Shown here: positions 1-64,000 of the stretch, piece by piece
How positions within the stretch are numbered: the first letter of the stretch is position 1
Layout: every line of letters begins with the position of its first letter
Assembly (NCBI GenBank): GCA_041660045.1
Contig: JBAZXA010000003.1
Span: forward strand, 226,320 to 290,319
Length of the DNA stretch: 64,000 nucleotides
Direction: 5' to 3'
Source of the DNA: Methylococcaceae bacterium
Lineage (GTDB): Bacteria; Pseudomonadota; Gammaproteobacteria; Methylococcales; Methylomonadaceae
Notes under the pieces: model-generated
The model's input: only the letters and a program-made list of their open reading frames with translations
What the model was told of the DNA's origin: nothing
Database searches by the model: none
Position numbers and translations under genes: made by a program

Positions 1-105
1 ATAAGAAATTCTACCTTTGTCTGTTTCTGCAAAAACTGGTGTTGAAATGGCAACAGCAGAAGCCGCGATCAGCAAAGATAACAATGCTTTTTTCAAAACT
101 TTCAT
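1..105 (-). CDS. N-terminal fragment of a secreted protein (gene continues past window start)
   Basis: ATG at 105-103 on the minus strand lies 8 nt after a GAGGA Shine-Dalgarno. The translation MKVLKKALLSLLIAASAVAISTPVFAETDKG looks like a signal peptide. The gene is truncated by the window edge. Confidence 0.4.
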   Translation of the reverse strand, partial: MKVLKKALLSLLIAASAVAISTPVFAETDKGRISY

Positions 106-237
106 TTTATTAATCCTCAAGATATTATTTTTTTAAAATCGCATTTGGCTAAATAACAGGCACTAAAAAAGCCAAATAGTCAAACACGTTTGCCATCTTA
201 TCACATTTTAAAATTTACTAATAAACTTAGGGTTAAA

Positions 238-426
238 TTAATCCGCATCTGTTTTTAAATCCACAACAATCTGGTCTTCAAATATAAGCACAGAAAATAA
301 AATAGGGGCGCAGCAAACTTGACAGTCCTCGTAATAACTTTGCTCATCGATGGAAGTATCAATCAACACTGTGATACTTTCCCCACAATACGGGCAGCTA
401 CAAAAATGCTGTTCTTGACCAAACAT
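238..426 (-). CDS. CPXCG-motif cysteine-rich small protein (zinc-ribbon-like)
   Basis: The track ORF is 238-459; I chose the internal ATG (MFGQEQHF...), whose start shares one base with the upstream SDR stop (TAATG). Two Cys pairs are present: CPYCG ... CQVCC. Confidence 0.6.
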   Translation of the reverse strand: MFGQEQHFCSCPYCGESITVLIDTSIDEQSYYEDCQVCCAPILFSVLIFEDQIVVDLKTDAD

Positions 427-1259
427 TATAATATTTTTATTAAAATTGCATCTAAGCAAGCAGTTGGTAAAACGCGCTTTAGAAAAGCAAACAAATAGGT
501 CGGAAAAGTAACGTAGTAACGACGTTTAGGATGTTTGGCTTCAACCGCGTGGATCACTTTTTTAGCAACCGCTAAAGACGGTAAGGTAAACATTGTCGCA
601 GTGCCTGGTTTGCTAAGCCGGTCTTGCATTTTTTGGTACGCTTTTTGATGCACACTTTGACTACTGTCAACATGCTGTTGAAATTGGCTAAAAGCATTTT
701 CCCTGAACTTGCTGATAATCGGACCTGGTTCAATTAAAGAAATATTAATACCAGTTCCTTTCAGTTCTAAGCGTAAAGTATCTGCTAAGCCTTCCAGTGC
801 AAATTTGCTGGCATTGTAAGCTCCTCGAAAAGGCATAGCAACAAATCCCAAGATAGAACTGTTGTAAATAATCCTGCCATAAGCTTGTTTACGCATTAAG
901 GGAATAATTAAGTTTGTGAGTTCATGCGTACCAAAAAAGTTAGTCTCAAACTGGGCACGTAGCACCTCCCGGGATAAATCTTCAACTGCCCCAGGTTGAC
1001 CAAAAGCCGCATTATTAAATAACACATCCAGTTTTCCCTGGGTAATATCAATCACCTGCTTTACAGCTGTTTGTATGCTTAGGCTATCTGCAAGATCTAA
1101 AGCCACAGCAATAAAACCTTCATTAATTAAACGCTGGACATCATCAGGCTGTCTTGCTGTCGCGATAACTTGATGACCCCGTTTTTTTAATTCGACAGCA
1201 GTGGTATAACCAATACCACTAGAACAACCGGTTATTAATATAGTTTGTGCTGAATGCAT
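426..1259 (-). CDS. short-chain dehydrogenase/reductase (SDR) family oxidoreductase
   Basis: TGCSSGIG cofactor-binding motif, NNAA, and a YNASK catalytic Tyr-x3-Lys. Start taken at MHSAQTILITG, 5 nt after the upstream stop. Confidence 0.85.
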   Translation of the reverse strand: MHSAQTILITGCSSGIGYTTAVELKKRGHQVIATARQPDDVQRLINEGFIAVALDLADSLSIQTAVKQVIDITQGKLDVLFNNAAFGQPGAVEDLSREVLRAQFETNFFGTHELTNLIIPLMRKQAYGRIIYNSSILGFVAMPFRGAYNASKFALEGLADTLRLELKGTGINISLIEPGPIISKFRENAFSQFQQHVDSSQSVHQKAYQKMQDRLSKPGTATMFTLPSLAVAKKVIHAVEAKHPKRRYYVTFPTYLFAFLKRVLPTACLDAILIKIL

Positions 1260-1263
1260 TAGC

Positions 1264-1839
1264 TTATTCGGATAATTCTTGCTCGCTAAATTCAAAATTG
1301 TTACCGGTACTACAGTTAATCATAAAGACTAATTTACCTTTATTACTTTTTTTACTCAGTTCAACACCTTCAACACGCTTACAGCTCTTTGTAGTTAAAG
1401 CTTTTTCTGCCGCTAAGCGTCTGAAACGCTCAATTTCTGCCAAGCGATTTTGAAAAGGCTTAACAAGTTCAGGTAGTCCGTTGAGTGAATAGGGCGGTAT
1501 CGCAAAAGAAGAGAACTTTTCCGGGTTATTTTTAATAAGAAACTGATTTTTTGCACTTTCTGCAGCAGCTTGTTGCTTAAGTTGCGTTAATTTATCTTGA
1601 TCTTGCTGTAGTTGTTCTGATTTTTTTTCTTGTTCCGCATTATTTTGCTCAGCTTGTTGTGCTTTTTCGTCCAAGTTAATCCGAATCCCTGTTTTCAGAT
1701 CTAATTCTTCTTTATTTTGGCCATCTAAGCAAGGGCTGGACCGATAAATAGTTTTTCCTTGGTTATCCGTACATTTAAATACACCCGCATAAGCAGGTAC
1801 CATGAGAAAAAGCATGGATAGCCATAATATAAAATGCAT
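1264..1839 (-). CDS. DUF4124-like secreted protein with coiled-coil/Q-rich middle
   Basis: Signal peptide MHFILWLSMLFLMVPAYAG followed by VFKCTDNQGKTIYRSSPC, the typical DUF4124 N-terminus. Start trimmed from the track ORF 1264-1908. Confidence 0.6.
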   Translation of the reverse strand: MHFILWLSMLFLMVPAYAGVFKCTDNQGKTIYRSSPCLDGQNKEELDLKTGIRINLDEKAQQAEQNNAEQEKKSEQLQQDQDKLTQLKQQAAAESAKNQFLIKNNPEKFSSFAIPPYSLNGLPELVKPFQNRLAEIERFRRLAAEKALTTKSCKRVEGVELSKKSNKGKLVFMINCSTGNNFEFSEQELSE

Positions 1840-2268
1840 TGTTTTCCCCAAAATATGATGCTTATAAAAGTATAGGCAATGTTCTGTATCCAATACTGTT
1901 AATAACAATTAAATAAATATCTTTTTAAAAACTTATTATTATTAGTCTTTTAAAATTCCGTGTATAAGTCATTTATTAATAATTATTTCAATAACTTATA
2001 CTACATTATAAACTGCTAAACCTAGCCTTTAAAAGCTGTGTTTGCTTTGTGGATAAAACGGCATGTGTTATTCAAACACCTTTAATACACAGCTTATCCC
2101 GTTGTAATTAACAATTTATGCTATGTTGCCTTAGCACTTATCTGTACTAAAATAGGGAACCTTTTTTTATAAACGTTGTTTTTACAGTAATAATCACTTT
2201 TCTATGCGCAGGTCTATTTTTAGCTTGATAGGCTGGTTACTCATGATGGATAAAAACATAACAGGATC

Positions 2269-3252
2269 ATGTCAGAACAAAACCTAAACCAATTGGCTTT
2301 AATACGTTTAAAAAACTTTATTCAACAAGAAATTATTGGCCAAGACATTTTGGTGGAAAGAATGTTGATCGGTTTATTAGCTGATGGTCATATCCTTGTT
2401 GAAGGTGCACCAGGACTAGCTAAAACTAGAGCCATAAATATTTTAAGCAAAGGCATACATGCTGATTTTCACCGTGTGCAATTTACCCCGGATTTATTAC
2501 CAGCTGATTTAACGGGTACAGAAATTTATCGGCCGCAACAAGGCACGTTTGAATTTCAAAAAGGCCCGTTATTCCATAATTTAATTTTAGCCGATGAAAT
2601 CAATCGTGCGCCGGCAAAAGTACAGTCTGCACTTTTGGAGGCAATGGCAGAAAGGCAAATTACAGTCGGTCAAGCCACGTATGCATTACCAAAATTGTTT
2701 ATGGTGATGGCGACACAAAACCCAATAGAACAAGAAGGCACATATCCTTTACCAGAAGCGCAATTGGACCGGTTTTTATTACATATCAAAATTGATTACC
2801 CTAAAGCAGAACATGAAAAAGATATTTTGCGTTTAGCGAGAAAGGAAGCTAAACAAGAAACCGTTGTTAAAATTAATTCAGCTTTCGAAAGTCTACAACA
2901 AGGTGTTTTATTTGCAGCCAGAAATGAAATTTTAGAATTATATATGGCTGAAAATCTTGAAGATTATTTATTGCAGATCATCTTGGCAACACGTAACCCT
3001 GCAGCTTATGGCAAAGATTTAGCGGCTTGGTTGCAATATGGTGCTAGCCCACGGGCGAGTATTGCCTTGGACCGCTGTGCCAGGGCTAAAGCTTGGTTAG
3101 CGCAACGGGATTTTGTGACCCCGGAAGATATTCAAGATATTGCTTTTGATGTGTTACGGCACCGTTTGATTTTATCTTATGAAGCGGAAGCTGAAGGGAT
3201 AACCACAGATCATTGTATTAAAGAGTTAATTGCCAGAATTGCTGTCCCTTAA
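2269..3252 (+). CDS. MoxR-family AAA+ ATPase
   Basis: Walker A GAPGLAKT and Walker B LILADEINRA. Length (327 aa) and end-to-end sequence are typical of MoxR. It is the first gene of a Bat-type operon. Confidence 0.9.
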   Translation: MSEQNLNQLALIRLKNFIQQEIIGQDILVERMLIGLLADGHILVEGAPGLAKTRAINILSKGIHADFHRVQFTPDLLPADLTGTEIYRPQQGTFEFQKGPLFHNLILADEINRAPAKVQSALLEAMAERQITVGQATYALPKLFMVMATQNPIEQEGTYPLPEAQLDRFLLHIKIDYPKAEHEKDILRLARKEAKQETVVKINSAFESLQQGVLFAARNEILELYMAENLEDYLLQIILATRNPAAYGKDLAAWLQYGASPRASIALDRCARAKAWLAQRDFVTPEDIQDIAFDVLRHRLILSYEAEAEGITTDHCIKELIARIAVP

Positions 3253-4175
3253 TGTTATTTGATAGTGTTAGCCAACAAAACAAAATAGAAACTCAAGATC
3301 GGGTTGCTATACGCTTAAAAACGTTAATTGCTTTAGCCCAAATAGCCAGTAACTTAAATTTACGCCAGTCTAAAATCAATGCCCAAGAAGGTGGTGCCTA
3401 TGTTTCTCGCTTGAAAGGACGAGGCATGGAATTTGACGAAGCCCGTTTATATCAACCTGGTGATGATATCCGAAGCATAGATTGGAAAGTGACTGCGCGT
3501 AGTGGTAAAACCCATACTAAGCTTTTTCGTGAAGAACGTGAAAAACCTGTTTTTATTTCAGTGGATTACCGTTTAAACATGCACTTTGCCACGCGAGGTG
3601 TTTTCAAATCGGTACTGGCTGCTAAGTTAGCGGGACTTTTAGCATGGGGAGCCCAATATCAAGGTGATAGAATAGGCGGGCAAATATTTTCTGATTTTGA
3701 ATGCACAGAATTAAAACCCCAAAATGGTAAGCATGCGGTCTTGCGTTTTTTAAATGCCTTGGTGAAGGCACAAGCGTCAACAGGCAGCCCGATTAGTTTT
3801 GAGCATGTGTTAGCTAGATTAGTGCAACACACCAGACCTGGTAGCCAAATTTACATCATTAGTGATTTTCGTGGGATTAACCCTAAAGCAGAACTTTTTT
3901 TAGCCCGCATCGCGCAGCACTGTCAGGTTAATCTGCTTATGGTATATGATCCCTTAGAGCAAGCTTTACCCACCCAAGGCCGTTACCGATTTACCGATAC
4001 CATGCGTGATGTTGTGGTGGATGCCGCTGATCAAAAAAAATTATCAGATTATCATCAACGCTTTGTAAAGCATCAACAAACTGTGCAAACATTAGCAAAA
4101 AAATTAGGTTTAGGTTTTATAGAATGTAGCACGATTGATGATCCACTGATGTGTTTGCAATTTCGTTACCGATAA
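3252..4175 (+). CDS. DUF58 domain protein (MoxR-associated, vWA-like)
   Basis: The RLKGRGMEFDEARLYQPGDDIRSIDWKVTAR motif is characteristic of DUF58. The start overlaps the moxR stop (TAATG). Confidence 0.85.
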   Translation: MLFDSVSQQNKIETQDRVAIRLKTLIALAQIASNLNLRQSKINAQEGGAYVSRLKGRGMEFDEARLYQPGDDIRSIDWKVTARSGKTHTKLFREEREKPVFISVDYRLNMHFATRGVFKSVLAAKLAGLLAWGAQYQGDRIGGQIFSDFECTELKPQNGKHAVLRFLNALVKAQASTGSPISFEHVLARLVQHTRPGSQIYIISDFRGINPKAELFLARIAQHCQVNLLMVYDPLEQALPTQGRYRFTDTMRDVVVDAADQKKLSDYHQRFVKHQQTVQTLAKKLGLGFIECSTIDDPLMCLQFRYR

Positions 4176-4181
4176 GTTGTT

Positions 4182-4667
4182 ATGGATGACGCCGCCACTT
4201 TAGCTTTAAAAGATATTCATTTACCGGGTGCAAATAGCTGGTTTCCAGAATTGATACGTTGGTGGCCACCGGCTATAGGCTGGTGGTTACTGCTGATTTT
4301 AGTGATTTTTATAATTTGGATTTTAAAACGTTTAACCCGTAAAACAGCAATAAAATCCGCAAAAGCAATATTAGTGGCAATTCAGCTAAATAAGGCGATG
4401 AGCACTTCGCAAAAATTGGCTGAATTATGTGTATTGATTAGGCGAGTCGCCATGCATGTTTCGCCAAGACAGCAAGTGGCCAGTTTAACCGGCGCAGCTT
4501 GGTTAGCCTATTTAGATAATTCAGTCAAACATGCACCTTTTAGCACAGGCATAGGCCAATATTTAGGCGATGCACATTATCAACCTAGTCAGATTAGCGA
4601 TGCAGAATTAGGTCAATTATTTGGCCTTTGCGAAACCTGGTTAAAAGCCCAAAACAAACACATATGA
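4182..4667 (+). CDS. DUF4381-like membrane protein of Bat operon
   Basis: One TM helix (WWLLLILVIFIIWIL), at the canonical position between the DUF58 and BatA genes. Confidence 0.6.
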   Translation: MDDAATLALKDIHLPGANSWFPELIRWWPPAIGWWLLLILVIFIIWILKRLTRKTAIKSAKAILVAIQLNKAMSTSQKLAELCVLIRRVAMHVSPRQQVASLTGAAWLAYLDNSVKHAPFSTGIGQYLGDAHYQPSQISDAELGQLFGLCETWLKAQNKHI

Positions 4668-5644
4668 TTCATTTTGAATGGATTTGGCTATTGTTGGCTT
4701 TACCCTTACCGTTATTTAGTCGCTTCTTATTACCAACCGAGATACCTGTAGAACAAGCGGCTTTAAAAGTCCCGTTTTTGGAAGACTTTAGCGGTGGTGA
4801 AAGCCATCTAGTTAGCCAAAAACAACAATGGCCTATGTTGTTGGCGGTTATCGCATGGATATTACTGGTGCTTGCCTGTGCAAGGCCTCAATGGTTAGGG
4901 GATCCCATAGAACAAGCGGTCAGCGGCCGAGATTTAATGTTGGCCGTTGACTTATCAGGCAGTATGGATGCCCAAGATTTTATGATTAATCAAGATACCG
5001 TTGATAGGTTAACAGCAACTAAATGGGTGGCAGGTGATTTTATTAATCGCCGAGTTGGTGACCGTATCGGCTTAATCTTATTCGGCAGCCAAGCCTATTT
5101 ACAAACCCCGCTAACGTTTGACCGGAAAACAGTGAACACCCTGTTATATGAATCGGCCATCGGTTTAGCAGGTGATAATACCGCTATAGGTGATGCCATC
5201 GGTTTAGCGGTCAAGCGCTTACAAAGCCAAACGACGGACAGCAAAGTTTTAATTTTAATGACTGATGGTGCTAATACAGCCGGTGAAGTGTCGCCATTAA
5301 AAGCGGCTGAATTAGCCGCTGAAAACCATTTAAAGATTTACACTATTGGGATAGGGGCTGATGAAATGATGGTACGCAGCTTTTTTGGTTCACACAAAGT
5401 CAACCCCTCACAAGATTTGGACGAAAAAACCCTAACCCAAATTGCAGAAAAAACCGGTGGTGTTTATTTTAGGGCGAGAAATTCGGAAGAATTAAATAAA
5501 ATTTACCATTTGCTGGATGAAATGGAACCAGTAGAGAAAGACAAACAATATTTTCGGCCCACGCAAGAACTCTATTATTGGCCTTTAGCGATTTCGATAA
5601 CACTGTTTGCGATTATTATCTTATCCCGCTTAGGTAGTTCATGA
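4664..5644 (+). CDS. batA: VWA-domain membrane protein, BatA-like
   Basis: N-terminal TM helices, a VWA MIDAS motif (DLSGSM) and a C-terminal TM. The ATG at 4664 overlaps the upstream stop (ATGA). Confidence 0.8.
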   Translation: MIHFEWIWLLLALPLPLFSRFLLPTEIPVEQAALKVPFLEDFSGGESHLVSQKQQWPMLLAVIAWILLVLACARPQWLGDPIEQAVSGRDLMLAVDLSGSMDAQDFMINQDTVDRLTATKWVAGDFINRRVGDRIGLILFGSQAYLQTPLTFDRKTVNTLLYESAIGLAGDNTAIGDAIGLAVKRLQSQTTDSKVLILMTDGANTAGEVSPLKAAELAAENHLKIYTIGIGADEMMVRSFFGSHKVNPSQDLDEKTLTQIAEKTGGVYFRARNSEELNKIYHLLDEMEPVEKDKQYFRPTQELYYWPLAISITLFAIIILSRLGSS

Positions 5645-7479
5645 ATCCAGAGTTTCATTTTATACGGCCACTCTGGTTACTGGCATTAATCCCTTATGCC
5701 ATTCTTATCGTGTTGTCTTTAAAGCACAAACTTAAACAAGGCAATTGGTCTGTTATCTGTGATGCCGAACTATTACCCTTTTTATTAGAAACTCAACCCG
5801 TGTTAGCCAAACGCTGGCAATTAACACTAGGGGCGATTGCCGCTTTATTCACCATCTTTGCGTTAGCAGGGCCAACCTGGCAGCGCTTGCCAGCACCGGT
5901 ATTTCGCAATGATTCAGCTTTAGTGATTGCTTTAGATTTATCGTTGTCAATGAACGCGACGGATATTAAACCAAGTCGTTTGATCCGTGCCCGTTACAAA
6001 ATAGCAGATATCTTAACCCATCGAAAAGAAGGTCAATCAGCATTACTTGTCTATGCAGGAGATGCTTTTACGGTGACGCCATTAACTGATGATAAGCAAA
6101 CAATTATCAGCCAATTAGAAGCTTTAAACACCAATATTATGCCTAACCAAGGCAATAATACGATACAAGCTTTAGCAAAAGCCACTGATTTGCTTAAACA
6201 AGCGGCTTTACAAAAAGGCACTATCTTGCTGGTAACCGATGGCGTAGATTTGAACGCTACCTTACCTGCCATTAAAGCGTTAGCAGATTACCGTTTATCA
6301 GTATTGGCTGTAGGCACGGAAGATGGCGCGCCGATAGCCGCAGGCGCTGGCGGTTTTGTTAAAGATGACAACGGTGAAATAGTTATACCCAGGCTTAATG
6401 TTAAAGAACTTAAACAAGTCGCACTCGAAGGGCATGGTGATTTTCAATTACTTAGCAGTAATGACCAAGATGTGCAAAACATCTTAGCCAGTATTGATAC
6501 ATCTAGCTCCCGTCAAGGTCAGGAGAAAAAAGACCTGTTATTGGAACAATGGGATGACAAAGGGCCTTGGCTATTATTGTTGGTTTTACCATTAGCAGCG
6601 CTATTGTTTAGAAGAGGTTTGATTATTTTTTTAGGTTTAATCGTGTTGCCTTGGCCCCAACCTAGCCAGGCTTTGACGTGGGACGATTTATGGCAAACCA
6701 AAAATCAACAGGCGTATCAGGCCTTTAAAAAAGGCGATTATCCTGTTGCTGCGGAAAAATTTGAAAACCCAGATTGGAAAGCTGCTGCGCAATACAAGGC
6801 GGGACAGTTTAAAGAGGCTTTGGAAAACTTACAAACGCCAAATAGCGCAGACAGCTACTATAATCAAGGTAATGCCTTGGCAAAAGCCGGCCAATTACCT
6901 GAGGCCATTAAAGCATATGAACAAGCGTTGGCACTAAAGCCCAATGATGAAGATGCCAAATACAACAAAGAATTGGTTGAAAAAGCGTTAGAAAAACAAC
7001 AACAAGAAGCAAATAAAGAGCAAAACAAAGACAATAAACAAGCTAATAAGAAGGATCAAGAATCACAGGATTCTAAAGACAAAGGGCAACAGCAGCAAGC
7101 ACAAAACGGCGAAAAAACCGATTCGGCAGATCAACAAGGGCAATCTGGAGAATCTGACCAGCAACCTAAGGCTTCGGAACAACAGCCATCACAAGACCAA
7201 AACAATCAGCAGCATCAACAAACCCAAACTGAACCCAGCCAAGCCCAACAAAAGCCTACTGCTGATCAAGCTGCCGAACAGGCACAAGAAACTCAAGGTG
7301 AGCAAAGCAAGGCAAAACCAACGTTAACTGAACAAGAAAGCCATGATGAAAATCAACAAGCCAACCAACAATGGTTAAACCGTATTCCAGATAATCCGGC
7401 AGGCCTGTTAAAACGTAAGTTTTTATATCAATACAGCCAACAAGAAAGGCAAAAGTCAGGAAAGCCTAAGCAGTGGTAA
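5641..7479 (+). CDS. batB: VWA + TPR fusion protein, BatB/BatC-like, with Q/K/E-rich low-complexity tail
   Basis: MIDAS motif DLSLSM, a TPR segment (YYNQGNALAKAGQLPEAIKAYEQALALKPNDEDAKYN), a Q-rich tail from about 6950 to 7330, and the conserved end QQWLNRIPDNPAGLLKRKF. Confidence 0.8.
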   Translation: MNPEFHFIRPLWLLALIPYAILIVLSLKHKLKQGNWSVICDAELLPFLLETQPVLAKRWQLTLGAIAALFTIFALAGPTWQRLPAPVFRNDSALVIALDLSLSMNATDIKPSRLIRARYKIADILTHRKEGQSALLVYAGDAFTVTPLTDDKQTIISQLEALNTNIMPNQGNNTIQALAKATDLLKQAALQKGTILLVTDGVDLNATLPAIKALADYRLSVLAVGTEDGAPIAAGAGGFVKDDNGEIVIPRLNVKELKQVALEGHGDFQLLSSNDQDVQNILASIDTSSSRQGQEKKDLLLEQWDDKGPWLLLLVLPLAALLFRRGLIIFLGLIVLPWPQPSQALTWDDLWQTKNQQAYQAFKKGDYPVAAEKFENPDWKAAAQYKAGQFKEALENLQTPNSADSYYNQGNALAKAGQLPEAIKAYEQALALKPNDEDAKYNKELVEKALEKQQQEANKEQNKDNKQANKKDQESQDSKDKGQQQQAQNGEKTDSADQQGQSGESDQQPKASEQQPSQDQNNQQHQQTQTEPSQAQQKPTADQAAEQAQETQGEQSKAKPTLTEQESHDENQQANQQWLNRIPDNPAGLLKRKFLYQYSQQERQKSGKPKQW

Positions 7480-7562
7480 CTTTTTGTATGGGTATATAGC
7501 CATGGGCCATACATATAGTAAAGAATTGAAGCAGTTTTTTAAAACTTTATAGTTAGGTTGAT

Positions 7563-8303
7563 ATGATAAAAAACGCTGACACCCTTAGAAAGTTATTACG
7601 GTATTGGTTCCGTCCATTGAGGACAACACCACTACATCCCCAATGGTTGGTATCACTGTTAGGAAAAAAAAGAGGAGCTTGGATTTCCCAACGGGCCAAA
7701 GGGCAAGTCCTTGATGTTGGTTGTGCCGATTGTTCCATCCACTTATTGCTGACTTGTGAAAGTTATATTGGAATTGATTTTCCAACAACGGCTAATAATT
7801 TGTATGGTACAAAACCTAATGTTTTTGCAAATGCCAGTCACTTACCCTTTGTTGACTCCTGCTTTGATAGTGTGCTCATGTTGGATGTTTTAGAACACCT
7901 AGCTGAGCCAGAATTGGCCTTGCATGAGGCATTTAGGTCACTGCGTAGTGGTGGTATACTTTTATTAACCATACCTTTTGCTTATCCGTTACATGATCAA
8001 CCCTATGACTATCAACGGTATACTGAGCATGGAATAGCTCAGCGGTTAAAACAAGCTGGTTTTTGCAAAATTATTGTAGAGGAGCAAGGTTTAGCGATAC
8101 AGGCGGCTACCAGCCTACTTGTGCTAACACTTACGCAAGCGTGCATTGAAGCAATCGCGCAAAAAAGTTGGCGGGTATTTTTTGTACCCTTGATAGTATT
8201 ATCACTACCTTTTATTAATGTATTTGGCTGGCTTATTTCCACTTTATACCCAGTTCATCACTTAATGCCTAGCGCTTATTATGTACAAGCGCAGCGAGGC
8301 TAA
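7563..8303 (+). CDS. class I SAM-dependent methyltransferase with hydrophobic C-terminus
   Basis: Motif I VLDVGCADC and the Methyltransf_11-like LMLDVLEHL segment. The C-terminus has predicted TM helices. Confidence 0.7.
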   Translation: MIKNADTLRKLLRYWFRPLRTTPLHPQWLVSLLGKKRGAWISQRAKGQVLDVGCADCSIHLLLTCESYIGIDFPTTANNLYGTKPNVFANASHLPFVDSCFDSVLMLDVLEHLAEPELALHEAFRSLRSGGILLLTIPFAYPLHDQPYDYQRYTEHGIAQRLKQAGFCKIIVEEQGLAIQAATSLLVLTLTQACIEAIAQKSWRVFFVPLIVLSLPFINVFGWLISTLYPVHHLMPSAYYVQAQRG

Positions 8304-8350
8304 GTAGCCATAATTTACCGTTTACGCTATAAATTAAATAAAATAAAAAA

Positions 8351-8378
8351 AGCCCACATAGCTTGATAGATATGTGGG
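8351..8378. terminator. bidirectional rho-independent terminator between convergent genes
   Basis: Perfect 9-bp stem GCCCACATA / TATGTGGGC, with an A-run on the 5' side and a T-run on the 3' side. Confidence 0.75.
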
Positions 8379-8475
8379 CTTTTTATTTAAGGCTTAACCA
8401 AACGAGTTGGTTAAGCCACAGATGAACTCAGTTTAAATACGCAACTAGTTATTACGTAATAAACTAACTCATGTT

Positions 8476-10059
8476 TTAGTCATCATGGTCATCATTATCG
8501 TAGTTGTCTTCATTACGATTTTTTAAAGGTTTAAAGGCATGTCCGTATACATAGTTACCAACGTTATTACCTTGGGTAATACCACTTGTTTTATCAAATA
8601 CCCAATGGATACCTAGATAAATACGGCTTTGACCATTTTCTTCCTCAGCTTGTGACAATGTGGAGAAACTTCTTGGTTTTAAAGGACGTACATTACCACT
8701 GCGATCTTTGTTAACACCATTAAACTCATCCGATACAAAGGTAAAAGGAATATTGTCAGTGCCGTAGAAGTTACGCAAGGTTTGGAACAATGCGCCACCA
8801 AATGTAGCATGACCTGATGGGTATGCTGGGAAAGGTGGAGTAAAGTTAGGGCCTGTTAAGTTTGTAGCTTGGCCGCCTAATGGTGAGAAAGCAACATCTG
8901 GTGCAGTGTTAGCGTTGCCGTCTGTATCGCCTTCACGGATACCACCAATTGGGCGCCAGTATTGGTAATACCATTTTGAATCCCAGCTAGCAATACCCGC
9001 ATCTGCTAATGATGTGTTGACTAAAGCTAAGAGTCTAGCCAATTTAAGGGCGTTGTTAGTACCTTTAACCTTAGAGATTTTAATGGCAATTTGGTTATAC
9101 AATCTTGGTGGTGCGCATAGGCTAGGGACACCGTCATAAGCCCAGAATATGCCAGCTTCCGTTTGATCTTGGTTACGGATAGTTGGTGTAGAAATACCAT
9201 CACCGCCTAGTGCTTTAACTTCATTATAAGCTGCAGTATATTCTGCACTGTTTAATGCTGGTGGTGGTGGTAAACGGAATTGGCTGCCTGATGTCATTAC
9301 AAAAGGTTGTACTTCACCCCAATGGACACCTAAAGCGATAGGAACTAAACTGATAGGGTCTTGTCTCCAATAACCTGGGGCTGGGTTGGTAACAAAAGTA
9401 CCGCCAGCTGTACTTAGTCTTTCTTCAGTAATTGCGGATTGGTCATTAATACGTAAAGCTAAAATGCTGGTAGCTGCCAATTTACCTAATTCAATACCAC
9501 GTTTTTTTTGCTTAGTATTTGGGATTTGACCTAAATCTAATGCCAATTGGGTATCAAATGTTGCAGTTTGTGAAGGGTATAAGGTAACTAAAGCATCATG
9601 GGCGGCTTGTGCGATGGCGGCTCTTCTGCTAGTTGCTTGCTTAACTGGTGTTAAACCAGAATAGCTTTCATATTTGTTGTCGATGGCGTTTAAGGCATCA
9701 AACATAGCAATATGGATAATACCCATAGCACGGCTGGCGCGGGTGGGGCCTAATTGTTCGCCGAAAATACGGGAATCGCCTGGTGCTACAGGAGTATGGT
9801 CTAAACCAGTGGCATCTAATGCTATACGGTTCCAGTTTCGCAAGTAATTTGTTGGTGAATTGGCAACGCGGCCAGTTTTAACATAGGCTTTTTCGAAATT
9901 GTCGTAGAATTGTGATTCGGTATCAAAATGATTACCAAGAGCTTCTTTTGCGCCGCCTTCGAAACCTTTAAATTCTTTAGACCATGCCGGTGCCGTTGCG
10001 CACAAGCTACTAACGGCTACGGCTAAAACAGCCAGCCGTTGAAACAGTTTAACTTTCAT
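8476..10059 (-). CDS. secreted PAP2-superfamily / vanadium-dependent haloperoxidase-like protein (paralogue A)
   Basis: Signal peptide MKVKLFQRLAVLAVAVSSLCATAPAWS. All three family motifs are present: KWYYQYWRP (K-x6-RP), PAYPSGHATFGG and SRIYLGIHWVFD. Confidence 0.8.
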   Translation of the reverse strand: MKVKLFQRLAVLAVAVSSLCATAPAWSKEFKGFEGGAKEALGNHFDTESQFYDNFEKAYVKTGRVANSPTNYLRNWNRIALDATGLDHTPVAPGDSRIFGEQLGPTRASRAMGIIHIAMFDALNAIDNKYESYSGLTPVKQATSRRAAIAQAAHDALVTLYPSQTATFDTQLALDLGQIPNTKQKKRGIELGKLAATSILALRINDQSAITEERLSTAGGTFVTNPAPGYWRQDPISLVPIALGVHWGEVQPFVMTSGSQFRLPPPPALNSAEYTAAYNEVKALGGDGISTPTIRNQDQTEAGIFWAYDGVPSLCAPPRLYNQIAIKISKVKGTNNALKLARLLALVNTSLADAGIASWDSKWYYQYWRPIGGIREGDTDGNANTAPDVAFSPLGGQATNLTGPNFTPPFPAYPSGHATFGGALFQTLRNFYGTDNIPFTFVSDEFNGVNKDRSGNVRPLKPRSFSTLSQAEEENGQSRIYLGIHWVFDKTSGITQGNNVGNYVYGHAFKPLKNRNEDNYDNDDHDD

Positions 10060-10540
10060 GGGGGTACCTCTATAGTTTAAAAAAATGGAAATACAGCAGT
10101 TTTAAATATTCAAGCTTGGGGGAGGTTAATACCCCTGCACTGTGTTTATCTTTACCCATAAATCAACAAGCAGATTATCTAGAACTAGTGAATGTTAAGT
10201 CCTCACTGAATGGATACCGATGGATGAACAGGTGGTGTTAAATTATCACTAAAAAATCACTAAATCAATACAATATTTCACTATAAAATCATGAAATTAT
10301 AATTAAATTTGACACATTTTTGACATGTTTCTGTGGATAAAACTTAGTAAATCATATTTATCATGTATTTAATTTTCAATTTACATTTTGTATTAAGTTT
10401 ATTTGTTTCTAATTAGAAACATTTGTAATGAGCAGTTGTAATTATATTGGGATATTTAACGGATAAACATTTGTGATGTGCATTTATTTACTGAATGCGA
10501 GTCGGTTAACAATTATATTGACGTTTTTTTTAGTAAAAAA

Positions 10541-10567
10541 ACCGCATAGTGTTTATACCTATGCGGT
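10541..10567 (-). terminator. rho-independent terminator downstream of paralogue B
   Basis: Stem ACCGCATAG / CTATGCGGT. On the minus strand it is followed by a T-run (plus-strand AAAAAAA at 10534-10540). Confidence 0.7.
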
Positions 10568-10602
10568 TTTTGATTAAAACATTAGTTCAAGAAAGTCACT
10601 GA

Positions 10603-12186
10603 TTATTCATCATGGTCGTTGTTGTCGTAATTGTCTTCATTACGATTATTTAAAGGTCTGAAAGCATGGCTGTAAACGTAGTTGGCTACGTTATTTCCCT
10701 GGGTAATTCCACCTACTTTGTCAGAGTTCCAATGGATGCCTAAGTAAATTCTACTTTGTCCATTTTCTTCCTCAGCGTCTGACAATGAGGTGAAGCTGCG
10801 TGGTTTCAGGGGTCGTATTTTGCCACTGTTGTCTTTATTTACGCCATTGAACTCGTCTGATACAAAGGAAAAGCTTATGTTGTCAGTACCGTAGAAGTTG
10901 CGTAACATTTGGAACAGAGACCCTCCAAAAGTTGCATGTCCTGATGGATATGCAGGGAATGGCGGGGTAAAATTCGGCCCGGTTAAATTTGTGGCTTGCC
11001 CACCTAATGGGGAAAAATTTGTATCTACAGGTGTGTTTGGGTTGCCGTCTGTATCAGCCCCACGGATACCACCAATTGGTCGCCAACGTTGGTAATACCA
11101 TTTTGAATCCCAACTAGCTATACCAGCATCGGCCATGGAAGTGTTGACTAATGCTAATAATCTAGCCAGTTTCAATGCATTATTGGTGTGTTGAACGCTT
11201 GCAATCTTAACAGCTACTTGATTATACAACCGTGGTGGCGCACACAAGCTAGGCACACCATCATAAGCCCAAAAGATACCGGCTTCTGTTTCATCTTGGG
11301 TACGGATGGTTGGGGTGGTTATGCCATCACCGCCCAAAGCCTTTACTTCATTATAAGCCGTTGTGTACTGAACTGAGTTCAGCTCAGGTGGTGGCGGCAA
11401 GCGAAATTGATTACCTGATGTCATAACAAAAGGTTGTACTTCGCCCCAATGCACACCTAATGCAATGGGTGCACGGCTAATAGGGTCTTGACGCCAAAAA
11501 CCAGGAGCTGGATTAGTGACAAATGTGCCACCTTCTGTGCTAAGCCTTGGTTCTGGTATAGCCGATTGGTCGTTTGCACGTAAGGACAATATTGTGCTGG
11601 CAGACAATTTTCCCAGTTCAATACCGCGTGTTTTTTGTTTGCTGTAAGGGATCTGATGTAAATCCAAGGCCAATTGAGTATCAAAAGTTTTGGTTTGTGA
11701 CGGGTACAAGGCTACAAGGGTGTCGTGCGCAGCCTGGGCAATTGCCGCTCTTCTACTAGTGGCTTTTTTGGCAGGATACAATCCGGTATAGCTTTCATAT
11801 TTATTGTCTATAGCGTTTAAAGCATCAAACATGGCGATATGAACAATACCCATGGCACGGCTAGCACGAGTAGGGCCAAATTGTTCGCCGAAAATACGTG
11901 TTTCGCCAGGTGCTACTGGGGTATGGTCCAAGCCAGTCGCATCAATTGCAATTCGATTCCAATTTCGTAAGTAATTGGTTGGTGTATTTTTAACAGCGCC
12001 AGTTCTCACATAGGAGTTTTCATGATTTCCGTAGAAACCAGATTCAGTATCTATATGGTTACCTAATGCCTCTTTAGCACCGCCTTCAAAGCCTTTAAAT
12101 TCTTTAGACCAAGCAGTTGAAGTTATGGCTAAGCCACTGACAGCAACAGCCAAAATGGCTAATCGCTGTAAAAGTTTAACTTTCAT
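10603..12186 (-). CDS. secreted PAP2-superfamily / vanadium-dependent haloperoxidase-like protein (paralogue B)
   Basis: 527 aa and collinear with 8476-10059. Motifs KWYYQRWRP, PAYPSGHATFGG and SRIYLGIHWNSD, plus a signal peptide. Confidence 0.8.
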   Translation of the reverse strand: MKVKLLQRLAILAVAVSGLAITSTAWSKEFKGFEGGAKEALGNHIDTESGFYGNHENSYVRTGAVKNTPTNYLRNWNRIAIDATGLDHTPVAPGETRIFGEQFGPTRASRAMGIVHIAMFDALNAIDNKYESYTGLYPAKKATSRRAAIAQAAHDTLVALYPSQTKTFDTQLALDLHQIPYSKQKTRGIELGKLSASTILSLRANDQSAIPEPRLSTEGGTFVTNPAPGFWRQDPISRAPIALGVHWGEVQPFVMTSGNQFRLPPPPELNSVQYTTAYNEVKALGGDGITTPTIRTQDETEAGIFWAYDGVPSLCAPPRLYNQVAVKIASVQHTNNALKLARLLALVNTSMADAGIASWDSKWYYQRWRPIGGIRGADTDGNPNTPVDTNFSPLGGQATNLTGPNFTPPFPAYPSGHATFGGSLFQMLRNFYGTDNISFSFVSDEFNGVNKDNSGKIRPLKPRSFTSLSDAEEENGQSRIYLGIHWNSDKVGGITQGNNVANYVYSHAFRPLNNRNEDNYDNNDHDE

Positions 12187-12834
12187 GGAGTGTTCCTTAT
12201 TAAGTTTTAGAAATATGTCGGATTTAAATATTCAGGCCTAACGGTTGTGAACAAGTTTGCCTTAATATTAATTAATATTTGCTAACTATTTAACTAAGTG
12301 GCTGTATAAGAGAGCAAATTCCCTGTTGCCTACGTTTAGGTTGTAGGTGTTCAGGTGGCAATAAAGTATCACGCAAATATCACTAGAACAACTCAAAATA
12401 GTACGTAATATTTCACACAATTTATTCGTGACTTCGCGTATATTTTATGAGATTGTTTGAAAATTTTTTTCTTAAAAACAATTTATTAGTTTATGTATTC
12501 TATAAAGAAATAAATAATAAACTGGGTTAGGCACAATTTATGGGTATGTAATATTTCGTGATATTCAGGCAAATAATAGGGGGTATTAGTATTAAATTTA
12601 TCACAATAGCTAACCTAGTTTGGCTGCTTTCTAGTGTTCAATTTGAGGGTAGTAGAATTTAGACAAAATGACAAAGAGGCTATACGCAGGGGTGATTGCC
12701 TACGGTTTGTAACGGTAACGGCCTATTCGGCTAAAGATACAATTTTTAGTAACAAGGTAATATGATCTTCGGCTTCTAGAGGCCGAAAATGTCCGGTCTG
12801 TTTAAGGCATAGGTATATTTATCTAGCATAGAGA

Positions 12835-13530
12835 TTAGCGGTAATTAATAGATAATATTCCTGATAAAACTTCTTGGCGGTTGTTGTATTGCATTTGAAT
12901 GCCAAAACCTAGGCTAGTATCGTGCGATAGGCTATAAAAAAATTGGTAATTAGAGCCGCTAATATTATTGGTGCCACTAAGAAAATCGTATTGAAGTTTC
13001 CAGCGATTATTGATGGGCACTATTAAATTGCCACTGATACCCACAGAGTTATAACCTGCAAACCATTGATTGGCGTAATAAGCACCTAAACCTAGGTTTA
13101 TATTGTAGATTAGCGTACTGCCTGTAATATAGTTGTAGCTGTTTATGCCATTACCAACATTTTTTGCAGTTAATGCCCAGCCTATATTTGTACCGGCTAA
13201 AATAGAGAACCTGGGATGCAGAGTAATACTTTTTTCCACATTAATTAATACGGGAATACTGTAATCTTGAAAGCTGTCCAGGGGAAAATTAAAAACGCCT
13301 AAGCCTATATCCCAATTATCAGTTAAACCAAAATCAAACGTCGTGGTGGCTAAGGCAACCGGTACGTCGGCATAAAAATTAAAATCCTCATGCACCGATA
13401 AGACATTTTCCAATGTATCTGTGATGTCCGGCAGATTAATATGCGCTTTTCGTTTAGTTTGTGCCTGTGCTGTTTGCCCAACGCCCCAGATTAAAAAACC
13501 AAGAAAAAATAGACTGCGCGGTATAGACAT
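12835..13530 (-). CDS. putative outer-membrane beta-barrel protein
   Basis: Signal peptide ending AQAQ, then alternating hydrophobic/polar strands rich in G, N and Y. I recognised no named family. Confidence 0.5.
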   Translation of the reverse strand: MSIPRSLFFLGFLIWGVGQTAQAQTKRKAHINLPDITDTLENVLSVHEDFNFYADVPVALATTTFDFGLTDNWDIGLGVFNFPLDSFQDYSIPVLINVEKSITLHPRFSILAGTNIGWALTAKNVGNGINSYNYITGSTLIYNINLGLGAYYANQWFAGYNSVGISGNLIVPINNRWKLQYDFLSGTNNISGSNYQFFYSLSHDTSLGFGIQMQYNNRQEVLSGILSINYR

Positions 13531-13783
13531 TAAGCCTCAATGTTTTAGGGCTGTGTTTGTTAATTTCAGTTGGCCTAGTTAATAGCTATTCGTTTGCCTT
13601 GTAAAGCATATCAGGCCAAATTAACAAATATTGATAGGGTAAAATAAGCTGTAGGCGCTTTGATGCTATTGTTTACTGCCTGATACGCAAAAACCTGTGT
13701 GGTGTTTACGCCCAAGCAGTAAAGCTGGATAGAACCCGCACCCTAAATACTAAGGTGTGGTGGGTAGCAAATATCAATTTCAG

Positions 13784-15445
13784 TTAGGCGTTAGTAGGGT
13801 CTGCAAATTTAAGCAAATTCCTAAAAATAACAGTCTTGTCACCGCCAAGCATAGGCTCCCAAGTTTCAGGGGCGGCATTAACATAGGATTGCATATCGGC
13901 ATCTAGTAAGCCATAAAACACTTCGGCGACAATACGTCCGCCAACCCAACCTAGCTGAGTTTTTGCGCCTATACCTGTAAGCATTTTCGTTTCATTAAAG
14001 TCTTTGTCACCAAAATGTTCAACCAAAGGTGCTTGCGCTTCCGCAAGAATATAAAACCAAAGCGGGGTGTCTTCGACCAGTTCAGGTTCTATGGGCAAAA
14101 ACTTAAAATCCCCACTTTTCTCACTGGGTTGGCGGATTACCATATGCTTTTTTTGTAAGATTTTACAAGGCAGCCCTTTTTCTATGAGTACGTTTGCAAT
14201 GGCCTGGCCACCTTGTATAAGGTAAGTATTTCCGCGTAAAAGATTAAGTAGGGCTAAAGATGGGCGTGGCGGTTCACCAACTTTATCTGGCAGGGTTTCC
14301 GGTGCAATGGCGGCGGCTGCTTGTTGCGTCGTTTGTTCCCCTGCAACCTCCTTGCGTGGCAAAACCGCTAATGGGTCTACTAGGGTTGGATCGAGCTTAT
14401 AAGCAAATTGCAGGCGGACATTGCCATCTGGGGTTCTATCTGCTGCTTGGCTTCGGTCTTCTTGAGGTTCAAAATTAATATCATGGGCTTGGTCTGGGAA
14501 AAACCTCCCCCAATGGTCTATCACTTGAGTACTGGGTACAGGGTCAAAACCTAGGAGGCTTTCTGAACCTGCCAAATCTGTTGGATCTCCGCTGGCTGGA
14601 AAAATATCAAAGCGATTTGTCGGCACATAATTCATGCGGTAGCCGGTTCTAACACCTGAATGGCCGAAACGGTAAGCCGCGGCAACAAATTCACGCGGTA
14701 GATTTCCGCGTTTATCTTCAGTGTATAAGGCATAACAACAAGCCCTATCATTAGGTTTTTTTGCTTGCAAATTGCTGAGTACAGCAGCTGAAATAATTCG
14801 AGGAAGAAAGTCTTCGGTGATGAGTTTTTGGTAACACCAGCGCACTTCATTTTGGGCCGATTCAAAAAGTTTGTTGGGGGTATTCCAGTCTTCTGGACTT
14901 AAGGTTTTAAGCTGATCAACAACAGCATTGTGATATTTAATAAAGGCCAAATGGATTTGGCTGACGATAGAGTTTTCATCATTACGTTTATCTCCGATGA
15001 TTGCTCTTCCTAACGGGTTTCTGAGCAGGTCTTTTTCTGCAACGTTTGTTGGCTCCCCAGGTAAATGGCCGTTTTTATAAAGCAATTTTACACCATCATA
15101 CATATAGGGTTGTGCGTCTGGGCCATCACCATATAGGCAATCTAAGTCTAGCCTGGGTGTTCTAAGATTAGTAGGTTGTGGGCCTCCTTTGCTAGAGTTT
15201 AGCGTAGAGGTGCTATCAAATGTTAAGTCATGATCGATAAATTGGCCAAAGTATGTATATCCGGCCGGGACTAATATATTTTCTTCTGGATCAGGGCCAT
15301 CTTTTACGGTATCTGCCTCACCTTTCATTGCCTGAGCAAGTCTGGCTAGGGCACGTGGGTTATAGGGATGTTTTCTGAGGGGTAATAATGCTGTGAAAGA
15401 TGCTTCATGTTTACCAACTGTACCATGGCCTAGCTCATTCATCAT
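13784..15445 (-). CDS. haem peroxidase of the peroxidase-cyclooxygenase (animal haem peroxidase) superfamily
   Basis: FGQFIDHDLT (distal His), GDKRNDENS and AAYRFGHS (proximal His). No obvious signal peptide. Confidence 0.8.
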   Translation of the reverse strand: MMNELGHGTVGKHEASFTALLPLRKHPYNPRALARLAQAMKGEADTVKDGPDPEENILVPAGYTYFGQFIDHDLTFDSTSTLNSSKGGPQPTNLRTPRLDLDCLYGDGPDAQPYMYDGVKLLYKNGHLPGEPTNVAEKDLLRNPLGRAIIGDKRNDENSIVSQIHLAFIKYHNAVVDQLKTLSPEDWNTPNKLFESAQNEVRWCYQKLITEDFLPRIISAAVLSNLQAKKPNDRACCYALYTEDKRGNLPREFVAAAYRFGHSGVRTGYRMNYVPTNRFDIFPASGDPTDLAGSESLLGFDPVPSTQVIDHWGRFFPDQAHDINFEPQEDRSQAADRTPDGNVRLQFAYKLDPTLVDPLAVLPRKEVAGEQTTQQAAAAIAPETLPDKVGEPPRPSLALLNLLRGNTYLIQGGQAIANVLIEKGLPCKILQKKHMVIRQPSEKSGDFKFLPIEPELVEDTPLWFYILAEAQAPLVEHFGDKDFNETKMLTGIGAKTQLGWVGGRIVAEVFYGLLDADMQSYVNAAPETWEPMLGGDKTVIFRNLLKFADPTNA

Positions 15446-16241
15446 TTTCTCCTGGTTTAGGTAATTTCAATTGTGGTTGTTTATGAGTTGTTTTTTTGGT
15501 ATTCAACGCCAGCATATCCAATACCTTATTTTGGTATGGAGTATTAATTAACTGAAAATATTAAAAAACTATGCTAAACAAAGGCCACTATTGTGGATTA
15601 CACCACAGAACTTTGTAGACTTATGAACTTCGTTAAAGCATTAAGCGCTGGAATTTTAGGTTTTATGGCGTCAAACGAGCCACTATGGTTTTTGCTAAGG
15701 GGATAAAGGGTTTAAACAAAAATACTTGTCCCCAACTTTATAACCTTTGCTAATCAAGTACTTGTTAATAAAATTATTTTAATTGTTACCAACGGTAAAG
15801 CGTTGATCGCGTGAACAGCTTACTTTCCGCCAAAATGACAGCTGGATGAGATTAGCTAGGGGCATAAACCAAGTTTTAAAAGAGACTGATTAGCACAGCC
15901 GCGGTTTAAAAACCACGTGCGCGTAAGGCACTAAAAAATCGTGAAAATTTCGTAATAATTTAGTGAATAATTACAAAAAAATCAAAATTTATTTTGGGGA
16001 AGGCTTTTATGAATATTATTTTGTATTTGTTTGTTAAAGCAATGCCCAATTTTTTGTCATAAAGGGTCGGCATTCCAAGGCTAAATTCAGCAAAGCATGA
16101 TTGGGGAATGCCTTAATAATGTCAAACATTTAACAAAACGACAGCGTTTTTTATTCCAGATACTGGCACTAATATGAGTGCTTAGGCCAGTGCAAATTTT
16201 TAGTTTTTGAACTTAATGCTGAACAATTTAGGGTGCTTAAA

Positions 16242-16557
16242 ATGAATACCCACACAAATACTAAAAAACATCTTAAGTTTTATCTGACGTTAAGTTTTTT
16301 TCATTGATTATTGGAAGTGCAGCCATTTCGCCCAATGTGATGAAAATGATCAAGGGGCAGTCTTTACCATGACCAACGCTCCAACCGGCAACGCGGTGCT
16401 TATGTATAAACGCGATCAGGCCGGAACATTACAAGCCGGATTGAGCTTTTTTACGGTTGGTAAAGGGTCGGGAGGTCGTGAACCGGATTTTGGGTTAGGC
16501 AATGCGGGTGCATTAGTACTAAATGAGGCAACAGCCTGCGTTAAGCATACAGCCTAA
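16242..16557 (+). pseudogene. remnant of a beta-propeller (lactonase-like) secreted protein
   Basis: AVFTMTNAPTGNAVLMYKRDQAGTLQ...GKGSGG...GLGNAGALVL resembles the first blade of 7-bladed-propeller lactonase-family proteins. Only about 60 aa remain, and the upstream leader is out of frame. Confidence 0.35.
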
Positions 16558-16684
16558 ATTTTCTAAGCCAGATTATTAACTGATGTGTTCACTTTTAGAA
16601 TGACCATATAACTATCATATAATATTAATATAATTAACATTTTATGATAGTATTTTAATTTTTAATTAATGCCTAAAATTCCCA

Positions 16685-16873
16685 ATGGAAACTAATACTG
16701 CCCGTTTAACTTTGTTGATCGACCCAGAAAAAAAACGGCAATTCGAGCAGATTTGCACCGCCCAGGATTTAACATCGTCTCAAGTAGTGCGCAAAATGAT
16801 CAGGGATTACATTGACCAGCATTCTGATTTAATTGACCTAAAAAAATTGGCAGAAGAACGCATTGACAGTTGA
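16685..16873 (+). CDS. ribbon-helix-helix (CopG/Arc-type) protein, antitoxin-like
   Basis: ARLTLLIDPEKKRQFEQICTAQDLTSSQVVRKMIRDYI shows the beta-strand/helix/helix pattern. The stop overlaps the start of the downstream GNAT reading frame. Confidence 0.55.
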   Translation: METNTARLTLLIDPEKKRQFEQICTAQDLTSSQVVRKMIRDYIDQHSDLIDLKKLAEERIDS

Positions 16874-17245
16874 GATTGCTACCTTACAAGGCAAGGATTT
16901 TTCTGCCACCAATGCCCTGTGGAATTTTACTAAGGGCATCATTTTGCGGGAGGTAGGCTATCCTGAAAACTTTAAGCGTTTACTGGAGAGAAACCTAAAC
17001 TGCTGTTTTGCGGCTGGGCAAAACTATAAACTATTGGTCGGTACCCTACTTGCAGGCCAAGAAAGCAGACGAGGCTACTATATCATTTAGCGGTCAAGCG
17101 CAGTTTTGATAGGCAAAGTACAGGCCGGCGGCTAGTTGAAAAATCGTTATCGGCCATGCCGGCGCAAAGGTCCAATAAACGCCATGCCTATGTCAAACAA
17201 CACAATGTTACGGCTTCTGTGTTTAGGAAAATAGGGATGGGATAG
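16863..17245 (+). pseudogene. GNAT-family N-acetyltransferase, frameshifted
   Basis: Frame 1 reads (TTG)MTVEIATLQGKDFSATNALW...LVGTLLAGQESRRGYYII and stops. Frame 2 continues HLAVKRSFDRQSTGRRLVEKSLSAM...HNVTASVFRKIGMG. Together they make a complete GNAT fold broken near 17085. Confidence 0.5.
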
Positions 17246-17402
17246 GCGGTTGGATATCTGTGTTTATTCGTCTCTTAATTATTGACTACACGGCACAAAA
17301 AATGGATACACATCGCAAGATATGCTGTGGAGCATATTCTAAGCAAATACTAAACTCGCTAGCTTAGGTGCTTCGGGTCATCTTGAAAGGACTGAAATCC
17401 CT

Positions 17403-18998
17403 ATGAATAAATCTGCTCTGCCCACACTTGAACAAACTGGTTTGGCTAGCTTAAAAGAGAACTGGAAAGCGGACTTACGGTCTGGTTTTCTGGTGTTTTT
17501 AATTGCTTTACCGTTAAGCCTTGGGGTTGCTATCGCTGCTGGCTTTCCGCCGTCGGCAGGCCTTATTTCCGCTATAGTCGGGGGTTTATTGGTGTCACGG
17601 ATTAGCGGCTCACACCTAACAATTAACGGCCCGGCTGCAGGATTAATAGTTGTTATATTAGCAGCCGTGCAAGCCTTGGGCGAAGGCGATGCCTTGGCTG
17701 GATACGGCTATACCTTGGCGGCAATTGTTGTCTCCGGTGCTTTACAAATAGTGATGGGGAAATTTAAGGCAGGCCAGTTAAGTGCCTTTTTCCCCGCATC
17801 CGTGGTGCATGGCATGTTAGCTGCGATTGGTCTGATCATCATTGCCACCCAAAGCCATGTTATGTTGGGTGTCACACCAGATTCCAGCAGCCTGTTTTCG
17901 ACTATCTTACAAATTCCGCATAGTGTGCTTAACATTGAGCCGGAAATTTTTCTTATCAGCTTTTTAAGCTTATTGATACTGGTTATTTGGCCGCTAGTCG
18001 GAAGCAACGTTCCAGCACCTATCATTGTAGTGCTGGTGGGTATGTTGTTCGCGTGGCATTTTGATTTGGGTCACGTTAGGGCTGCTAACGGATCGAAATT
18101 CCTGGTGTCGATTTCCGATAATTTTTCGGCCGACTTTTACTTCCCTGACTTCTCCAAATTTTTCACCGTCGCCTTTTGGGAAGCAGTTGTCAGTATCAGT
18201 TTGGTGGGCAGCCTGGAAACATTGTTGAGTGCTACAGCAGTTGATAAATTGGATCCTTATAAACGCACTTGTGATCTTGACCGTGATTTAAGCGCAGTGG
18301 GGATCGGCAATATGGTGGCTGGTTTTATAGGTGGCTTTCCCATGATTGCTGAAATTGTCCGTAGCTCAGAGAATGTTAATAATGGGGCAAAAACTAACTG
18401 GGCGAATTTTTTTCATGGCGTCTGTTTGTTACTGTTTTTAGTCTTGTTTCCAGGATTGATCCAGAGCATCCCCTTGGCTTCATTAGCGGCGGTATTAGTT
18501 GTTACCGGCTATCGTTTGGCTTCGCCCAAAGTATTTGCCAGGGTCATGGATGTTGGCAAAGAACAGTTGTTAATGTTTGTGGTCACCATTATCGGCGTGT
18601 TGGCGGTCGATTTATTGGCAGGCGTCGCCCTGGGCATAGTGGTAAAGCTGGCTATTAACCTTAAGCGGGGCGTTTGGCTTAGCAATTTGTTTAAGATTCA
18701 TTTTACCGTTCGGCAACCCGATAATAATACATTGCTGATCACGTTGTCCGGTTCGGCATTGTTTTCAAACTTCTTGCCGTTAAAAAATGCGCTTGCAGGC
18801 CTTGAACCCGGCAAAACGATTATTTTTGATTTTACAGACGGTTACCTAATCGATCATACCGTTATGGAATTTATCCACGATTTTAGTCTGGACTATGAAG
18901 CTCAGGGCGGACATTGTCAGACTATAGGTAAAGCGTTGGCAACCTCTTCTGATCACGCGCTAGCTGCACGCTTAATGACAGCGGATGATAGGCAATGA
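17403..18998 (+). CDS. SulP-family inorganic anion transporter with C-terminal STAS domain
   Basis: 531 aa with multiple TM helices. The N-terminus (DLRSGFLVFLIALPLSLGVAIAAGFPP) and the cytoplasmic STAS-like tail are typical of SulP. Confidence 0.85.
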   Translation: MNKSALPTLEQTGLASLKENWKADLRSGFLVFLIALPLSLGVAIAAGFPPSAGLISAIVGGLLVSRISGSHLTINGPAAGLIVVILAAVQALGEGDALAGYGYTLAAIVVSGALQIVMGKFKAGQLSAFFPASVVHGMLAAIGLIIIATQSHVMLGVTPDSSSLFSTILQIPHSVLNIEPEIFLISFLSLLILVIWPLVGSNVPAPIIVVLVGMLFAWHFDLGHVRAANGSKFLVSISDNFSADFYFPDFSKFFTVAFWEAVVSISLVGSLETLLSATAVDKLDPYKRTCDLDRDLSAVGIGNMVAGFIGGFPMIAEIVRSSENVNNGAKTNWANFFHGVCLLLFLVLFPGLIQSIPLASLAAVLVVTGYRLASPKVFARVMDVGKEQLLMFVVTIIGVLAVDLLAGVALGIVVKLAINLKRGVWLSNLFKIHFTVRQPDNNTLLITLSGSALFSNFLPLKNALAGLEPGKTIIFDFTDGYLIDHTVMEFIHDFSLDYEAQGGHCQTIGKALATSSDHALAARLMTADDRQ

Positions 18999-19128
18999 TT
19001 ATTGTGGCTTGAGTCATGCCATGAAAACTAGCGTATGACAAGCGCCATTAAAGTTACCCTGTCACTAAAAAACCTTAATTGAGAAGTTCATGATCCTTAG
19101 TTTAAACGCTTACCTTATAAAGCTTGGA

Positions 19129-22100
19129 TCAAACTTGCCCACCTACACCTTTAAATTTTTCAACAAAAGCGGCAATTTTTTGGAAGACACTTTGTTTTTT
19201 GCTTAAGTATTGCGGATTAAGCGGGCTCATTTTAGGCAGGATTGCGTTGAGCTCAGTGCCGTTTTCACTGGCATACTCACGTTTTAACGATGTGCTGATA
19301 TAACGTTTAGCGGCTTCTGCATTCAGGTTTTCAGCACTAATTAATTCTTCTGCTTCACGTTGTTGTTCAGCTTGGGCAAAGCTAAAGAAAGCATCAATAA
19401 TGCTGGCTTTGTCGATAATGTTGTCCAAGTTGGTTTGGTTAATAAAATCAACCAGCAAACTTTCTTTGGCACGGTTGCCTAAGCTGGCACGAATTAAACG
19501 GCGCACTTCTTCAACCAATGTCGCTTTATCTTTAAGCTTTTTATTGTGCTCGAAAATTAATTCCAGAATGTAATCCAGGTTGATCTCTTGTGATTTAAGC
19601 AGATCAACTTCAAACACCACATCATCCCAATCAATGCTAGAGGTATCTTTTTCGGCAGCAGATTTTTCACGGCGCAGCCAATCACGAATATCGTTATAAG
19701 TTGAACGGTAGTCTTGAATAGTGCGCTCGGCTGGTGTTTTTATCGCTTGCATAGCCACTAAGTCGGCATCGCTTAAATAGTGCTTAGCTTTAAAAGCCTC
19801 TACGGCTGTAGGGTCGGTTATATCTAAGCTTTGTAAGGCTTTTAAGCCCGCAAATTCGTCGTAGTTTTGCAGTACATTCTCAACCCGCAAATATTCACCA
19901 AATAATTTAGCGAAGTCTTTTTTGTCTTTTTCTTTAACGATTGTCTCAGGGTTAGGAAAATGTTGTTGCAACTCCGCCACCACCTCCAAATAACCACGCC
20001 GTGCTTCACCTGTTGCCACATCGGTAAAGCCTTGCATGTATTCCTTGTAGCTTTTCTCCAGCACCACGTTTTTAGTGTTGTTATCACCAAATAAGGTAAT
20101 GGCATCAATTGTGGCTTGCTCTAAATCGCGGAAGGTGACGATATTGCCAAAGGTCTTGGTGGCATCATAAATGCGGTTAGTGCGTGAATAGGCTTGTATC
20201 AAGCCGTGATAGCGCAGGTTTTTATCCACAAATAAGGTGTTCAGGGTGGGCGCATCAAAGCCTGTTAAAAACATACCTACCACAATCAGCAAATCAACTT
20301 CTTGATTTTTTACCCGCATGGCAAGGTCGCGGTAATAGTTTTGAAATTGTTTGCTATCAACGCCGTAATTGGTTTTAAACAGCGCGTTATAGTCCGCAAT
20401 GGCCACACTTAAAAACTCTTTAGCGCTGCTATCCATTGCTGAGAGTTCAAAGCTTTCATCAAGAATATCCCCTACCGCATCTTGCTCTTCATTGGCCGCA
20501 AAAGAAAAAATGGTGGCAATGTTAAACGTTTTATTATTACTGTCTTTTTGTAACTGCTTAAACGCCTCATAGTACAACTTGGCTGCATCCACACTGCTCA
20601 CGGCAAACAGGGCATTAAAGCCTTTACCATTGGCTTGCAGGCGATGCGTTTTTTGCCTAAAGTTGTTTAAGATGTACTGCGAAATTTCTCGAATACGCTC
20701 GGGGTGCAATAAGGCTAGTTTGTTTTCTGCCGCCGTGAGTTTCGTCTGATCTTGTTCGGTTTCAATCGCGTTAAACTGTGGGCGTACATCGTTGTAGTCC
20801 ACTTTAAATTTCAAGACTTTTTCATCGCGAATGGCATCAGTAATCACATAAGCATGCAACTCACGCCCAAACACGCTGGCAGTGGTTTCTGCACCCAAGG
20901 CGTTTTGTGGAAAAATAGGCGTACCGGTAAAACCAAACTGGTAGAATTTTTTGAATTTTTTCTTTAAGTTTTTTTGGGCTTCGCCAAATTGACTACGGTG
21001 GCATTCATCAAAAATAAAGACGACTTGCTTGTTATAAACGGCTAAGTCGCCTTCGCTTTTCATCAGGTTGTTGAGTTTTTGGATGGTGGTGACGATGATT
21101 TTGTTGTCATCCTTATCCAGGTTGCGTTTGAGGCCGGCGGTGCTGTCTGAGCCATTAACGCTTTCCGGCGAAAAGCGCTGGTATTCCTTCATGGTTTGGT
21201 AATCGAGGTCTTTACGGTCCACCACAAAAAAAACCTTATCAATAAACGCAAGCTCGGTCGCCAAGCGCGCTGCTTTAAAGCTGGTTAAGGTTTTGCCTGA
21301 ACCCGTGGTATGCCAAATAAAACCACCACCTTCAAGCGAACTCCAGTTTTTTGCCTGATAAGCACAATTTATTTTCCACAAAATGCGCTCGGTTGCGGCA
21401 ATTTGGTAGGGGCGCATCACCAGCAGCGTATTGCTGACATCAAACACAGAAAATGTAAGCAGCACATTCAACAAAGTATTTTTCTGAAAAAACGTCGCGG
21501 TAAAATCTTTTAAGTCTTTAATCAAGGTATTGTCTGACTTCGCCCAATTCATGGTGAAATCAAAACTGTTTTTATCGCGCTTGGTGGTATTGGCAAAATA
21601 ACGGCTATCGGAACCGTTGGAAATCACGAAAAGCTGCAAATATTTAAACAGTGAATTGTCTTTATTAAAACTCTCTTTACTATAGCGGTGTACTTGGTTA
21701 AAGGCTTCGCGTATGGCCACACCGCGTTTTTTCAACTCAATTTGCACCAAGGGCAAACCATTTACCAAAACGGTGACATCATAACGATTAGCCTGCGAGC
21801 CTTTTTGTTCAAACTGCTTAATCACCTGTACTTTATTACGGGCAATATTTTTCTTATCCAATAGGACAATATTTTGGATATGCCCATCATCAAAGACAAA
21901 ATCGTGGATATAGTCGTCATGAACTTTACGGGTTTTATCAATGCGGTTATCGCTAGGCTTATCTAAATATTCCACAACAAAACGCAGCCATTCACCCTCT
22001 AAAAACTGCACATTGTTCAGGGCTTGCAAAGCCACTCGCACATTGGCCAGCAGCTTCTCAGGCGTGTTTAAATCGGGCGCATAGTCATAACCCTGATTCT

Positions 22101-22230
22101 GCAAATCCTGAATGAATTCGCGCTCCAAATCGTATTCGCTTTGGTAGCTTTCGCTAACTTTATAGTCCTTTATGTATTTATCCAGAACGATGAAGTTATT
22201 AGATTCGGCAATGGTCTTATAGTCGGTCAC
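19129..22230 (-). CDS. hsdR: type I restriction endonuclease R subunit (type IC-like)
   Basis: 1033 aa. The N-terminal nuclease region includes VQIELKKRG. Helicase motifs GSGKT and DECH are present, with [15 protein letters not shown] following. From memory the N-terminus [21 protein letters not shown] resembles EcoR124I HsdR. Confidence 0.9.
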
Positions 22231-23063
22231 TGGTTTGATTCTCCGTATCCCTGTGCGAGTTCGCTTTCAATCTCTTGCACCGTTGGCAACTGTGACTGCA
22301 CTGACAAGGGAATATCTTTGGTGATGAGCGAACTCACCCCCATGGGCTTGTTGATGTCACGCAAGGCATATTCCACGCCATTTACGGCCAAGGGGTATTG
22401 CCGCCCAAGGAAGGCAAAGCCCTTGCCTAGCTCCAGCAAAAAGCGGGTGATCTGTGCCACCAGCTGGTTTTCGATATCGCGTTCAATCGCCTGTGGTGCG
22501 AGGGTCAGAAAATCGAATACATAAGGGTCTTTCAGGCTCTGTTGCACCAGTTCAGATTGGGGTGCTGGCAAAGTTTGAGCAAAATTGCCAATCGCCTTGC
22601 CCTCGCGCTCGTGAAAACGCTGCTCAATTTGCCACGCTAGCACCGTGCGGCTCCAGCCATGCTCGATGCAGGCCTGCGCGTACAGCAAAACCAGCTCCAC
22701 CGACTTGACCTTGGCCAACAAGGTGCGCACATGCCCCCACGGCATTTGTCCCACAGGCTGTGGGACAAATTCAAACTGCGGACTGAAGAAGGCATAAAAC
22801 TGCCGCATGGCAAACAGGCTAGTACGAGAGAAGCCCTTCATGCCGGGATAAGTGGCCTGCAAGTCCAGCGCCATTTGCTCCACTACCGCCGAACCCCAAG
22901 CGCGCTCGCGTTGCCACGCCTCCAGCTGGCGGCCAATGTCCCAATACAGGTTCAACAACTCCGTATTAACCGCAAATACCGCACGGGTTTGCGATGTTTG
23001 AATACGCTGTTTAATGACTGCCAGACCCTGACGATAATCGCTGTGGTGGGTAATTTCGCTCAT
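22227..23063 (-). CDS. DUF1016 (YhcG-family) protein lacking the PD-(D/E)XK nuclease core
   Basis: Collinear with the paralogue at 25773-26825 except for a missing block of about 67 aa. Start taken at MSEITHH, whose ATG overlaps the TGA of the RhuM remnant. The stop overlaps the hsdR ATG. Confidence 0.7.
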
Positions 23064-23423
23064 TCCTCTGTGTCCCATTTTTGCAGTAGTTTTTTCACTT
23101 CACGGTCGAAATCAGATTCGATGCGTTGCTGCTTGTTAAATTTTTCATATTCCGCAAAGGGTTTTGCCCTCAATCGCCCCATGGGCAGTGGTATGTTCCA
23201 AAATGGAACTCACCACATCTTCTTGCAGCTCATTACTTTCAAAAATGTTTTTGAGGTGCTTGGTAATAGCTGGGCGTTGCACGCCAAACAATTCAGCCAT
23301 ACGCTCCTGCGTTAGCCAGATAGTTTCATTACTGAGCAACACTTCCACTTTGATCGCGCCATTGGGCGCAGTGTAGAGCAGGAATTCCGTGGTTTGGTCT
23401 TGCAGACTTAGATGCTTGGACAT
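23060..23423 (-). pseudogene. RhuM-family gene remnant (internal deletion plus frame change)
   Basis: The N-terminal 88 aa (EFLLYTAPNGAIKVEVLLSNETIWLTQERMAELFGVQRPAITKHLKNIFESNELQ) match the RhuM N-terminus. A different frame encodes a typical RhuM C-terminus (PFAEYEKFNKQQRIESDFDREVKKLLQK). The core between them is absent. Confidence 0.6.
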
Positions 23424-23463
23424 AAGCCCTTTCCTTATACGAGCGTGCCAGAAAATTTAATCA

Positions 23464-24579
23464 TTAGTTTCCCACCTGCTGCCAAAAGCCATAGTTGTCT
23501 TTCAAGTGATCGAGCAATAATTTAACCGTCGCCTTCTCCGCTGGTGTCGGCTCTGCAACGGTTTCATTGGACAGCGTGCTATGGCTGGTAAAATTAATAA
23601 TTCTGCTCAGATAGAGCTGTTTGTCATTGGGCAACAGCTCCGCCCACTTAGGATAACCCAGAAAGCTGGCCGTTTTCTCGTAAAGGTTACGCAGCAGCGT
23701 GAAGTGATACTTTTCGACCTTATTTTCAGCAATCGCCAACTCAAGGGTTTGCTTCAAATGTAGATGATAGAAAAAGCTCTTGTTGGAATCGCCTTGCTTT
23801 TCAGTCAAGGCAAAAGTGCCATCTTCAAAACGCTCCAACATGTAGCAGGCTTTGCCATTCAGTTCATTGAATAGGACGTTATAAAACAGCGTGCTGTGTG
23901 TCGTGACGATAAATTTCAAGTCGGAATGGCTGGATTTAATCAAGCCCGCCAAATTGACTGCCAATTCAATCAAGTGATTTTCATCTAACGAGCTAACGGG
24001 ATCATCAATGAAAACGTATTCCAAATTATTAAAAGCTTCAGTTGATCGTTCGGAAGCTTCAGCAATGTTTAATTCGGAAATCATTTGCTCAATCAACGAA
24101 TGAAATACGCTCCAAATAAAATTACTTTCTTCACCTTTTGAAATTTTAATGTTTGATTCTTGCTCAAGATTGCCACGCTCAAATGAAAAGCTGATTGCCG
24201 AAAAATCCGAACTAAAATGCGGCGTTAATTTTTCATTGGTGTAGTGCTGGAAAATAGCGGTAATGTTCTGATCTTGGCCTTGCTCTTCCAGAACCCATCG
24301 AGTGAAAGCATTGGTATGGATTTTTAATTTCGGCTCGGCATCAAGCTGCAAATCATTATCCCAATAGAACAGATCTTCCGTAAACGCACTGTAATAAAGG
24401 ATTTTCTTTTGTGCTAACGCTGAGAATTGCGTGTCTTCATCACCATTTTTCGGCGAAACCAGTTCTTTGAATTCGCGAGAAAGCCGCGTTTTGCCCGTGC
24501 CATTAAAGGCATAGATCAGTTGCACCTTTTTATTGGCGTCTTTCAACAGCTGTGCTATTTCCGTTAGCGTCTTGCTCAT
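23464..24579 (-). CDS. prrC: PrrC-like anticodon nuclease (ABC-type ATPase N-domain + ACNase C-domain)
   Basis: Walker A FNGTGKT, Walker B/D-loop YVFIDDPVSSLD and TTHS. The C-terminal R297-x3-E301-x31-H333 spacing equals that of EcoPrrC Arg320/Glu324/His356 (from memory). The gene sits between hsdS and hsdR, as in the E. coli prr locus. Confidence 0.6.
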   Translation of the reverse strand: MSKTLTEIAQLLKDANKKVQLIYAFNGTGKTRLSREFKELVSPKNGDEDTQFSALAQKKILYYSAFTEDLFYWDNDLQLDAEPKLKIHTNAFTRWVLEEQGQDQNITAIFQHYTNEKLTPHFSSDFSAISFSFERGNLEQESNIKISKGEESNFIWSVFHSLIEQMISELNIAEASERSTEAFNNLEYVFIDDPVSSLDENHLIELAVNLAGLIKSSHSDLKFIVTTHSTLFYNVLFNELNGKACYMLERFEDGTFALTEKQGDSNKSFFYHLHLKQTLELAIAENKVEKYHFTLLRNLYEKTASFLGYPKWAELLPNDKQLYLSRIINFTSHSTLSNETVAEPTPAEKATVKLLLDHLKDNYGFWQQVGN

Positions 24580-24580
24580 G

Positions 24581-25792
24581 TTAGGCCGTTACCTCTTCAG
24601 GCTTGGGAAAGAGCAACAGCAAATCGCGGTAGTATTCGTATTGCTGCCTACGCAATTCAATTTCACGCGGCAAGCCTTCGGTGATGGAGTTCGTTAAGGC
24701 ATCGAATTTATCTAAGATGGCGACGATGCGGGCTTGTTCGGCGAGTGTTGGAATAGGAATACAGATTTTTGAAAACCCTTTAATCAACAGTGTGTTGACT
24801 TTAGTTCGGGCGACATACTTTGCTTTCTTGTCAATGAATGCAGCTGTTTGCATGCAATAGGAAATGAATTTCGGATTCATCGAATGGCGGAAAGCATAAC
24901 AGTGATCGTGAATAGCGACTTTCTCATTGCCAAGCCATGCGACGGCCTTGCCAACATCTTCTACGGTTTCTCCAACATCGGTGATTACAACGTCACCCGG
25001 TTCTGCGTAGCGCAATGTCGTTGCCATTTCCGCGCGAACTTGTGATAGCGCATGGGTGGTTGCAACACCATATCGAGTATAAATTTCGCCATAGTGGATG
25101 ACGCTGATGCCGTCATCCACATAATCCGCTTTGGTAAAACGTTTTCCGCGAATAAATTCGCCAAGTTCTCCCAAGGGTTTCCACTCCACTTTACCATCTT
25201 CAAAGCTTAATAACTGGTCGCGATAGTAGTTGTATTGTTTTTTCCGTGCGGTCAGTTCGGCGGTCAGTTCGGCGGTCAGTTCGGTGAAATTGTCCAAAAT
25301 TCGGACAATTTCACCTTGGATGTTGAGGGGTGGGATGGGAAAGCTATATTCCATTATTTTATCTTTATTACCACGAGGCATTTTCGCGCCTTTAGCATGT
25401 TGCATAGCGTAATCAAAGAATTTTTCATCAGTTAAAACCTGATATAAATACCGTGAATTTACCGTATCGCCAGTTAGATGAATAACCAGCACATCGCCAT
25501 TTGTCCCTCCAATACGATCAGCGTGCCATATCTTTTTTAGATAAGGACGAATATTGCCTATTAAGATGTCATTATCACAATACCCAGTTAAATTACCCCC
25601 AGTAGGCACATAATTGGATTCTGTTTTCCCTGCTCGATTTTGCAAGAGATTATCAACGCCTACATAATTTGTTTTATCTAGTCGGTCAGAATTAATGCGT
25701 GTTTTTGAATACTCCGCCACTTCCCCCAACGCCTTCCATTCCACCTCAACCCCGTTGAGCCTGTCCATGATGTTACTCATCTTCTCCTCCAT
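24581..25792 (-). CDS. hsdS: type I restriction-modification specificity subunit (type IC-like, (TAEL)x3 central repeat)
   Basis: 403 aa with two target-recognition domains, separated by a conserved central region containing TAELTAELTAEL and a matching C-terminal conserved region. The start may instead be the internal MSNIMD at 25780. Confidence 0.9.
   Translation of the reverse strand: MEEKMSNIMDRLNGVEVEWKALGEVAEYSKTRINSDRLDKTNYVGVDNLLQNRAGKTESNYVPTGGNLTGYCDNDILIGNIRPYLKKIWHADRIGGTNGDVLVIHLTGDTVNSRYLYQVLTDEKFFDYAMQHAKGAKMPRGNKDKIMEYSFPIPPLNIQGEIVRILDNFTELTAELTAELTARKKQYNYYRDQLLSFEDGKVEWKPLGELGEFIRGKRFTKADYVDDGISVIHYGEIYTRYGVATTHALSQVRAEMATTLRYAEPGDVVITDVGETVEDVGKAVAWLGNEKVAIHDHCYAFRHSMNPKFISYCMQTAAFIDKKAKYVARTKVNTLLIKGFSKICIPIPTLAEQARIVAILDKFDALTNSITEGLPREIELRRQQYEYYRDLLLLFPKPEEVTA
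25248..25283. repeat. three perfect tandem copies of a 12-bp unit (GCGGTCAGTTCG) inside hsdS
   Basis: Read directly from the sequence. On the minus strand it encodes TAEL-TAEL-TAEL. Confidence 0.95.
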
Positions 25793-26825
25793 TATAGCCT
25801 TGTAATTCCCGCTCTATGTCCTCGATGCTGGGTAGTTGGGTTTGCAGGTTGGTAGGCAGGTCTTCTAATAGCTTATATTCGGCAATGCCCATCGGCTGGC
25901 GGTTATCGCCCAAGGCGTATTCGGCAACGATTTTGTCTTTGCTTTTGCACAGCAATAAGCCAATGGTGCTGCTGTCCTGTTCAGTTTTTATCTGCCTATC
26001 TACTGCGGTCATATAAAAACCCAGTTGTCCTAAGTGCTCAGGTTTAAATTTCCCTGCTTTGAGTTCAATCACCACATAACAGCGCAATTTGAGGTGATAA
26101 AACAATAAGTCGATAAAAAATTCTTCTTCGCCCACTTTCAATAAGACTTGGCGACCTACAAAAGCAAAGCCCGCGCCCAGTTCTAACAAAAATTGCGTCA
26201 CATGCTGCACCAAGGCACGTTCAATTTCGCGCTCTTGTGCTTCATCCGTCAAACCCAGAAAGTCGAAGCGATAAGGGTCTTTGATGGATTCACGAGCAAG
26301 GTCGGAGTCAGGTTTGGGCAGGCGTTGCTCAAAATTAGTCACAGCATTGCCTTGACGCGCTATTAATTGGGTTTCGATTTGCATCGCCAGTATATTGCGC
26401 GACCAGTTGTGTTCTATGGCTTTGGCAGCGTACCAGCGACGGGTTTCCTGATTAGGTAGCTTATCCAGTAGTACCAGATTATGCCCCCACGGCAATTGTG
26501 CAACAGCCTGTTGCACAAACTCGGCATCTGGCCATGCCTCTGCAAAAGCACGCATATATTTTAGGTTGCGCGGCGAAAAGCCTTTCATCTGTGGGAAGGC
26601 AGTGCGTAAGTCGTGGGCAAGCCGTTCGATCACTTTTGCGCCCCAGCCTTGCTGATGTTGTCGGTTCAAGATGTCTTGCCCTATTTGCCAATACAATAAC
26701 ACCAGCTCCTTATTCACCTGCAATATGGCCTGTTGTTGGGCGGTGTGTATGCGCTGTTTTAAATCTTTGAGCCACTCAGTATATTGCTGTGGCATTGGTT
26801 CTAAGGCGGCGTGTTGATTGCTCAT
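25773..26825 (-). CDS. DUF1016 (YhcG-family) PD-(D/E)XK nuclease domain protein, full length
   Basis: 350 aa. It has the YhcG-type N-domain (LPWGHN, EHNWSRN) and a nuclease core FFIDLLFYHLKLRCYVVIELK. Confidence 0.8.
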   Translation of the reverse strand: MSNQHAALEPMPQQYTEWLKDLKQRIHTAQQQAILQVNKELVLLYWQIGQDILNRQHQQGWGAKVIERLAHDLRTAFPQMKGFSPRNLKYMRAFAEAWPDAEFVQQAVAQLPWGHNLVLLDKLPNQETRRWYAAKAIEHNWSRNILAMQIETQLIARQGNAVTNFEQRLPKPDSDLARESIKDPYRFDFLGLTDEAQEREIERALVQHVTQFLLELGAGFAFVGRQVLLKVGEEEFFIDLLFYHLKLRCYVVIELKAGKFKPEHLGQLGFYMTAVDRQIKTEQDSSTIGLLLCKSKDKIVAEYALGDNRQPMGIAEYKLLEDLPTNLQTQLPSIEDIERELQGYNGGEDE

Positions 26826-26827
26826 GG

Positions 26828-27433
26828 CTACAGCTCCTCGGTTTTAAATTCGCTATAGCCTTCATAGTAATAGCTCACATCAATGCCTTTCATAAACAGC
26901 GCACGGTCATGGATTTGGTCGGTTAAGGCTTGTTTGAGCAGTACTTTAATTTCAATGTCTTTCACGACACTGCGCTGCATGGCGGAGAGGTAATCCTCTT
27001 TATCGACTTGATTCCAATCCACCACTTGTTTGATTTGGCTTTTGAGTAGGAGGTCAAGCCAGATGCGGGTGGCGCGTCCGTTGCCCTCGCGAAACGGGTG
27101 GGCGATGTTCATTTCCACATATTTTTCGATGATTTCGTCAAAGGTGTATTGCGGCATGGCGTCGATATGTTTTAACGATACGTCTAAATACATCAGCGGC
27201 GCGAAACGGAAGCTACCTTTGGCGATATTTACATCGCGGAGTTTGCCAGCGAAGTTATAAATATCGCCAAATAAATAGGCATGAATAAAGGACAGTCCGG
27301 CGAAAGTGCCTATTTCCACCTTGGTAATATCGCCCGAGTCAAAAAGTTGCTTGGCTTTTTGTTTGCTGATTTTTTCTTCGGCTTTTGCCAGTTCGATTTG
27401 ATCTGTGATGTTTAATTTGTTTTCCAGAATCAT
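26828..27433 (-). CDS. fic: class III Fic-domain AMP-transferase (NmFic-like)
   Basis: Fic motif HPFREGNGRATR. The C-terminal helix SYYYEG matches the (S/T)xxxE(G/N) auto-inhibition motif. 201 aa. Confidence 0.85.
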   Translation of the reverse strand: MILENKLNITDQIELAKAEEKISKQKAKQLFDSGDITKVEIGTFAGLSFIHAYLFGDIYNFAGKLRDVNIAKGSFRFAPLMYLDVSLKHIDAMPQYTFDEIIEKYVEMNIAHPFREGNGRATRIWLDLLLKSQIKQVVDWNQVDKEDYLSAMQRSVVKDIEIKVLLKQALTDQIHDRALFMKGIDVSYYYEGYSEFKTEEL

Positions 27434-27689
27434 GTTGTGCCCTTTGGTGTGTCATGAATTTGGGATTTCAGCCATTCACGACCAGAACCAGATTTGAAGT
27501 ATTTTTCTCTTGCAACAGCTTCTTGTTCTGTATTGAAGGTTTCGTAATAAGCTATTTTCACGGGCTTATTATTGCTGTGTACTTTGCTCCATTACCACTC
27601 AAATGTTGTTGATAACGGTACTCAAGGTTATTGGTAAAACCCTTGTAATATGATCCATCATCACAAAGCAACACATATGTATAAAACAT
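27430..27689 (-). pseudogene. GIY-YIG nuclease family gene with a 1-nt frameshift
   Basis: Hand translation gives MFYTYVLLCDDGSYYKGFTNNLEYRYQQHLSGNGAKYT, then a stop after 5 more codons. The adjacent frame continues SNNKPVKIAYYETFNTEQEAVAREKYFKSGSGREWLK, ending in a TGA that overlaps the fic ATG. The span is 260 nt, which is not a multiple of 3. Confidence 0.65.
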
Positions 27690-27701
27690 GAGTTACGCCT
27701 C

Positions 27702-29255
27702 CTACCTGCCGGCAGGCAGGTCAATCTCCGCCACAATGGCATCAATCTCAGCGCGTAACTGGTCGATTTTGGCTGCCGTGGTTTTAAGCTCGGCATTAAG
27801 CTTATGTATATCAATCACTTCGCGAGTGTCTTTGGCTTCTACATAGCTGCTTACCGACAGGTTGTAGTCGTTGGCGGCTATCGCAGCGTGTTCTAAGGAG
27901 TGGGCAAAATGGTCAGCATCGGCTTTATTATCAAAAACCTCCATAATTTGCGCGATGTATTCATCGGTTAATACGTTGGTATTGGTTTGTGGCTTAAATA
28001 ACTTACTGGCGTCAATAAACTGGGTTTTGGTGTCGGTTTTGTGTTTGGACAGCACCAGGATATTGACGGCAATGGAGGTGCCAAAAAATAAGTTGGGGGC
28101 TAAGGCAATCACGGTTTCAATGTAGTTGTTATCCACCAAGTATTGGCGGATTTTCTGCTCTGCACCGCCACGGTAAAAAATGCCGGGGAAGCAAACAATC
28201 GCTGCGCGGCCTTTGCTGGACAAATAACTTAAGGCATGCAGCACAAAGGCAAAATCGGCTTTAGATTTGGGCGCTAACACGCCTGCGGGGGCAAAGCGTT
28301 CATCATTAATCAGGGTGGGGTCGTCGTTGCCAATCCAGTTCACCGAATAGGGCGGGTTGGAGACAATGGCATCAAACGGTTTTTCATCGCCAAAATGCGG
28401 ATCTAACAGCGTGTTGCCCAGCGCAATATTAAACTTATCGTAGTTAATATTGTGCAAAAACATATTCATACGCGCAAGGTTAAAAGTTGTGTGGTTGATC
28501 TCTTGGCCAAAGAAACCATCTTCAATAATATGGGCATCAAAGTGTTTTTTGGCTTGTAATAATAACGAGCCTGAACCTGCGGCTGGGTCGTAGATTTTAT
28601 TGACGCTTTTTTGCTGGTGCATGGCCAGTTGCGCAATCAGCTTGGACACATTTTGCGGGGTGAAAAATTCGCCACCTGATTTACCGGCATTGGCGGCATA
28701 GTTAGAGATTAAAAACTCGTAGGCATCGCCAAACAGGTCGATTTGGTTTTCGTGGAACTTGCCAAAGCTCAGTTTTTCTACGCCCTTAAGTACAGCGGCT
28801 AAGCGGATGTTTTTATCGGTAACGGTGTTGCCCAGGCGGTTACTGGTGGTATCAAAATCGGCAAACAAGCCTTTAATGTCTAATTCAGATGGATAGCCAT
28901 TGGCTGAGCTTTCAATGGCGGAAAATATCTTGGCTAAATCGGTGTTGAGGTTTTCGTTGTTATTGGCATTGGCGGCAACGTTGGCAAACAACTGGCTGGG
29001 GTAAAGAAAAAAGCCTTTGGTTTTAATGGCATCGTCTTTAATCTCTGTGGTGATGACATTATCGGGGAGCGCAGCATAATTAACGCTTTCATCATCGCCT
29101 TCAATGTAACTGGCAAAGTTTTCGCTAATAAACCGATAGAACAACGTGCCTAATACATACTGCTTAAAATCCCAGCCATCGACCGAGCCACGAACCTCAT
29201 TAGCAATTTGCCAAATTTGGCGTTGTAGCTCTGCACGTTGTTGGGTACTTGTCAT
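27702..29255 (-). CDS. hsdM: type I restriction-modification DNA methyltransferase subunit
   Basis: N-terminus [39 protein letters not shown] motif [10 protein letters not shown] and catalytic NPPY. Start trimmed to the ATG preceded by AGGA. Confidence 0.9.
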
Positions 29256-29966
29256 GGTGTTGTCCTGTTTTAATGCGTTTTGATAATTCATGAGATCATA
29301 AGCAAGTTAGCATTTTAATGGGCAATGGCGCTCTAATCTAATCACTTGTTGCAAACATAGTAGCCAAATATTTTACGGGCACTACCCTATAAACAAGACG
29401 AGTTTCTTAAAGCCTGCATAAGGCCAATTTTAACGCGATAAGCTTTGCTAATTTAGATGTGTTAAGTTTGGAGTTGCCTTACATGCTGTTGGCATGTGAA
29501 AACTTCTATATTCTATCATGCTGTGTTTGTTGATCGAGCGCTGCACCTGCTTACCTCGGCATATCCATAATCTCCTAATTAACGGGGCGTAATGACATTT
29601 TGCATGATGGCTTATGCATTTTCTTGTTGTTTCTAATTAATTTTTATTGACTTAGCGGTCGGTACGCGGCTTCCTGTGTCTTGACAGTAGACTAGAAAAG
29701 CGCTGATGTATTGGGATTAGTGACATGCGCCTGATCGTACTATTGCAATTAGCTTTGCTACGGGAACTAACGACGTTGATAAAAGCCTTTTCGCACATCA
29801 AACCAAGAGGTAACTTTTAGATGCTTATTTGTGCCCTATAATGTTTAGACGTCTTTGACGTTTCAGTCTGCAGCCGTTTACAGGTCGGCTGCCAGAAGGC
29901 TGATTTGTAAAAATTATTTGAAGTATGAAGTTAGTAGTTGGTAATACATATCAATAAATTATGTAT

Positions 29967-30240
29967 TTAGTCGTAACTATTGTGATTGCGCAATGGCTTG
30001 ACGACTTGCCTGCGGCTGTTCAGACCTTCCGGGAAAACGACTGGGTTTTCAGGTGTGATTTGAACAGGCTCCCCGCCTTTACGGGTAAGCAAAATTTCGC
30101 TTTTCAAGATATAGATGGTTTCTGTTTGCTCAAAGTCGGTGGGGAGCTAGGCTGCTTCTTGTTATTCCTATACCAATTGGCTACCCTAATTCCTTCAAAC
30201 AGTCTTCTTTGGGCTTATGCTCTACTCTGATTTCCGGCAT
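29967..30240 (-). pseudogene. degraded cupin (DUF861-like) gene abutting gyrB
   Basis: The minus strand starts MPEIRVEHKPKEDCLKELG and hits a stop. After frame changes it continues EQTETIYILKSEILLTRKGGEPVQITPENPVVFPEGLNSRRQVVKPLRNH, a cupin beta-barrel pattern. At least two frame disruptions are present. Confidence 0.4.
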
Positions 30241-30243
30241 CAC

Positions 30244-32676
<2,433 letters not shown>

Positions 32677-32700
32677 TTATTATTATGTTCCACGTGAAAC

Positions 32701-33774
32701 TTATAGCGGGTTTATGTGCCCTTGTTCCACGTGAAACATTTTATAGCTGTCTAACTGGCTTAAGTCGCCTAAATCTGTTTTGTTGGTCGCGGTTATAAAA
32801 ACTTGGCATTGCATGGCCGCCAAATAAGCCAGTAATTTTGCCCGGTTGAAAACATCAAGTTCAGCGGCAAAGTCATCTATTAATATACAGCCGGCATCAG
32901 ACTTTTCATTTAACAATAGCTGTACTTGTGCAAGCTTTAAGCTTAATACTAAAAGTTTTGCTTGCCCACGCGATACAAAATCCCGTGCTAAGCGCTCGCT
33001 TACCATCAGGTAAAAATCTGCCCGGTGTGGCCCGCTGCGGGTAAAGCCATATCGCAAATCTTTTTCTACATCGTCTTGTAAAATTTGCAGCAATGGCAAG
33101 CCAGTGTTCCAGCCGGGAAAAAAATTTATATCGATGTTATCGACAGACAAAAATTGATTAGCAATGCTTAAAAAAACAGGTTTAAATTTTTCTAGGTATT
33201 GTTGCCGGCAAACATTGACTATTGTACCGTAATTAAGCAATTCTTTATCCCAAACATTAAGTTGGCGGACAGATCTGGATTTTAATAAGGCATTGCGTTG
33301 GCTAAGGGCTTTTTTAAATTTACGCCACGCGGGCAAGAATTGCTCATCACTATTAAATACGCCCCAGTCTAAAAACTCCCGGCGCAGCTGGGGGCCGGCG
33401 TCTAACAGTTCGTAGCTTTTTGGATGGATAAGTTGTAACGGTAAAGCGTAGGCTAAATCTGAACGCTTTTGTTTGGTTTGTTTATCAACCCGAATGGCAA
33501 AATTTTTGCCGTCGAGTTTAATGCCCAGGTGGGAAACGCCATCGGCATGCGCTGTTTGGGCAGTCACTATGAGGTGATCCTGCCCGGTTGTGATGACGGT
33601 TTTGATGCTGGCGGAACGAAAAGACTTAGCCCGGCCTAAGATGTAAATGGCTTCTATAAACGAGCTTTTGCCGCTGGCATTTTCGCCAATCAAAAAATTG
33701 ACAGCCGGACAGGGTTGTAGGGTTTGTTTCTGGATATTTCTTACGGAGTGTATATCCAGCCTAATGAGGCCCAT
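32701..33774 (-). CDS. recF: DNA replication and repair protein RecF
   Basis: Walker A GENASGKSS, in the conserved dnaA-dnaN-recF-gyrB order. The C-terminus is KMFHVEQG. Confidence 0.95.
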   Translation of the reverse strand: MGLIRLDIHSVRNIQKQTLQPCPAVNFLIGENASGKSSFIEAIYILGRAKSFRSASIKTVITTGQDHLIVTAQTAHADGVSHLGIKLDGKNFAIRVDKQTKQKRSDLAYALPLQLIHPKSYELLDAGPQLRREFLDWGVFNSDEQFLPAWRKFKKALSQRNALLKSRSVRQLNVWDKELLNYGTIVNVCRQQYLEKFKPVFLSIANQFLSVDNIDINFFPGWNTGLPLLQILQDDVEKDLRYGFTRSGPHRADFYLMVSERLARDFVSRGQAKLLVLSLKLAQVQLLLNEKSDAGCILIDDFAAELDVFNRAKLLAYLAAMQCQVFITATNKTDLGDLSQLDSYKMFHVEQGHINPL

Positions 33775-33784
33775 AGCTGAATTA

Positions 33785-34885
33785 TTACAACCTCATGGGC
33801 ATGACTATGTATTTATACAACAGATTATTGGGTTCATCAATAAAACAGCTACTGCCGTTAGTTGCTATGGTCAATACTGCCAGTTCAGAATCTAGATTGC
33901 TGACCGCGTCCAATAAATATTGCGCATTAAAGGAAATCGATAAGGCATCGCCCATAAAATCGATAGCCAGTTCTTCTTCGGCCTCATCATGTTCAGGGTT
34001 ATGGGCGCTGATGGTAATGCTTTGGGCTGAAATATCCAGGGTAATGCCCTTAAATTTTTCATTGGATAAAATAGCCACGCGCGTGAGTGCTTCTTTTAAC
34101 GGTTGCCGTTGGATTAATAAGGGAGTTAAAAATTCTTGCTGAAATACTTTGCTAAAATCGGGGTATTTAGAATCAACTAACTTGGCCGAAAACACTAGAT
34201 TATTGATGGCAATGCGAATGTTGTTGCTTGAAAACTCAACTTTTATTTCAGCCTCTGGGTCATCTAGCAAACGGGCTAACTCTAACACGCCTTTTCTAGG
34301 CAAGATTATTTTTGTTTCATAGCCCGTAGGTTGGTCAAGCTGGTCTTCATAAATTGACAAGCGATGCCCGTCCGAAGCTACTAATTTTAGTTTACTGTTT
34401 GAAATATTCAGTAACAAGCCGTTTAAGTAATAACGCACATCTTGGTTAGCCATGCAAAAAACGGTTTTTTCTAAGGCCTTTTTTAATTTGCCAGCGTTAA
34501 TAACAAATTGGCATTCAAGTTCGGAATTAGGAAAATCAGGATAATTTTCTGCTGGCAAACAACTCAGTAAAAAACGGCTGCGATTGGCAATGAGTTTTAC
34601 TTTGTCTTCATGTTGTTCAAATTTTATTTGCGAGCCACTAGGCAGTAAACGGCAAATATCTAAAAACTTTCTGGCCGGAACTGTTATTGCGCCAGTCTCG
34701 GTGTGGCTGATATTAATTTTAGCGACAATTTGGATTTCAAGATCCGTGCCGGTCATGGTTAATTGGTTGTTGTCGACAACCATTAATACATTGGAAAGAA
34801 TTGGCATGGTTTGCCGTTTTTCTATAACGCTGACAATTTGCTGTAAAGGTAGCAAAATGTCTTCTCTATCGATAATAAAATTCAT
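33785..34885 (-). CDS. dnaN: DNA polymerase III beta sliding clamp
   Basis: 366 aa. N-terminus MNFIIDREDILLPLQQIVSVIEKRQTMPILSNVL and C-terminus YIVMPMRL. Confidence 0.97.
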   Translation of the reverse strand: MNFIIDREDILLPLQQIVSVIEKRQTMPILSNVLMVVDNNQLTMTGTDLEIQIVAKINISHTETGAITVPARKFLDICRLLPSGSQIKFEQHEDKVKLIANRSRFLLSCLPAENYPDFPNSELECQFVINAGKLKKALEKTVFCMANQDVRYYLNGLLLNISNSKLKLVASDGHRLSIYEDQLDQPTGYETKIILPRKGVLELARLLDDPEAEIKVEFSSNNIRIAINNLVFSAKLVDSKYPDFSKVFQQEFLTPLLIQRQPLKEALTRVAILSNEKFKGITLDISAQSITISAHNPEHDEAEEELAIDFMGDALSISFNAQYLLDAVSNLDSELAVLTIATNGSSCFIDEPNNLLYKYIVMPMRL

Positions 34886-35001
34886 AGTGATTTATTGATA
34901 AATTTAACCTATAGATCCATTGCCTAGACAGATAGCTGTCTTTTAAACCCTAGCATGGTGAGTAAAGCTGTGTTTAAACGGGGCGGCCGCACTAATTGAA
35001 C

Positions 35002-36315
35002 TCAATGTGATAATGTCCTTAATAAATTAGAATAGTCTTCGGCAACCTTGGTGTCAGACTCTTTTAGTTCGCCAATGCGCTTACAGGCATTCATGACGGT
35101 GGTATGGTCACGTCCGCCAAAGGCATCGCCAATTTCTGGAAAGCTATGTGAGGTTAATTCCCGGGCTAAACACATTGCCATTTGCCGTGGTCGGGTAATC
35201 GATTGGCGTCGATTTTTTGATGATAAATCTGCTACCCGAATTTTAAAATATTCAGCAACAGTTTTTTGTATATTATCGATATTAACCAGCTTGTCTTGCA
35301 AAGAAATAAGGTCATGCAAGGCTTCTTTGGTGAATTCAATTGTGATCTCGCGCCCGGTAAATTGGGAATTAGCGATAACCCGCCTTAACGCACCTTCTAA
35401 GTCGCGGACATTGGATGGGATACGTCGGGCTATAAAAAAAGCCACGTCTTGACTAAGGTTAACGCTAGCCAAATTAGCTTTTTTCATGAGGATGGCCGCT
35501 CTGGTTTCCATATCTGGCGGTTCAATTGAAACCGGTAGCCCCCAGCCAAAGCGGGACTTTAAGCGATCTTCCAAGCCTGTTATTTCTTTAGGGTATTTAT
35601 CGCAAGTTAAAACTACTTGGTGCTTTTTTTCTAATAAGGTATTAAAGGTATGGAAAAATTCTTCCTGCGAGCGTTCTTTGCCGGCAAAAAATTGGATGTC
35701 GTCAATAAGTAACACATCAACGCCACGGTAATATTCCTTAAAGGTATTTATAGCGTTTTGTTGCAGCGCTTTAACCATGTCTTGGACAAATTTTTCCGAA
35801 TGCAGATAAGCCACGGTCGCAGAAGGTTTTAGTTGTAAAAAAGCATTGCCGATAGAATGCATCAAATGCGTTTTACCTAAACCAGAGCCACCATAAATCA
35901 ATAAGGGATTGTAAGCTTTACCTATATTTTCAGAGACTTGTAGAGAGGCCGCTTTAGCTAATTGATTGGATTTACCTTCAACAAAGTTGTCAAAGGTGAA
36001 CGCTTTGTTTAAAAACGACGGCGAGGTTTTTTTGTTCTCGGCTAATTTGGTCGGCTTATTAATGGGTATGACCGATTTTTTTGAGCCAATTTCAAAATCT
36101 AGGCTACAGTCACCATTAGAGAACTCGCCTATGGCTTGTTCAATTTTTGCAAAATAATGCTGCTTGACCCACTCCAAGACAAACCGGTTGGGGGCCAACA
36201 GCTTTATTTGGCCATCTGTTTCTATGGCTTGAAGCGGTCTAATCCAAGTACCAAAATCCGAACTGGCGATTTCATTTTCAAGTTTTGTAAGACAATTGTT
36301 CCAAATCGCGCTCAT
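35002..36315 (-). CDS. dnaA: chromosomal replication initiator protein DnaA
   Basis: Walker [11 protein letters not shown] and box VII/VIII, with a C-terminal DNA-binding domain ([16 protein letters not shown]). Confidence 0.98.
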
Positions 36316-36484
36316 TTAGGATTTAGCCTGTAAAAAGGGTTACCATTTTTTAAAACTTGGCAGGGCATGCCACTATACAGCAATAAGACAATACGCTACA
36401 GAATTGACAGCGTAGCAAATTTATTTTAATATCCAGAGTCTTTTTTATCTGTTTTACTAATTTACTTATCCAGGCCAAAATCCT

Positions 36485-36619
36485 ATGAAAAGAACATACC
36501 AACCCAGCAAAATTAAACGCGTTAGAACTCACGGTTTTCGTGCCAGAATGGCCACTGTTGGTGGCAGAAAAGTGCTAAATGCCCGCCGGGCAAAAGGTCG
36601 AGCTAAACTTTCAGTTTAA
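36485..36619 (+). CDS. rpmH: 50S ribosomal protein L34
   Basis: Hand translation gives [44 protein letters not shown]. At 44 aa it is too short for the ORF track. Confidence 0.97.
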
Positions 36620-36985
36620 TTGGCAGGCAACGGTTTCGCTTTTCCCTCCCGTTTAAGGTTAAAGAAACCGGAGGAATTTAGAAAGGTCTTTGCTAACCCA
36701 ATTAAATCGAGTGACCAATATTTTACTTTATTGGCCATAAAAAATGATCTGGGTCATCCACGGCTGGGTTTGGCAATTGCAAAAAAAAGTATAAAAAAAG
36801 CAGTGCATAGGAATGTCATTAAACGCGCCGTCCGGGAAAATTACAGATTACAACAGCAAAGCCTGGGCAATATCGATATTGTTGTTTTGGCCCGCAAGGA
36901 TGCTGCTTATGCCCACCCGGACTTGTTAAGAAAGTCCTTGGAAAAGCATTGGCTAAAATTGGTAACCCGATGCGATTCTTGCTAA
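36620..36985 (+). CDS. rnpA: ribonuclease P protein component
   Basis: Lies immediately after rpmH with a TTG start. Basic 121-aa protein containing the RLGLAIAKK and NVIKRAVRE motifs. Confidence 0.9.
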
Positions 36986-37203
36986 TTACAATTATAAAGC
37001 TGTACAAGTATTTTATCAGCCCATTACTTGGCCAAAACTGCCGCTTTTATCCCAGCTGTTCCAGTTATGCTTTAGAAGCAATCCAACGCCATGGCGCCTT
37101 GCTAGGCTCCTATCTCACGCTTAAAAGACTTTTAAAATGCCAACCTTTCCACCCGGGTGGCATTGATCCTGTTCCAGAAAAATTTGGTAAAAAAAATGGA
37201 TAA
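36970..37203 (+). CDS. yidD: membrane protein insertion efficiency factor YidD
   Basis: [31 protein letters not shown]...[13 protein letters not shown]. Start taken at the ATG rather than the upstream TTG of the track ORF. Confidence 0.9.
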
Positions 37204-38908
37204 CTTAGGTAACATAAGATTTATATTGATCGTTGCATTTGCAACACTCATTTTTATGCTTTGGCAGGCTTGGCAACTGGACTACGGCCCAAAACCCGAA
37301 TTACCCGCCTTAGTAGAGACTAATCCCAAAGAAGACTTGCCGGCCACTTCGCCTATGCAAGAACAACAAATGACCAAGGCCGAGCCAGCGAGTACCATGC
37401 CTATAACTGATGCGGTTGCCGCATCAACTAAATTAATACATGTAAAAACTGATGTATTGGCGTTGGATATAGACCTTGTTGGCGGTACTATACGCAATTT
37501 GGATTTATTGGCTTATCCAGTAGAAAAAGAAAACACCGTTGTAAATAAGCTGCGGGATATGTTGGGTTTGCAGGTGTCGGAAAAAAACCTAGCGCCTATT
37601 AGGTTATTTAATGCTAATGCGGAAAGGTTGTTTGTTGCAGAAAGTGGCCTAATTGCGGACAGTAATTCTGTGCCAGCGGCCAATCACCATAGCGTTTTTT
37701 CTAGCGAAAACACAGAATATAGCTTAGCTGAAGGGCAAGATAGCCTAACCATACCGTTAAGCTGGACTGACGACAATGGCCTTAAGGTCACTAAAACGTT
37801 CACTTTAAAACGTGGTAGTTATCTGATAGGCGAAGACCAAAGCATCCAAAATCACACGGGTAAAAATTGGACAGGCCGGCAATATGCCCAATTGTTAAGG
37901 GTGCCACCACCAGAGGAAAATAATAATACCTTTATCCGGACTTACACCGGTGGCGTGGTTTATACGCAGCAAGAAAAATATCAAAAAATCAGTTTTGATG
38001 ACATGGCCAAAGAAAATTTGGATGTTGTTTCAAAACAGGGTTGGTCGGCTATGATCCAGCACTATTTTGCGGCTGCTTGGATTCCACCGGTAGATGATGA
38101 AACGCATTTTTACAGCAAAGAACTTAAAGATTTTCGTTATGTAATTGGTTCTTACTCGCCACAAATCAATATTGCCAACGAGTCAGAATCGCATTTCACT
38201 AGCCAGCTTTTTGCCGGCCCGAAAATTCAGCCGATGATGGCTAGCATTGCCCAAGGCTTAGAATTAACAGTGGATTACAGCTGGTTAACCTTTATTGCTA
38301 AATACATTTACCTGTTGCTTAACCAAATCCATAACTTGGTTGATAACTGGGCATTAGCCATTATAGGCGTCACCTTAGTAATTAAATTGCTGTTCTTTAA
38401 GTTATCGCAAGCCAGTTATCAATCCATGGCTAAAATGCGCAAAATCCAGCCTAAATTAAAAGAGCTGCAAGAGCGTTATAAAGAAGACCGCCAGCGTTTT
38501 AACCAAGAAATGATGGCGATGTACAAAAGGGAAAAAGTAAATCCTTTAGGTGGTTGTTTACCTATGCTGGTGCAAATCCCGGTTTTCATCTCGTTATATT
38601 GGGTTTTAATTGAGACGGTTGAACTACGCCAAGCACCTTTTATGTTATGGATACAAGATTTATCGGCGCAAGATCCGTTTTATATTTTGCCTATCCTATA
38701 CGGCATCACCATGAAGATTCAGCAAGGCTTAAACCCTGCACCTTTAGATCCTGTGCAAGCCAAAGTGACTAAAATGTTCCCGATTGTGTTTACCGTGTTC
38801 TTTTTGTTTTTCCCTTCCGGTTTGGTTTTATATTGGATAGTCAACAATACCCTGTCTATTGTGCAACAATGGTATATCACCAAAAAAATCGCTGAATCCA
38901 CCAGCTAA
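37196..38908 (+). CDS. yidC: membrane protein insertase YidC
   Basis: Large periplasmic P1 domain and a conserved C-terminal core ([23 protein letters not shown]). Start at [11 protein letters not shown]. Confidence 0.95.
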
Positions 38909-38912
38909 TGGC

Positions 38913-40250
38913 GTGACCACCCAAGATACCATCGCTGCTATTGCCACACCTCCCGGTAGCGGAGGTGTCGGCATCATCCGCTTATCCGGCCCTGCGGTAC
39001 CTGTTATCGCAGGGCAAGTCCTAAACAAAGCCCTGCAACCTAGGCAGGCTATCTTTACTGCCTTTCTCGATGTTGAGCAGGCAATTCTTGATCACGGTAT
39101 TGCCCTTTACTTTCCTGCCCCTGCCTCTTATACCGGAGAACACGTGTTGGAATTGCAAGCCCATGGCAGCCCAGTTTTACTGGATATGCTATTGCGGCGG
39201 GTAATTAAACTCGGTGCCCGTTTAGCTAAGCCGGGTGAGTTTACCGAACGCGCCTTTTTAAACCATAAAATTGATTTGGCCCAAGCGGAAGCTGTAGCTG
39301 ACTTAATAGCCAGCAGTACCGAGCAATCCGTGCGTTCAGCGCAAAAATCCATGCAGGGGGAGTTTTCAGCCCAAATCAACTTACTGCTTGCAGAGTTGGT
39401 AAAACTAAGAAGCTTTGTTGAAGCGGCCATAGATTTTACCGATGAAGACATCGATTTTTTAAGTGAAGGTGGTGTAGAAGAGAGTTTAAATGCGTTACTA
39501 CAGCGCATCGCCTTGACGCAACAAACCGCACAGCAAGGCCGCTTATTGCGCGATGGCATGACGGTTGTGCTAGTCGGCAAACCCAACGCCGGTAAATCTA
39601 GTTTACTAAATGCCTTGGCAGGTCATGATGCCGCGATTGTTACTGATATTGCCGGCACCACACGTGACATTTTAAGGGAGCGCATCCAGCTAGATGGCAT
39701 GCCTTTACACATTATTGATACCGCAGGCTTGCGACAAACTGAAAATGTAATAGAGCAAGAAGGTATCCGCAGGGCGAAAGAAGAAATAAAAAAAGCCGAC
39801 AGAATTTTATGGTTGCTGGACTGCCGGGATACGGAAGAAGATGAAACCTCACATTATTTCCCCAGCGACATCAGCCTGACTAAAATCTACAACAAAATTG
39901 ACTTGCTTAATAGCAAGCCCAAAATTCAAGACTCCGCTTTAGGCACGGCATTGTACCTGTCCATTAAAACAGGTGACGGCATGGATTTACTTAAGCAACA
40001 TCTCAAGCAATGCATGGGTTATCAAGAGCAAGCCGACAACGTCTTTATTGCCAGAAGGCGGCATATTGAGGCCTTGAATAAAGCTTACGAGGCCGTCTTT
40101 AATGCCTTAAAGCAATTACAAATTCAAGCCGGCGAACTGGTTGCGGAAGACTTAAGGCTAGCCCAGCTCGCCTTGGCCGAAATCACGGGTGAGTTCAGTT
40201 CAGATGATTTGCTAGGCGAAATTTTTTCTAGTTTTTGCATTGGTAAGTAA
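38913..40250 (+). CDS. mnmE: tRNA uridine-5-carboxymethylaminomethyl modification GTPase MnmE
   Basis: DTIAAIATPPGSGGVGIIRLSG, G1 motif GKPNAGKSS and the C-terminal CIGK. The GTG start at 38913 follows directly after the yidC stop; the track ORF extends upstream into yidC. Confidence 0.93.
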   Translation: MTTQDTIAAIATPPGSGGVGIIRLSGPAVPVIAGQVLNKALQPRQAIFTAFLDVEQAILDHGIALYFPAPASYTGEHVLELQAHGSPVLLDMLLRRVIKLGARLAKPGEFTERAFLNHKIDLAQAEAVADLIASSTEQSVRSAQKSMQGEFSAQINLLLAELVKLRSFVEAAIDFTDEDIDFLSEGGVEESLNALLQRIALTQQTAQQGRLLRDGMTVVLVGKPNAGKSSLLNALAGHDAAIVTDIAGTTRDILRERIQLDGMPLHIIDTAGLRQTENVIEQEGIRRAKEEIKKADRILWLLDCRDTEEDETSHYFPSDISLTKIYNKIDLLNSKPKIQDSALGTALYLSIKTGDGMDLLKQHLKQCMGYQEQADNVFIARRRHIEALNKAYEAVFNALKQLQIQAGELVAEDLRLAQLALAEITGEFSSDDLLGEIFSSFCIGK

Positions 40251-40387
40251 GTTAGCTAAGCTAACGGTGTTACAGCCGCAGCAGTAGAAAAATCCATTAA
40301 TAAACTAAAATGGTAGAAAGTCTATTTTTAGACTAAAATAGCTAGAACGCTAGCGGTTTAAGCGCGTGTTATTTTAGGGAGGTGTCC

Positions 40388-40789
40388 ATGTTAAAGCCAA
40401 ATAAAGTAAAGCCATTGTTGGACAGTAACGGTTCAAGGGCGGCTTTACAGACTTTTTTTAATATCGCCCAGGTATGGCAACTTAATGTTGATGAAGCTAT
40501 GGCCTTGTTGGGACTAGACTCCAGAAGCACTTATTTTAAATGGAAAAAACAACCCGAAACCGCAAAACTGAGCTTAGATAAATTAGAACGCTTATCTTAT
40601 ATTTTTGGCATTTATAAAGCCCTGCAAATTTTACTGCCTAATGTCGACGCAGCGGATAATTGGATTAAGCAAGCCAACACAGCCGCGCCATTTCAAGGTA
40701 AGTCTGCCCTTGAACGGATGTTAAGCGGGCAGGTTGCTGATCTTTTTGTGGTTAAACAATATTTGGATGCGCAACGTGGCTGGTCATGA
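40388..40789 (+). CDS. Xre/MbcA/ParS-type antitoxin (DUF2384 family)
   Basis: About 133 aa, directly upstream of and overlapping (ATGA) a RES-domain gene. AGGGAGG Shine-Dalgarno before the ATG at 40388. C-terminal region like the DUF2384 toxin-binding domain. Confidence 0.7.
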   Translation: MLKPNKVKPLLDSNGSRAALQTFFNIAQVWQLNVDEAMALLGLDSRSTYFKWKKQPETAKLSLDKLERLSYIFGIYKALQILLPNVDAADNWIKQANTAAPFQGKSALERMLSGQVADLFVVKQYLDAQRGWS

Positions 40790-41469
40790 TTTTTTTGCCG
40801 CGTTTAAGCCTTATTGAATGGCTACCCTGTTGGCGTTTGGTGCCTAGTTTATTTCCGCCAGTTGGCTTGTATGACCGTGTTGCCAAACCAGAAGACTTAG
40901 ACATCATATTTCAAATTGAAGCATTAACCAATAACCGCTTACGGGATGAGGCTGGCGATATAACCCTGGTGCCGGTACATGAAAGGGTTACGGGGTTAGG
41001 CACGACACCTATTATGGCCGCTTTCACGCATCTTAACCCGATAGGCAGCCGTTTTACCGATGGTAGTTATGGGGTTTATTACGCAGCGCGGGACATTAAG
41101 ACGGCAATAGCCGAAACTAAATTTCATCGGGCAAGGTTTTTGGCTGCCACTAAACAGCCCCCTATCCAGATTGATATGCGCAGCTATGCCTCAGACCTTA
41201 AGGCTGAGCTACATGATATTAGGCAGTTGCAGCCAGACTGGCCAGAACTTTACCACAATGACCAATATGGCCAGGCTCAAGCATTGGCAAAAGAACTGCG
41301 CAATCTAGGTTCAAATGGGATTGTTTACGACAGTGTCAGAGACCCGGTAGGTGAATGTGTCGCCATTTTTAAGCCTAAAGCGTTAGCGCCAGTAAAACAG
41401 GGCGGGCATTATTGCTATGTTTGGGATGGTAAAACGATGCTTGATGTTTATCAAAAAACCGCACTTTAA
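40786..41469 (+). CDS. RES-domain toxin (NAD+-degrading MbcT/ParT family)
   Basis: Arg, Glu and Ser residues in conserved context (GSRFTDGSYGVYYAA ... AIAETKFH ... GIVYDSVRD). Paired with the upstream antitoxin. Confidence 0.75.
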   Translation: MIFLPRLSLIEWLPCWRLVPSLFPPVGLYDRVAKPEDLDIIFQIEALTNNRLRDEAGDITLVPVHERVTGLGTTPIMAAFTHLNPIGSRFTDGSYGVYYAARDIKTAIAETKFHRARFLAATKQPPIQIDMRSYASDLKAELHDIRQLQPDWPELYHNDQYGQAQALAKELRNLGSNGIVYDSVRDPVGECVAIFKPKALAPVKQGGHYCYVWDGKTMLDVYQKTAL

Positions 41470-41612
41470 GGCCTGTTGTTAATTTTCTTGTGTCGGTTAG
41501 CCCCAGTTTAAAGGTTGTTTACTGGCTTAAATATTAGCCCATGCCTCATGGCCTAACATTTAGCCGTATGCGACAATACGCTATTAACCTTTAAGCCATC
41601 CGCGGAGTTTTT

Positions 41613-42416
41613 TTGAAAATATTAAAACAATTTTTTAGCCGGGTTTGGCATAGAAAAAAACATGCGCTATCGGCACGTTTTTCAAAATCCTCAATGGAAT
41701 ACAGCCTGGATTTCCTTGCCTTAATTTCCTGGTTTTACCTGCTGATCTCATCCAAAACCCCTAGCCTTGCAATTATTGTTTGTGCTTTGGTTATGCTAGC
41801 TGCCCGTGCCTTCCCGGTAATTAAAGCGTTTTGGAAAGGCGATAAAAATAAACTTAATTTTTTAAAAAAGCGGCGAATAGAATCAAACACCTGTTTAATG
41901 GAAATTAATCGGTGTTTGGTGGATATTGACTATGCCACGCCAGAAAAAATTAAAGAAATACGACAAAAACTACTGCGTTGTATTGTAGATACGATCAGGG
42001 CTTACCGTAACGATTTACAAGGCAGTAAAATTTTTTCCAATCTTTTAATTCTGGATCATGACGATTTAGTGGTAGCGATAAGAAATGCGCCTGATAGGGC
42101 AGATGGCACCCGCTACCCTAAAGGTAACTTGCAATGCAGCAAAGTGTTGGAAACAAAAAAACCTTTACATTGCGGCGATGTAAAATATATAGATAATAGT
42201 CGGGAAATGCGCTATAAGAGCTTTATGGCAATCCCGGTTTTAAACTATAATAAAGACCACTGCTTAGCGATAGTAACGATAGACAGTACCGAATTGCATC
42301 ACTTTGATGAAATCTACGAAACCTTTGATACCTTGCTAAGCCCCTATATTACTACGCTGACAACGACGTTTATCATCGCGGATAAAGTGGGCTTATCTGG
42401 AGGCAAAAATGAGTAA
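41613..42416 (+). CDS. hypothetical membrane-anchored protein with GAF-like C-terminal domain
   Basis: TTG start 6 nt after GGAG. Two predicted TM helices (FLALISWFYLLISS, LAIIVCALVMLAARAFPVI). The C-terminal pattern SFMAIPVLNYNKDHCLAIVTIDSTELHHFDE is GAF-like. I recognised no named family. Confidence 0.45.
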   Translation: MKILKQFFSRVWHRKKHALSARFSKSSMEYSLDFLALISWFYLLISSKTPSLAIIVCALVMLAARAFPVIKAFWKGDKNKLNFLKKRRIESNTCLMEINRCLVDIDYATPEKIKEIRQKLLRCIVDTIRAYRNDLQGSKIFSNLLILDHDDLVVAIRNAPDRADGTRYPKGNLQCSKVLETKKPLHCGDVKYIDNSREMRYKSFMAIPVLNYNKDHCLAIVTIDSTELHHFDEIYETFDTLLSPYITTLTTTFIIADKVGLSGGKNE

Positions 42417-42603
42417 CGAGCAACTTGAGACCTGTATCCAACAGCGCGATAAGTCTAGCCTTTATCGTTATCACATGGATAAAGAAATTAATGATGACCA
42501 GCTTTTAGAAGCGATCATCAAAATTGATAACTCTATAAAAACTAAGAAAACGGATTGGCTGGCCTTTATACATAATATTCTGTTCCCATCCGTTGCCCAC
42601 TAG
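42409..42603 (+). CDS. small hypothetical protein, translationally coupled to the TM-GAF gene
   Basis: The ATG overlaps the upstream gene's end by 8 nt. 64 aa with no recognisable motif. Confidence 0.35.
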   Translation: MSNEQLETCIQQRDKSSLYRYHMDKEINDDQLLEAIIKIDNSIKTKKTDWLAFIHNILFPSVAH

Positions 42604-42769
42604 GGACAGCCGTGTTTTGCTAGCATAAAGCCAAGCTTAATTTAAACCCGCCAACACCTACATGGGCGAACCAATCACATAGGCGGTGGCGAGGCTAAAC
42701 TATTTAAAGCTGTGTTTTGCCAGCAATAAGTTTCCTGAATACATGCCAGGATTTTAAAATCTTAGCCGT

Positions 42770-43846
42770 TTATCCCGCTAAACTGGGATAATCAATATAA
42801 CCTTTCTCATCACCACCATAAAAGCTGTTGACATCAGGGCTATTGATGCCTGCATGTTGTCGGAAACGTTCGACCAAATCAGGGTTAGCAATATACCATT
42901 GGCCAAATGCGACTGCATCAGCCATGCCGTTGCTAAGGACTGTCTCCGCGCGGTCTTGATCATAACCGCCACAAATGATCAGATTACCTTGGTAGGCCTT
43001 GCGTAAAACCTTAAGGTCTATCACTTTTGCACCGTGGCGAATATCACCTTCTAAAGCGTCGACTAGATGTAAATAGGCTAACTTAAAGCCTGACAGTTCT
43101 GCTAGCACATAGCCAAATATGGCTTCAGGGTTAGAATCGGCCATATCGTTAAAAGTACCGCTAGGCGACAAACGGATGCCCACGCGTTCAGCGCCACAAA
43201 CTTCAATCACCGCCCTGGTTACTTCCAATAATAAGCGCGACCTGTTTTCTAAGCTGCCACCGTATTGATCGGTACGTTGATTGCTGCCATCACGCAAAAA
43301 TTGGTCTAATAAATAACCATTGGCTGCGTGAATTTCAACACCGTCAAAACCTGCCGCCAAGGCATTTTTAGCCGCTAAGCGATAGGCTGCAATAATACCT
43401 GGGAGTTCATCGCTGGCTAAGGCGCGCGGAGTTACAAAGGGCTTCATGCCAGTTGGGGTGATGGCATCGCCCTTAGGGGTAATGGCGGAAGGGGCAACGG
43501 GTAAAGCGCCATCGTGAAAATCAGGATGGGAAATGCGGCCTACATGCCAAAGCTGTAAAACTATACGGCCGTTTTTTTCGTGGACAGCATGGGTAATTTT
43601 ACGCCAGGCCTGAATTTGCGCCTCATTCCAAATACCTGGTGTAGACGGGTAGCCAACACCTTGGGGTGATATTGGTGTGGCCTCAGAAATAATTAAACCG
43701 GCAGAGGCACGCTGGCCGTAGTAAATGGCCATCATTTCTGTGGGGATGCTATTTGGTGCCCGCATACGGGTCAGCGGTGCCATAATAATCCGGTTAGGTA
43801 GCTGTAATGCGCCAAACGTGACAGAGGTGTGTAAGAGTCCGCTCAT
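42770..43846 (-). CDS. Old Yellow Enzyme family NADH:flavin oxidoreductase (alkene/N-ethylmaleimide reductase-like)
   Basis: LPNRIIMAPLTR, WHVGR and HAANGYLLDQFL motifs. ATG start chosen over the upstream TTG of the track ORF. Confidence 0.85.
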   Translation of the reverse strand: MSGLLHTSVTFGALQLPNRIIMAPLTRMRAPNSIPTEMMAIYYGQRASAGLIISEATPISPQGVGYPSTPGIWNEAQIQAWRKITHAVHEKNGRIVLQLWHVGRISHPDFHDGALPVAPSAITPKGDAITPTGMKPFVTPRALASDELPGIIAAYRLAAKNALAAGFDGVEIHAANGYLLDQFLRDGSNQRTDQYGGSLENRSRLLLEVTRAVIEVCGAERVGIRLSPSGTFNDMADSNPEAIFGYVLAELSGFKLAYLHLVDALEGDIRHGAKVIDLKVLRKAYQGNLIICGGYDQDRAETVLSNGMADAVAFGQWYIANPDLVERFRQHAGINSPDVNSFYGGDEKGYIDYPSLAG

Positions 43847-43921
43847 GGTAATTAACCTGTTATAAAAATACAAAAAAACTATTCTGTAATAGCGCTACGC
43901 AAGCAATTTCTGGTAGCACGT

Positions 43922-44671
43922 TTAAACGGCAACCATGCCGCCATCGACATATAAATCAACGCCGGCAACATAGCTGCTATCGGATGAAGCCAAAAATAAC
44001 ACAGCTTGGGCAATTTCTTCTGGACGGCCAAAACGACCTAAAGGGACTTGTCCGGCAATGGTTGAACCCATGGCTTGCATTTGTTCCTCAGACATACCCA
44101 TTTTATTAAAGATAGGTGTTTCAATTGGGCCTGGACTAACCACGTTAACGCGGATATTGCGGTCTTTTAATTCGGCGGTCCATGTCCGTGCAAAGGAACG
44201 CACAGCAGCCTTGGTTGCGGCATAAACACTAAAGCCGCCCATACCTTTGGTATTAACGACAGATGAATTAAGAATAATAGAACCGCCATCTTGCATTAGC
44301 GGTAAGGCTTTTTGGACGGTGAACAACAAACCTTTAACATTAATATTAAATTGTTTGTCAAAATGTTCTTCTGTTACCGCCTCTAGTGGGGTTGGTTCGG
44401 CTATGCCGGCATTAGCAAAAACAATATCAAGATGGCCAAATTTAGTTTTAACTACGCTGTATAACTTGTCCAAATCAGCCAGGTTTGCAACATCGCCTTG
44501 AACAGCAACAATATTGCCGCCAATGTCCGCGATAGCAGCATCCAGCTCAGCTTGCCTGCGGCCTGTAATAACCACTGTAGCGCCTTCGCTAGCAAATAAT
44601 TTAGCGGTAGCCAAGCCGATACCACTGTTGCCGCCGGTGACGACTGCGATTTTTCCAGAAAGCTTACTCAT
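43922..44671 (-). CDS. SDR-family oxidoreductase
   Basis: TGGNSGIG, NAG and YAATK motifs. 249 aa. Confidence 0.85.
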   Translation of the reverse strand: MSKLSGKIAVVTGGNSGIGLATAKLFASEGATVVITGRRQAELDAAIADIGGNIVAVQGDVANLADLDKLYSVVKTKFGHLDIVFANAGIAEPTPLEAVTEEHFDKQFNINVKGLLFTVQKALPLMQDGGSIILNSSVVNTKGMGGFSVYAATKAAVRSFARTWTAELKDRNIRVNVVSPGPIETPIFNKMGMSEEQMQAMGSTIAGQVPLGRFGRPEEIAQAVLFLASSDSSYVAGVDLYVDGGMVAV

Positions 44672-44874
44672 AGGGTTTCCTCATAGGTTGTGATGTGGTG
44701 ATTGTCGATTGGGCATATTTAGGTTACAGCGGTTTAACTGACAAAACCGAAGGTAGAGCCTTCAGTCTGCTTATAGTCAACAGTTGCAAAAGGTGGAACC
44801 ACGGAACTATAGTTTATTTGTTCAGGATTATGGAACTAATAAACTATATTGTCAAGCTATGCTATGCTTGAACA

Positions 44875-45225
44875 ATGAGAACCCCCTATCATCCAGCACT
44901 AGAAGAAATTACCGTAGAAGGCATTTTGCATGCGCTTTCTGATCCCGTACGCATCGAAATATACGCCAACTTGGCCTCCGCAGAATGCGCAAAAAACTGC
45001 TCCACGTTTTTAACTATCCAAAAACGGCTATTACCCAAATCCACCTTATCCCAACACTTTCGTATCTTGCGCGAGGCAGGTTTAATCCGTAGTGAGCGTA
45101 AAGGCGTAGAGCTGATCAATTCTACCCGTTGTACTGAATTGAATGACCGCTTTGGCATGATGATTAAAGCTATTATCGAGGCTTATGTTAAACAACAAAG
45201 TAATATTGGCACTGCGTCGCCTTAA
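44875..45225 (+). CDS. ArsR/SmtB-family winged-helix transcriptional regulator
   Basis: ILHALSDPVRIEIYANL ... STLSQHFRILREAGLIRSERKG. Divergent from the SDR/OYE genes. Confidence 0.7.
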   Translation: MRTPYHPALEEITVEGILHALSDPVRIEIYANLASAECAKNCSTFLTIQKRLLPKSTLSQHFRILREAGLIRSERKGVELINSTRCTELNDRFGMMIKAIIEAYVKQQSNIGTASP

Positions 45226-45437
45226 AAAGTTCGGTGCGGATTTTGAAAGTAACGGCAGGCATAAAAATGTGTTGAGTTACTGGAAAAAATGCCCAGAATA
45301 CACGCAAGGATTAGAATGAATAGTTTAGGGTCTGCTATTAACCAAAGCCAAGTGATGTTGTCCTGATCCGGCTTTACGCTCGTTAGATGATTCTTTTTAG
45401 GTTGATAAGACTTGAGCGTATCAATACAGAAGTATCA

Positions 45438-45643
45438 ATCAAAATCGTGAGGCAGGCTTATTGCTGTTTTAGGATCAAAATTGTCACTCAAGTCTGATTA
45501 TCCTGCCAGTTGACCAAATCCTGTTTTACGAATTTGCACGAGTTCTTTTAGCGCTAGATTAAGCAATTCCCATTTGGCATGAATACCAGTCAAACTGCCG
45601 CTTCATTCACTAACTTATCCCCTAAAACAATATAGGTACGCAT
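45438..45643 (-). pseudogene. VapB-type (Rv0623/PSK-like) antitoxin remnant
   Basis: Minus-strand hand translation gives MRTYIVLGDKLVNEA, then a frameshift, then SLTGIHAKWELLNLALKELVQIRK..GQLAG, then an in-frame stop. This matches the MRT.I.LDD.L..EA..LTG..TK.E...ALRELV pattern. Confidence 0.4.
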
Positions 45644-45682
45644 GTTGAATACCTGTGGTGTATGTTAAGCAATTGAGATTTC

Positions 45683-46765
45683 TTGGAGATACTTTTGAAA
45701 CTATCTTTTTATGATTTAAATTTTTCTGATTTAGAAACGCTTTTACGTCAGAACGATTTAAACGATTCTGCCGCGTCAGTGCTGTTTAATTGGCATTATA
45801 AGAAGAAAGAACAGGTGCAGTGCACAACTGATATTGCTAAAAATTCATTGGCGTTTATTGAAGATAATTTCGATTTTTCCCTACCCGAATTTGATACCAT
45901 TCAGGAGTCTCGCAAAGATCGTAGCGTAAAATTTCTGTTTACGCTTAAAGATCAACATAAAATTGAAACGGTGCTGATTCCGTTTCATAAAAAATATTCT
46001 ATATGCCTTTCATCGCAAGTAGGCTGCGCAATGAATTGCTCTTTTTGTTTCACTGGAAAACAAGGGTTTAATAGAAACTTGACGACCAGTGAAATTGTTG
46101 GCCAATTTCTACAGGCTTGGCGCTGGTTAGCGCAAAATAGGCCTGGAGAAGAGCGTATTTTAAATATAGTCTTTATGGGGCAGGGCGAACCTTTACATAA
46201 TTTTGATGCTGTCAAAAAAGCCTGTGAAATCTTTTTATCGCAACACGGCACGTCAATAGGTTTGCAAAAAATTACTATTTCAACAGCCGGTTATATTCCT
46301 GGTCTTAAGCGATGGAGCAAGGAAATTCCTAGCGTAAACCTTGCCTTGTCGTTGCATTCACCTTTTGAAGAAAAGCGCAATGAACTGATTCCCATTAATA
46401 TGAAGTATCCGCTAGATGAGGTGCTGAAATATGTTGACCAGATACCTTTGCATAAAAAACAATTTATTACCTATGAATATATTTTGATAAGGCATTTTAA
46501 TGATTCACCAGAGGATGCCCAAAAACTGGGTGAGATACTGGCTGGTAAACGGGCTTACATTAACTTAATTCCTTTTAACACCTTTCCTGAATCACATTAC
46601 CAATGTCCGGACTTGGATACAATTGAACGGTTTAAAGCAGTTTTAGATACGTTTAAGATACCAACCTTGATAAGAGGCACTAAAGGTGATGATGTATTAG
46701 CCGCCTGTGGACAACTCAATTCTAAACATGGGCCCGCTTCCAGCGCCCGTGCAAAACTCCGCTAA
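45683..46765 (+). CDS. RlmN/Cfr-family radical SAM rRNA/tRNA adenine methyltransferase
   Basis: CAMNCSFCFTG (Cx3Cx2C), MGQGEPL and the C-terminal AACGQL. TTG start. It is not in the usual rlmN neighbourhood. Confidence 0.75.
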   Translation: MEILLKLSFYDLNFSDLETLLRQNDLNDSAASVLFNWHYKKKEQVQCTTDIAKNSLAFIEDNFDFSLPEFDTIQESRKDRSVKFLFTLKDQHKIETVLIPFHKKYSICLSSQVGCAMNCSFCFTGKQGFNRNLTTSEIVGQFLQAWRWLAQNRPGEERILNIVFMGQGEPLHNFDAVKKACEIFLSQHGTSIGLQKITISTAGYIPGLKRWSKEIPSVNLALSLHSPFEEKRNELIPINMKYPLDEVLKYVDQIPLHKKQFITYEYILIRHFNDSPEDAQKLGEILAGKRAYINLIPFNTFPESHYQCPDLDTIERFKAVLDTFKIPTLIRGTKGDDVLAACGQLNSKHGPASSARAKLR

Positions 46766-47067
46766 GTGATAATCCAAAGAGTACCGTGTTGCCTGAGCTA
46801 CTGCACTCCTTGCACGGCGTATTTAGGCGTTGGGTTTTGTTTAATTGAATGCGGTAAAGGCTGTTAGAAAATGTATCGGCAGCATGCTAGCCCTGGCGAT
46901 ACTGGCATCCACACTCATAACGCGCGCTACACTGTGTGGGCTGTAATGTTTACTATAAGCTCAGCCCTGATTAGTCGTGGGTAGCGTTAAGTTGCGCCTG
47001 CGCTCTTGTTGTTGAAAGCGCAAAAGTAGCTTTCAAGCCAGCAATAGCGGTGACAAAACGATGATTT

Positions 47068-48483
47068 TTACCCTGAGGCTGTGCCTTCCAATACCAACTC
47101 TTTCCAGGCCGCTTTTTGTGGCATCAGCGGCGGTACCGCCATGAATTCGGGTTCTGGTGTTGGCTTTGCGACGAGCTGCTCGAAATCACGGGTAACCACG
47201 CCGCCCTTACGGAAGAAGGCATTGTAAATTGCCCAATTGGCAGGGTTGCGGGAACCATCCCAGGGAAAGCGGCGAAGCATCGAAGGTATTGTATAAAAGC
47301 CGTCATAGGTATCCAGATAGCCGCGATAAAGTTGATCAGCCGAGAGCCCTCCCGGTTTGAAGACTATGTGGGATTGGTCGTATTTATCCCAATCAAATGA
47401 GACGATCTGTTTACGGCGCATCATCTCAAACCAGGTAATTGTGCCAGGATAAGGTGTCAGCAGTGAATAGCCGCACATATCAAATTTAGCCTCGATGTTA
47501 AATTTCAAGGTTTCTTCAAACACCGATGGCTCATCGCCCTCAAAGCCGAACATGAACAGGCCGAGTACCATGATGCCATATTTATGGAGTTTCTCGACCA
47601 ATTTGTGGTAAGACTCCGGATCGTTCTGGCATTTGTGCACATTACGCAGGGTTTGCTTGGAGATGGATTCAAAGCCGATGGACAACATAAAACAACCGCT
47701 TTCCGCCGCCAATTCCAACAGCTGGTCATCATTTGCATCACGGCTGTTTACCGCCGCCTGCCATTGCAGGCCTCGACCTTTGAAGGCTTTCATGACTTCC
47801 ATAGCGCGTTTCGGTGTGCCGAAAAAGTCAGCATCGTTAAGCAAGATCACACGCTCTTTGATGAGTTCGATCTCGGCGATAATGTCCTCGACAGGCCGGT
47901 AGCGAAAGCGCAAGCCATACATCGTCGGTTCAGCGCAAAACATACAGCCGTGATGGCAACCCCGGGAAGTTTGGACAAAACCTTTGTTAATATAACGCTT
48001 GCTCTTTAGCAAGCCTTGCCTTGGGTTAGGCATACCGATCATCGAATGTAGCGTTTCAGACTTATAAATACCGTTTAATTGGCCGTGGCGGAGGTCTTCC
48101 AGAATTTTGCCCATGAGGAGTTCAGCTTCGCCGACCACGACTGCGTCGGCATGCTTAAGCGCTTCATGTGGCATATAGCTGACATGCACACCGCCCATGA
48201 TGACTGGGATGCCGCGTGCGCGAAACGCATCGGCGATCTCATAGCCCCGATTGACATACGAAGTCATGGCCGAGATGCCCACCATATCGACCTGCAAGTC
48301 GAAATCGATAGGTTCTATGTTCTCGTCGGTCAGGATAATTTCATATTCGTGTTCAGGGATTAGCGCTGCTACGGCTAGCAGTCCAGCTACTGGCGAGTAA
48401 AGCGCCTTGCCGAAAAATAAAGGCCGGGTGGCAAACGTGTCTGCCCTTGGGTTAATCAGGTGGATACGACGGGTTCTAGCCAT
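47068..48483 (-). CDS. B12-binding-domain radical SAM protein (class B)
   Basis: N-terminal Rossmann-like B12 domain (MVGISAMTSYVNRGYEIADAFRARGIPVIMGGVH) and radical SAM cluster motif CHHGCMFC. 471 aa, monocistronic. Confidence 0.8.
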   Translation of the reverse strand: MARTRRIHLINPRADTFATRPLFFGKALYSPVAGLLAVAALIPEHEYEIILTDENIEPIDFDLQVDMVGISAMTSYVNRGYEIADAFRARGIPVIMGGVHVSYMPHEALKHADAVVVGEAELLMGKILEDLRHGQLNGIYKSETLHSMIGMPNPRQGLLKSKRYINKGFVQTSRGCHHGCMFCAEPTMYGLRFRYRPVEDIIAEIELIKERVILLNDADFFGTPKRAMEVMKAFKGRGLQWQAAVNSRDANDDQLLELAAESGCFMLSIGFESISKQTLRNVHKCQNDPESYHKLVEKLHKYGIMVLGLFMFGFEGDEPSVFEETLKFNIEAKFDMCGYSLLTPYPGTITWFEMMRRKQIVSFDWDKYDQSHIVFKPGGLSADQLYRGYLDTYDGFYTIPSMLRRFPWDGSRNPANWAIYNAFFRKGGVVTRDFEQLVAKPTPEPEFMAVPPLMPQKAAWKELVLEGTASG

Positions 48484-48772
48484 GGACAGACCTCGTTATT
48501 TAGGAATACGGGATGACAACACTGGGGTTGACACGGACTATCTGTGCAATGTTATGGCAAATTTTTATCTAACGACAGCTAATACGATATAAACCCTTTC
48601 GATTAGCTTGGGCTTAATTTTAAATCCGCTAGAAATAATCCGCTAATGTAATAAAAAAATCCCTGCGGCAGGTATGATTCTTCTCACCTTAGCCAAGCTT
48701 ACCCTATTTGGCATTATCCTAAAACCGCTATTCTTAAACACGGGTAGTGAGCTTACCTGTATTTATGGTTCC

Positions 48773-48802
48773 GCAGGCTTCCCCGAGCTCGGGAAAGCCT
48801 GC
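48773..48802. promoter_or_regulatory. 30-bp near-perfect palindrome, candidate upstream activator site for the hup operon
   Basis: GCAGGCTTCCCCGAGCTCGGGAAAGCCTGC has one mismatched pair. It lies about 165 bp upstream of the -24/-12-like element. Confidence 0.35.
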
Positions 48803-48964
48803 TTTGCGACAACATTAATTCATGTCCAATGACTATGTAAGCTTTGTTTCAATTGTCGACATTTTGTGCGCTTTGTTAAAAAGCCTACAGTTGTGTGAAA
48901 ACTCAAATTTCTTTTTTTGGCTATATCTCCTATAATTCACAAGGTTTTTAAGCCGGCCTAAATC

Positions 48965-48980
48965 CGGTACAAAAATTGCT
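48965..48980 (+). promoter_or_regulatory. candidate sigma-54 (-24/-12) promoter upstream of hupS
   Basis: cGGtAC-aaaaa-TTGCt compared with the consensus TGGCAC-N5-TTGCW. GG and GC have the correct spacing. It lies 233 nt upstream of the hupS ATG. Confidence 0.35.
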
Positions 48981-49212
48981 TCTGGCTTTCTCGATCAACT
49001 TAGGGCTATTACTGTTCTGCGTTGGTAAGACCTAAATAATAACAAAGAACGTTTCCCAACCACGACGCGGTTAATGGTAAAACGCTAGCATCACTGATTA
49101 ATCTAGTTTAGCGTGGTGTGTTGGAAACCTAGCAGTTAAAACAAATATAGCAGGCCACTTAGTATGGCCTAAATGAGTTTTTAGCGGCAGACCAAACACT
49201 AGGAGTTGTTAA

Positions 49213-50304
49213 ATGATTGAAACCTTTTACGATGTCATGCGTAGGCAAGGCATAACCCGCCGTAGTTTCCTTAAGTTTTGTAGTTTAACGGCCGCCTCTT
49301 TAGGGCTCTCGCCGGCTTTCGCACCTAAAATTGCCCACGCCATGGAAACTAAGCCGCGCATACCGGTACTCTGGTTACATGGCTTGGAATGCACGTGCTG
49401 CTCCGAATCTTTTGTCCGCTCTGGCCATCCTTTAGCCAAAGATGTGATCTTATCGATGCTGTCGCTGGACTATGATGACACTATCATGGCTGCTGCAGGC
49501 CATAACGCCGAAGCGATAGTGGATGAAATTGTTGAAAAATACAAAGGCAACTATATCTTGGCGGTTGAGGGCAATGCCCCGTTAGCAGAAGACGGCATGT
49601 ATTGCATCATTGGCGGTAGGCCTTTTGTTGACCAGCTTAAATATGCCGCGGAAAACTGCAAAGCCATTATCTCCTGGGGCTCATGCGCATCATGGGGTTG
49701 CGTGCAAGCGGCACATCCTAACCCTACCCGGGCAACCCCGGTTCATAAAATCCCTGGTTTGGCGGACAAACCGATTATTAAAGTACCTGGCTGCCCACCC
49801 ATTGCCGAGGTAATGACGGCGGTGGTGACTTACTTGTTAACGTTTGAAAAATTACCTACTTTAGACCGCCAAGGCCGCCCACAAATGTTCTACAGCCAAC
49901 GCATCCATGACAAATGCTACCGGCGGCCACATTTTGATGCGGGCCAATTTGTGGAGCATTGGGATGATGAAGGCGCCCGCCAAGGCCATTGCTTATACAA
50001 AATGGGTTGTAAAGGGCCAACCACTTATAACGCTTGCTCCACCGTGCGCTGGAACGAAGGCACTTCGTTTCCAATACAAGCGGGCCATGGTTGCATAGGT
50101 TGTTCCGAAGATGGTTTTTGGGATAAAGGCAGTTTTTACCAACGTCTTACCGACATCAACCAATTTGGCATTGAAGCCAATGCTGATGCCGTTGGTGGTA
50201 CCGCAGCCACTATTGTTGGCGCAGGTATAGCCGCCCATGCCGGTTTAACGGCATTAAACCGTTCGAAACAAGCTAGCGACAAACAACCAGGAGCAGAACA
50301 ATAA
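49213..50304 (+). CDS. hupS: [NiFe] uptake hydrogenase small subunit (Tat signal, group 1 membrane-bound)
   Basis: Tat motif [34 protein letters not shown] and a C-terminal TM anchor. Confidence 0.97.
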
Positions 50305-52100
50305 TGACAGTCTCAAACACGCCTAACGGATTTCATTTAAATGACACAGGCCGCCGCGTTGTGGTTGACCCGGTTACCCGTATCGAAGGCCACATGCGCT
50401 GTGAAGTCAATATAGATGAGGACAACTTTATCCGCAATGCGGTATCCAGCGGCACCATGTGGCGGGGCTTGGAAGTTATCCTAAAAGGCCGCGACCCACG
50501 TGATGCTTGGGCATTTGTACAGCGCATCTGTGGCGTTTGCACGGGTACCCATGCCTTAACGTCGGTGCGCGCGGTTGAGGATGCACTGAAAATCCAAATT
50601 CCGGAAAATGCCAATTCTATCCGCAATATTATGCAGTTGAGTTTGCAAGTCCACGATCACTTGGTGCATTTTTACCATTTGCATGCCTTGGACTGGGTCA
50701 ATCCGGTCAATGCCTTAAAAGCTGACCCGAACGCCACTTCGGTATTGCAGCAATCGATTTCGCCGCATCATCCTAAGTCGTCACCGGGCTATTTTCGTGA
50801 TATCCAAAACCGCTTGCTCAAGTTTGTTGAATCCGGGCAGTTAGGGCCGTTTAAAAACGGTTATTGGACTAACCCTGCCTATTTATTACCGCCAGAAGCG
50901 GATTTGATGGCAGTGACCCACTATTTGGAAGCGTTGGATTTTCAAAAAGACATTATGAAAATCCGCGCCGTATTCGGTGGCAAAGACCCGCATCCCAACT
51001 GGCTGGTGGGCGGTGTGCCTTGCGCCATCAATGTTGATGATGTGGGGGCTACTGGTGCCATCAACATGGAGCGCTTAAATTTAGTTTCTTCCATTATTGA
51101 CCGCACCATCACCTTTATAGACCAAGTTTATATTCCAGATATATTGGCTATCGCAGGCTTTTATAAAGGTTGGCTGTACGGCGGCGGTATATCAGGGCAA
51201 AGTTTGTTGGCTTATGGCGATATCCCTGATAAAGCCAATGATTATTCAGCGGCTAATTTATTAATGCCGCGTGGCGCCATCATCAACGGCGATTTAACTA
51301 AAGTCCATGAAGTGGATTTGGCTGACCCTGAGCAAATTAAAGAATACATCCCGCATTCTTGGTACAAATATCCAGACGAATCCCAAGGCCTACATCCTTG
51401 GGATGGTATTACCGAAGCCAATTATAAATTGGGGCCTAATACCAAAGGTGACCGTACCCACATCCAAGCTTTGGATGAGGCGGCCAAATATTCCTGGATT
51501 AAAGCGCCGCGCTGGCGTGGCCATGCCATGGAAGTTGGGCCTTTAGCGCGCTATGTGGTGGGCTATGCCCAAGGCCATAAGGAAATGACAGAACAAATCA
51601 ATTTTGTCTTAAAAACCTTAGACCTGCCTGTTACAGCCTTGTTCTCAACCTTAGGCAGGACTGCGGCACGCGGCTTGGAAGCACAATGGGCGGCCGGCAA
51701 AATGCGCTATTTTATGGATAAACTCATTGCTAACATCAAAGCCGGCGATTTAGCCACGGCCAATGTAGCCAAATGGGATCCAGAAACCTGGCCTAGCAGT
51801 GTTAAAGGTATTGGTTTTACTGAAGCCCCACGGGGCGCATTGGCGCATTGGCTAAAAATTGAAGACACTAAAATTGCTAATTATCAATGCGTAGTACCGA
51901 CAACTTGGAATGGTTCGCCCCGCGATGAGCAAGGAAATATCGGTGCTTTTGAGGCGGCCTTGATGAATACCAAGGTGGAACGCCCCGAAGAACCGGTTGA
52001 AATTTTGCGCACTTTGCATAGTTTTGATCCCTGCTTGGCCTGCTCTACACATATTATCAGCCCAGACGGTACCGAATTAACCCAAGTTAAAGTTCGATAA
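50304..52100 (+). CDS. hupL: [NiFe] uptake hydrogenase large subunit
   Basis: N-terminal [10 protein letters not shown] and C-terminal DPCLACSTH, followed by a 15-aa extension that the maturation protease removes. Confidence 0.97.
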
Positions 52101-52110
52101 GGAGAACGTG

Positions 52111-52701
52111 ATGAGACAAATTTACAGTGTAGTGTTATCGATAGCCGCTTTCTGGGGTCTGTCAACACCAGTATGGGCGCATACCGGTGTGTTACCGGCC
52201 ACTGGGTTAAGCGATGGTTTTCTGCACCCCTTTATGGGCTTGGAGCATAGCCTGGTTATGTTAGGTGTGGGCTTATTAGCGGCAACCCAGCCTTGGGTCG
52301 TGGCCAAAAAAATAGTCCTGGTATTTTTAGCGGCAATGCTGGCAGGGGCTAGTTTAGGTTTGTATGGCGTCCAGTTCGCTTATGTAGAAACGGCCATTTT
52401 ACTGTCTTTAATGGTAATTGGCGGCTTGTTGCTGGTTAATCAATTAACCCTGTCCAACGCAGTTATCACCGCCTTAGTCGGTGGCAGCGGGCTCATGCAT
52501 GGTTTGGCACATGGCAGTGAAATTCCGTCTACTGCCTCAGCTTATGCTTATTTAGTCGGCATGTTGTCAGCCACCGTATTGTTGCATGGCTTAGGTTTAA
52601 GCCTAGGTAAGCGCCTAAACCGTGGTTACGCTAAGCTGTTGCTGCGCGTATACGGCATAGCAACTGGCGTGCTTGGCGCTGGCTTATTATTGACCGCGTA
52701 A
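52111..52701 (+). CDS. hupE: HupE/UreJ-family nickel permease
   Basis: Signal peptide followed by AHTG, the GFLHPFMGLEH motif and six TM helices. Confidence 0.85.
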   Translation: MRQIYSVVLSIAAFWGLSTPVWAHTGVLPATGLSDGFLHPFMGLEHSLVMLGVGLLAATQPWVVAKKIVLVFLAAMLAGASLGLYGVQFAYVETAILLSLMVIGGLLLVNQLTLSNAVITALVGGSGLMHGLAHGSEIPSTASAYAYLVGMLSATVLLHGLGLSLGKRLNRGYAKLLLRVYGIATGVLGAGLLLTA

Positions 52702-52711
52702 GGGGATTATC

Positions 52712-53419
52712 ATGTCCGAATCCCAAGCTGCTGTTACACCACCTGTTTATGTTTATGAAGTACCAGTACGGCTTTGGCATGGCTTAAATGCCATTGCTAT
52801 CGTGGTATTGGCGGTTACCGGCTATTTAATCGCAGCCCCTTTAGCCACAGTCACGGGTGAGGCTTCTGAGCATTATTTAATGGGCTACATCCGGTTTGCC
52901 CATTTTGCTGCGGGTTATATTTTAGCCATAGCCTTAATTGTCCGTTTGTATTGGGCAATAGTCGGTAACGAACATGCCCGGCAAATCTTTTTACCGCCAT
53001 TATTAAACCGGCAATTTTGGTTAGGCGTGTGGCATGAGCTGCTATGGTATGGCTTTATTGCTAAAGCACCCGGCAAATATATTGGCCATAATCCGTTAGC
53101 TGTTTTGGCCATGCATTTTGCTTTTGTCTGGGGCGTCTTATTTATGATCGTCACGGGCTTTGCTTTGTATGGCGAAGGCGCTGGGCATGGTCATTGGTCT
53201 TATGTCCTGTTTAGTGCTTGGGTGTTGCCGTTGTTTGGTGATAGCCAAAGCTTGCACAGCTGGCACCATTTAGTGATGTGGCTGATTGTTTGCTTTGTGC
53301 TGATCCATGTTTACGTGGCGATACGGGAAGATAAACTTTCCGGGCAAAGCGTGCTGTCAACCATAGTAACCGGCTGGCGCACGTTTAAAGACGATAAACC
53401 AGTAGACGACGCGCATTAA
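52712..53419 (+). CDS. hupC: Ni/Fe-hydrogenase b-type cytochrome subunit
   Basis: Four TM helices with conserved His residues (VRLWHGLNA, RFAHF, HH). 235 aa. Confidence 0.9.
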   Translation: MSESQAAVTPPVYVYEVPVRLWHGLNAIAIVVLAVTGYLIAAPLATVTGEASEHYLMGYIRFAHFAAGYILAIALIVRLYWAIVGNEHARQIFLPPLLNRQFWLGVWHELLWYGFIAKAPGKYIGHNPLAVLAMHFAFVWGVLFMIVTGFALYGEGAGHGHWSYVLFSAWVLPLFGDSQSLHSWHHLVMWLIVCFVLIHVYVAIREDKLSGQSVLSTIVTGWRTFKDDKPVDDAH

Positions 53420-53421
53420 TC

Positions 53422-54105
53422 ATGCCGGCAAGCAAGCAAATTTTACTGCTAGGGATAGGTAACCTGTTATGGGCGGACGAAGGCTTTGGCGTACGCGTGA
53501 TTGAACGCTTACAAAAAAGTTATCGTTTTGCCGATAACGTGTCTGTCATGGATGGCGGCACCCAAGGCGTATATTTGGTGGAACATGTCCAAGCTGCCGA
53601 GGTGCTTATTGTGTTTGATGCGATAGATTATGGCCTGCCGCCCGCGACCTTAAAATGTATCCATGATGCCGAAGTGCCTAATTTTATGGGTGCCAAAAAA
53701 ATGAGCTTACATCAAACCGGCTTTCAGGAAGTCTTGGCTATGGCGCAAATGCTTGGGGACTACCCTGAGCATTTGCTGCTGATCGGCGTGCAACCAGAAG
53801 AGCTGGAAGATTTCGGTGGTAGCTTACGGCCTAGTGTAAAAGCACAAATCCAGCCCGCCATCGATATTGCCTTAGCTTATCTGCAAGATTTTGGGGTTAA
53901 GGTAGATGCGGTGGCGGATACCGCAGAATTAGCCGACCCAATTATGGACATCCAGCGCTACGAGCAAGAGCGTCCTGCCGCTGAGCTTGCCTGCCGTATT
54001 GGTGATGAGCGGGTGTTGTTATCCGATGCGTTTGAGTTAAAGCAGCCACAAGATTCTGATTTGCCTAGTTTGCAAATTGACGTTGATTACCGGGGTAAAT
54101 ACTGA
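53422..54105 (+). CDS. hupD: hydrogenase maturation endopeptidase (HyaD/HoxM type)
   Basis: LLLGIGNLLWADEGFGVR ... DGGTQG ... H. Confidence 0.9.
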   Translation: MPASKQILLLGIGNLLWADEGFGVRVIERLQKSYRFADNVSVMDGGTQGVYLVEHVQAAEVLIVFDAIDYGLPPATLKCIHDAEVPNFMGAKKMSLHQTGFQEVLAMAQMLGDYPEHLLLIGVQPEELEDFGGSLRPSVKAQIQPAIDIALAYLQDFGVKVDAVADTAELADPIMDIQRYEQERPAAELACRIGDERVLLSDAFELKQPQDSDLPSLQIDVDYRGKY

Positions 54106-54401
54106 TGTGCATAGGCCTGCCCATGCAAGTGCTAGAACGTCGTGGCGAACTAGCCTTATGCGCTTATCAAGGCGACACCAGCCTAGTGGACATGATGCTG
54201 GTTGGAGAGCAAGCTGTTGGCACTTGGGTGCTGGTGTTTTTACAAACGGCCAGGGAAGTGCTTAGCGAACAAGCCGCCCAACAAATTAATGATGCGTTGC
54301 TCGCCATGCAATTGGCGATGCAAGGCGAAACCCAGTTAGACCACTTGTTTGCCGATTTGATAGACCGCGAACCACAATTGCCGGAGTTTTTAAAATCATG
54401 A
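54105..54401 (+). CDS. hupF: HypC/HupF-family hydrogenase assembly chaperone
   Basis: N-terminal MCIGLPMQV. 98 aa with the HupF-type C-terminal extension. Confidence 0.85.
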   Translation: MCIGLPMQVLERRGELALCAYQGDTSLVDMMLVGEQAVGTWVLVFLQTAREVLSEQAAQQINDALLAMQLAMQGETQLDHLFADLIDREPQLPEFLKS

Positions 54402-54817
54402 GATCTGTCTTATTGGAACAGCTACAAACCCGCCATGGTTTGCCTTTGCTGGATGCCGACAACTTTGACCACTTTGTTTACGGCAATGACACGGTCTTGC
54501 TGTTTTTTAGCAACGATCCGGTACAATTTCCGGAGAGTAATGATGTAGCCGTGATCTTACCGGAATTGCTTAAAACCTTTAGTGGCCGCATGCAGGCCGG
54601 CGTTATCAGCAAGGCTATCGAACGTGAACTGCAAGCCCGATACCATTTTACCAGCTGGCCAGCGTTAGTTTTTTTGCGTGGCGGGGAGTATTTAGGCGTG
54701 GTTACCGGCATAAAAAATTGGCAGGAATATATTGTTGAAATTGGCCAGGTTTTAGCTGCTGAAGTATCTAGCCCGCCTGGCTTTGATTTAGAAAAGGTCT
54801 GTAAGGCTGGCCATTAA
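54398..54817 (+). CDS. hupG: HyaE/HupG/HoxO thioredoxin-like hydrogenase expression protein
   Basis: Position in the cluster, the 139-aa size, and a HyaE-like sequence (ESNDVAVILPEL). Confidence 0.75.
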   Translation: MRSVLLEQLQTRHGLPLLDADNFDHFVYGNDTVLLFFSNDPVQFPESNDVAVILPELLKTFSGRMQAGVISKAIERELQARYHFTSWPALVFLRGGEYLGVVTGIKNWQEYIVEIGQVLAAEVSSPPGFDLEKVCKAGH

Positions 54818-54878
54818 TGGTATTGGCTTAAGCCCTGCTAAACAGTTCACCGCAGCATTTACATTAAATAACAAAACT

Positions 54879-55727
54879 ATGGTTTCTATATCTATCCCCA
54901 TTATTGGTGTCGGCTCACAGCCTACAGAGGAAGACGGCGCAGAGCTTGACTATTTAGCGATGCCTGCGGAAATGGCGACTTATCGCATGCCAGAGGTGTC
55001 GGTAGATTTAAACCATGCTGATTTAGCTCAAGCCAAAGCAGTTTTACAGCAGTTGGAACAGGCTCTGAATAGGTATCCCACGGCGGCGCCTAGCATAGCA
55101 TTAACTGGCTTGGGGACTATCAACCGGCAATTTATTGATGAAGTCTTGGGGGAAGGCGAAGTCAGCATAATTTGTTCCGGTACAGAAAAGTTTTATATTC
55201 AAGAATCGGTGCTGGCTGGGGTTTGGCGCGTGCAACAGCTAAACCAACAAAAGCAAGTGCTGAAGGATAACTTAGAAGTTGGCATTATCCCGACCTTATT
55301 GCTGCAATCTACATTTAGCCAGGCGGCCAGCCAAATTGATACACATTGGACTAGCTTGCCAGACGGTGTGATGAATGCGCCACCGGTTTTAGCCGAGCTA
55401 AATGCCAAAATTGCCAACTATCAAACGGGTATGGAGCCGCACTGCATCAACTTAAGCCTGCTGCCGCAAACCGAGCAAGATTTGGCTTTTTTGGAGCAAC
55501 GCCTAGGCTTGGGTGTGGTTACAATTTTATCGCGGGGTTATGGTAATTGCAGGATCACGGCAACCGCTACCAAAAATCTTTGGTGGATACATTATTTCAA
55601 TTCGCAAGACGTGTTGATCTTAAATACCTTGGAAGTTAGTGATGTACCGAATGTCGCTTGTGCATCGCCGGAAGATATTGCCGATAGTGCGCAGCGCTTA
55701 GCAGAAATTTTAAAGGTCTATTTATGA
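54879..55727 (+). CDS. hupH: HyaF/HupH/HoxQ hydrogenase expression/formation protein
   Basis: Position in the cluster and the 282-aa size. The C-terminus contains YGNCRITAT...WWIHYFNSQD. Confidence 0.75.
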   Translation: MVSISIPIIGVGSQPTEEDGAELDYLAMPAEMATYRMPEVSVDLNHADLAQAKAVLQQLEQALNRYPTAAPSIALTGLGTINRQFIDEVLGEGEVSIICSGTEKFYIQESVLAGVWRVQQLNQQKQVLKDNLEVGIIPTLLLQSTFSQAASQIDTHWTSLPDGVMNAPPVLAELNAKIANYQTGMEPHCINLSLLPQTEQDLAFLEQRLGLGVVTILSRGYGNCRITATATKNLWWIHYFNSQDVLILNTLEVSDVPNVACASPEDIADSAQRLAEILKVYL

Positions 55728-55945
55728 GCGAGGCTTTTTTCGCAAGCGCTTATGGCGGCAACTTTGCCAATTTGCCACCGGAAACCCGTTTGGAATGCAA
55801 AATTTGCTGGCATGTGTATGATCCCGAGCAAGGCGATGAATTTTGGCAAATTGCCAAAGGCACGCCGTTTTCTGAATTGCCTGAGCATTGGAGCTGCCCT
55901 GAATGTGGCAGCAAAAAACAAGATTTTTTAGTCTTGGATGAGTGA
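55724..55945 (+). CDS. hupI: rubredoxin (HupI/HoxR)
   Basis: CKICWHVYDP ... WSCPECG, i.e. two CxxC pairs. Confidence 0.9.
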   Translation: MSEAFFASAYGGNFANLPPETRLECKICWHVYDPEQGDEFWQIAKGTPFSELPEHWSCPECGSKKQDFLVLDE

Positions 55946-56423
55946 AGTGGTTTGGCTAGATAGCGACCAAATTGGCCTAGCCTTGGAAGCGACTTTTAAC
56001 AGGATTCAGCATACCCGTATGCAAGACATGCCAGTACTGAACCCGGCTTTATCCGTGCAAGCCTTGGCCTTTAAGCGTTATCAACAAGATTGGCTAGGGG
56101 TTTTGATTACGCCTTGGTTTATGAATTTAGTGTTGTTGCCAAACTTGCCCAGCACTTGGCATCAGCAAGCGCCGGGCAACAAATTTAGCGCCGCTTTTCC
56201 TTATGGCGTGTTTGAATTTACCGTTGCCCATGACGCACAACTGGGTGTTTACGCACTATGCTCATTGTTTTCACCAATGTTTGAATTTGCTGGCCAAGCT
56301 GAAGCGGTCAGCGCGGCGCAAGCGGCTATACAGGGCTTGCTGACACCGCCTGAGGCACCTAAGGCGCAGGCAATTAGCCGTCGGGACTTGCTGCGCGGTA
56401 AATTGAGTTCAGGGCGCACATAA
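55938..56423 (+). CDS. hupJ: HybE/HupJ/HoxT-family [NiFe] hydrogenase assembly chaperone
   Basis: LGVLITPWFMNLVLLP motif, plus position in the cluster. Confidence 0.75.
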   Translation: MSEVVWLDSDQIGLALEATFNRIQHTRMQDMPVLNPALSVQALAFKRYQQDWLGVLITPWFMNLVLLPNLPSTWHQQAPGNKFSAAFPYGVFEFTVAHDAQLGVYALCSLFSPMFEFAGQAEAVSAAQAAIQGLLTPPEAPKAQAISRRDLLRGKLSSGRT

Positions 56424-57635
56424 GTGAACCTGGCCGGAAACCTACAAATTGATATTCAACATCAGTCTGGTAGGGTATGCCAAGTCACTATAGCGTCTAG
56501 CAGGCCAACGGGTATTGCCCGTGTCCTGTGCGGCAACACGCCAGAACAGGCGCTGCAAAAAGTACCGCTGTTATTTAGTTTATGCCGAAATGCACAAGCT
56601 TATGCCGCCTTGCAAGCTTGCCAAATGGCTTTAGGCATAGTGCCGGACACCGCCGTTAATGCCGCCCAGAACTTATTGGTACAAGTAGAAAGCTGGCGTG
56701 AACAATGTTGGCGGATTTTGTTGGATTGGCCTAGGTTTATCGGCTTAAGTCCAGATAAAGCTAGCTTAGCTGCGTTAATGCAATTTGAGGGTGCAATAAA
56801 GCATGCGTTGTTTGGATCGGCTGAGGCTTTTCAATGGCATAACCCGGCTAATCCAGATCTTAGCGCCGTTAGCCAAATACTAGAGGCGGTCACAGCTAAA
56901 GTTGATGCTGCCGTGTTTGCCGGGGAGCTTAACGGATTTTTAGCACTGGAAAACCAAATGCAGTTACAGCACTGGTTACAAAAAAGCCCTACGGTAGCCG
57001 CGCAGTTGCTGACTTTGGTTTATCAGAATAATTGGTGTGCCAGCGGTAACAACACGCAGGCTTGTTTACCGGATACCCTAAGTGCGGCTGACCTTAACCA
57101 GGAAATGCATGCGCAAGGGGCTGAGGCTTTTGCCAGCCAACCTAAGTGGCAAGGCAGTTGCCAAGAAAGCAGCATATTAACGCAGCTTAAGAGCGCACCT
57201 TTGATAGTTGACCTGGCGAGCTATTATGGCAATGCTTTGATCGTACGTTTAGTGGCACGGCTGTTGGCAGTCGCCAGTATCCCTAGACAATTGCAACAGC
57301 TATGCGGGCAGCAGGGCCATGCTTCGGCAATGCCAGGAGCGCAGCGGCAAAACGCGGGTATCGGCTTAGGGCAAGTGCAAGCTGCGCGTGGCTTGCTGCT
57401 GCATAGGGCAGAAATAGGCGCGGGATTGATCAAGGCTTACCACATTATTGCCCCGACTGAGTGGAACTTTCACCCAGAAGGGGTTGTGGCGCATAGCCTT
57501 AAGCAATTACAGGCGAGTAACCAAGATAAACTAAAAGCACAGGCCGAATTAATAATCAACGCCATCGACCCTTGCGTGCAAACCGCGTTACATTTTACTG
57601 ACCTAGACCTAAGGACTCCGGCTTATGCAGGTTAA
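56424..57635 (+). CDS. hupK: HupK/HoxV large-subunit-like scaffold protein
   Basis: GTG start directly after the hupJ stop. It has large-subunit-like N- and C-terminal segments (LFSLCRNAQ ... IDPCV) and sits just before hypA. Confidence 0.7.
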   Translation: MNLAGNLQIDIQHQSGRVCQVTIASSRPTGIARVLCGNTPEQALQKVPLLFSLCRNAQAYAALQACQMALGIVPDTAVNAAQNLLVQVESWREQCWRILLDWPRFIGLSPDKASLAALMQFEGAIKHALFGSAEAFQWHNPANPDLSAVSQILEAVTAKVDAAVFAGELNGFLALENQMQLQHWLQKSPTVAAQLLTLVYQNNWCASGNNTQACLPDTLSAADLNQEMHAQGAEAFASQPKWQGSCQESSILTQLKSAPLIVDLASYYGNALIVRLVARLLAVASIPRQLQQLCGQQGHASAMPGAQRQNAGIGLGQVQAARGLLLHRAEIGAGLIKAYHIIAPTEWNFHPEGVVAHSLKQLQASNQDKLKAQAELIINAIDPCVQTALHFTDLDLRTPAYAG

Positions 57636-57688
57636 TACTGGCTTGTACAATCAGATATTTAAGCATAAGCTGAAAGATAGGGTTAAGC

Positions 57689-58030
57689 ATGCATGAGTTG
57701 TCGCTGTGCGAAAGCATTTTACAAGTTTTAGAGCAGCAGGCTGAGGTTCAGCAATATCATAAAGTCAAAACGGTTTGGCTGGAGATAGGCGCGCTGTCTG
57801 GCATTGAGGTGGAGGCGCTGCGCTTTAGTTTTGATATTGTCATGCAAGGTTCGTTGGCGGAACAGGCGCAGCTTGAGATTATCCAATTACCGGGCCAGGC
57901 CTGGTGCATGCAATGTGCCTGTAATGTGGCCGTCGAACAGTTATACGATGTCTGCCCACTGTGCGGTAGCCATCAATTGCAGGTGAATAGTGGAGATCAA
58001 ATGCGTATTAAAGAATTGGAGGTAGAGTAA
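57689..58030 (+). CDS. hypA: hydrogenase nickel incorporation protein HypA
   Basis: N-terminal MHELSLC and a zinc site CMQC...CPLCG. Confidence 0.93.
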
Positions 58031-58833
58031 TGTGTGGCGTATGCGGCTGCGGCGAGGGCCATTCCCACTCGCACAATGAAGAGCACGACCATGGGCATAA
58101 CCACGAGCATAAGCATGCTTTTGTGCTTAAGCCCCAGCATGCCCATGCACCCGGTTTAAGTCCGGCACGCATGGTGCAGATTGAGCAGGATATCCTGTCT
58201 AAAAATAATCAGTATGCTAACGAAAACCGAAACTTTTTTAGCCAGCGCGGTATGTTGGTGCTTAATTTGGTGTCCAGCCCAGGTTCAGGTAAAACTACGT
58301 TGTTAACCGAAACCATCACACGTTTAAAAGACCAGCTGGATATTACGGTGATCGAAGGTGACCAACAAACTGCCCGCGATGCTGACCGTATCCGCGCTAC
58401 TGGCGTGTCTGCGTTGCAAATCAATACCGGCAAAGGCTGCCATTTGGACGCCCAGCGTGTCGGCCAAGCGGTAACCAGCTTGGCACCGAAAGAGCACAGC
58501 TTGTTATTTATCGAAAATGTCGGCAATTTGGTGTGCCCATCGGCCTTTGATTTGGGCGAAGCGCACAAAGTGGTGATTTTGTCGGTGACCGAAGGGGAAG
58601 ACAAACCGATTAAATACCCCGACATGTTCCATGCCGCCGACTTGATGATCTTAAATAAAACCGATTTGTTGCCGTATTTGGATTTTGATAGCGAACAATG
58701 TATCCAATATGCCAAGCAAGTTAATCCTAAGATTAAAGTGCTGCCTTTATCTGCTAAAACCGGTGTAGGCATGGACAGCTGGCTGTGTTGGCTAAAAGCG
58801 GAATTAGACCTGCAACGGATCAATTATGCTTAG
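58030..58833 (+). CDS. hypB: hydrogenase nickel incorporation GTPase HypB
   Basis: N-terminal [10 protein letters not shown], a His-rich stretch [19 protein letters not shown], a P-loop GSPGSGKTT and ENVGNLVCP. Confidence 0.95.
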
Positions 58834-58869
58834 CCGTGTTTTTTTGCAGCATTTACAAGGCGTGAAACT

Positions 58870-59100
58870 ATGTGCTTAGCCTTGCCAGCGCAAATTGTCG
58901 CTATAGACCCGGTGACTGATATGGCCACGGCTTCGGTAGATAATGTTAAGGTAGAAGTCTCACTCGCCTTGGTGGACGATATTGCCATAGGCGACTACGT
59001 GCTGGTGCATGTAGGCTATGCGCTACAGAAAATCGACGAAGACGAAGCCATCAAAACCCTGGCTTTATTTGCCGAAGCTGGCTTAACCTCGCAGGCATGA
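58870..59100 (+). CDS. hypC: hydrogenase assembly chaperone HypC
   Basis: N-terminal MCLALPAQIV. 76 aa. Confidence 0.93.
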   Translation: MCLALPAQIVAIDPVTDMATASVDNVKVEVSLALVDDIAIGDYVLVHVGYALQKIDEDEAIKTLALFAEAGLTSQA

Positions 59101-60203
59101 AATACATTGATGAATTCCGCCAGCAGAGCCTAGCCCAGCAATTGGCTAAAGCCATTGCGCAAACAGCTGATACTGGGCGGCAATACCGGTTAATGGAATT
59201 TTGCGGTGGCCACACCCACGCCATTTACCGCTATGGTGTGCAGGATTTGATGCCAGACAATGTTGAATTTATCCATGGCCCAGGCTGCCCAGTGTGTGTC
59301 TTGCCTACCGGGCGCATCGACAATGCTATCCAGTTACTGGAACAGCATGACGCGATACTTTGCACCTACGCGGATTTAATGCGGGTACCGGCATCCAACC
59401 GTACTAGCCTATTAAAAGCTAAGGCACTAGGTGCGGATATCCGGATGATTTATTCCAGTCAAGACGCCTTAAAAATTGCCCGTGACAATCCGTCCCGGCA
59501 AGTAGTGTTTTTTGCCATAGGCTTTGAGACCACCACGCCGCCAACCGCGGTTGTCATCAAGCAGGCACAAGCCGAGCAACTGGCTAACTTTAGCGTGTTT
59601 TGCAACCATGTTTTAACGCCATCTGCCATGCAGGCAATTTTGGATGCTGCAGAGCCTATCGCGATTGATGGCTTTCTTGGGCCTTCCCATGTCAGCACTG
59701 TAATTGGTAGCCAGCCTTACCAAGGTTTTGCCGAAAACTATGCTAAGCCTATCGTGATTGCAGGCTTTGAACCCTTGGACGTTATGCAATCTACGCTGAT
59801 GCTAATAAACCAGTTGAACACAGGCCGTCACCAAGTAGAAAATGAATACAGCCGTGCAGTTACACCACAAGGCAACCAAAAAGCCCAAGCTTTAATGCAA
59901 GAAGTTTTTGAAGTACGCCCTGAATTTGAATGGCGGGGCTTAGGCCTAATTGCAAACAGCGCTTTAAAACTCAAAGCCGTTTATGCCGATTTTGATGCTG
60001 AACCACGTTTTAACCTGCCCGCCATTGCCGCATCCGATGTTAAAGGTTGTGAATGCCCAGCTATTTTACGCGGCGCTAAAAAACCGCAAGACTGCAAATT
60101 ACTGGGTACGGTGTGCACACCTGAAAATCCGATGGGTTCCTGTATGGTCTCATCTGAAGGCGCATGCGCGGCGTATTGGTCGTATGGGCGGCTGCGCGGT
60201 TAA
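59097..60203 (+). CDS. hypD: hydrogenase formation protein HypD
   Basis: MEFCGGHTH, GPGCPVCV and FAIGFETT motifs. Confidence 0.95.
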   Translation: MKYIDEFRQQSLAQQLAKAIAQTADTGRQYRLMEFCGGHTHAIYRYGVQDLMPDNVEFIHGPGCPVCVLPTGRIDNAIQLLEQHDAILCTYADLMRVPASNRTSLLKAKALGADIRMIYSSQDALKIARDNPSRQVVFFAIGFETTTPPTAVVIKQAQAEQLANFSVFCNHVLTPSAMQAILDAAEPIAIDGFLGPSHVSTVIGSQPYQGFAENYAKPIVIAGFEPLDVMQSTLMLINQLNTGRHQVENEYSRAVTPQGNQKAQALMQEVFEVRPEFEWRGLGLIANSALKLKAVYADFDAEPRFNLPAIAASDVKGCECPAILRGAKKPQDCKLLGTVCTPENPMGSCMVSSEGACAAYWSYGRLRG

Positions 60204-60415
60204 GGCCTGTTGGCTAAGTTTAATAGCCGTAAGACTATTTAGGAATAGCAAAGCTAAACTAACGCTAAAGTTGTCAGGATTTTCTTAGCAATCAGCTCAG
60301 CTGGCTTCGGTTTTGATAGATCTGATCAGAATTAACCCAAGGCCCAGGCTAATACAAGCTATCCAACTAAAGCAACTATTTCCCAATCCTATGCCAGACA
60401 CGAGATAAAAACCCA

Positions 60416-61459
60416 GTGGCTAAACCCTATACTTACCCTTTAAACCTTAAAACCGGCCAGGTCGACCTCAGCCATGGTGGCGGTGGCCGTGCGATGGCCC
60501 AGCTTATTGATGAATTGTTCATTAAACATTTTGATAACGATTTACTGCGCCAGCATAATGATCAAGCCTTATTCAACGTACCAGCAGGGCGATTAGCCAT
60601 TAGCACCGATGGCCATGTCATCTCGCCGCTGTTTTTTCCAGGTGGTAATATTGGCGCGTTGGCGGTGCACGGCACAGTAAATGATGTTTGTATGTCCGGC
60701 GCGCAGCCGCTTTATTTGTCGGCTGGGTTTATTTTGGAAGAAGGTTTGGCGTTGGCGGATTTGGAGCGTATTGTTATCAGCATGGCTGCTGCTGCCAAAC
60801 TGGCCGGTACACCTATCATTACTGGCGATACCAAAGTGGTGGAGCGTGGTAAGGGCGATGGCGTGTTTATTACCACAACCGGAGTCGGTATCGTCCCTGA
60901 AGGCGTACATATTTCAAGTGACCGGGCGAAGGCTGGGGATGCTATTTTACTTAGCGGTAGCATAGGTGACCACGGTGTGGCGATTATGGCTAGCCGCGAA
61001 AACTTACAATTTCAAACTACGCTGCTATCGGATTCCGCGGCCTTGAATTCACTAGTTGCCGATATGGTCAAGACGGCACCTGCCGGTATCAACTGTTTGC
61101 GTGACCCCACCCGTGGCGGCTTGGCAACAGCCTTGAATGAGTTGGCACAGCAATCAGGGGTAGGCATGCTAATTGATGAGCAACATATCCCCGTCAAATC
61201 GGAAGTTAAAGCGGCTTGTGAAATCTTAGGTTTAGACCCGCTCTATGTCGCCAACGAAGGTAAGCTGGTATGTATCTGCACACCCCAAGCGGCCGAAAGC
61301 TTGCTGACGGTGATGCGGCAACACCCTTTAGGCCATGATGCCGCCATAATTGGTAGCGTTATTGCCGATGAACACGGCTTTGTGCAAATGACCACCAGTT
61401 TTGGTGGCCGCCGTATTGTCGATTGGCCCGTGGGTGAACAACTACCACGTATTTGCTAA
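60416..61459 (+). CDS. hypE: hydrogenase maturation carbamoyl dehydratase HypE
   Basis: GTG start, LSHGGGGR, and the C-terminal PRIC motif. Confidence 0.93.
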   Translation: MAKPYTYPLNLKTGQVDLSHGGGGRAMAQLIDELFIKHFDNDLLRQHNDQALFNVPAGRLAISTDGHVISPLFFPGGNIGALAVHGTVNDVCMSGAQPLYLSAGFILEEGLALADLERIVISMAAAAKLAGTPIITGDTKVVERGKGDGVFITTTGVGIVPEGVHISSDRAKAGDAILLSGSIGDHGVAIMASRENLQFQTTLLSDSAALNSLVADMVKTAPAGINCLRDPTRGGLATALNELAQQSGVGMLIDEQHIPVKSEVKAACEILGLDPLYVANEGKLVCICTPQAAESLLTVMRQHPLGHDAAIIGSVIADEHGFVQMTTSFGGRRIVDWPVGEQLPRIC

Positions 61460-63792
61460 TGATGGCTAAGGCCATCCGGCTACGCGGTATCGTGCAAGGC
61501 GTGGGCATGCGCCCAGCGCTGTGGCATCTGGCTAAGCAATATCACCTTAGCGGCAGTGTTTGGAATGATGGTGAAGGTGTGATGATCCATGCCTTTGGCA
61601 GCGAGCTGGAGCTTGCAGGCTTTATCCGGCAAATCCCTTTGCAACTGCCGCCGCTGGCTAAGCTTGATAGCCTAGACGTACAAAGTTTGGACCTGCTTCC
61701 TGATAGTGCTGAATTTAACATTATTGCCAGCCAACAAACTGGCGTAGATACCCTAATCCCCGCTGATGCAGCCACATGTGCCGCTTGTTTGGCAGAAATT
61801 GCCGACCCTAATAATCGTCGATACGGTTATGCCTTTACCCATTGCACGCACTGCGGGCCACGCTTATCGATTATTAACGCCATGCCTTATGACCGCTGCC
61901 ATACCAGTATGGCGGAGTTTGCCATGTGTGGCTTATGCCAGCAGGAATACGACAACCCTGCCGACCGCCGTTTCCATACCCAGGCGAATTGCTGCCCCGA
62001 ATGTGGCCCTAAACTATGGCTGCAAGATCGTACTGGCCAGCGTTTAGATATTGACGCGGTAATTGCGCACGCCGCCAAACTAATCCAACAAGGTAATATC
62101 ATTGCGATAAAAGGTTTGGGCGGCTTTCATTTAGCGTGTGATGCCAATAATGCAGATGCTGTTCGCCGTTTGCGCACAGGCAAGCGCCGTTACGCCAAAG
62201 CGTTTGCCTTAATGGCAAAAAATATTGATATGATTGCCCAATATGCCGAAGTAGGGGAGCTAGACGCACTAGCCTTGCAGGACAAAGCGGCCCCTATCGT
62301 ACTGTTGGCCGCGCAAGGTGCAAAACTTGCCACAGATGTGGCTCCGGGCGATGACAAGCTAGGTTTTATGCTGCCATATACACCGCTACATAGCTTATTG
62401 TTACAGGAATTGGCCTATCCCATCGTGTTAACTTCCGGCAATATCAGCGATGAGCCACAATGTATCAGCAATCAGGACGGTTACGAAAAACTCCTAGGTA
62501 TAGCCGATTATTGGTTGCTGCATAACCGTGACATCATTAACCGTTTGGACGATTCAGTCGTGCGCACAATGGCTGGTGACTTGCGGGTACTGCGCCGAGG
62601 CCGCGGATACAGCCCAGAAGCATTGGCCTTGCCGCCGGGTTTTGAAGATGCCGATAATATCTTGGCGATGGGTGCTGAATTAAAAAATAGTTTTTGCTTG
62701 CTTAAAAATGGCCTAGCCATAGTTTCCCAGCATATCGGCGATTTGGAAAATGCCGCGGTGCAACAGGATTACCGCCTAGCTATCAAGCTATACCTGCAAT
62801 TGTATGCCGCCCAGGTGGATACGGTTGCCGTGGACTGGCATCCCGGTTATTTATCAAGCCAATACGGCCATGAATTGGCCAACCGCCATCAGGCTAACGT
62901 GGTTACAGTTCAACACCATCACGCCCATTTGGCCGCCGTGTTGGCTGAACACGGTGTGGGTTTAAGCGCAGCACCAGTGTTGGCGGCTGTGTTTGATGGC
63001 TTGGGATTCGCTGAAAACGGCCAATTATGGGGCGGGGAGTTTTTGTTAGGGGATTACCAAAACTGTATCCGGTTAGGCCATTTCCAGGCGATGGCGTTGC
63101 CTGGCGGTAGCCAAGCCATGCTAGAGCCTTGGCGTAATGCCTATGCCCACTTACAGCATTATTTTACGTGGCCTGATTTGCAGCACCGCTATGGTGGCCT
63201 AGACATCATCAAACTACTGGCCAGTAAGCCCTTGGCTACGCTAGACAGCATGATAGCAAACCAGCTTAATTCACCCTTGTCGAGCTCATGCGGACGTTGG
63301 TTTGATGCTTTTGCCGCAGCCCTTGGTTTACATGCTGAGCGTATCCAATACGAAGGCCAAGCCGCCATCGCCTTAGAAACCCTGGCCGCACCAGCATTCG
63401 CCTTAGCCCAAGCTTATCCTCAGGCATACGCTATTGAGTGCCAACAGGATTTATTAGTACTCAATTGGCAAGGCCTATGGCTAGCAGTATTAGACGATCT
63501 TAAGCAAGGCATTAATAACGCCCAAATAGCCGCCCGTCTCCATCAAAGCCTGGTGTCAGGTAGCGTGGCGCTATTGCTTAAGCTAAGCGCTAGCACGGCG
63601 ACCGACTGTATTGTGTTAACTGGCGGGGTATTTCAAAACCGTTTACTTTTAGAAGGTGTTTCCCAACAATTACAGCAACAGGGTAAACATGTGCTAATCC
63701 CTAGCCGCTATCCTTTAAACGATGGCGGCCTAGCACTGGGACAGGCCTTAATCGCTGCGGCACAGCAGCCAAAAATACAGCATGTTGCTTAA
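61459..63792 (+). CDS. hypF: carbamoyltransferase HypF
   Basis: Acylphosphatase domain (RLRGIVQGVGMRP), two zinc-finger pairs (CAAC...CTHCGPR, CGLC...CPECGP), and YrdC-like and Kae1-like domains. The ATG at 61459 overlaps the hypE stop. Confidence 0.95.
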   Translation: MMAKAIRLRGIVQGVGMRPALWHLAKQYHLSGSVWNDGEGVMIHAFGSELELAGFIRQIPLQLPPLAKLDSLDVQSLDLLPDSAEFNIIASQQTGVDTLIPADAATCAACLAEIADPNNRRYGYAFTHCTHCGPRLSIINAMPYDRCHTSMAEFAMCGLCQQEYDNPADRRFHTQANCCPECGPKLWLQDRTGQRLDIDAVIAHAAKLIQQGNIIAIKGLGGFHLACDANNADAVRRLRTGKRRYAKAFALMAKNIDMIAQYAEVGELDALALQDKAAPIVLLAAQGAKLATDVAPGDDKLGFMLPYTPLHSLLLQELAYPIVLTSGNISDEPQCISNQDGYEKLLGIADYWLLHNRDIINRLDDSVVRTMAGDLRVLRRGRGYSPEALALPPGFEDADNILAMGAELKNSFCLLKNGLAIVSQHIGDLENAAVQQDYRLAIKLYLQLYAAQVDTVAVDWHPGYLSSQYGHELANRHQANVVTVQHHHAHLAAVLAEHGVGLSAAPVLAAVFDGLGFAENGQLWGGEFLLGDYQNCIRLGHFQAMALPGGSQAMLEPWRNAYAHLQHYFTWPDLQHRYGGLDIIKLLASKPLATLDSMIANQLNSPLSSSCGRWFDAFAAALGLHAERIQYEGQAAIALETLAAPAFALAQAYPQAYAIECQQDLLVLNWQGLWLAVLDDLKQGINNAQIAARLHQSLVSGSVALLLKLSASTATDCIVLTGGVFQNRLLLEGVSQQLQQQGKHVLIPSRYPLNDGGLALGQALIAAAQQPKIQHVA

Positions 63793-63891
63793 AAAACATC
63801 GAAAAACCAGCACATGTTGCCAAAAAGCATTTTGGCAATTGGCGTAATTGGAGGGTATAGCTATGAACGACTTAAAAGAGAAAACGCGTTG

Positions 63892-64000
63892 ATGTTGCCT
63901 TATGACAGCCGTTTAAAAGCCAACTCCCGGGTTTTGCGCAACCATATGACCGATGCCGAGCAAAAGCTGTGGCAACGCTTACGCCGTAAACAAATCAACG
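63892..64000 (+). CDS. DUF559 (Vsr-like endonuclease domain) protein, N-terminal fragment running off the window
   Basis: Hand translation MLPYDSRLKANSRVLRNHMTDAEQKLWQRLRRKQIN matches the typical DUF559 N-terminus. Confidence 0.55.
   Translation, partial: MLPYDSRLKANSRVLRNHMTDAEQKLWQRLRRKQIN

What the first reader, a model, noticed from the sequence alone, without database searches (positions are those of the whole stretch)
8476..15445. Co-oriented cluster of three peroxide-using (halo)peroxidase-type genes plus an outer-membrane barrel gene
SEEN: four consecutive minus-strand genes. (1) 13784-15445 (553 aa, no signal peptide) carries FGQFIDHDLT, GDKRNDENS and AAYRFGHS. These are the distal-His, Ca-site-region and proximal-His signatures of the peroxidase-cyclooxygenase (animal haem peroxidase) superfamily. 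(2) 12835-13530 is a 231-aa signal-peptide protein with barrel-like alternating strands. (3, 4) 10603-12186 and 8476-10059 are signal-peptide proteins with all three PAP2/vanadium-haloperoxidase motifs (K-x6-RP, PAYPSGHAT, SRIYLGIHWxxD). A SulP-family anion transporter lies 2 kb further upstream (17403-18998). ESTABLISHED: members of both enzyme families oxidise halides or pseudohalides with H2O2. INFERENCE: this may be an envelope-directed hypohalite/iodine-generating, halogenating or peroxide-scavenging module. I know of no described system that combines these families. The long AT-rich spacers suggest individually regulated promoters rather than a single operon.
Basis: partly seen in the sequence, partly recalled or inferred. 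Interest (0 to 1): 0.7.

Follow-up and report, generated by a model that had tools for sequence, protein, structure and literature searches.

The report
Peroxidase genes adjacent, not a system
A methanotroph genome carries a haem peroxidase gene, a small outer-membrane pore gene and two vanadium-haloperoxidase-type genes in a row, but related genomes do not keep them together, so this looks like a local neighbourhood of separately expressed genes and not a new multi-enzyme system.

Summary
Four co-oriented minus-strand ORFs lie at exactly the stated coordinates, in a Methylococcaceae MAG.

- **Haem peroxidase (POX), 553 aa:** it belongs to the peroxidase-cyclooxygenase superfamily. It has a complete, family-invariant catalytic set and no signal peptide.
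- **Barrel, 231 aa:** it models confidently as a 12-stranded barrel resembling KdgM/NanC porins. It belongs to a small family with no annotation.
- **Two 527-aa proteins:** these are exported enzymes of the Curvularia vanadium chloroperoxidase type. Every vanadate-site and halide-pocket residue is invariant. They are old tandem duplicates under strong purifying selection.

The proposed combined "module" is not supported.
- Of about 90 peroxidase-family contexts, only one other, in an unrelated high-GC lineage, has a VHPO gene nearby.
- Three VHPO contexts and seven barrel contexts elsewhere lack the other partners.
- Each VHPO gene ends in its own intrinsic terminator.
- A conserved upstream element is found only before the two VHPO genes.
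- The peroxidase is predicted cytoplasmic and the VHPOs periplasmic.

Most likely these are independent peroxide-consuming genes placed side by side in this lineage. Each is a new member of a known kind. Interest is modest.

The parts
13784..15445 (-). POX: 553-aa haem peroxidase of the peroxidase-cyclooxygenase superfamily, a short bacterial form predicted to be cytoplasmic
   Evidence: Pfam PF03098, E = 2.7e-22. AlphaFold model pTM 0.84; Foldseek top hits are the DUOX peroxidase domain, cyanobacterial peroxidase 8s6c, MPO, LPO and DdPoxA. Q68, D71, H72, D73, R154, E157 and H262 are invariant in 33 homologues. No hydrophobic N-terminus.
12835..13530 (-). 231-aa outer-membrane 12-stranded beta-barrel with a signal peptide, structurally like KdgM/NanC porins; the family has no annotation
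   Evidence: AlphaFold pLDDT 87.6 with 12 strands. Foldseek hits: VhGalP TM 0.66/0.72, KdgM, NanC. No Pfam match and no PDB sequence hit. Only 51 representative clusters in 1.84 billion proteins.
10603..12186 (-). VHPO_A: 527-aa exported vanadium-haloperoxidase-type protein of the Curvularia VCPO type
   Evidence: PDB 1idq, E = 7e-46. Pfam PAP2 and VCPO_N above cut-off, plus a sub-threshold VCPO_2nd match. The equivalents of CiVCPO D292, W350, K353, R360, F397, S402, G403, H404, R490 and H496 are all present and invariant in 32 homologues. Signal peptide MKVKLLQRLAILAVAVSGLAITSTAWS.
8476..10059 (-). VHPO_B: tandem paralogue of VHPO_A (83.5% aa identity)
   Evidence: Same domains and same active-site residues as VHPO_A. 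dN/dS = 0.047 with saturated dS, so the duplication is old and both copies are under purifying selection.
12210..12237 (-). Conserved 28-nt element 24-51 nt upstream of the VHPO_A start codon; probable promoter or operator
   Evidence: One of only two matches in the window, against 0 expected by chance.
10088..10115 (-). Second copy of the 28-nt element, 29-56 nt upstream of the VHPO_B start codon
   Evidence: The rest of the two spacers has diverged.
10537..10571 (-). Intrinsic terminator just after the VHPO_A stop codon (AAAAACCGCAUAGG...CUAUGCGGUUUUUUU)
   Evidence: Fold z-score -3.6; 0 of 200 shuffles fold as well.
8344..8385 (-). Hairpin plus T-run after VHPO_B (AGCCCACATA...TATGTGGGCT TTTTTTT), lying between VHPO_B and the convergent methyltransferase gene
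   Evidence: Read directly from the sequence. The region immediately upstream of it also folds strongly, z = -6.3.

Best explanation
The four genes are separate transcription units that happen to lie side by side in this Methylococcaceae genome. They are not parts of one conserved machine.

**The two 527-aa proteins.** They are exported by the Sec pathway to the periplasm. There they most likely bind vanadate at the conserved Lys/Arg/Ser-Gly-His/Arg/His site and use H2O2 to oxidise a halide to hypohalous acid, as the Curvularia chloroperoxidase does. They belong to a Methylococcales-specific expansion of a very large bacterial family, with at least three copies in this MAG.

**The 553-aa protein.** It is a cytoplasmic haem peroxidase. 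It keeps the distal Gln/Asp/His, the catalytic Arg, the ester-forming Glu and the proximal His. It is therefore expected to bind haem, possibly covalently, and to reduce H2O2 while oxidising a small substrate that may be a (pseudo)halide.

**The 231-aa protein.** It is a small monomeric 12-stranded outer-membrane channel for an unknown small solute.

**What is shown and what is inferred.**
- Shown: gene identities, residue conservation, predicted folds, terminators, and the lack of a conserved neighbourhood.
- Inferred: cofactors, substrates, compartments, and any physiological role such as peroxide detoxification or antagonism.
For: **Identities.**

**No conserved linkage.**
- 0 of 80 named-genome peroxidase loci carry a VHPO, barrel or close SulP gene within 10 kb.
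- Contexts of close relatives in Variovorax, Nostoc, P0011, P0002 and P0020 lack VHPO.
- VHPO contexts L086, L094 and L095 lack a peroxidase and a barrel.
- Seven barrel loci lack both and have varied neighbours.
- Clustering the neighbours of 86 peroxidase loci gives no recurrent partner. The largest cluster covers 11 loci and is, to judge from its representative's N-terminal sequence, a large kinase-like signalling protein that was not profiled.

**Separate transcription.** Terminators follow VHPO_A and VHPO_B. The upstream element is restricted to the two VHPO genes.

**Different compartments.** Signal peptides are present on the VHPOs and the barrel only.

**Different histories.**
- The VHPOs cluster with Methylobacter and Methylomonas proteins.
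- The peroxidase's nearest non-self relatives, at 70-71% identity, come from a 56% GC lineage (L001 and L084). The nearest named relatives, at about 65%, are Comamonadaceae such as Variovorax.
Against: - The four genes are co-oriented and contiguous, and all but the barrel use peroxide.
- One independent lineage (L001, 56% GC) also has a VHPO gene 2-4 kb from its peroxidase gene, there in an apparent operon with a di-haem DHOR gene. Some selection for proximity therefore cannot be excluded.
- No canonical terminator was found between the peroxidase and barrel genes, which are 253 nt apart, so these two could be co-transcribed.
- No expression or biochemical data exist.
Confidence: 0.7

Rival explanations
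1. One reading: the four genes, perhaps with the SulP transporter, form a functional peroxide/halide module. The porin and SulP would move halide or another anion, the periplasmic VHPOs would make hypohalite from H2O2, and the haem peroxidase would act on the same oxidant pool.
For: - The genes are contiguous, co-oriented and share a chemistry theme.
- An independent VHPO-peroxidase proximity occurs in L001, with a di-haem DHOR gene.
- DHOR is also next to the peroxidase in L084 and 5 kb away in L037.
- The closest barrel homologue (L087) also has a SulP gene 2 kb away.
- The porins that the barrel resembles structurally carry acidic solutes.
Against: - Linkage is absent in about 90 other peroxidase contexts, 3 VHPO contexts and 7 barrel contexts.
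- The window was selected because of the adjacency, so only L001 counts as independent support.
- The VHPO genes have separate terminators and a private upstream element.
- The peroxidase has no export signal.
- SulP is divergent, 2 kb away, and separated from the peroxidase by an RHH gene.
Confidence: 0.15
2. The 527-aa proteins are ordinary PAP2 acid phosphatases that bind phosphate at the shared site, and are not vanadium haloperoxidases.
For: - The K-x6-RP / PSGH / SR-x5-H motif set is shared by PAP2 phosphatases and VHPOs.
- NCBI names the protein 'phosphatase PAP2 family protein'.
- Apo-VCPO is known to have weak phosphatase activity (my own knowledge).
Against: - Full-length similarity to Curvularia VCPO at E = 7e-46, against E > 0.6 for acid phosphatases.
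- The VCPO-specific N-terminal helical domain matches above the Pfam cut-off.
- The non-phosphatase residues of the VCPO halide pocket and acid-base set (W350, F397, D292) are invariant in 32 homologues.
- Published trees place a proteobacterial group as sister to the fungal VCPOs, away from the acid phosphatases (PMC10427571).
Confidence: 0.1
3. The haem protein is not a peroxidase in vivo but a fatty-acid dioxygenase or cyclooxygenase-like enzyme, or a Mn(II) oxidase like MopA.
For: - The superfamily includes such enzymes.
- Alpha-dioxygenase is the second-best profile hit among solved structures.
- MopA-type Mn oxidases are bacterial members of the superfamily (PMC6247904).
Against: - It carries the G-Q-x-x-D-H-D and R-x-x-E signatures, which PMC4420034 says are typical of the superfamily except families 4 (cyclooxygenases) and 7 (dual oxidases).
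- The Tyr in AAYRFGH sits four residues before the proximal His. It aligns with a Cys in the cyanobacterial peroxidase 8s6c (ACYRVGH). By my own recollection of the MPO and cyclooxygenase sequences, it falls at the Phe position of MPO and not at the catalytic Tyr of cyclooxygenases.
- It is short, has a single domain and is not secreted, unlike MopA.
Confidence: 0.07

Closest known systems
Curvularia inaequalis vanadium chloroperoxidase (PDB 1idq/1vnc) and the 'Proteobacteria vHPO group' of Cochereau et al. 2023 (PMC10427571)
   Same: - Two-domain helical architecture.
- All vanadate ligands (K353, R360, S402, G403, H404, R490, H496).
- Halide-pocket residues W350 and F397, and D292.
- E = 7e-46 to the solved enzyme.
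   Different: - Bacterial, with a Sec signal peptide, so predicted periplasmic.
- About 80 residues shorter, lacking several fungal insertions.
- A clade-specific acidic C-terminal tail.
- Tandemly duplicated.
- I found no biochemically characterised member of this bacterial clade, so halide specificity is unknown.
Bacterial members of the peroxidase-cyclooxygenase superfamily: short peroxicins (Family 5) and the peroxidockerin-type cyanobacterial peroxidases LspPOX and 8s6c (Family 6) (PMC4420034)
   Same: - Single haem-peroxidase domain of about 550 aa.
- G-Q-x-x-D-H-D and R-x-x-E signatures.
- Proximal His in the Y-R-x-G-H motif.
- Found in cyanobacteria and proteobacteria.
   Different: - Very divergent from the solved members: profile E = 1e-5 to 8s6c and 15-17% identity in structural alignments.
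- The Pfam model covers only residues 91-271.
- Placement in Family 5 or Family 6 was not tested.
[quoted passage not shown]
KdgM/NanC family of 12-stranded monomeric outer-membrane porins (VhGalP 8xua, KdgM 4pr7, NanC 2wjr)
   Same: - Size of about 205 mature residues.
- 12 antiparallel strands.
- TM-scores of 0.6-0.8 to these structures.
   Different: - No sequence similarity: no Pfam hit, and a family profile finds no porin in the PDB.
- It has its own conserved N-terminal N-L-P-D motif.
- Substrate unknown.
- Not found next to sugar-acid utilisation genes.

Membership tests
Peroxidase-cyclooxygenase superfamily (Pfam An_peroxidase PF03098) | Profile match above the curated threshold | tested here: met
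   79.5 bits against a cut-off of 25, although only residues 91-271 are covered.
Peroxidase-cyclooxygenase superfamily (Pfam An_peroxidase PF03098) | Distal signature G-Q-x-x-D-H-D (halide-binding Gln, ester Asp, catalytic His, Ca-binding Asp) | tested here: met
   G67-Q68-F-I-D71-H72-D73, invariant in 33 homologues. It aligns with GQFLDHD of 8s6c. Signature as defined in PMC4420034.
Peroxidase-cyclooxygenase superfamily (Pfam An_peroxidase PF03098) | R-x-x-E motif (catalytic Arg and second ester-bond Glu) | tested here: met
   R154-N-D-E157, invariant. It aligns with GDVRSNE of 8s6c and GDTRSTE of eosinophil peroxidase.
Peroxidase-cyclooxygenase superfamily (Pfam An_peroxidase PF03098) | Proximal His ligand, hydrogen-bonded to an Asn | tested here: inconclusive
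   H262 is invariant and aligns with the proximal His of 8s6c (YRVGH).
Peroxidase-cyclooxygenase superfamily (Pfam An_peroxidase PF03098) | Mainly alpha-helical peroxidase fold | tested here: met
   Model pTM 0.84. Foldseek probability 1.0 to DUOX, 8s6c, MPO, LPO and DdPoxA, with TM-scores of 0.4-0.5.
Peroxidase-cyclooxygenase superfamily (Pfam An_peroxidase PF03098) | Haem binding and peroxidase or halide-oxidising activity | not testable with these tools
   Needs purified protein.
Family 5 'short peroxicins' (Zamocky classification) | Phylogenetic placement with the reference short peroxicins | not tested
Size, taxa and lack of extra domains fit.
Vanadium-dependent haloperoxidase, Curvularia VCPO type | Vanadate-binding set: Lys353, Arg360, Ser402, Gly403, His404, Arg490 and the covalent ligand His496 | tested here: met
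   K362, R369, S415, G416, H417, R479 and H485 in both paralogues. All are invariant in 32 homologues.
Vanadium-dependent haloperoxidase, Curvularia VCPO type | Halide pocket and second sphere: Trp350, Phe397, Asp292 | tested here: met
   W359, F410 and D309 are present and invariant. The roles assigned to these residues rest on my knowledge of the CiVCPO structures.
Vanadium-dependent haloperoxidase, Curvularia VCPO type | Two helical-bundle domains (VCPO_N plus the PAP2/VCPO_2nd core) | tested here: met
   VCPO_N scores 29.9 and 35.6 bits against a cut-off of 29.3. PAP2 scores 32.8 and 30.9 bits against 27.2. Precomputed domains in homologues agree.
Vanadium-dependent haloperoxidase, Curvularia VCPO type | Vanadate-dependent oxidation of halide by H2O2 | not testable with these tools
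   Needs an enzyme assay. I found no characterised member of this bacterial clade.
KdgM/NanC porin family | 12-stranded monomeric barrel | tested here: met
   12 strands, pLDDT 87.6. Best Foldseek matches are VhGalP, NanC and KdgM.
KdgM/NanC porin family | Sequence-family membership (Pfam KdgM model or similarity to the solved porins) | tested here: not met
   No Pfam hit for the protein, and none for 31 of its relatives apart from one weak TonB-barrel hit. A family profile finds no porin in the PDB.
A conserved multi-gene system (peroxidase + barrel + VHPO) | Gene-neighbourhood conservation across related genomes | tested here: not met
   Only 1 (L001) of about 90 other peroxidase contexts has a VHPO gene nearby. 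None of 3 VHPO contexts and none of 7 barrel contexts has a partner.
A conserved multi-gene system (peroxidase + barrel + VHPO) | Co-transcription or a shared regulatory signal | tested here: not met
   Intrinsic terminators follow VHPO_A and VHPO_B. The 28-nt upstream element occurs only before the VHPO genes. The peroxidase-barrel junction remains unresolved.

The most novel reading that the evidence does not exclude
The adjacency is selected and not accidental. It would be a lineage-specific, layered peroxide/halide defence in a methanotroph, with these roles:
- duplicated periplasmic vanadium haloperoxidases turn H2O2 and halide into hypohalite;
- the unannotated 12-stranded porin admits the anionic substrate;
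- a cytoplasmic haem peroxidase covers the inner compartment.

The independent juxtaposition of peroxidase, di-haem DHOR and VHPO genes in an unrelated high-GC lineage (L001) would be a second instance of the same logic.
Probability: 0.12. Interest if true: 0.6.

Novelty: new member of a known kind. Interest (0 to 1): 0.3.

Why it matters
If the 527-aa proteins are active, they would be periplasmic, chloroperoxidase-type vanadium enzymes in methane-oxidising bacteria. They belong to a very large, biochemically untested bacterial family spread through soil and freshwater phyla. That bears on who makes reactive halogen species and organohalogens in the environment.

The haem peroxidase belongs to a widespread bacterial clade whose role is openly described as unknown. 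The barrel defines a small outer-membrane protein family with no annotation.

None of this needs the three to work together, and the comparative evidence says they generally do not. The finding is therefore a useful set of annotation leads and not a new system.

Tried and rejected
1. Exact look-up of the 553-aa product found nothing, because the deposited protein starts at the second Met (552 aa, P0001).
2. A metagenome scan with the single peroxidase protein found no relatives. The barrel alignment A2 was too divergent to make search patterns. The reduced alignment A3 gave only 6 loci.
3. The context of the third VHPO paralogue, P0124, was not retrievable.
4. NCBIfam has no model for any of the four proteins.
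5. Rfam found nothing in the whole window, so there is no riboswitch or sRNA in the long spacers.
6. The consensus sigma-70 promoter scan gave fewer hits than shuffled sequence and was uninformative. The scan also missed the VHPO_A terminator because its loop is 9 nt.
7. Synteny between the window and L087, L086, L001 and L084 is limited to the individual homologous genes.
8. Codon composition gives no sign that the four genes were recently acquired relative to their left flank.
9. Literature searches found no paper describing a cluster that combines the two enzyme families, and none describing VHPOs in methanotrophs.
10. I considered a lipoprotein signal on VHPO_B (SSLC), but it does not fit a lipobox.

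Full report
**1. Observation**

All quoted motifs are present. The exact proteins occur in an NCBI MAG labelled Methylococcaceae bacterium, on a 381-kb contig. The SulP gene at 17403-18998 is real (Pfam Sulfate_transp, E = 6e-60). It is on the opposite strand, and a 62-aa RHH_9 gene lies in the 2-kb gap.

**2. The haem peroxidase (POX)**

- **Family.** It matches Pfam An_peroxidase at 79.5 bits against a cut-off of 25, over residues 91-271 only.
- **Distance from solved members.** Sequence similarity to solved structures is weak. The best hit is the cyanobacterial peroxidase 8s6c, at E = 7e-5 with the single sequence and E = 1e-5 with a family profile. This is a divergent branch.
- **Fold.** An AlphaFold model built on 33 homologues (pLDDT 75.8, pTM 0.84) matches the DUOX peroxidase domain, 8s6c, myeloperoxidase, lactoperoxidase and Dictyostelium PoxA at Foldseek probability 1.0.
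- **Signatures.** Zamocky et al. (PMC4420034) define the diagnostic signatures, and both are present.
  - G-Q-x-x-D-H-D carries the halide-binding Gln, the ester-bond Asp, the distal His and the Ca-binding Asp.
  - R-x-x-E carries the catalytic Arg and the second ester-bond Glu.
  - These residues (Q68, D71, H72, D73, R154, E157), like the proximal H262, are invariant in the 33 homologues.
GDKRNDENS is the R-x-x-E motif, not the Ca site.
- **Localisation.** The N-terminus is not hydrophobic (maximum 12-residue Kyte-Doolittle score 0.47, against 2.2-2.6 for the other three proteins). It is also conserved across the family. The protein is therefore predicted to be cytoplasmic.
- **Distribution.** Thousands of relatives exist in Comamonadaceae, Nostocales and many soil phyla.
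- **Classification.** Size, taxa and single-domain form fit the "short peroxicins". The same review says their physiological role is "completely unknown". I did not test that placement.

**3. The two 527-aa proteins (VHPO_A and VHPO_B)**

- **Family.**
  - Both match PAP2 and VCPO_N above the Pfam cut-offs.
  - VHPO_A, used as the query, matches Curvularia inaequalis vanadium chloroperoxidase at E = 7e-46. Bacterial VHPOs of other types score E = 5e-15 or worse, and acid phosphatases score E > 0.6.
- **Active site.** Mapping that alignment onto CiVCPO numbering gives D292, W350, K353, R360, F397, S402, G403, H404, R490 and H496 as D309, W359, K362, R369, F410, S415, G416, H417, R479 and H485. 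All ten are present in both paralogues and invariant in 32 homologues from many phyla.
- **Haloperoxidase or phosphatase.** The vanadate ligands are shared with PAP2 phosphatases. The halide-pocket Trp and Phe, the Asp and the N-terminal domain are not. This is a VCPO-type protein and not an ordinary acid phosphatase.
- **Localisation.** Both have Sec-type signal peptides ending in AWS|KE.
- **Duplication.**
  - The paralogues are 83.5% identical in protein and 75.8% in DNA. dN/dS is 0.047 and dS is saturated. The duplication is old and both copies are constrained.
  - The MAG has a third paralogue on another contig.
  - A Methylobacter MAG has two copies on one 4.2-kb contig.
  - The Methylococcales copies form one clade.
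- **Literature.** A published tree already shows a proteobacterial vHPO group as sister to the fungal CiVCPO group with 100% bootstrap support (PMC10427571). I found no biochemical work on that bacterial group.

**4. The 231-aa protein (barrel)**

- It has no Pfam or NCBIfam hit.
- An exhaustive HMMER search finds only 51 representative clusters. They share an N-L-P-D motif just after the signal peptide.
- The model is confident (pLDDT 87.6) and has 12 strands.
- The best structural matches are the 12-stranded monomeric porins VhGalP, NanC and KdgM, with TM-scores up to 0.81 when normalised to the target.
- A family profile finds no porin in the PDB by sequence. The protein therefore resembles a KdgM-type porin in structure but is not a demonstrated family member.

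**5. Is it one system?**

*Neighbourhood tests*

- **Peroxidase side, distant relatives.** 80 loci from named genomes (34-66% identity, up to 10 kb of flank each side) contain no VHPO, no barrel and no close SulP gene. 70 of the 86 peroxidase loci examined have at least 6 kb of flank within ±5 kb.
- **Peroxidase side, closest relatives.**

| Context | Identity to POX | What is nearby |
|---|---|---|
| L001 | 70% | An apparent DHOR-VHPO operon, divergent from the peroxidase gene |
| L084 | 71% | DHOR only |
| P0011 | 67% | Neither |
| Variovorax | 65% | Neither |
| P0020 (one synteny seen in five places) | 67% | Neither |

- **How independent is L001?** L001 and L084 have 56% GC against 42% for the window, and L001's VHPO lies outside the Methylococcales clade. 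That juxtaposition is therefore independent. It is still one case in about ninety, and the window itself was chosen because of the adjacency.
- **VHPO side.** The Methylomonas gene has TamAB and K-channel genes upstream; it sits at a contig end, so its downstream side is unknown. The Manganitrophus homologue and one other are singletons in unrelated contexts.
- **Barrel side.** Seven loci carry neither partner, and their neighbours vary.
- **Neighbour clustering.** Clustering all peroxidase neighbours shows no recurrent partner.

*Evidence within the window*

- VHPO_A is followed by a textbook intrinsic terminator (z = -3.6).
- VHPO_B is followed by strong hairpins, including one with a T-run.
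- The two upstream spacers have diverged except for a 28-nt element 24-56 nt before each start codon. That element occurs nowhere else in the window.
- The peroxidase-barrel gap (253 nt) has no clear terminator, so co-transcription of those two genes remains possible.
- GC3 of all four genes matches the left flank.

**6. Most likely mechanism**

I read the region as a juxtaposition of independently expressed genes.
- The VHPO pair would bind vanadate in the periplasm and convert H2O2 plus halide into hypohalous acid, thereby consuming peroxide. This is inferred from residue conservation.
- The peroxidase would bind haem in the cytoplasm, possibly covalently through D71 and E157, and reduce H2O2 with an unknown electron donor. 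This too is inferred.
- The barrel is a small-solute channel.
- A shared theme of peroxide stress is plausible, but nothing tested here shows it.

**7. Comparison and novelty**

Each enzyme is a new member of a known kind. The barrel is a structurally ordinary but unannotated small outer-membrane protein family. No published system combines the two peroxidase families. My comparative data indicate that none exists as a conserved entity.

**8. Verdict**

Interest is 0.3. The residual novel reading, a selected and layered peroxide/halide defence, has a probability of about 0.12.

Noticed in passing
window 30244-36315: The chromosomal origin gene set is here on the minus strand: dnaA (35002-36315), dnaN (33785-34885), recF (32701-33774) and gyrB (30244-32658). 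The cluster therefore lies about 20 kb from the likely replication origin.
   Followed up: partly
window 19129-29291: A type I restriction-modification island: hsdR at 19129-22230, hsdS at 24581-25792 and hsdM at 27702-29291. It is interrupted by two DUF1016/YhcG PDDEXK nuclease genes (22227-23078 and 25773-26825), an AAA_13 ATPase gene (23464-24579) and a Fic gene (26828-27433).
   Followed up: partly
window 16685-16873 (+): An orphan 62-aa ribbon-helix-helix gene (Pfam RHH_9, E = 2e-21) in the otherwise ORF-poor 2-kb gap between the peroxidase and SulP genes. No partner toxin gene is evident.
   Followed up: partly
window 10088-10115 and 12210-12237 (-): A 28-nt element (GCYTGAATATTTAAAWCYGNNRTATTTC) is conserved upstream of both VHPO paralogues although the rest of the spacers has diverged. 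It is a candidate promoter or operator for an unknown regulator.
   Followed up: partly
L001 6278-11662; L084 3571-7254; L037 8215-9498: A di-haem DHOR gene (PF06537, a putative peroxidase) lies next to peroxidase homologues in L001 and L084 and 5 kb away in L037. In L001 it appears to form an operon with a VHPO gene. This may be a more recurrent pairing than peroxidase with VHPO.
   Followed up: partly
window 12835-13530; L087-L093: The barrel belongs to a small outer-membrane protein family of about 51 representative clusters, with no Pfam model and a conserved N-L-P-D motif after the signal peptide. Its closest homologue (L087) also has a SulP gene, fused to carbonic anhydrase, 2 kb away.
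   Followed up: partly
window 8476-8520 and 10603-10647 (C-termini of the VHPOs): The Methylococcales VHPO clade ends in a strongly acidic tail (NRNEDNYDNDDHDD and NRNEDNYDNNDHDE; similar in the Methylobacter protein P0123). The wider family lacks it. Its function is unknown.
   Followed up: no
window 1-16000 versus 17000-64000: Genes in the first 16 kb have lower GC3 (0.28-0.39) than most genes to the right (0.38-0.63). The four genes of interest match their left flank (MoxR/Bat operon and methyltransferase).
   Followed up: no
L096-L100, about 85 bp downstream of the peroxidase gene: In the P0020 lineage the peroxidase gene is always followed closely by a 666-aa gene with no Pfam match, and then by a pentapeptide-repeat protein gene. 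In several Bacteroidota loci (L040, L041, L044, L060) and one Gammaproteobacteria MAG locus (L059) a roughly 470-aa protein recurs near the peroxidase gene; it was not profiled and its function is unknown.
   Followed up: no

Follow-up and report, generated by a model that had tools for sequence, protein, structure and literature searches.

Why does a restriction-modification operon carry five additional genes, three of them broken, and do these passengers belong to its defence? The question is raised by a block at positions 19129-29255 of the window, by which we mean the whole 64,000-nt stretch of a Methylococcaceae bacterium genome that was analysed (contig JBAZXA010000003.1). Read along the minus strand, on which all genes of the block lie, the order is hsdM, a frameshifted GIY-YIG gene, a class III fic, a DUF1016 gene (DUF1016a), hsdS, prrC, a RhuM remnant, a second DUF1016 gene with its core deleted (DUF1016b) and hsdR. 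Pfam, PADLOC and translations placed each of these nine features where the first-pass annotation had put it, and wherever its interpretation could be checked the outcome agreed with it. We consider it probable that the block represents a type IC restriction-modification operon, gained by horizontal transfer, with PrrC and five passengers, three of them broken. It is a heavily loaded case of a layered anti-phage locus that has already been described, not a new kind of locus.

The core subunits belong to the EcoR124I/EcoprrI family, as Pfam and the EcoR124 structure chains agree. HsdR (19129..22230, GTG start; Pfam HSDR_N, SWI2_SNF2/ResIII, T1R_D3-like and EcoR124_C) matches EcoR124I HsdR (PDB 2W00) over residues 5-1033 with 1785 bits and shows the D..ELK, GSGKT and DECH motifs. 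HsdM (27702..29255; Pfam HsdM_N and N6_Mtase, 3.3e-117) reaches 941 bits against EcoR124 HsdM (7BST_D) and 646 bits against TIGR00497, with NPPY and DPAAGSGS motifs; its reading frame can be extended to 29291, and a seven-locus alignment gives MTSTQQ at 29255 as the conserved start. A palindrome found by inverted-repeat search covers the hsdM stop (27701..27720). HsdS (24581..25780; Pfam Methylase_S), 399 aa in the Logan gene call, starts at M5, preceded by GGAGGA, and EcoR124 HsdS (7BST_A) can be aligned without gaps to both its central and its C-terminal conserved region. Within hsdS, a perfect tandem repeat of 3.1 copies of 12 nt (25248..25284; Tandem Repeats Finder, 100% matches, score 74) codes for the TAEL-type repeat of the central coiled coil, whose copy number has a role in setting the recognition-site spacer (PMC3874165). 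In comparison with EcoR124I/EcoR124II, the plasmid-borne type IC prototype, the matches of HsdR and HsdM cover almost the entire proteins, the TAEL region matches and HsdS is as long as the 404-aa chain of 7BST. The target-recognition domains, however, show no relationship, so that a different sequence is recognised; moreover, the window locus is chromosomal and has both prrC and embedded genes, whereas EcoR124I has neither.

The prrC-like gene proposed between hsdS and hsdR is indeed there (23464..24579; PADLOC PrrC, 1.7e-146) and apparently intact. Its product combines an ABC-ATPase N-domain with a C-terminal RNase domain, is 71% identical to an 'anticodon nuclease' of E. coli B1, and keeps the Walker A lysine (K46 equivalent), the R/E/H triad (R320, E324 and H356 equivalents) and the tRNA-Lys recognition stretch 284-294. 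The E. coli EcoprrI-PrrC locus (prrA-prrB-prrC-prrD, equivalent to hsdM-hsdS-prrC-hsdR) shares gene order, strand, type IC family and overlapping junctions with the window. It differs in that the E. coli locus inspected has no cargo between hsdM and hsdS (slot 1) or between prrC and hsdR (slot 2), while five additional genes or remnants are present in the window; the window PrrC, at 371 aa against 396 aa, is also without an N-terminal insertion of 16 residues and two shorter insertions. As a first line of defence, HsdM2S would methylate host DNA and HsdR2M2S would cut unmodified incoming DNA. As a second line, the Hsd complex most likely keeps PrrC latent, and a phage anti-restriction factor that disables the enzyme would free PrrC to cut tRNA-Lys; PrrC latency and activation by Stp have been described (PMC1484252, PMC3874165, PMC12707154).

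PrrC relatives occur in at least 577 species-representative genomes, and we compared the window with 80 related hsdM-hsdS-prrC-hsdR loci. PrrC is flanked by HsdS and HsdR matches in every one of them, with an HsdM match wherever the contig reaches that far. Slot 1 contains cargo in 18 of 74 loci and slot 2 does so in 33 of 79; both are filled at once in 10 of 73. The cargo falls into clusters of DUF1016 (21), RhuM (18), class III Fic (8, confined to slot 1), Bro-N (5), KilA-N (3) and Fic-HTH (2), alongside two singleton RelA_SpoT ORFs. Most of the cargo is thus DUF1016, RhuM and Fic; GIY-YIG occupies its window position between hsdM and fic in none of the 80 loci. The full cargo order recurs only in a second assembly from the same sample, while sub-orders return in Methylomonas, Methylicorpusculum and Advenella loci. 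The closest comparison comes from two Methylomonas loci (L002 and L003; 83-93% DNA identity to the window), which read hsdM-fic...hsdS-prrC-RhuM remnant-DUF1016-hsdR with a full-length DUF1016 gene. Cargo remnants are common among relatives (L002, L003, L005, L015, L041, L051, L063 and L070), and across the 80 loci the same cargo families have repeatedly been gained, lost and degraded, which bears out the suspected turnover. Gene-sized cassettes are probably inserted, replaced and deleted in these two recurrent slots, with the start/stop overlaps to their neighbours kept.

Two passengers in slot 1 are intact. Fic (26828..27433; PADLOC PDC-S04, 3.4e-104) had been called class III, and the assignment stands: it scores 309 bits against the NCBIfam NmFic equivalog (cutoff 230) and matches Enterococcus faecalis Fic (5NV5) at 5e-95 and NmFic of Neisseria meningitidis at about 1e-67. 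Like NmFic and EfFic, it consists of one domain, is about 200 aa long and has an HPFxEGNGR motif and a C-terminal SxxxEG inhibitory helix, here HPFREGNGRATR and SYYYEG; those two proteins have been studied as stand-alone regulators or toxins, whereas the window fic sits in a restriction-modification operon. With NmFic auto-inhibition and GyrB as its target on record (PMC3667792, PMC12894286), the window Fic is probably an auto-inhibited AMP-transferase that, once unleashed, would arrest growth, presumably through GyrB. DUF1016a (25773..26825; PADLOC PDC-S02, 2.8e-170), a YhcG-family PD-(D/E)xK nuclease candidate, matches DUF1016_N at 4.8e-47 and YhcG_C at 9.6e-64 over positions 2-157 of 157, and shows an IDLLFYH...VVIELK motif. 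Both proteins are candidates for a role in defence.

The other three passengers are damaged, as had been claimed, and the lesions can be mapped. The GIY-YIG pseudogene (27430..27689) spans two frames in three-frame translation, with a frameshift near 27590, and matches Pfam (1.2e-15) only once this is repaired; the cassette has its own AGGAGG. DNA homology to every other prr locus stops at 27721 by blastn, which marks the entry point of this cassette, and the hsdM product ends in AEID-LPAGR where other loci have AEIEG(E/D)... The RhuM remnant (23060..23423; PADLOC PDC-S05, 2.7e-32) retains the N-terminal 88 codons (ORF 23145-23423) and, in another frame, the last ~30 codons; compared by blastn and in three frames to the full-length RhuM from a related locus (L004; Pfam Virulence_RhuM, 1.4e-101), it lacks about 688 nt internally. 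DUF1016b (22227..23063), 49% identical to DUF1016a, has lost its PD-(D/E)xK core to a 201-nt in-frame deletion, so that YhcG_C matches only at positions 1-55 of 157; against L002 and L011 the gap is clean, with GG microhomology on its flanks. In slot 1, GIY-YIG would be a recent arrival that is already frameshifted, beside intact Fic and DUF1016a; slot 2 contains two wrecks, RhuM and a second DUF1016 without its catalytic core. Could the damage be an artefact of sequencing or assembly, with the passengers truly intact? The source appears metagenomic or short-read, single-base frameshifts such as that in GIY-YIG are typical assembly errors, and a single run, SRR18595301, is the source of the sole other copy (L001, L082). 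However, the Logan assembly made from this run (L001) shows the very same frameshift along with the two deletions, the frameshift lies outside any homopolymer run, and the deletions have clean breakpoints against several full-length relatives, which is implausible for read errors. We regard an artefact as highly improbable.

Genes embedded in type I restriction-modification operons have been described before (Makarova 2013; Payne 2024), including their co-expression within such operons (PMC3632139) and the guilt-by-embedding approach with its PDC models (bioRxiv 10.1101/2024.01.29.577857). The window cargo matches exactly the PDC-S02 (DUF1016), PDC-S04 (Fic) and PDC-S05 (RhuM) candidates of Payne et al., as the PADLOC check confirmed, and it lies embedded on the same strand between core hsd genes, the arrangement by which these were defined. 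That survey left out systems with pseudogenes, whereas the window, with three of five passengers broken, represents the side of decay; unlike those systems, it also carries two paralogous DUF1016 copies in different slots. A parallel is the active Vibrio cholerae VPI-2 type I operon (PMC11411939), interrupted by unrelated defence genes as a complementary layer; its TgvAB is a GmrSD-like type IV restriction system made up of two proteins, with proven activity, while the window holds candidate Fic, DUF1016, RhuM and GIY-YIG genes. It is possible, if rather doubtful, that such passengers are selfish or neutral hitchhikers, tolerated by a permissive, well-expressed and often transferred hsd operon and decaying afterwards, so that only restriction-modification and PrrC matter to the host. 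The three inactivated passengers fit this, as do the frequent remnants in relatives (eight loci), cargo that varies even among the closest loci, and the phage or mobile-element character of Bro-N, KilA-N, RhuM and Fic/Doc. In single published tests, a PDC-S02 representative failed to protect E. coli B from T7, T5 or T4, and deleting a PDC-S04 gene from its native host made no measurable difference. On the other hand, the same few families return to the same slots across distant phyla, Fic and DUF1016a retain all catalytic motifs, other type I-embedded genes such as TgvAB and PrrC are proven defences, and a RhuM/PDC-S05 representative lowered T7 and T5 plating about 1000-fold. Of the cargo families, RhuM alone has tested positive against phage, and in the window it is the destroyed one.

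That the operon is horizontally mobile and was acquired downstream of gyrB is the best explanation of its setting, and as a whole a probable one. The block lies in the origin region (dnaA-dnaN-recF-gyrB), just downstream of gyrB, and is flanked, as first annotated, by a SulP gene and a decayed cupin gene next to gyrB (a Cupin_3 remnant of 27.1 bits stitched from three frames). The DNA module common to prr loci comprises only the operon and about 100-130 nt upstream. GC content is 0.54 in DUF1016b, 0.37 in GIY-YIG and 0.42-0.48 in the other genes, a mosaic that suggests independent origins of the cassettes. Counting against acquisition, the overall composition of the island (0.44) is not clearly foreign. 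The window contains no tRNA gene, and the block has no convincing flanking direct repeat, in keeping with the first reading; neither an empty site nor an integrase, tRNA or target duplication that would define the arrival of the block was found.

Are the passengers expressed with the hsd genes? The junctions are mostly overlapping or at most 12 nt wide, as proposed: a 12-nt gap containing AGGAGG from hsdM to GIY-YIG, an ATGA overlap (27430-27433) into fic, a 2-nt gap to DUF1016a, an 8-nt overlap into hsdS, a 1-nt gap to prrC, and an ATGA (23060-23063) joining the old RhuM stop to the DUF1016b start. The 4-nt overlap of DUF1016b and hsdR (22227-22230) had been given as ATGA and reads GTGA, because hsdR starts with GTG. 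Two looser junctions, 40 nt between prrC and the RhuM remnant and 66-81 nt of RhuM wreck, count against a single transcript. Tight packing is not peculiar to the window: it is the norm in all related loci inspected, with ATGA/GTGA overlaps where hsdM ends and where hsdR begins, whichever gene is the neighbour. An upstream block common to prr loci (29256..29383, minus strand), with TAAAAT conserved at 29312-29317 in the seven-locus alignment, is a candidate operon promoter region; homology to other loci stops at 29356-29383. All genes are probably on one transcript, with a promoter likely in this conserved ~100-nt block upstream of hsdM, and co-expression is consistent with the anatomy of the locus. 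Alternatively, the packing could be simple compaction and the cargo could be expressed apart from hsd. Internal promoters are conceivable from promoter-like minus-strand hexamers in prrC (24384-24355, with TG, and 23627-23600) and hsdM (28084-28057), and the wider gaps around the RhuM remnant and the Shine-Dalgarno-like sequences of GIY-YIG and fic would suit them. Against shuffled sequence, however, neither promoter-like sites (20, all 9-of-12 matches, versus 22.2 +/- 4.8) nor terminator-like matches (12 versus 14.8 +/- 4.2) exceed chance, and no terminator-like hairpin of good quality lies between genes. With one strand used throughout, mostly overlapping or closely spaced genes and equal packing in every related locus inspected, we find separate expression unlikely. 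A point against coupled expression is that the GIY-YIG frameshift would break any translational coupling into fic, although fic has its own AAGGG upstream.

All nine features of the locus at 19129-29255 lie on the minus strand, and our ORF map and family scans reproduced the order that the first-pass annotation had described. After hsdM (27702-29255) and a 12-nt gap, which holds an AGGAGG, comes a GIY-YIG gene spread over two frames (27430-27689), joined by an ATGA overlap to fic (26828-27433). Two nucleotides further lies a first DUF1016 gene, DUF1016a (25773-26825), which overlaps hsdS (24581-25780) by 8 nt. The prrC gene (23464-24579) begins 1 nt past hsdS, the position that it also occupies in E. 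coli and in all 80 related loci compared here. A 40-nt gap separates prrC from a RhuM remnant (23060-23423), whose tail shares an ATGA overlap with a second DUF1016 gene, DUF1016b (22227-23063), and this in turn overlaps hsdR (19129-22230). The overlaps and short gaps are thus as first described, except that the hsdR junction is GTGA rather than ATGA, because the hsdR start codon is GTG. Five cargo genes and prrC are enclosed between hsdM and hsdR on a single strand, the arrangement used for guilt-by-embedding assignments; the survey behind those criteria left out loci bearing pseudogenes and would have filtered out this one. The observation itself was confirmed, and the evidence supports its interpretation as a composite defense locus, in which co-expression and the function of the cargo are the parts that we infer.

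The core genes hsdM, hsdS and hsdR follow each other in type IC order, with the cargo placed between them, and both family matches and position bear out the earlier claim of a type IC core with prrC between hsdS and hsdR. HsdR features HSDR_N, SWI2/SNF2, T1R_D3 and EcoR124_C domains (EcoR124_C at 1.9e-74) and matches EcoR124I HsdR (PDB 2W00) with 1785 bits over residues 5-1033, and HsdM matches the EcoR124 M subunit (7BST_D) with 941 bits. The target-recognition domains of HsdS have diverged from those of EcoR124 HsdS; its central (TAEL-repeat) and C-terminal conserved regions align to that protein without gaps. At 25248-25284, hsdS contains a perfect tandem repeat of a 12-nt unit in 3.1 copies (plus strand GCGGTCAGTTCG), which encodes ELTA/TAEL repeats. 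The copy number of the TAEL element fixes the recognition-site spacer in EcoR124I versus EcoR124II (PMC3874165), where one unit gained or lost shifts the spacer from N6 to N7. The hsdS repeat is therefore a site at which slippage could readily alter specificity. With its two TAEL repeats, the window HsdS is predicted to recognize a bipartite m6A motif whose spacer is N6. The translations contain the catalytic motifs NPPY, GSGKT, DECH and D..ELK. These matches assign the core to the type IC systems of the EcoR124I/EcoprrI family, with putative methylation and restriction activity.

The 371-aa PrrC matched the PADLOC PrrC model at 1.7e-146 in the comparison that the first-pass annotation had suggested, and it shares 71% identity with the protein annotated as anticodon nuclease in E. 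coli strain B1. The gene of that nuclease likewise lies in an hsdM-hsdS-prrC-hsdR operon whose neighbors overlap or are 1 nt apart. In an alignment with E. coli PrrC, the N-terminal ABC-type NTPase motifs FNGTGKTRLS (Walker A, with K46) and VFIDDPVSSLD (Walker B) are kept, and the catalytic triad R320, E324, H356 corresponds to R297, E301 and H333 in the window. The stretch at residues 284-294, implicated in recognizing tRNA-Lys, reads KQGDSNKSFFY versus KYGDSNKSFSY in E. coli (identity at 9 of 11 positions, among them Asp287 and Tyr294); residue numbering and motif roles follow Blanga-Kanfi et al. (PMC1484252). Since K46, the triad and this stretch are all retained, we filed the protein as PrrC. 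Sequence searches found no solved PrrC structure.

Of the passengers, Fic and DUF1016a are intact. The FIC motif HxFx(D/E)GNGRxxR is matched by HPFREGNGRATR at residues 112-123, and the inhibitory-helix motif (S/T)xxxE(G/N), defined for class III Fic proteins (PMC3667792), by the C-terminal SYYYEG at residues 187-192, which aligns with 5NV5. The protein scores 309 bits against the NCBIfam model NF046029 (ProtAdlyltaseNmFic; equivalog cutoff 230) and matches E. faecalis Fic (5NV5) at 5e-95 and NmFic at ~1e-67, all of which assigns it to class III (NmFic type). DUF1016a contains both the DUF1016_N and the YhcG_C PD-(D/E)xK domains at full length. The other three, GIY-YIG, RhuM and DUF1016b, had already been called damaged, and we could map their lesions. 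GIY-YIG runs into a stop after 43 codons and gives a domain match (1.2e-15) only once two frames are joined. The RhuM remnant keeps only residues 1-88 and, in a different frame, the final ~30 codons; ~688 nt are missing compared with the full-length gene of L004 (L-numbers denote prr-type loci in other assemblies), whose product matches Pfam Virulence_RhuM at 1.4e-101 with the domain at residues ~73-326 of ~346 aa, and the remnant falls short of this domain. DUF1016b retains only positions 1-55 of the 157 of YhcG_C and lacks the PD-(D/E)xK core: against the full-length copies in L002 and L011, a GG-flanked in-frame deletion of 201 nt (67 codons) has taken out exactly the D...ExK core segment that both of these keep. 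Judged by these lesions, three of the five passengers are dead. The two DUF1016 proteins are only 49% identical, so DUF1016b was acquired separately, and GC content forms a mosaic, with 0.54 in DUF1016b, 0.37 in GIY-YIG and 0.42-0.48 in the other island genes.

How typical is such a locus? Scanning species-representative genomes with PrrC gave at least 577 relatives, of which we retrieved and compared 80 loci, spanning Proteobacteria, Firmicutes, Bacteroidota, Chlorobi, Planctomycetes, Verrucomicrobia, Cyanobacteria and Actinobacteria. In 80/80 loci, HsdS and HsdR matches stand on either side of PrrC, joined by an HsdM match wherever the contig is long enough. Payne et al. (bioRxiv 10.1101/2024.01.29.577857) reported that PrrC is nearly always embedded in type I R-M systems. 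Extra DNA is found in two slots, namely between hsdM and hsdS (slot 1; 18/74 loci) and between prrC and hsdR (slot 2; 33/79), with both occupied in 10/73. The hsdS-prrC junction is hardly ever broken, with L071 as the one clear exception. The cargo ORF clusters comprise DUF1016 (21, of which 17 are in slot 2), RhuM (18), class III Fic (8, exclusively in slot 1), Bro-N (5), KilA-N (3) and Fic-HTH (2). There are also two small singleton ORFs with a RelA_SpoT domain (alarmone-synthetase-like), in slot 2 of L020 (11091-11678) and in slot 1 of L030 (7784-8446). Together with Bro-N, KilA-N and Fic-HTH, they make the prr cargo repertoire wider than the three families of the window, which is one of the three most loaded loci compared. 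In a plasmid collection, the only matches were type IC systems free of cargo and, from Azotobacter, a locus with the layout hsdS-(hypothetical protein)-hsdR (79% identity).

The nearest relatives are L002 from Methylomonas sp. TEB and L003 from M. defluvii, with PrrC 92-93% identical and the layout hsdM-fic...hsdS-prrC-RhuM remnant-DUF1016 (full length)-hsdR. The breakpoints and in-frame stops of these RhuM remnants differ from those in the window, indicating that decay was at least partly independent. Advenella (L070) features hsdM-fic-DUF1016-hsdS, and L027 has one DUF1016 gene per slot. The expectation that the cargo order would recur elsewhere therefore held for sub-orders; the complete nine-feature order occurs only in L001, a second assembly of the same sample. 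Cargo remnants are present in at least eight related loci. In the hsdM-fic interval of L051, a Methylococcales MAG, a short ORF start at 7547-7660 (MSNSKTIIVPNEEIRVH) resembles how the KilA-N cargo protein of L011 begins, with a match to its N-terminus; as a further cargo remnant, it supports frequent cassette decay. The Methylomonas sp. TEB locus is also longer in slot 1 (6555-8872), by ~2.2 kb after fic, with a 176-aa ORF that has no Pfam match. Directly before hsdS, at 8738-8824, it carries a duplicated hsdM 3'-end fragment, 83% identical to HsdM residues 496-524, apparently a scar left when two hsd loci recombined.

The borders of the cargo follow simple rules. Every locus inspected has an hsdM 3' end (an AEIEG-acidic tail) that overlaps the start of the next gene via ATGA or GTGA, whatever that gene is, and the hsdR start overlaps the preceding stop, whatever gene precedes. 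The same sequence, ...GGACA(C/T)AGAGGAATG, joins the RhuM tail to hsdR in L004 and to DUF1016 in the window, indicating that the insertions are gene-precise. Integron-like attC sites were considered at the cassette borders and rejected: the borders are start and stop codons, and we saw no common repeat. The window makes one exception to these rules. Its homology to all other loci breaks off at 27721, with 17 nt still to go before the hsdM stop codon downstream, and the usual hsdM tail is replaced by a 20-nt palindrome at 27701-27720 (CCTACCTGCCGGCAGGCAGG), the AGGAGG and GIY-YIG. The palindrome thus falls on the hsdM stop, directly upstream of the GIY-YIG pseudogene. As a GIY-YIG gene at this position is absent from every other locus compared, its insertion is recent and differently made, and the palindrome may be its footprint. 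Beyond the cargo, DNA similarity to other loci extends from 29356-29383, ~100-130 nt upstream of hsdM, down to 19101-19131, and the upstream shared end holds a conserved block with TAAAAT at 29312-29317. By this extent, the mobile unit is the operon together with its candidate promoter region.

A single promoter upstream of hsdM would drive all genes. Promoter-like and terminator-like matches at the locus are not commoner than in shuffled sequence, and 3' of hsdR a pattern scan found no terminator, with 18990-19135 folding no better than its shuffles (z = -0.5). In the known systems, HsdM2S methylates and HsdR2M2S restricts, and PrrC is held latent by the Hsd enzyme until inhibition by T4 Stp activates it, upon which tRNA-Lys is cut (PMC1484252, PMC3874165, PMC12707154). 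The window PrrC would likewise be latent under its Hsd complex and be activated as in its family, with intact Fic and DUF1016a potentially supplying further layers. NmFic has an inhibitory helix (PMC3667792) and AMPylates GyrB at Tyr109 upon relief of auto-inhibition (PMC12894286). By analogy, the window Fic could be auto-inhibited and AMPylate GyrB when its inhibitory helix is displaced, arresting the infected cell. DUF1016a may cleave DNA, as its fold suggests. Prior tests of these families in phage defense used representatives of the PADLOC phage-defense candidate models: the PDC-S05 (RhuM) representative lowered T7 and T5 plating ~1000-fold, the PDC-S02 (DUF1016) representative had no effect against T7, T5 and T4, and deletion of a PDC-S04 (Fic) gene in its native host had no effect. 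One may speculate that the prr operon is a two-slot platform on which Fic, DUF1016 and RhuM, like PrrC, are physically restrained by HsdMSR and freed once a phage anti-restriction protein disables this complex, a model that we consider improbable. If it were true, one guard would arm several different suicide or arrest effectors, and both the overlap-keeping swaps and the in-frame deletion in DUF1016b would reflect selection for translational coupling and stoichiometry with hsdS and hsdR.

Makarova and colleagues described co-expressed extra genes within R-M operons (PMC3632139). Among the core genes of type I loci, DUF1016, RhuM together with GIY-YIG, and Fic have each been reported (PMC9881135), and the PDC models were derived from such embedded genes (Payne et al., bioRxiv 10.1101/2024.01.29.577857). 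TgvAB of V. cholerae is a proven embedded system (PMC11411939). As such loci are already catalogued, a single one adds little. The additions made here are modest: the two-slot pattern of prr loci, gene-precise swaps that keep the overlaps, a near-inviolate hsdS-prrC junction and the independent decay of passengers. The value of the locus is that of a worked example of cargo turnover, with frequent and independent decay of recurring passenger families, and it bears on the question of whether embedded genes work as functional partners of R-M or are hitchhikers that the operon tolerates. For this question it offers a compact construct, because intact Fic and DUF1016a stand beside natural null alleles of RhuM, DUF1016b and GIY-YIG.

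Finally, we would like to place the block in its genomic setting. The flanks had been named as a SulP permease gene on one side and a decayed cupin gene next to gyrB on the other, and this is what we found. The block adjoins gyrB-recF-dnaN-dnaA, with yidC and mnmE beyond (30244-40250), neighbors that place it on the chromosome, near the origin. Directly downstream of gyrB, a Cupin_3 (EutQ-like) remnant extends over three frames at 29960-30243 and reaches 27.1 bits once the frames are stitched; an AT-rich stretch of ~670 nt separates this remnant from the hsd upstream block (29384-29960), without an ORF of more than 49 codons. Our own scans agree with the earlier statement that no integrase, tRNA or flanking direct repeat was seen: the window contains no tRNA, flanking direct or inverted repeats are no better than chance pairs, and no integrase-size ORF was found beside the block. 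GC content and tetranucleotide distance do not set the island apart from the rest of the window; only individual cassettes stand out. A search for an empty site found none. Looked up as exact proteins, PrrC, SulP and GyrB gave contigs of the same run only, or nothing. A metagenome scan with GyrB gave nearest matches of 83%, 79% and 74% identity, and 0 of its 80 loci matched the SulP or hsd/cargo queries. The Methylomonas relatives, whose retrieved flanks gave no GyrB or SulP match, lie in other contexts, which argues for horizontal transfer. In Acidovorax sp. Leaf191 (L019, 3858-8767), a prr locus lies ~870 nt downstream of gyrB, which raised the idea of a common hotspot there. The ORF in its gyrB-prr spacer, which by reading looks like a MazG-like candidate, has no similarity to the gyrB-hsdM interval of the window, where the cupin remnant lies, and with the spacers unrelated we put the shared adjacency down to coincidence. 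We treated the placement of a potentially GyrB-targeting Fic beside gyrB in the same way.

On the other side of the block, left of SulP, the window contains an unusual peroxidase cluster, made up of two paralogous 527-aa vanadium-haloperoxidase-like genes (VCPO_N and PAP2; 8476-10059 and 10603-12186) and a gene of the animal-haem-peroxidase family (13784-15445). Two adjacent 62-aa ORFs lie upstream of SulP on the plus strand (16369-16557 and 16685-16873), the second of which has a ribbon-helix-helix (RHH_9) match recorded in the Logan gene table.
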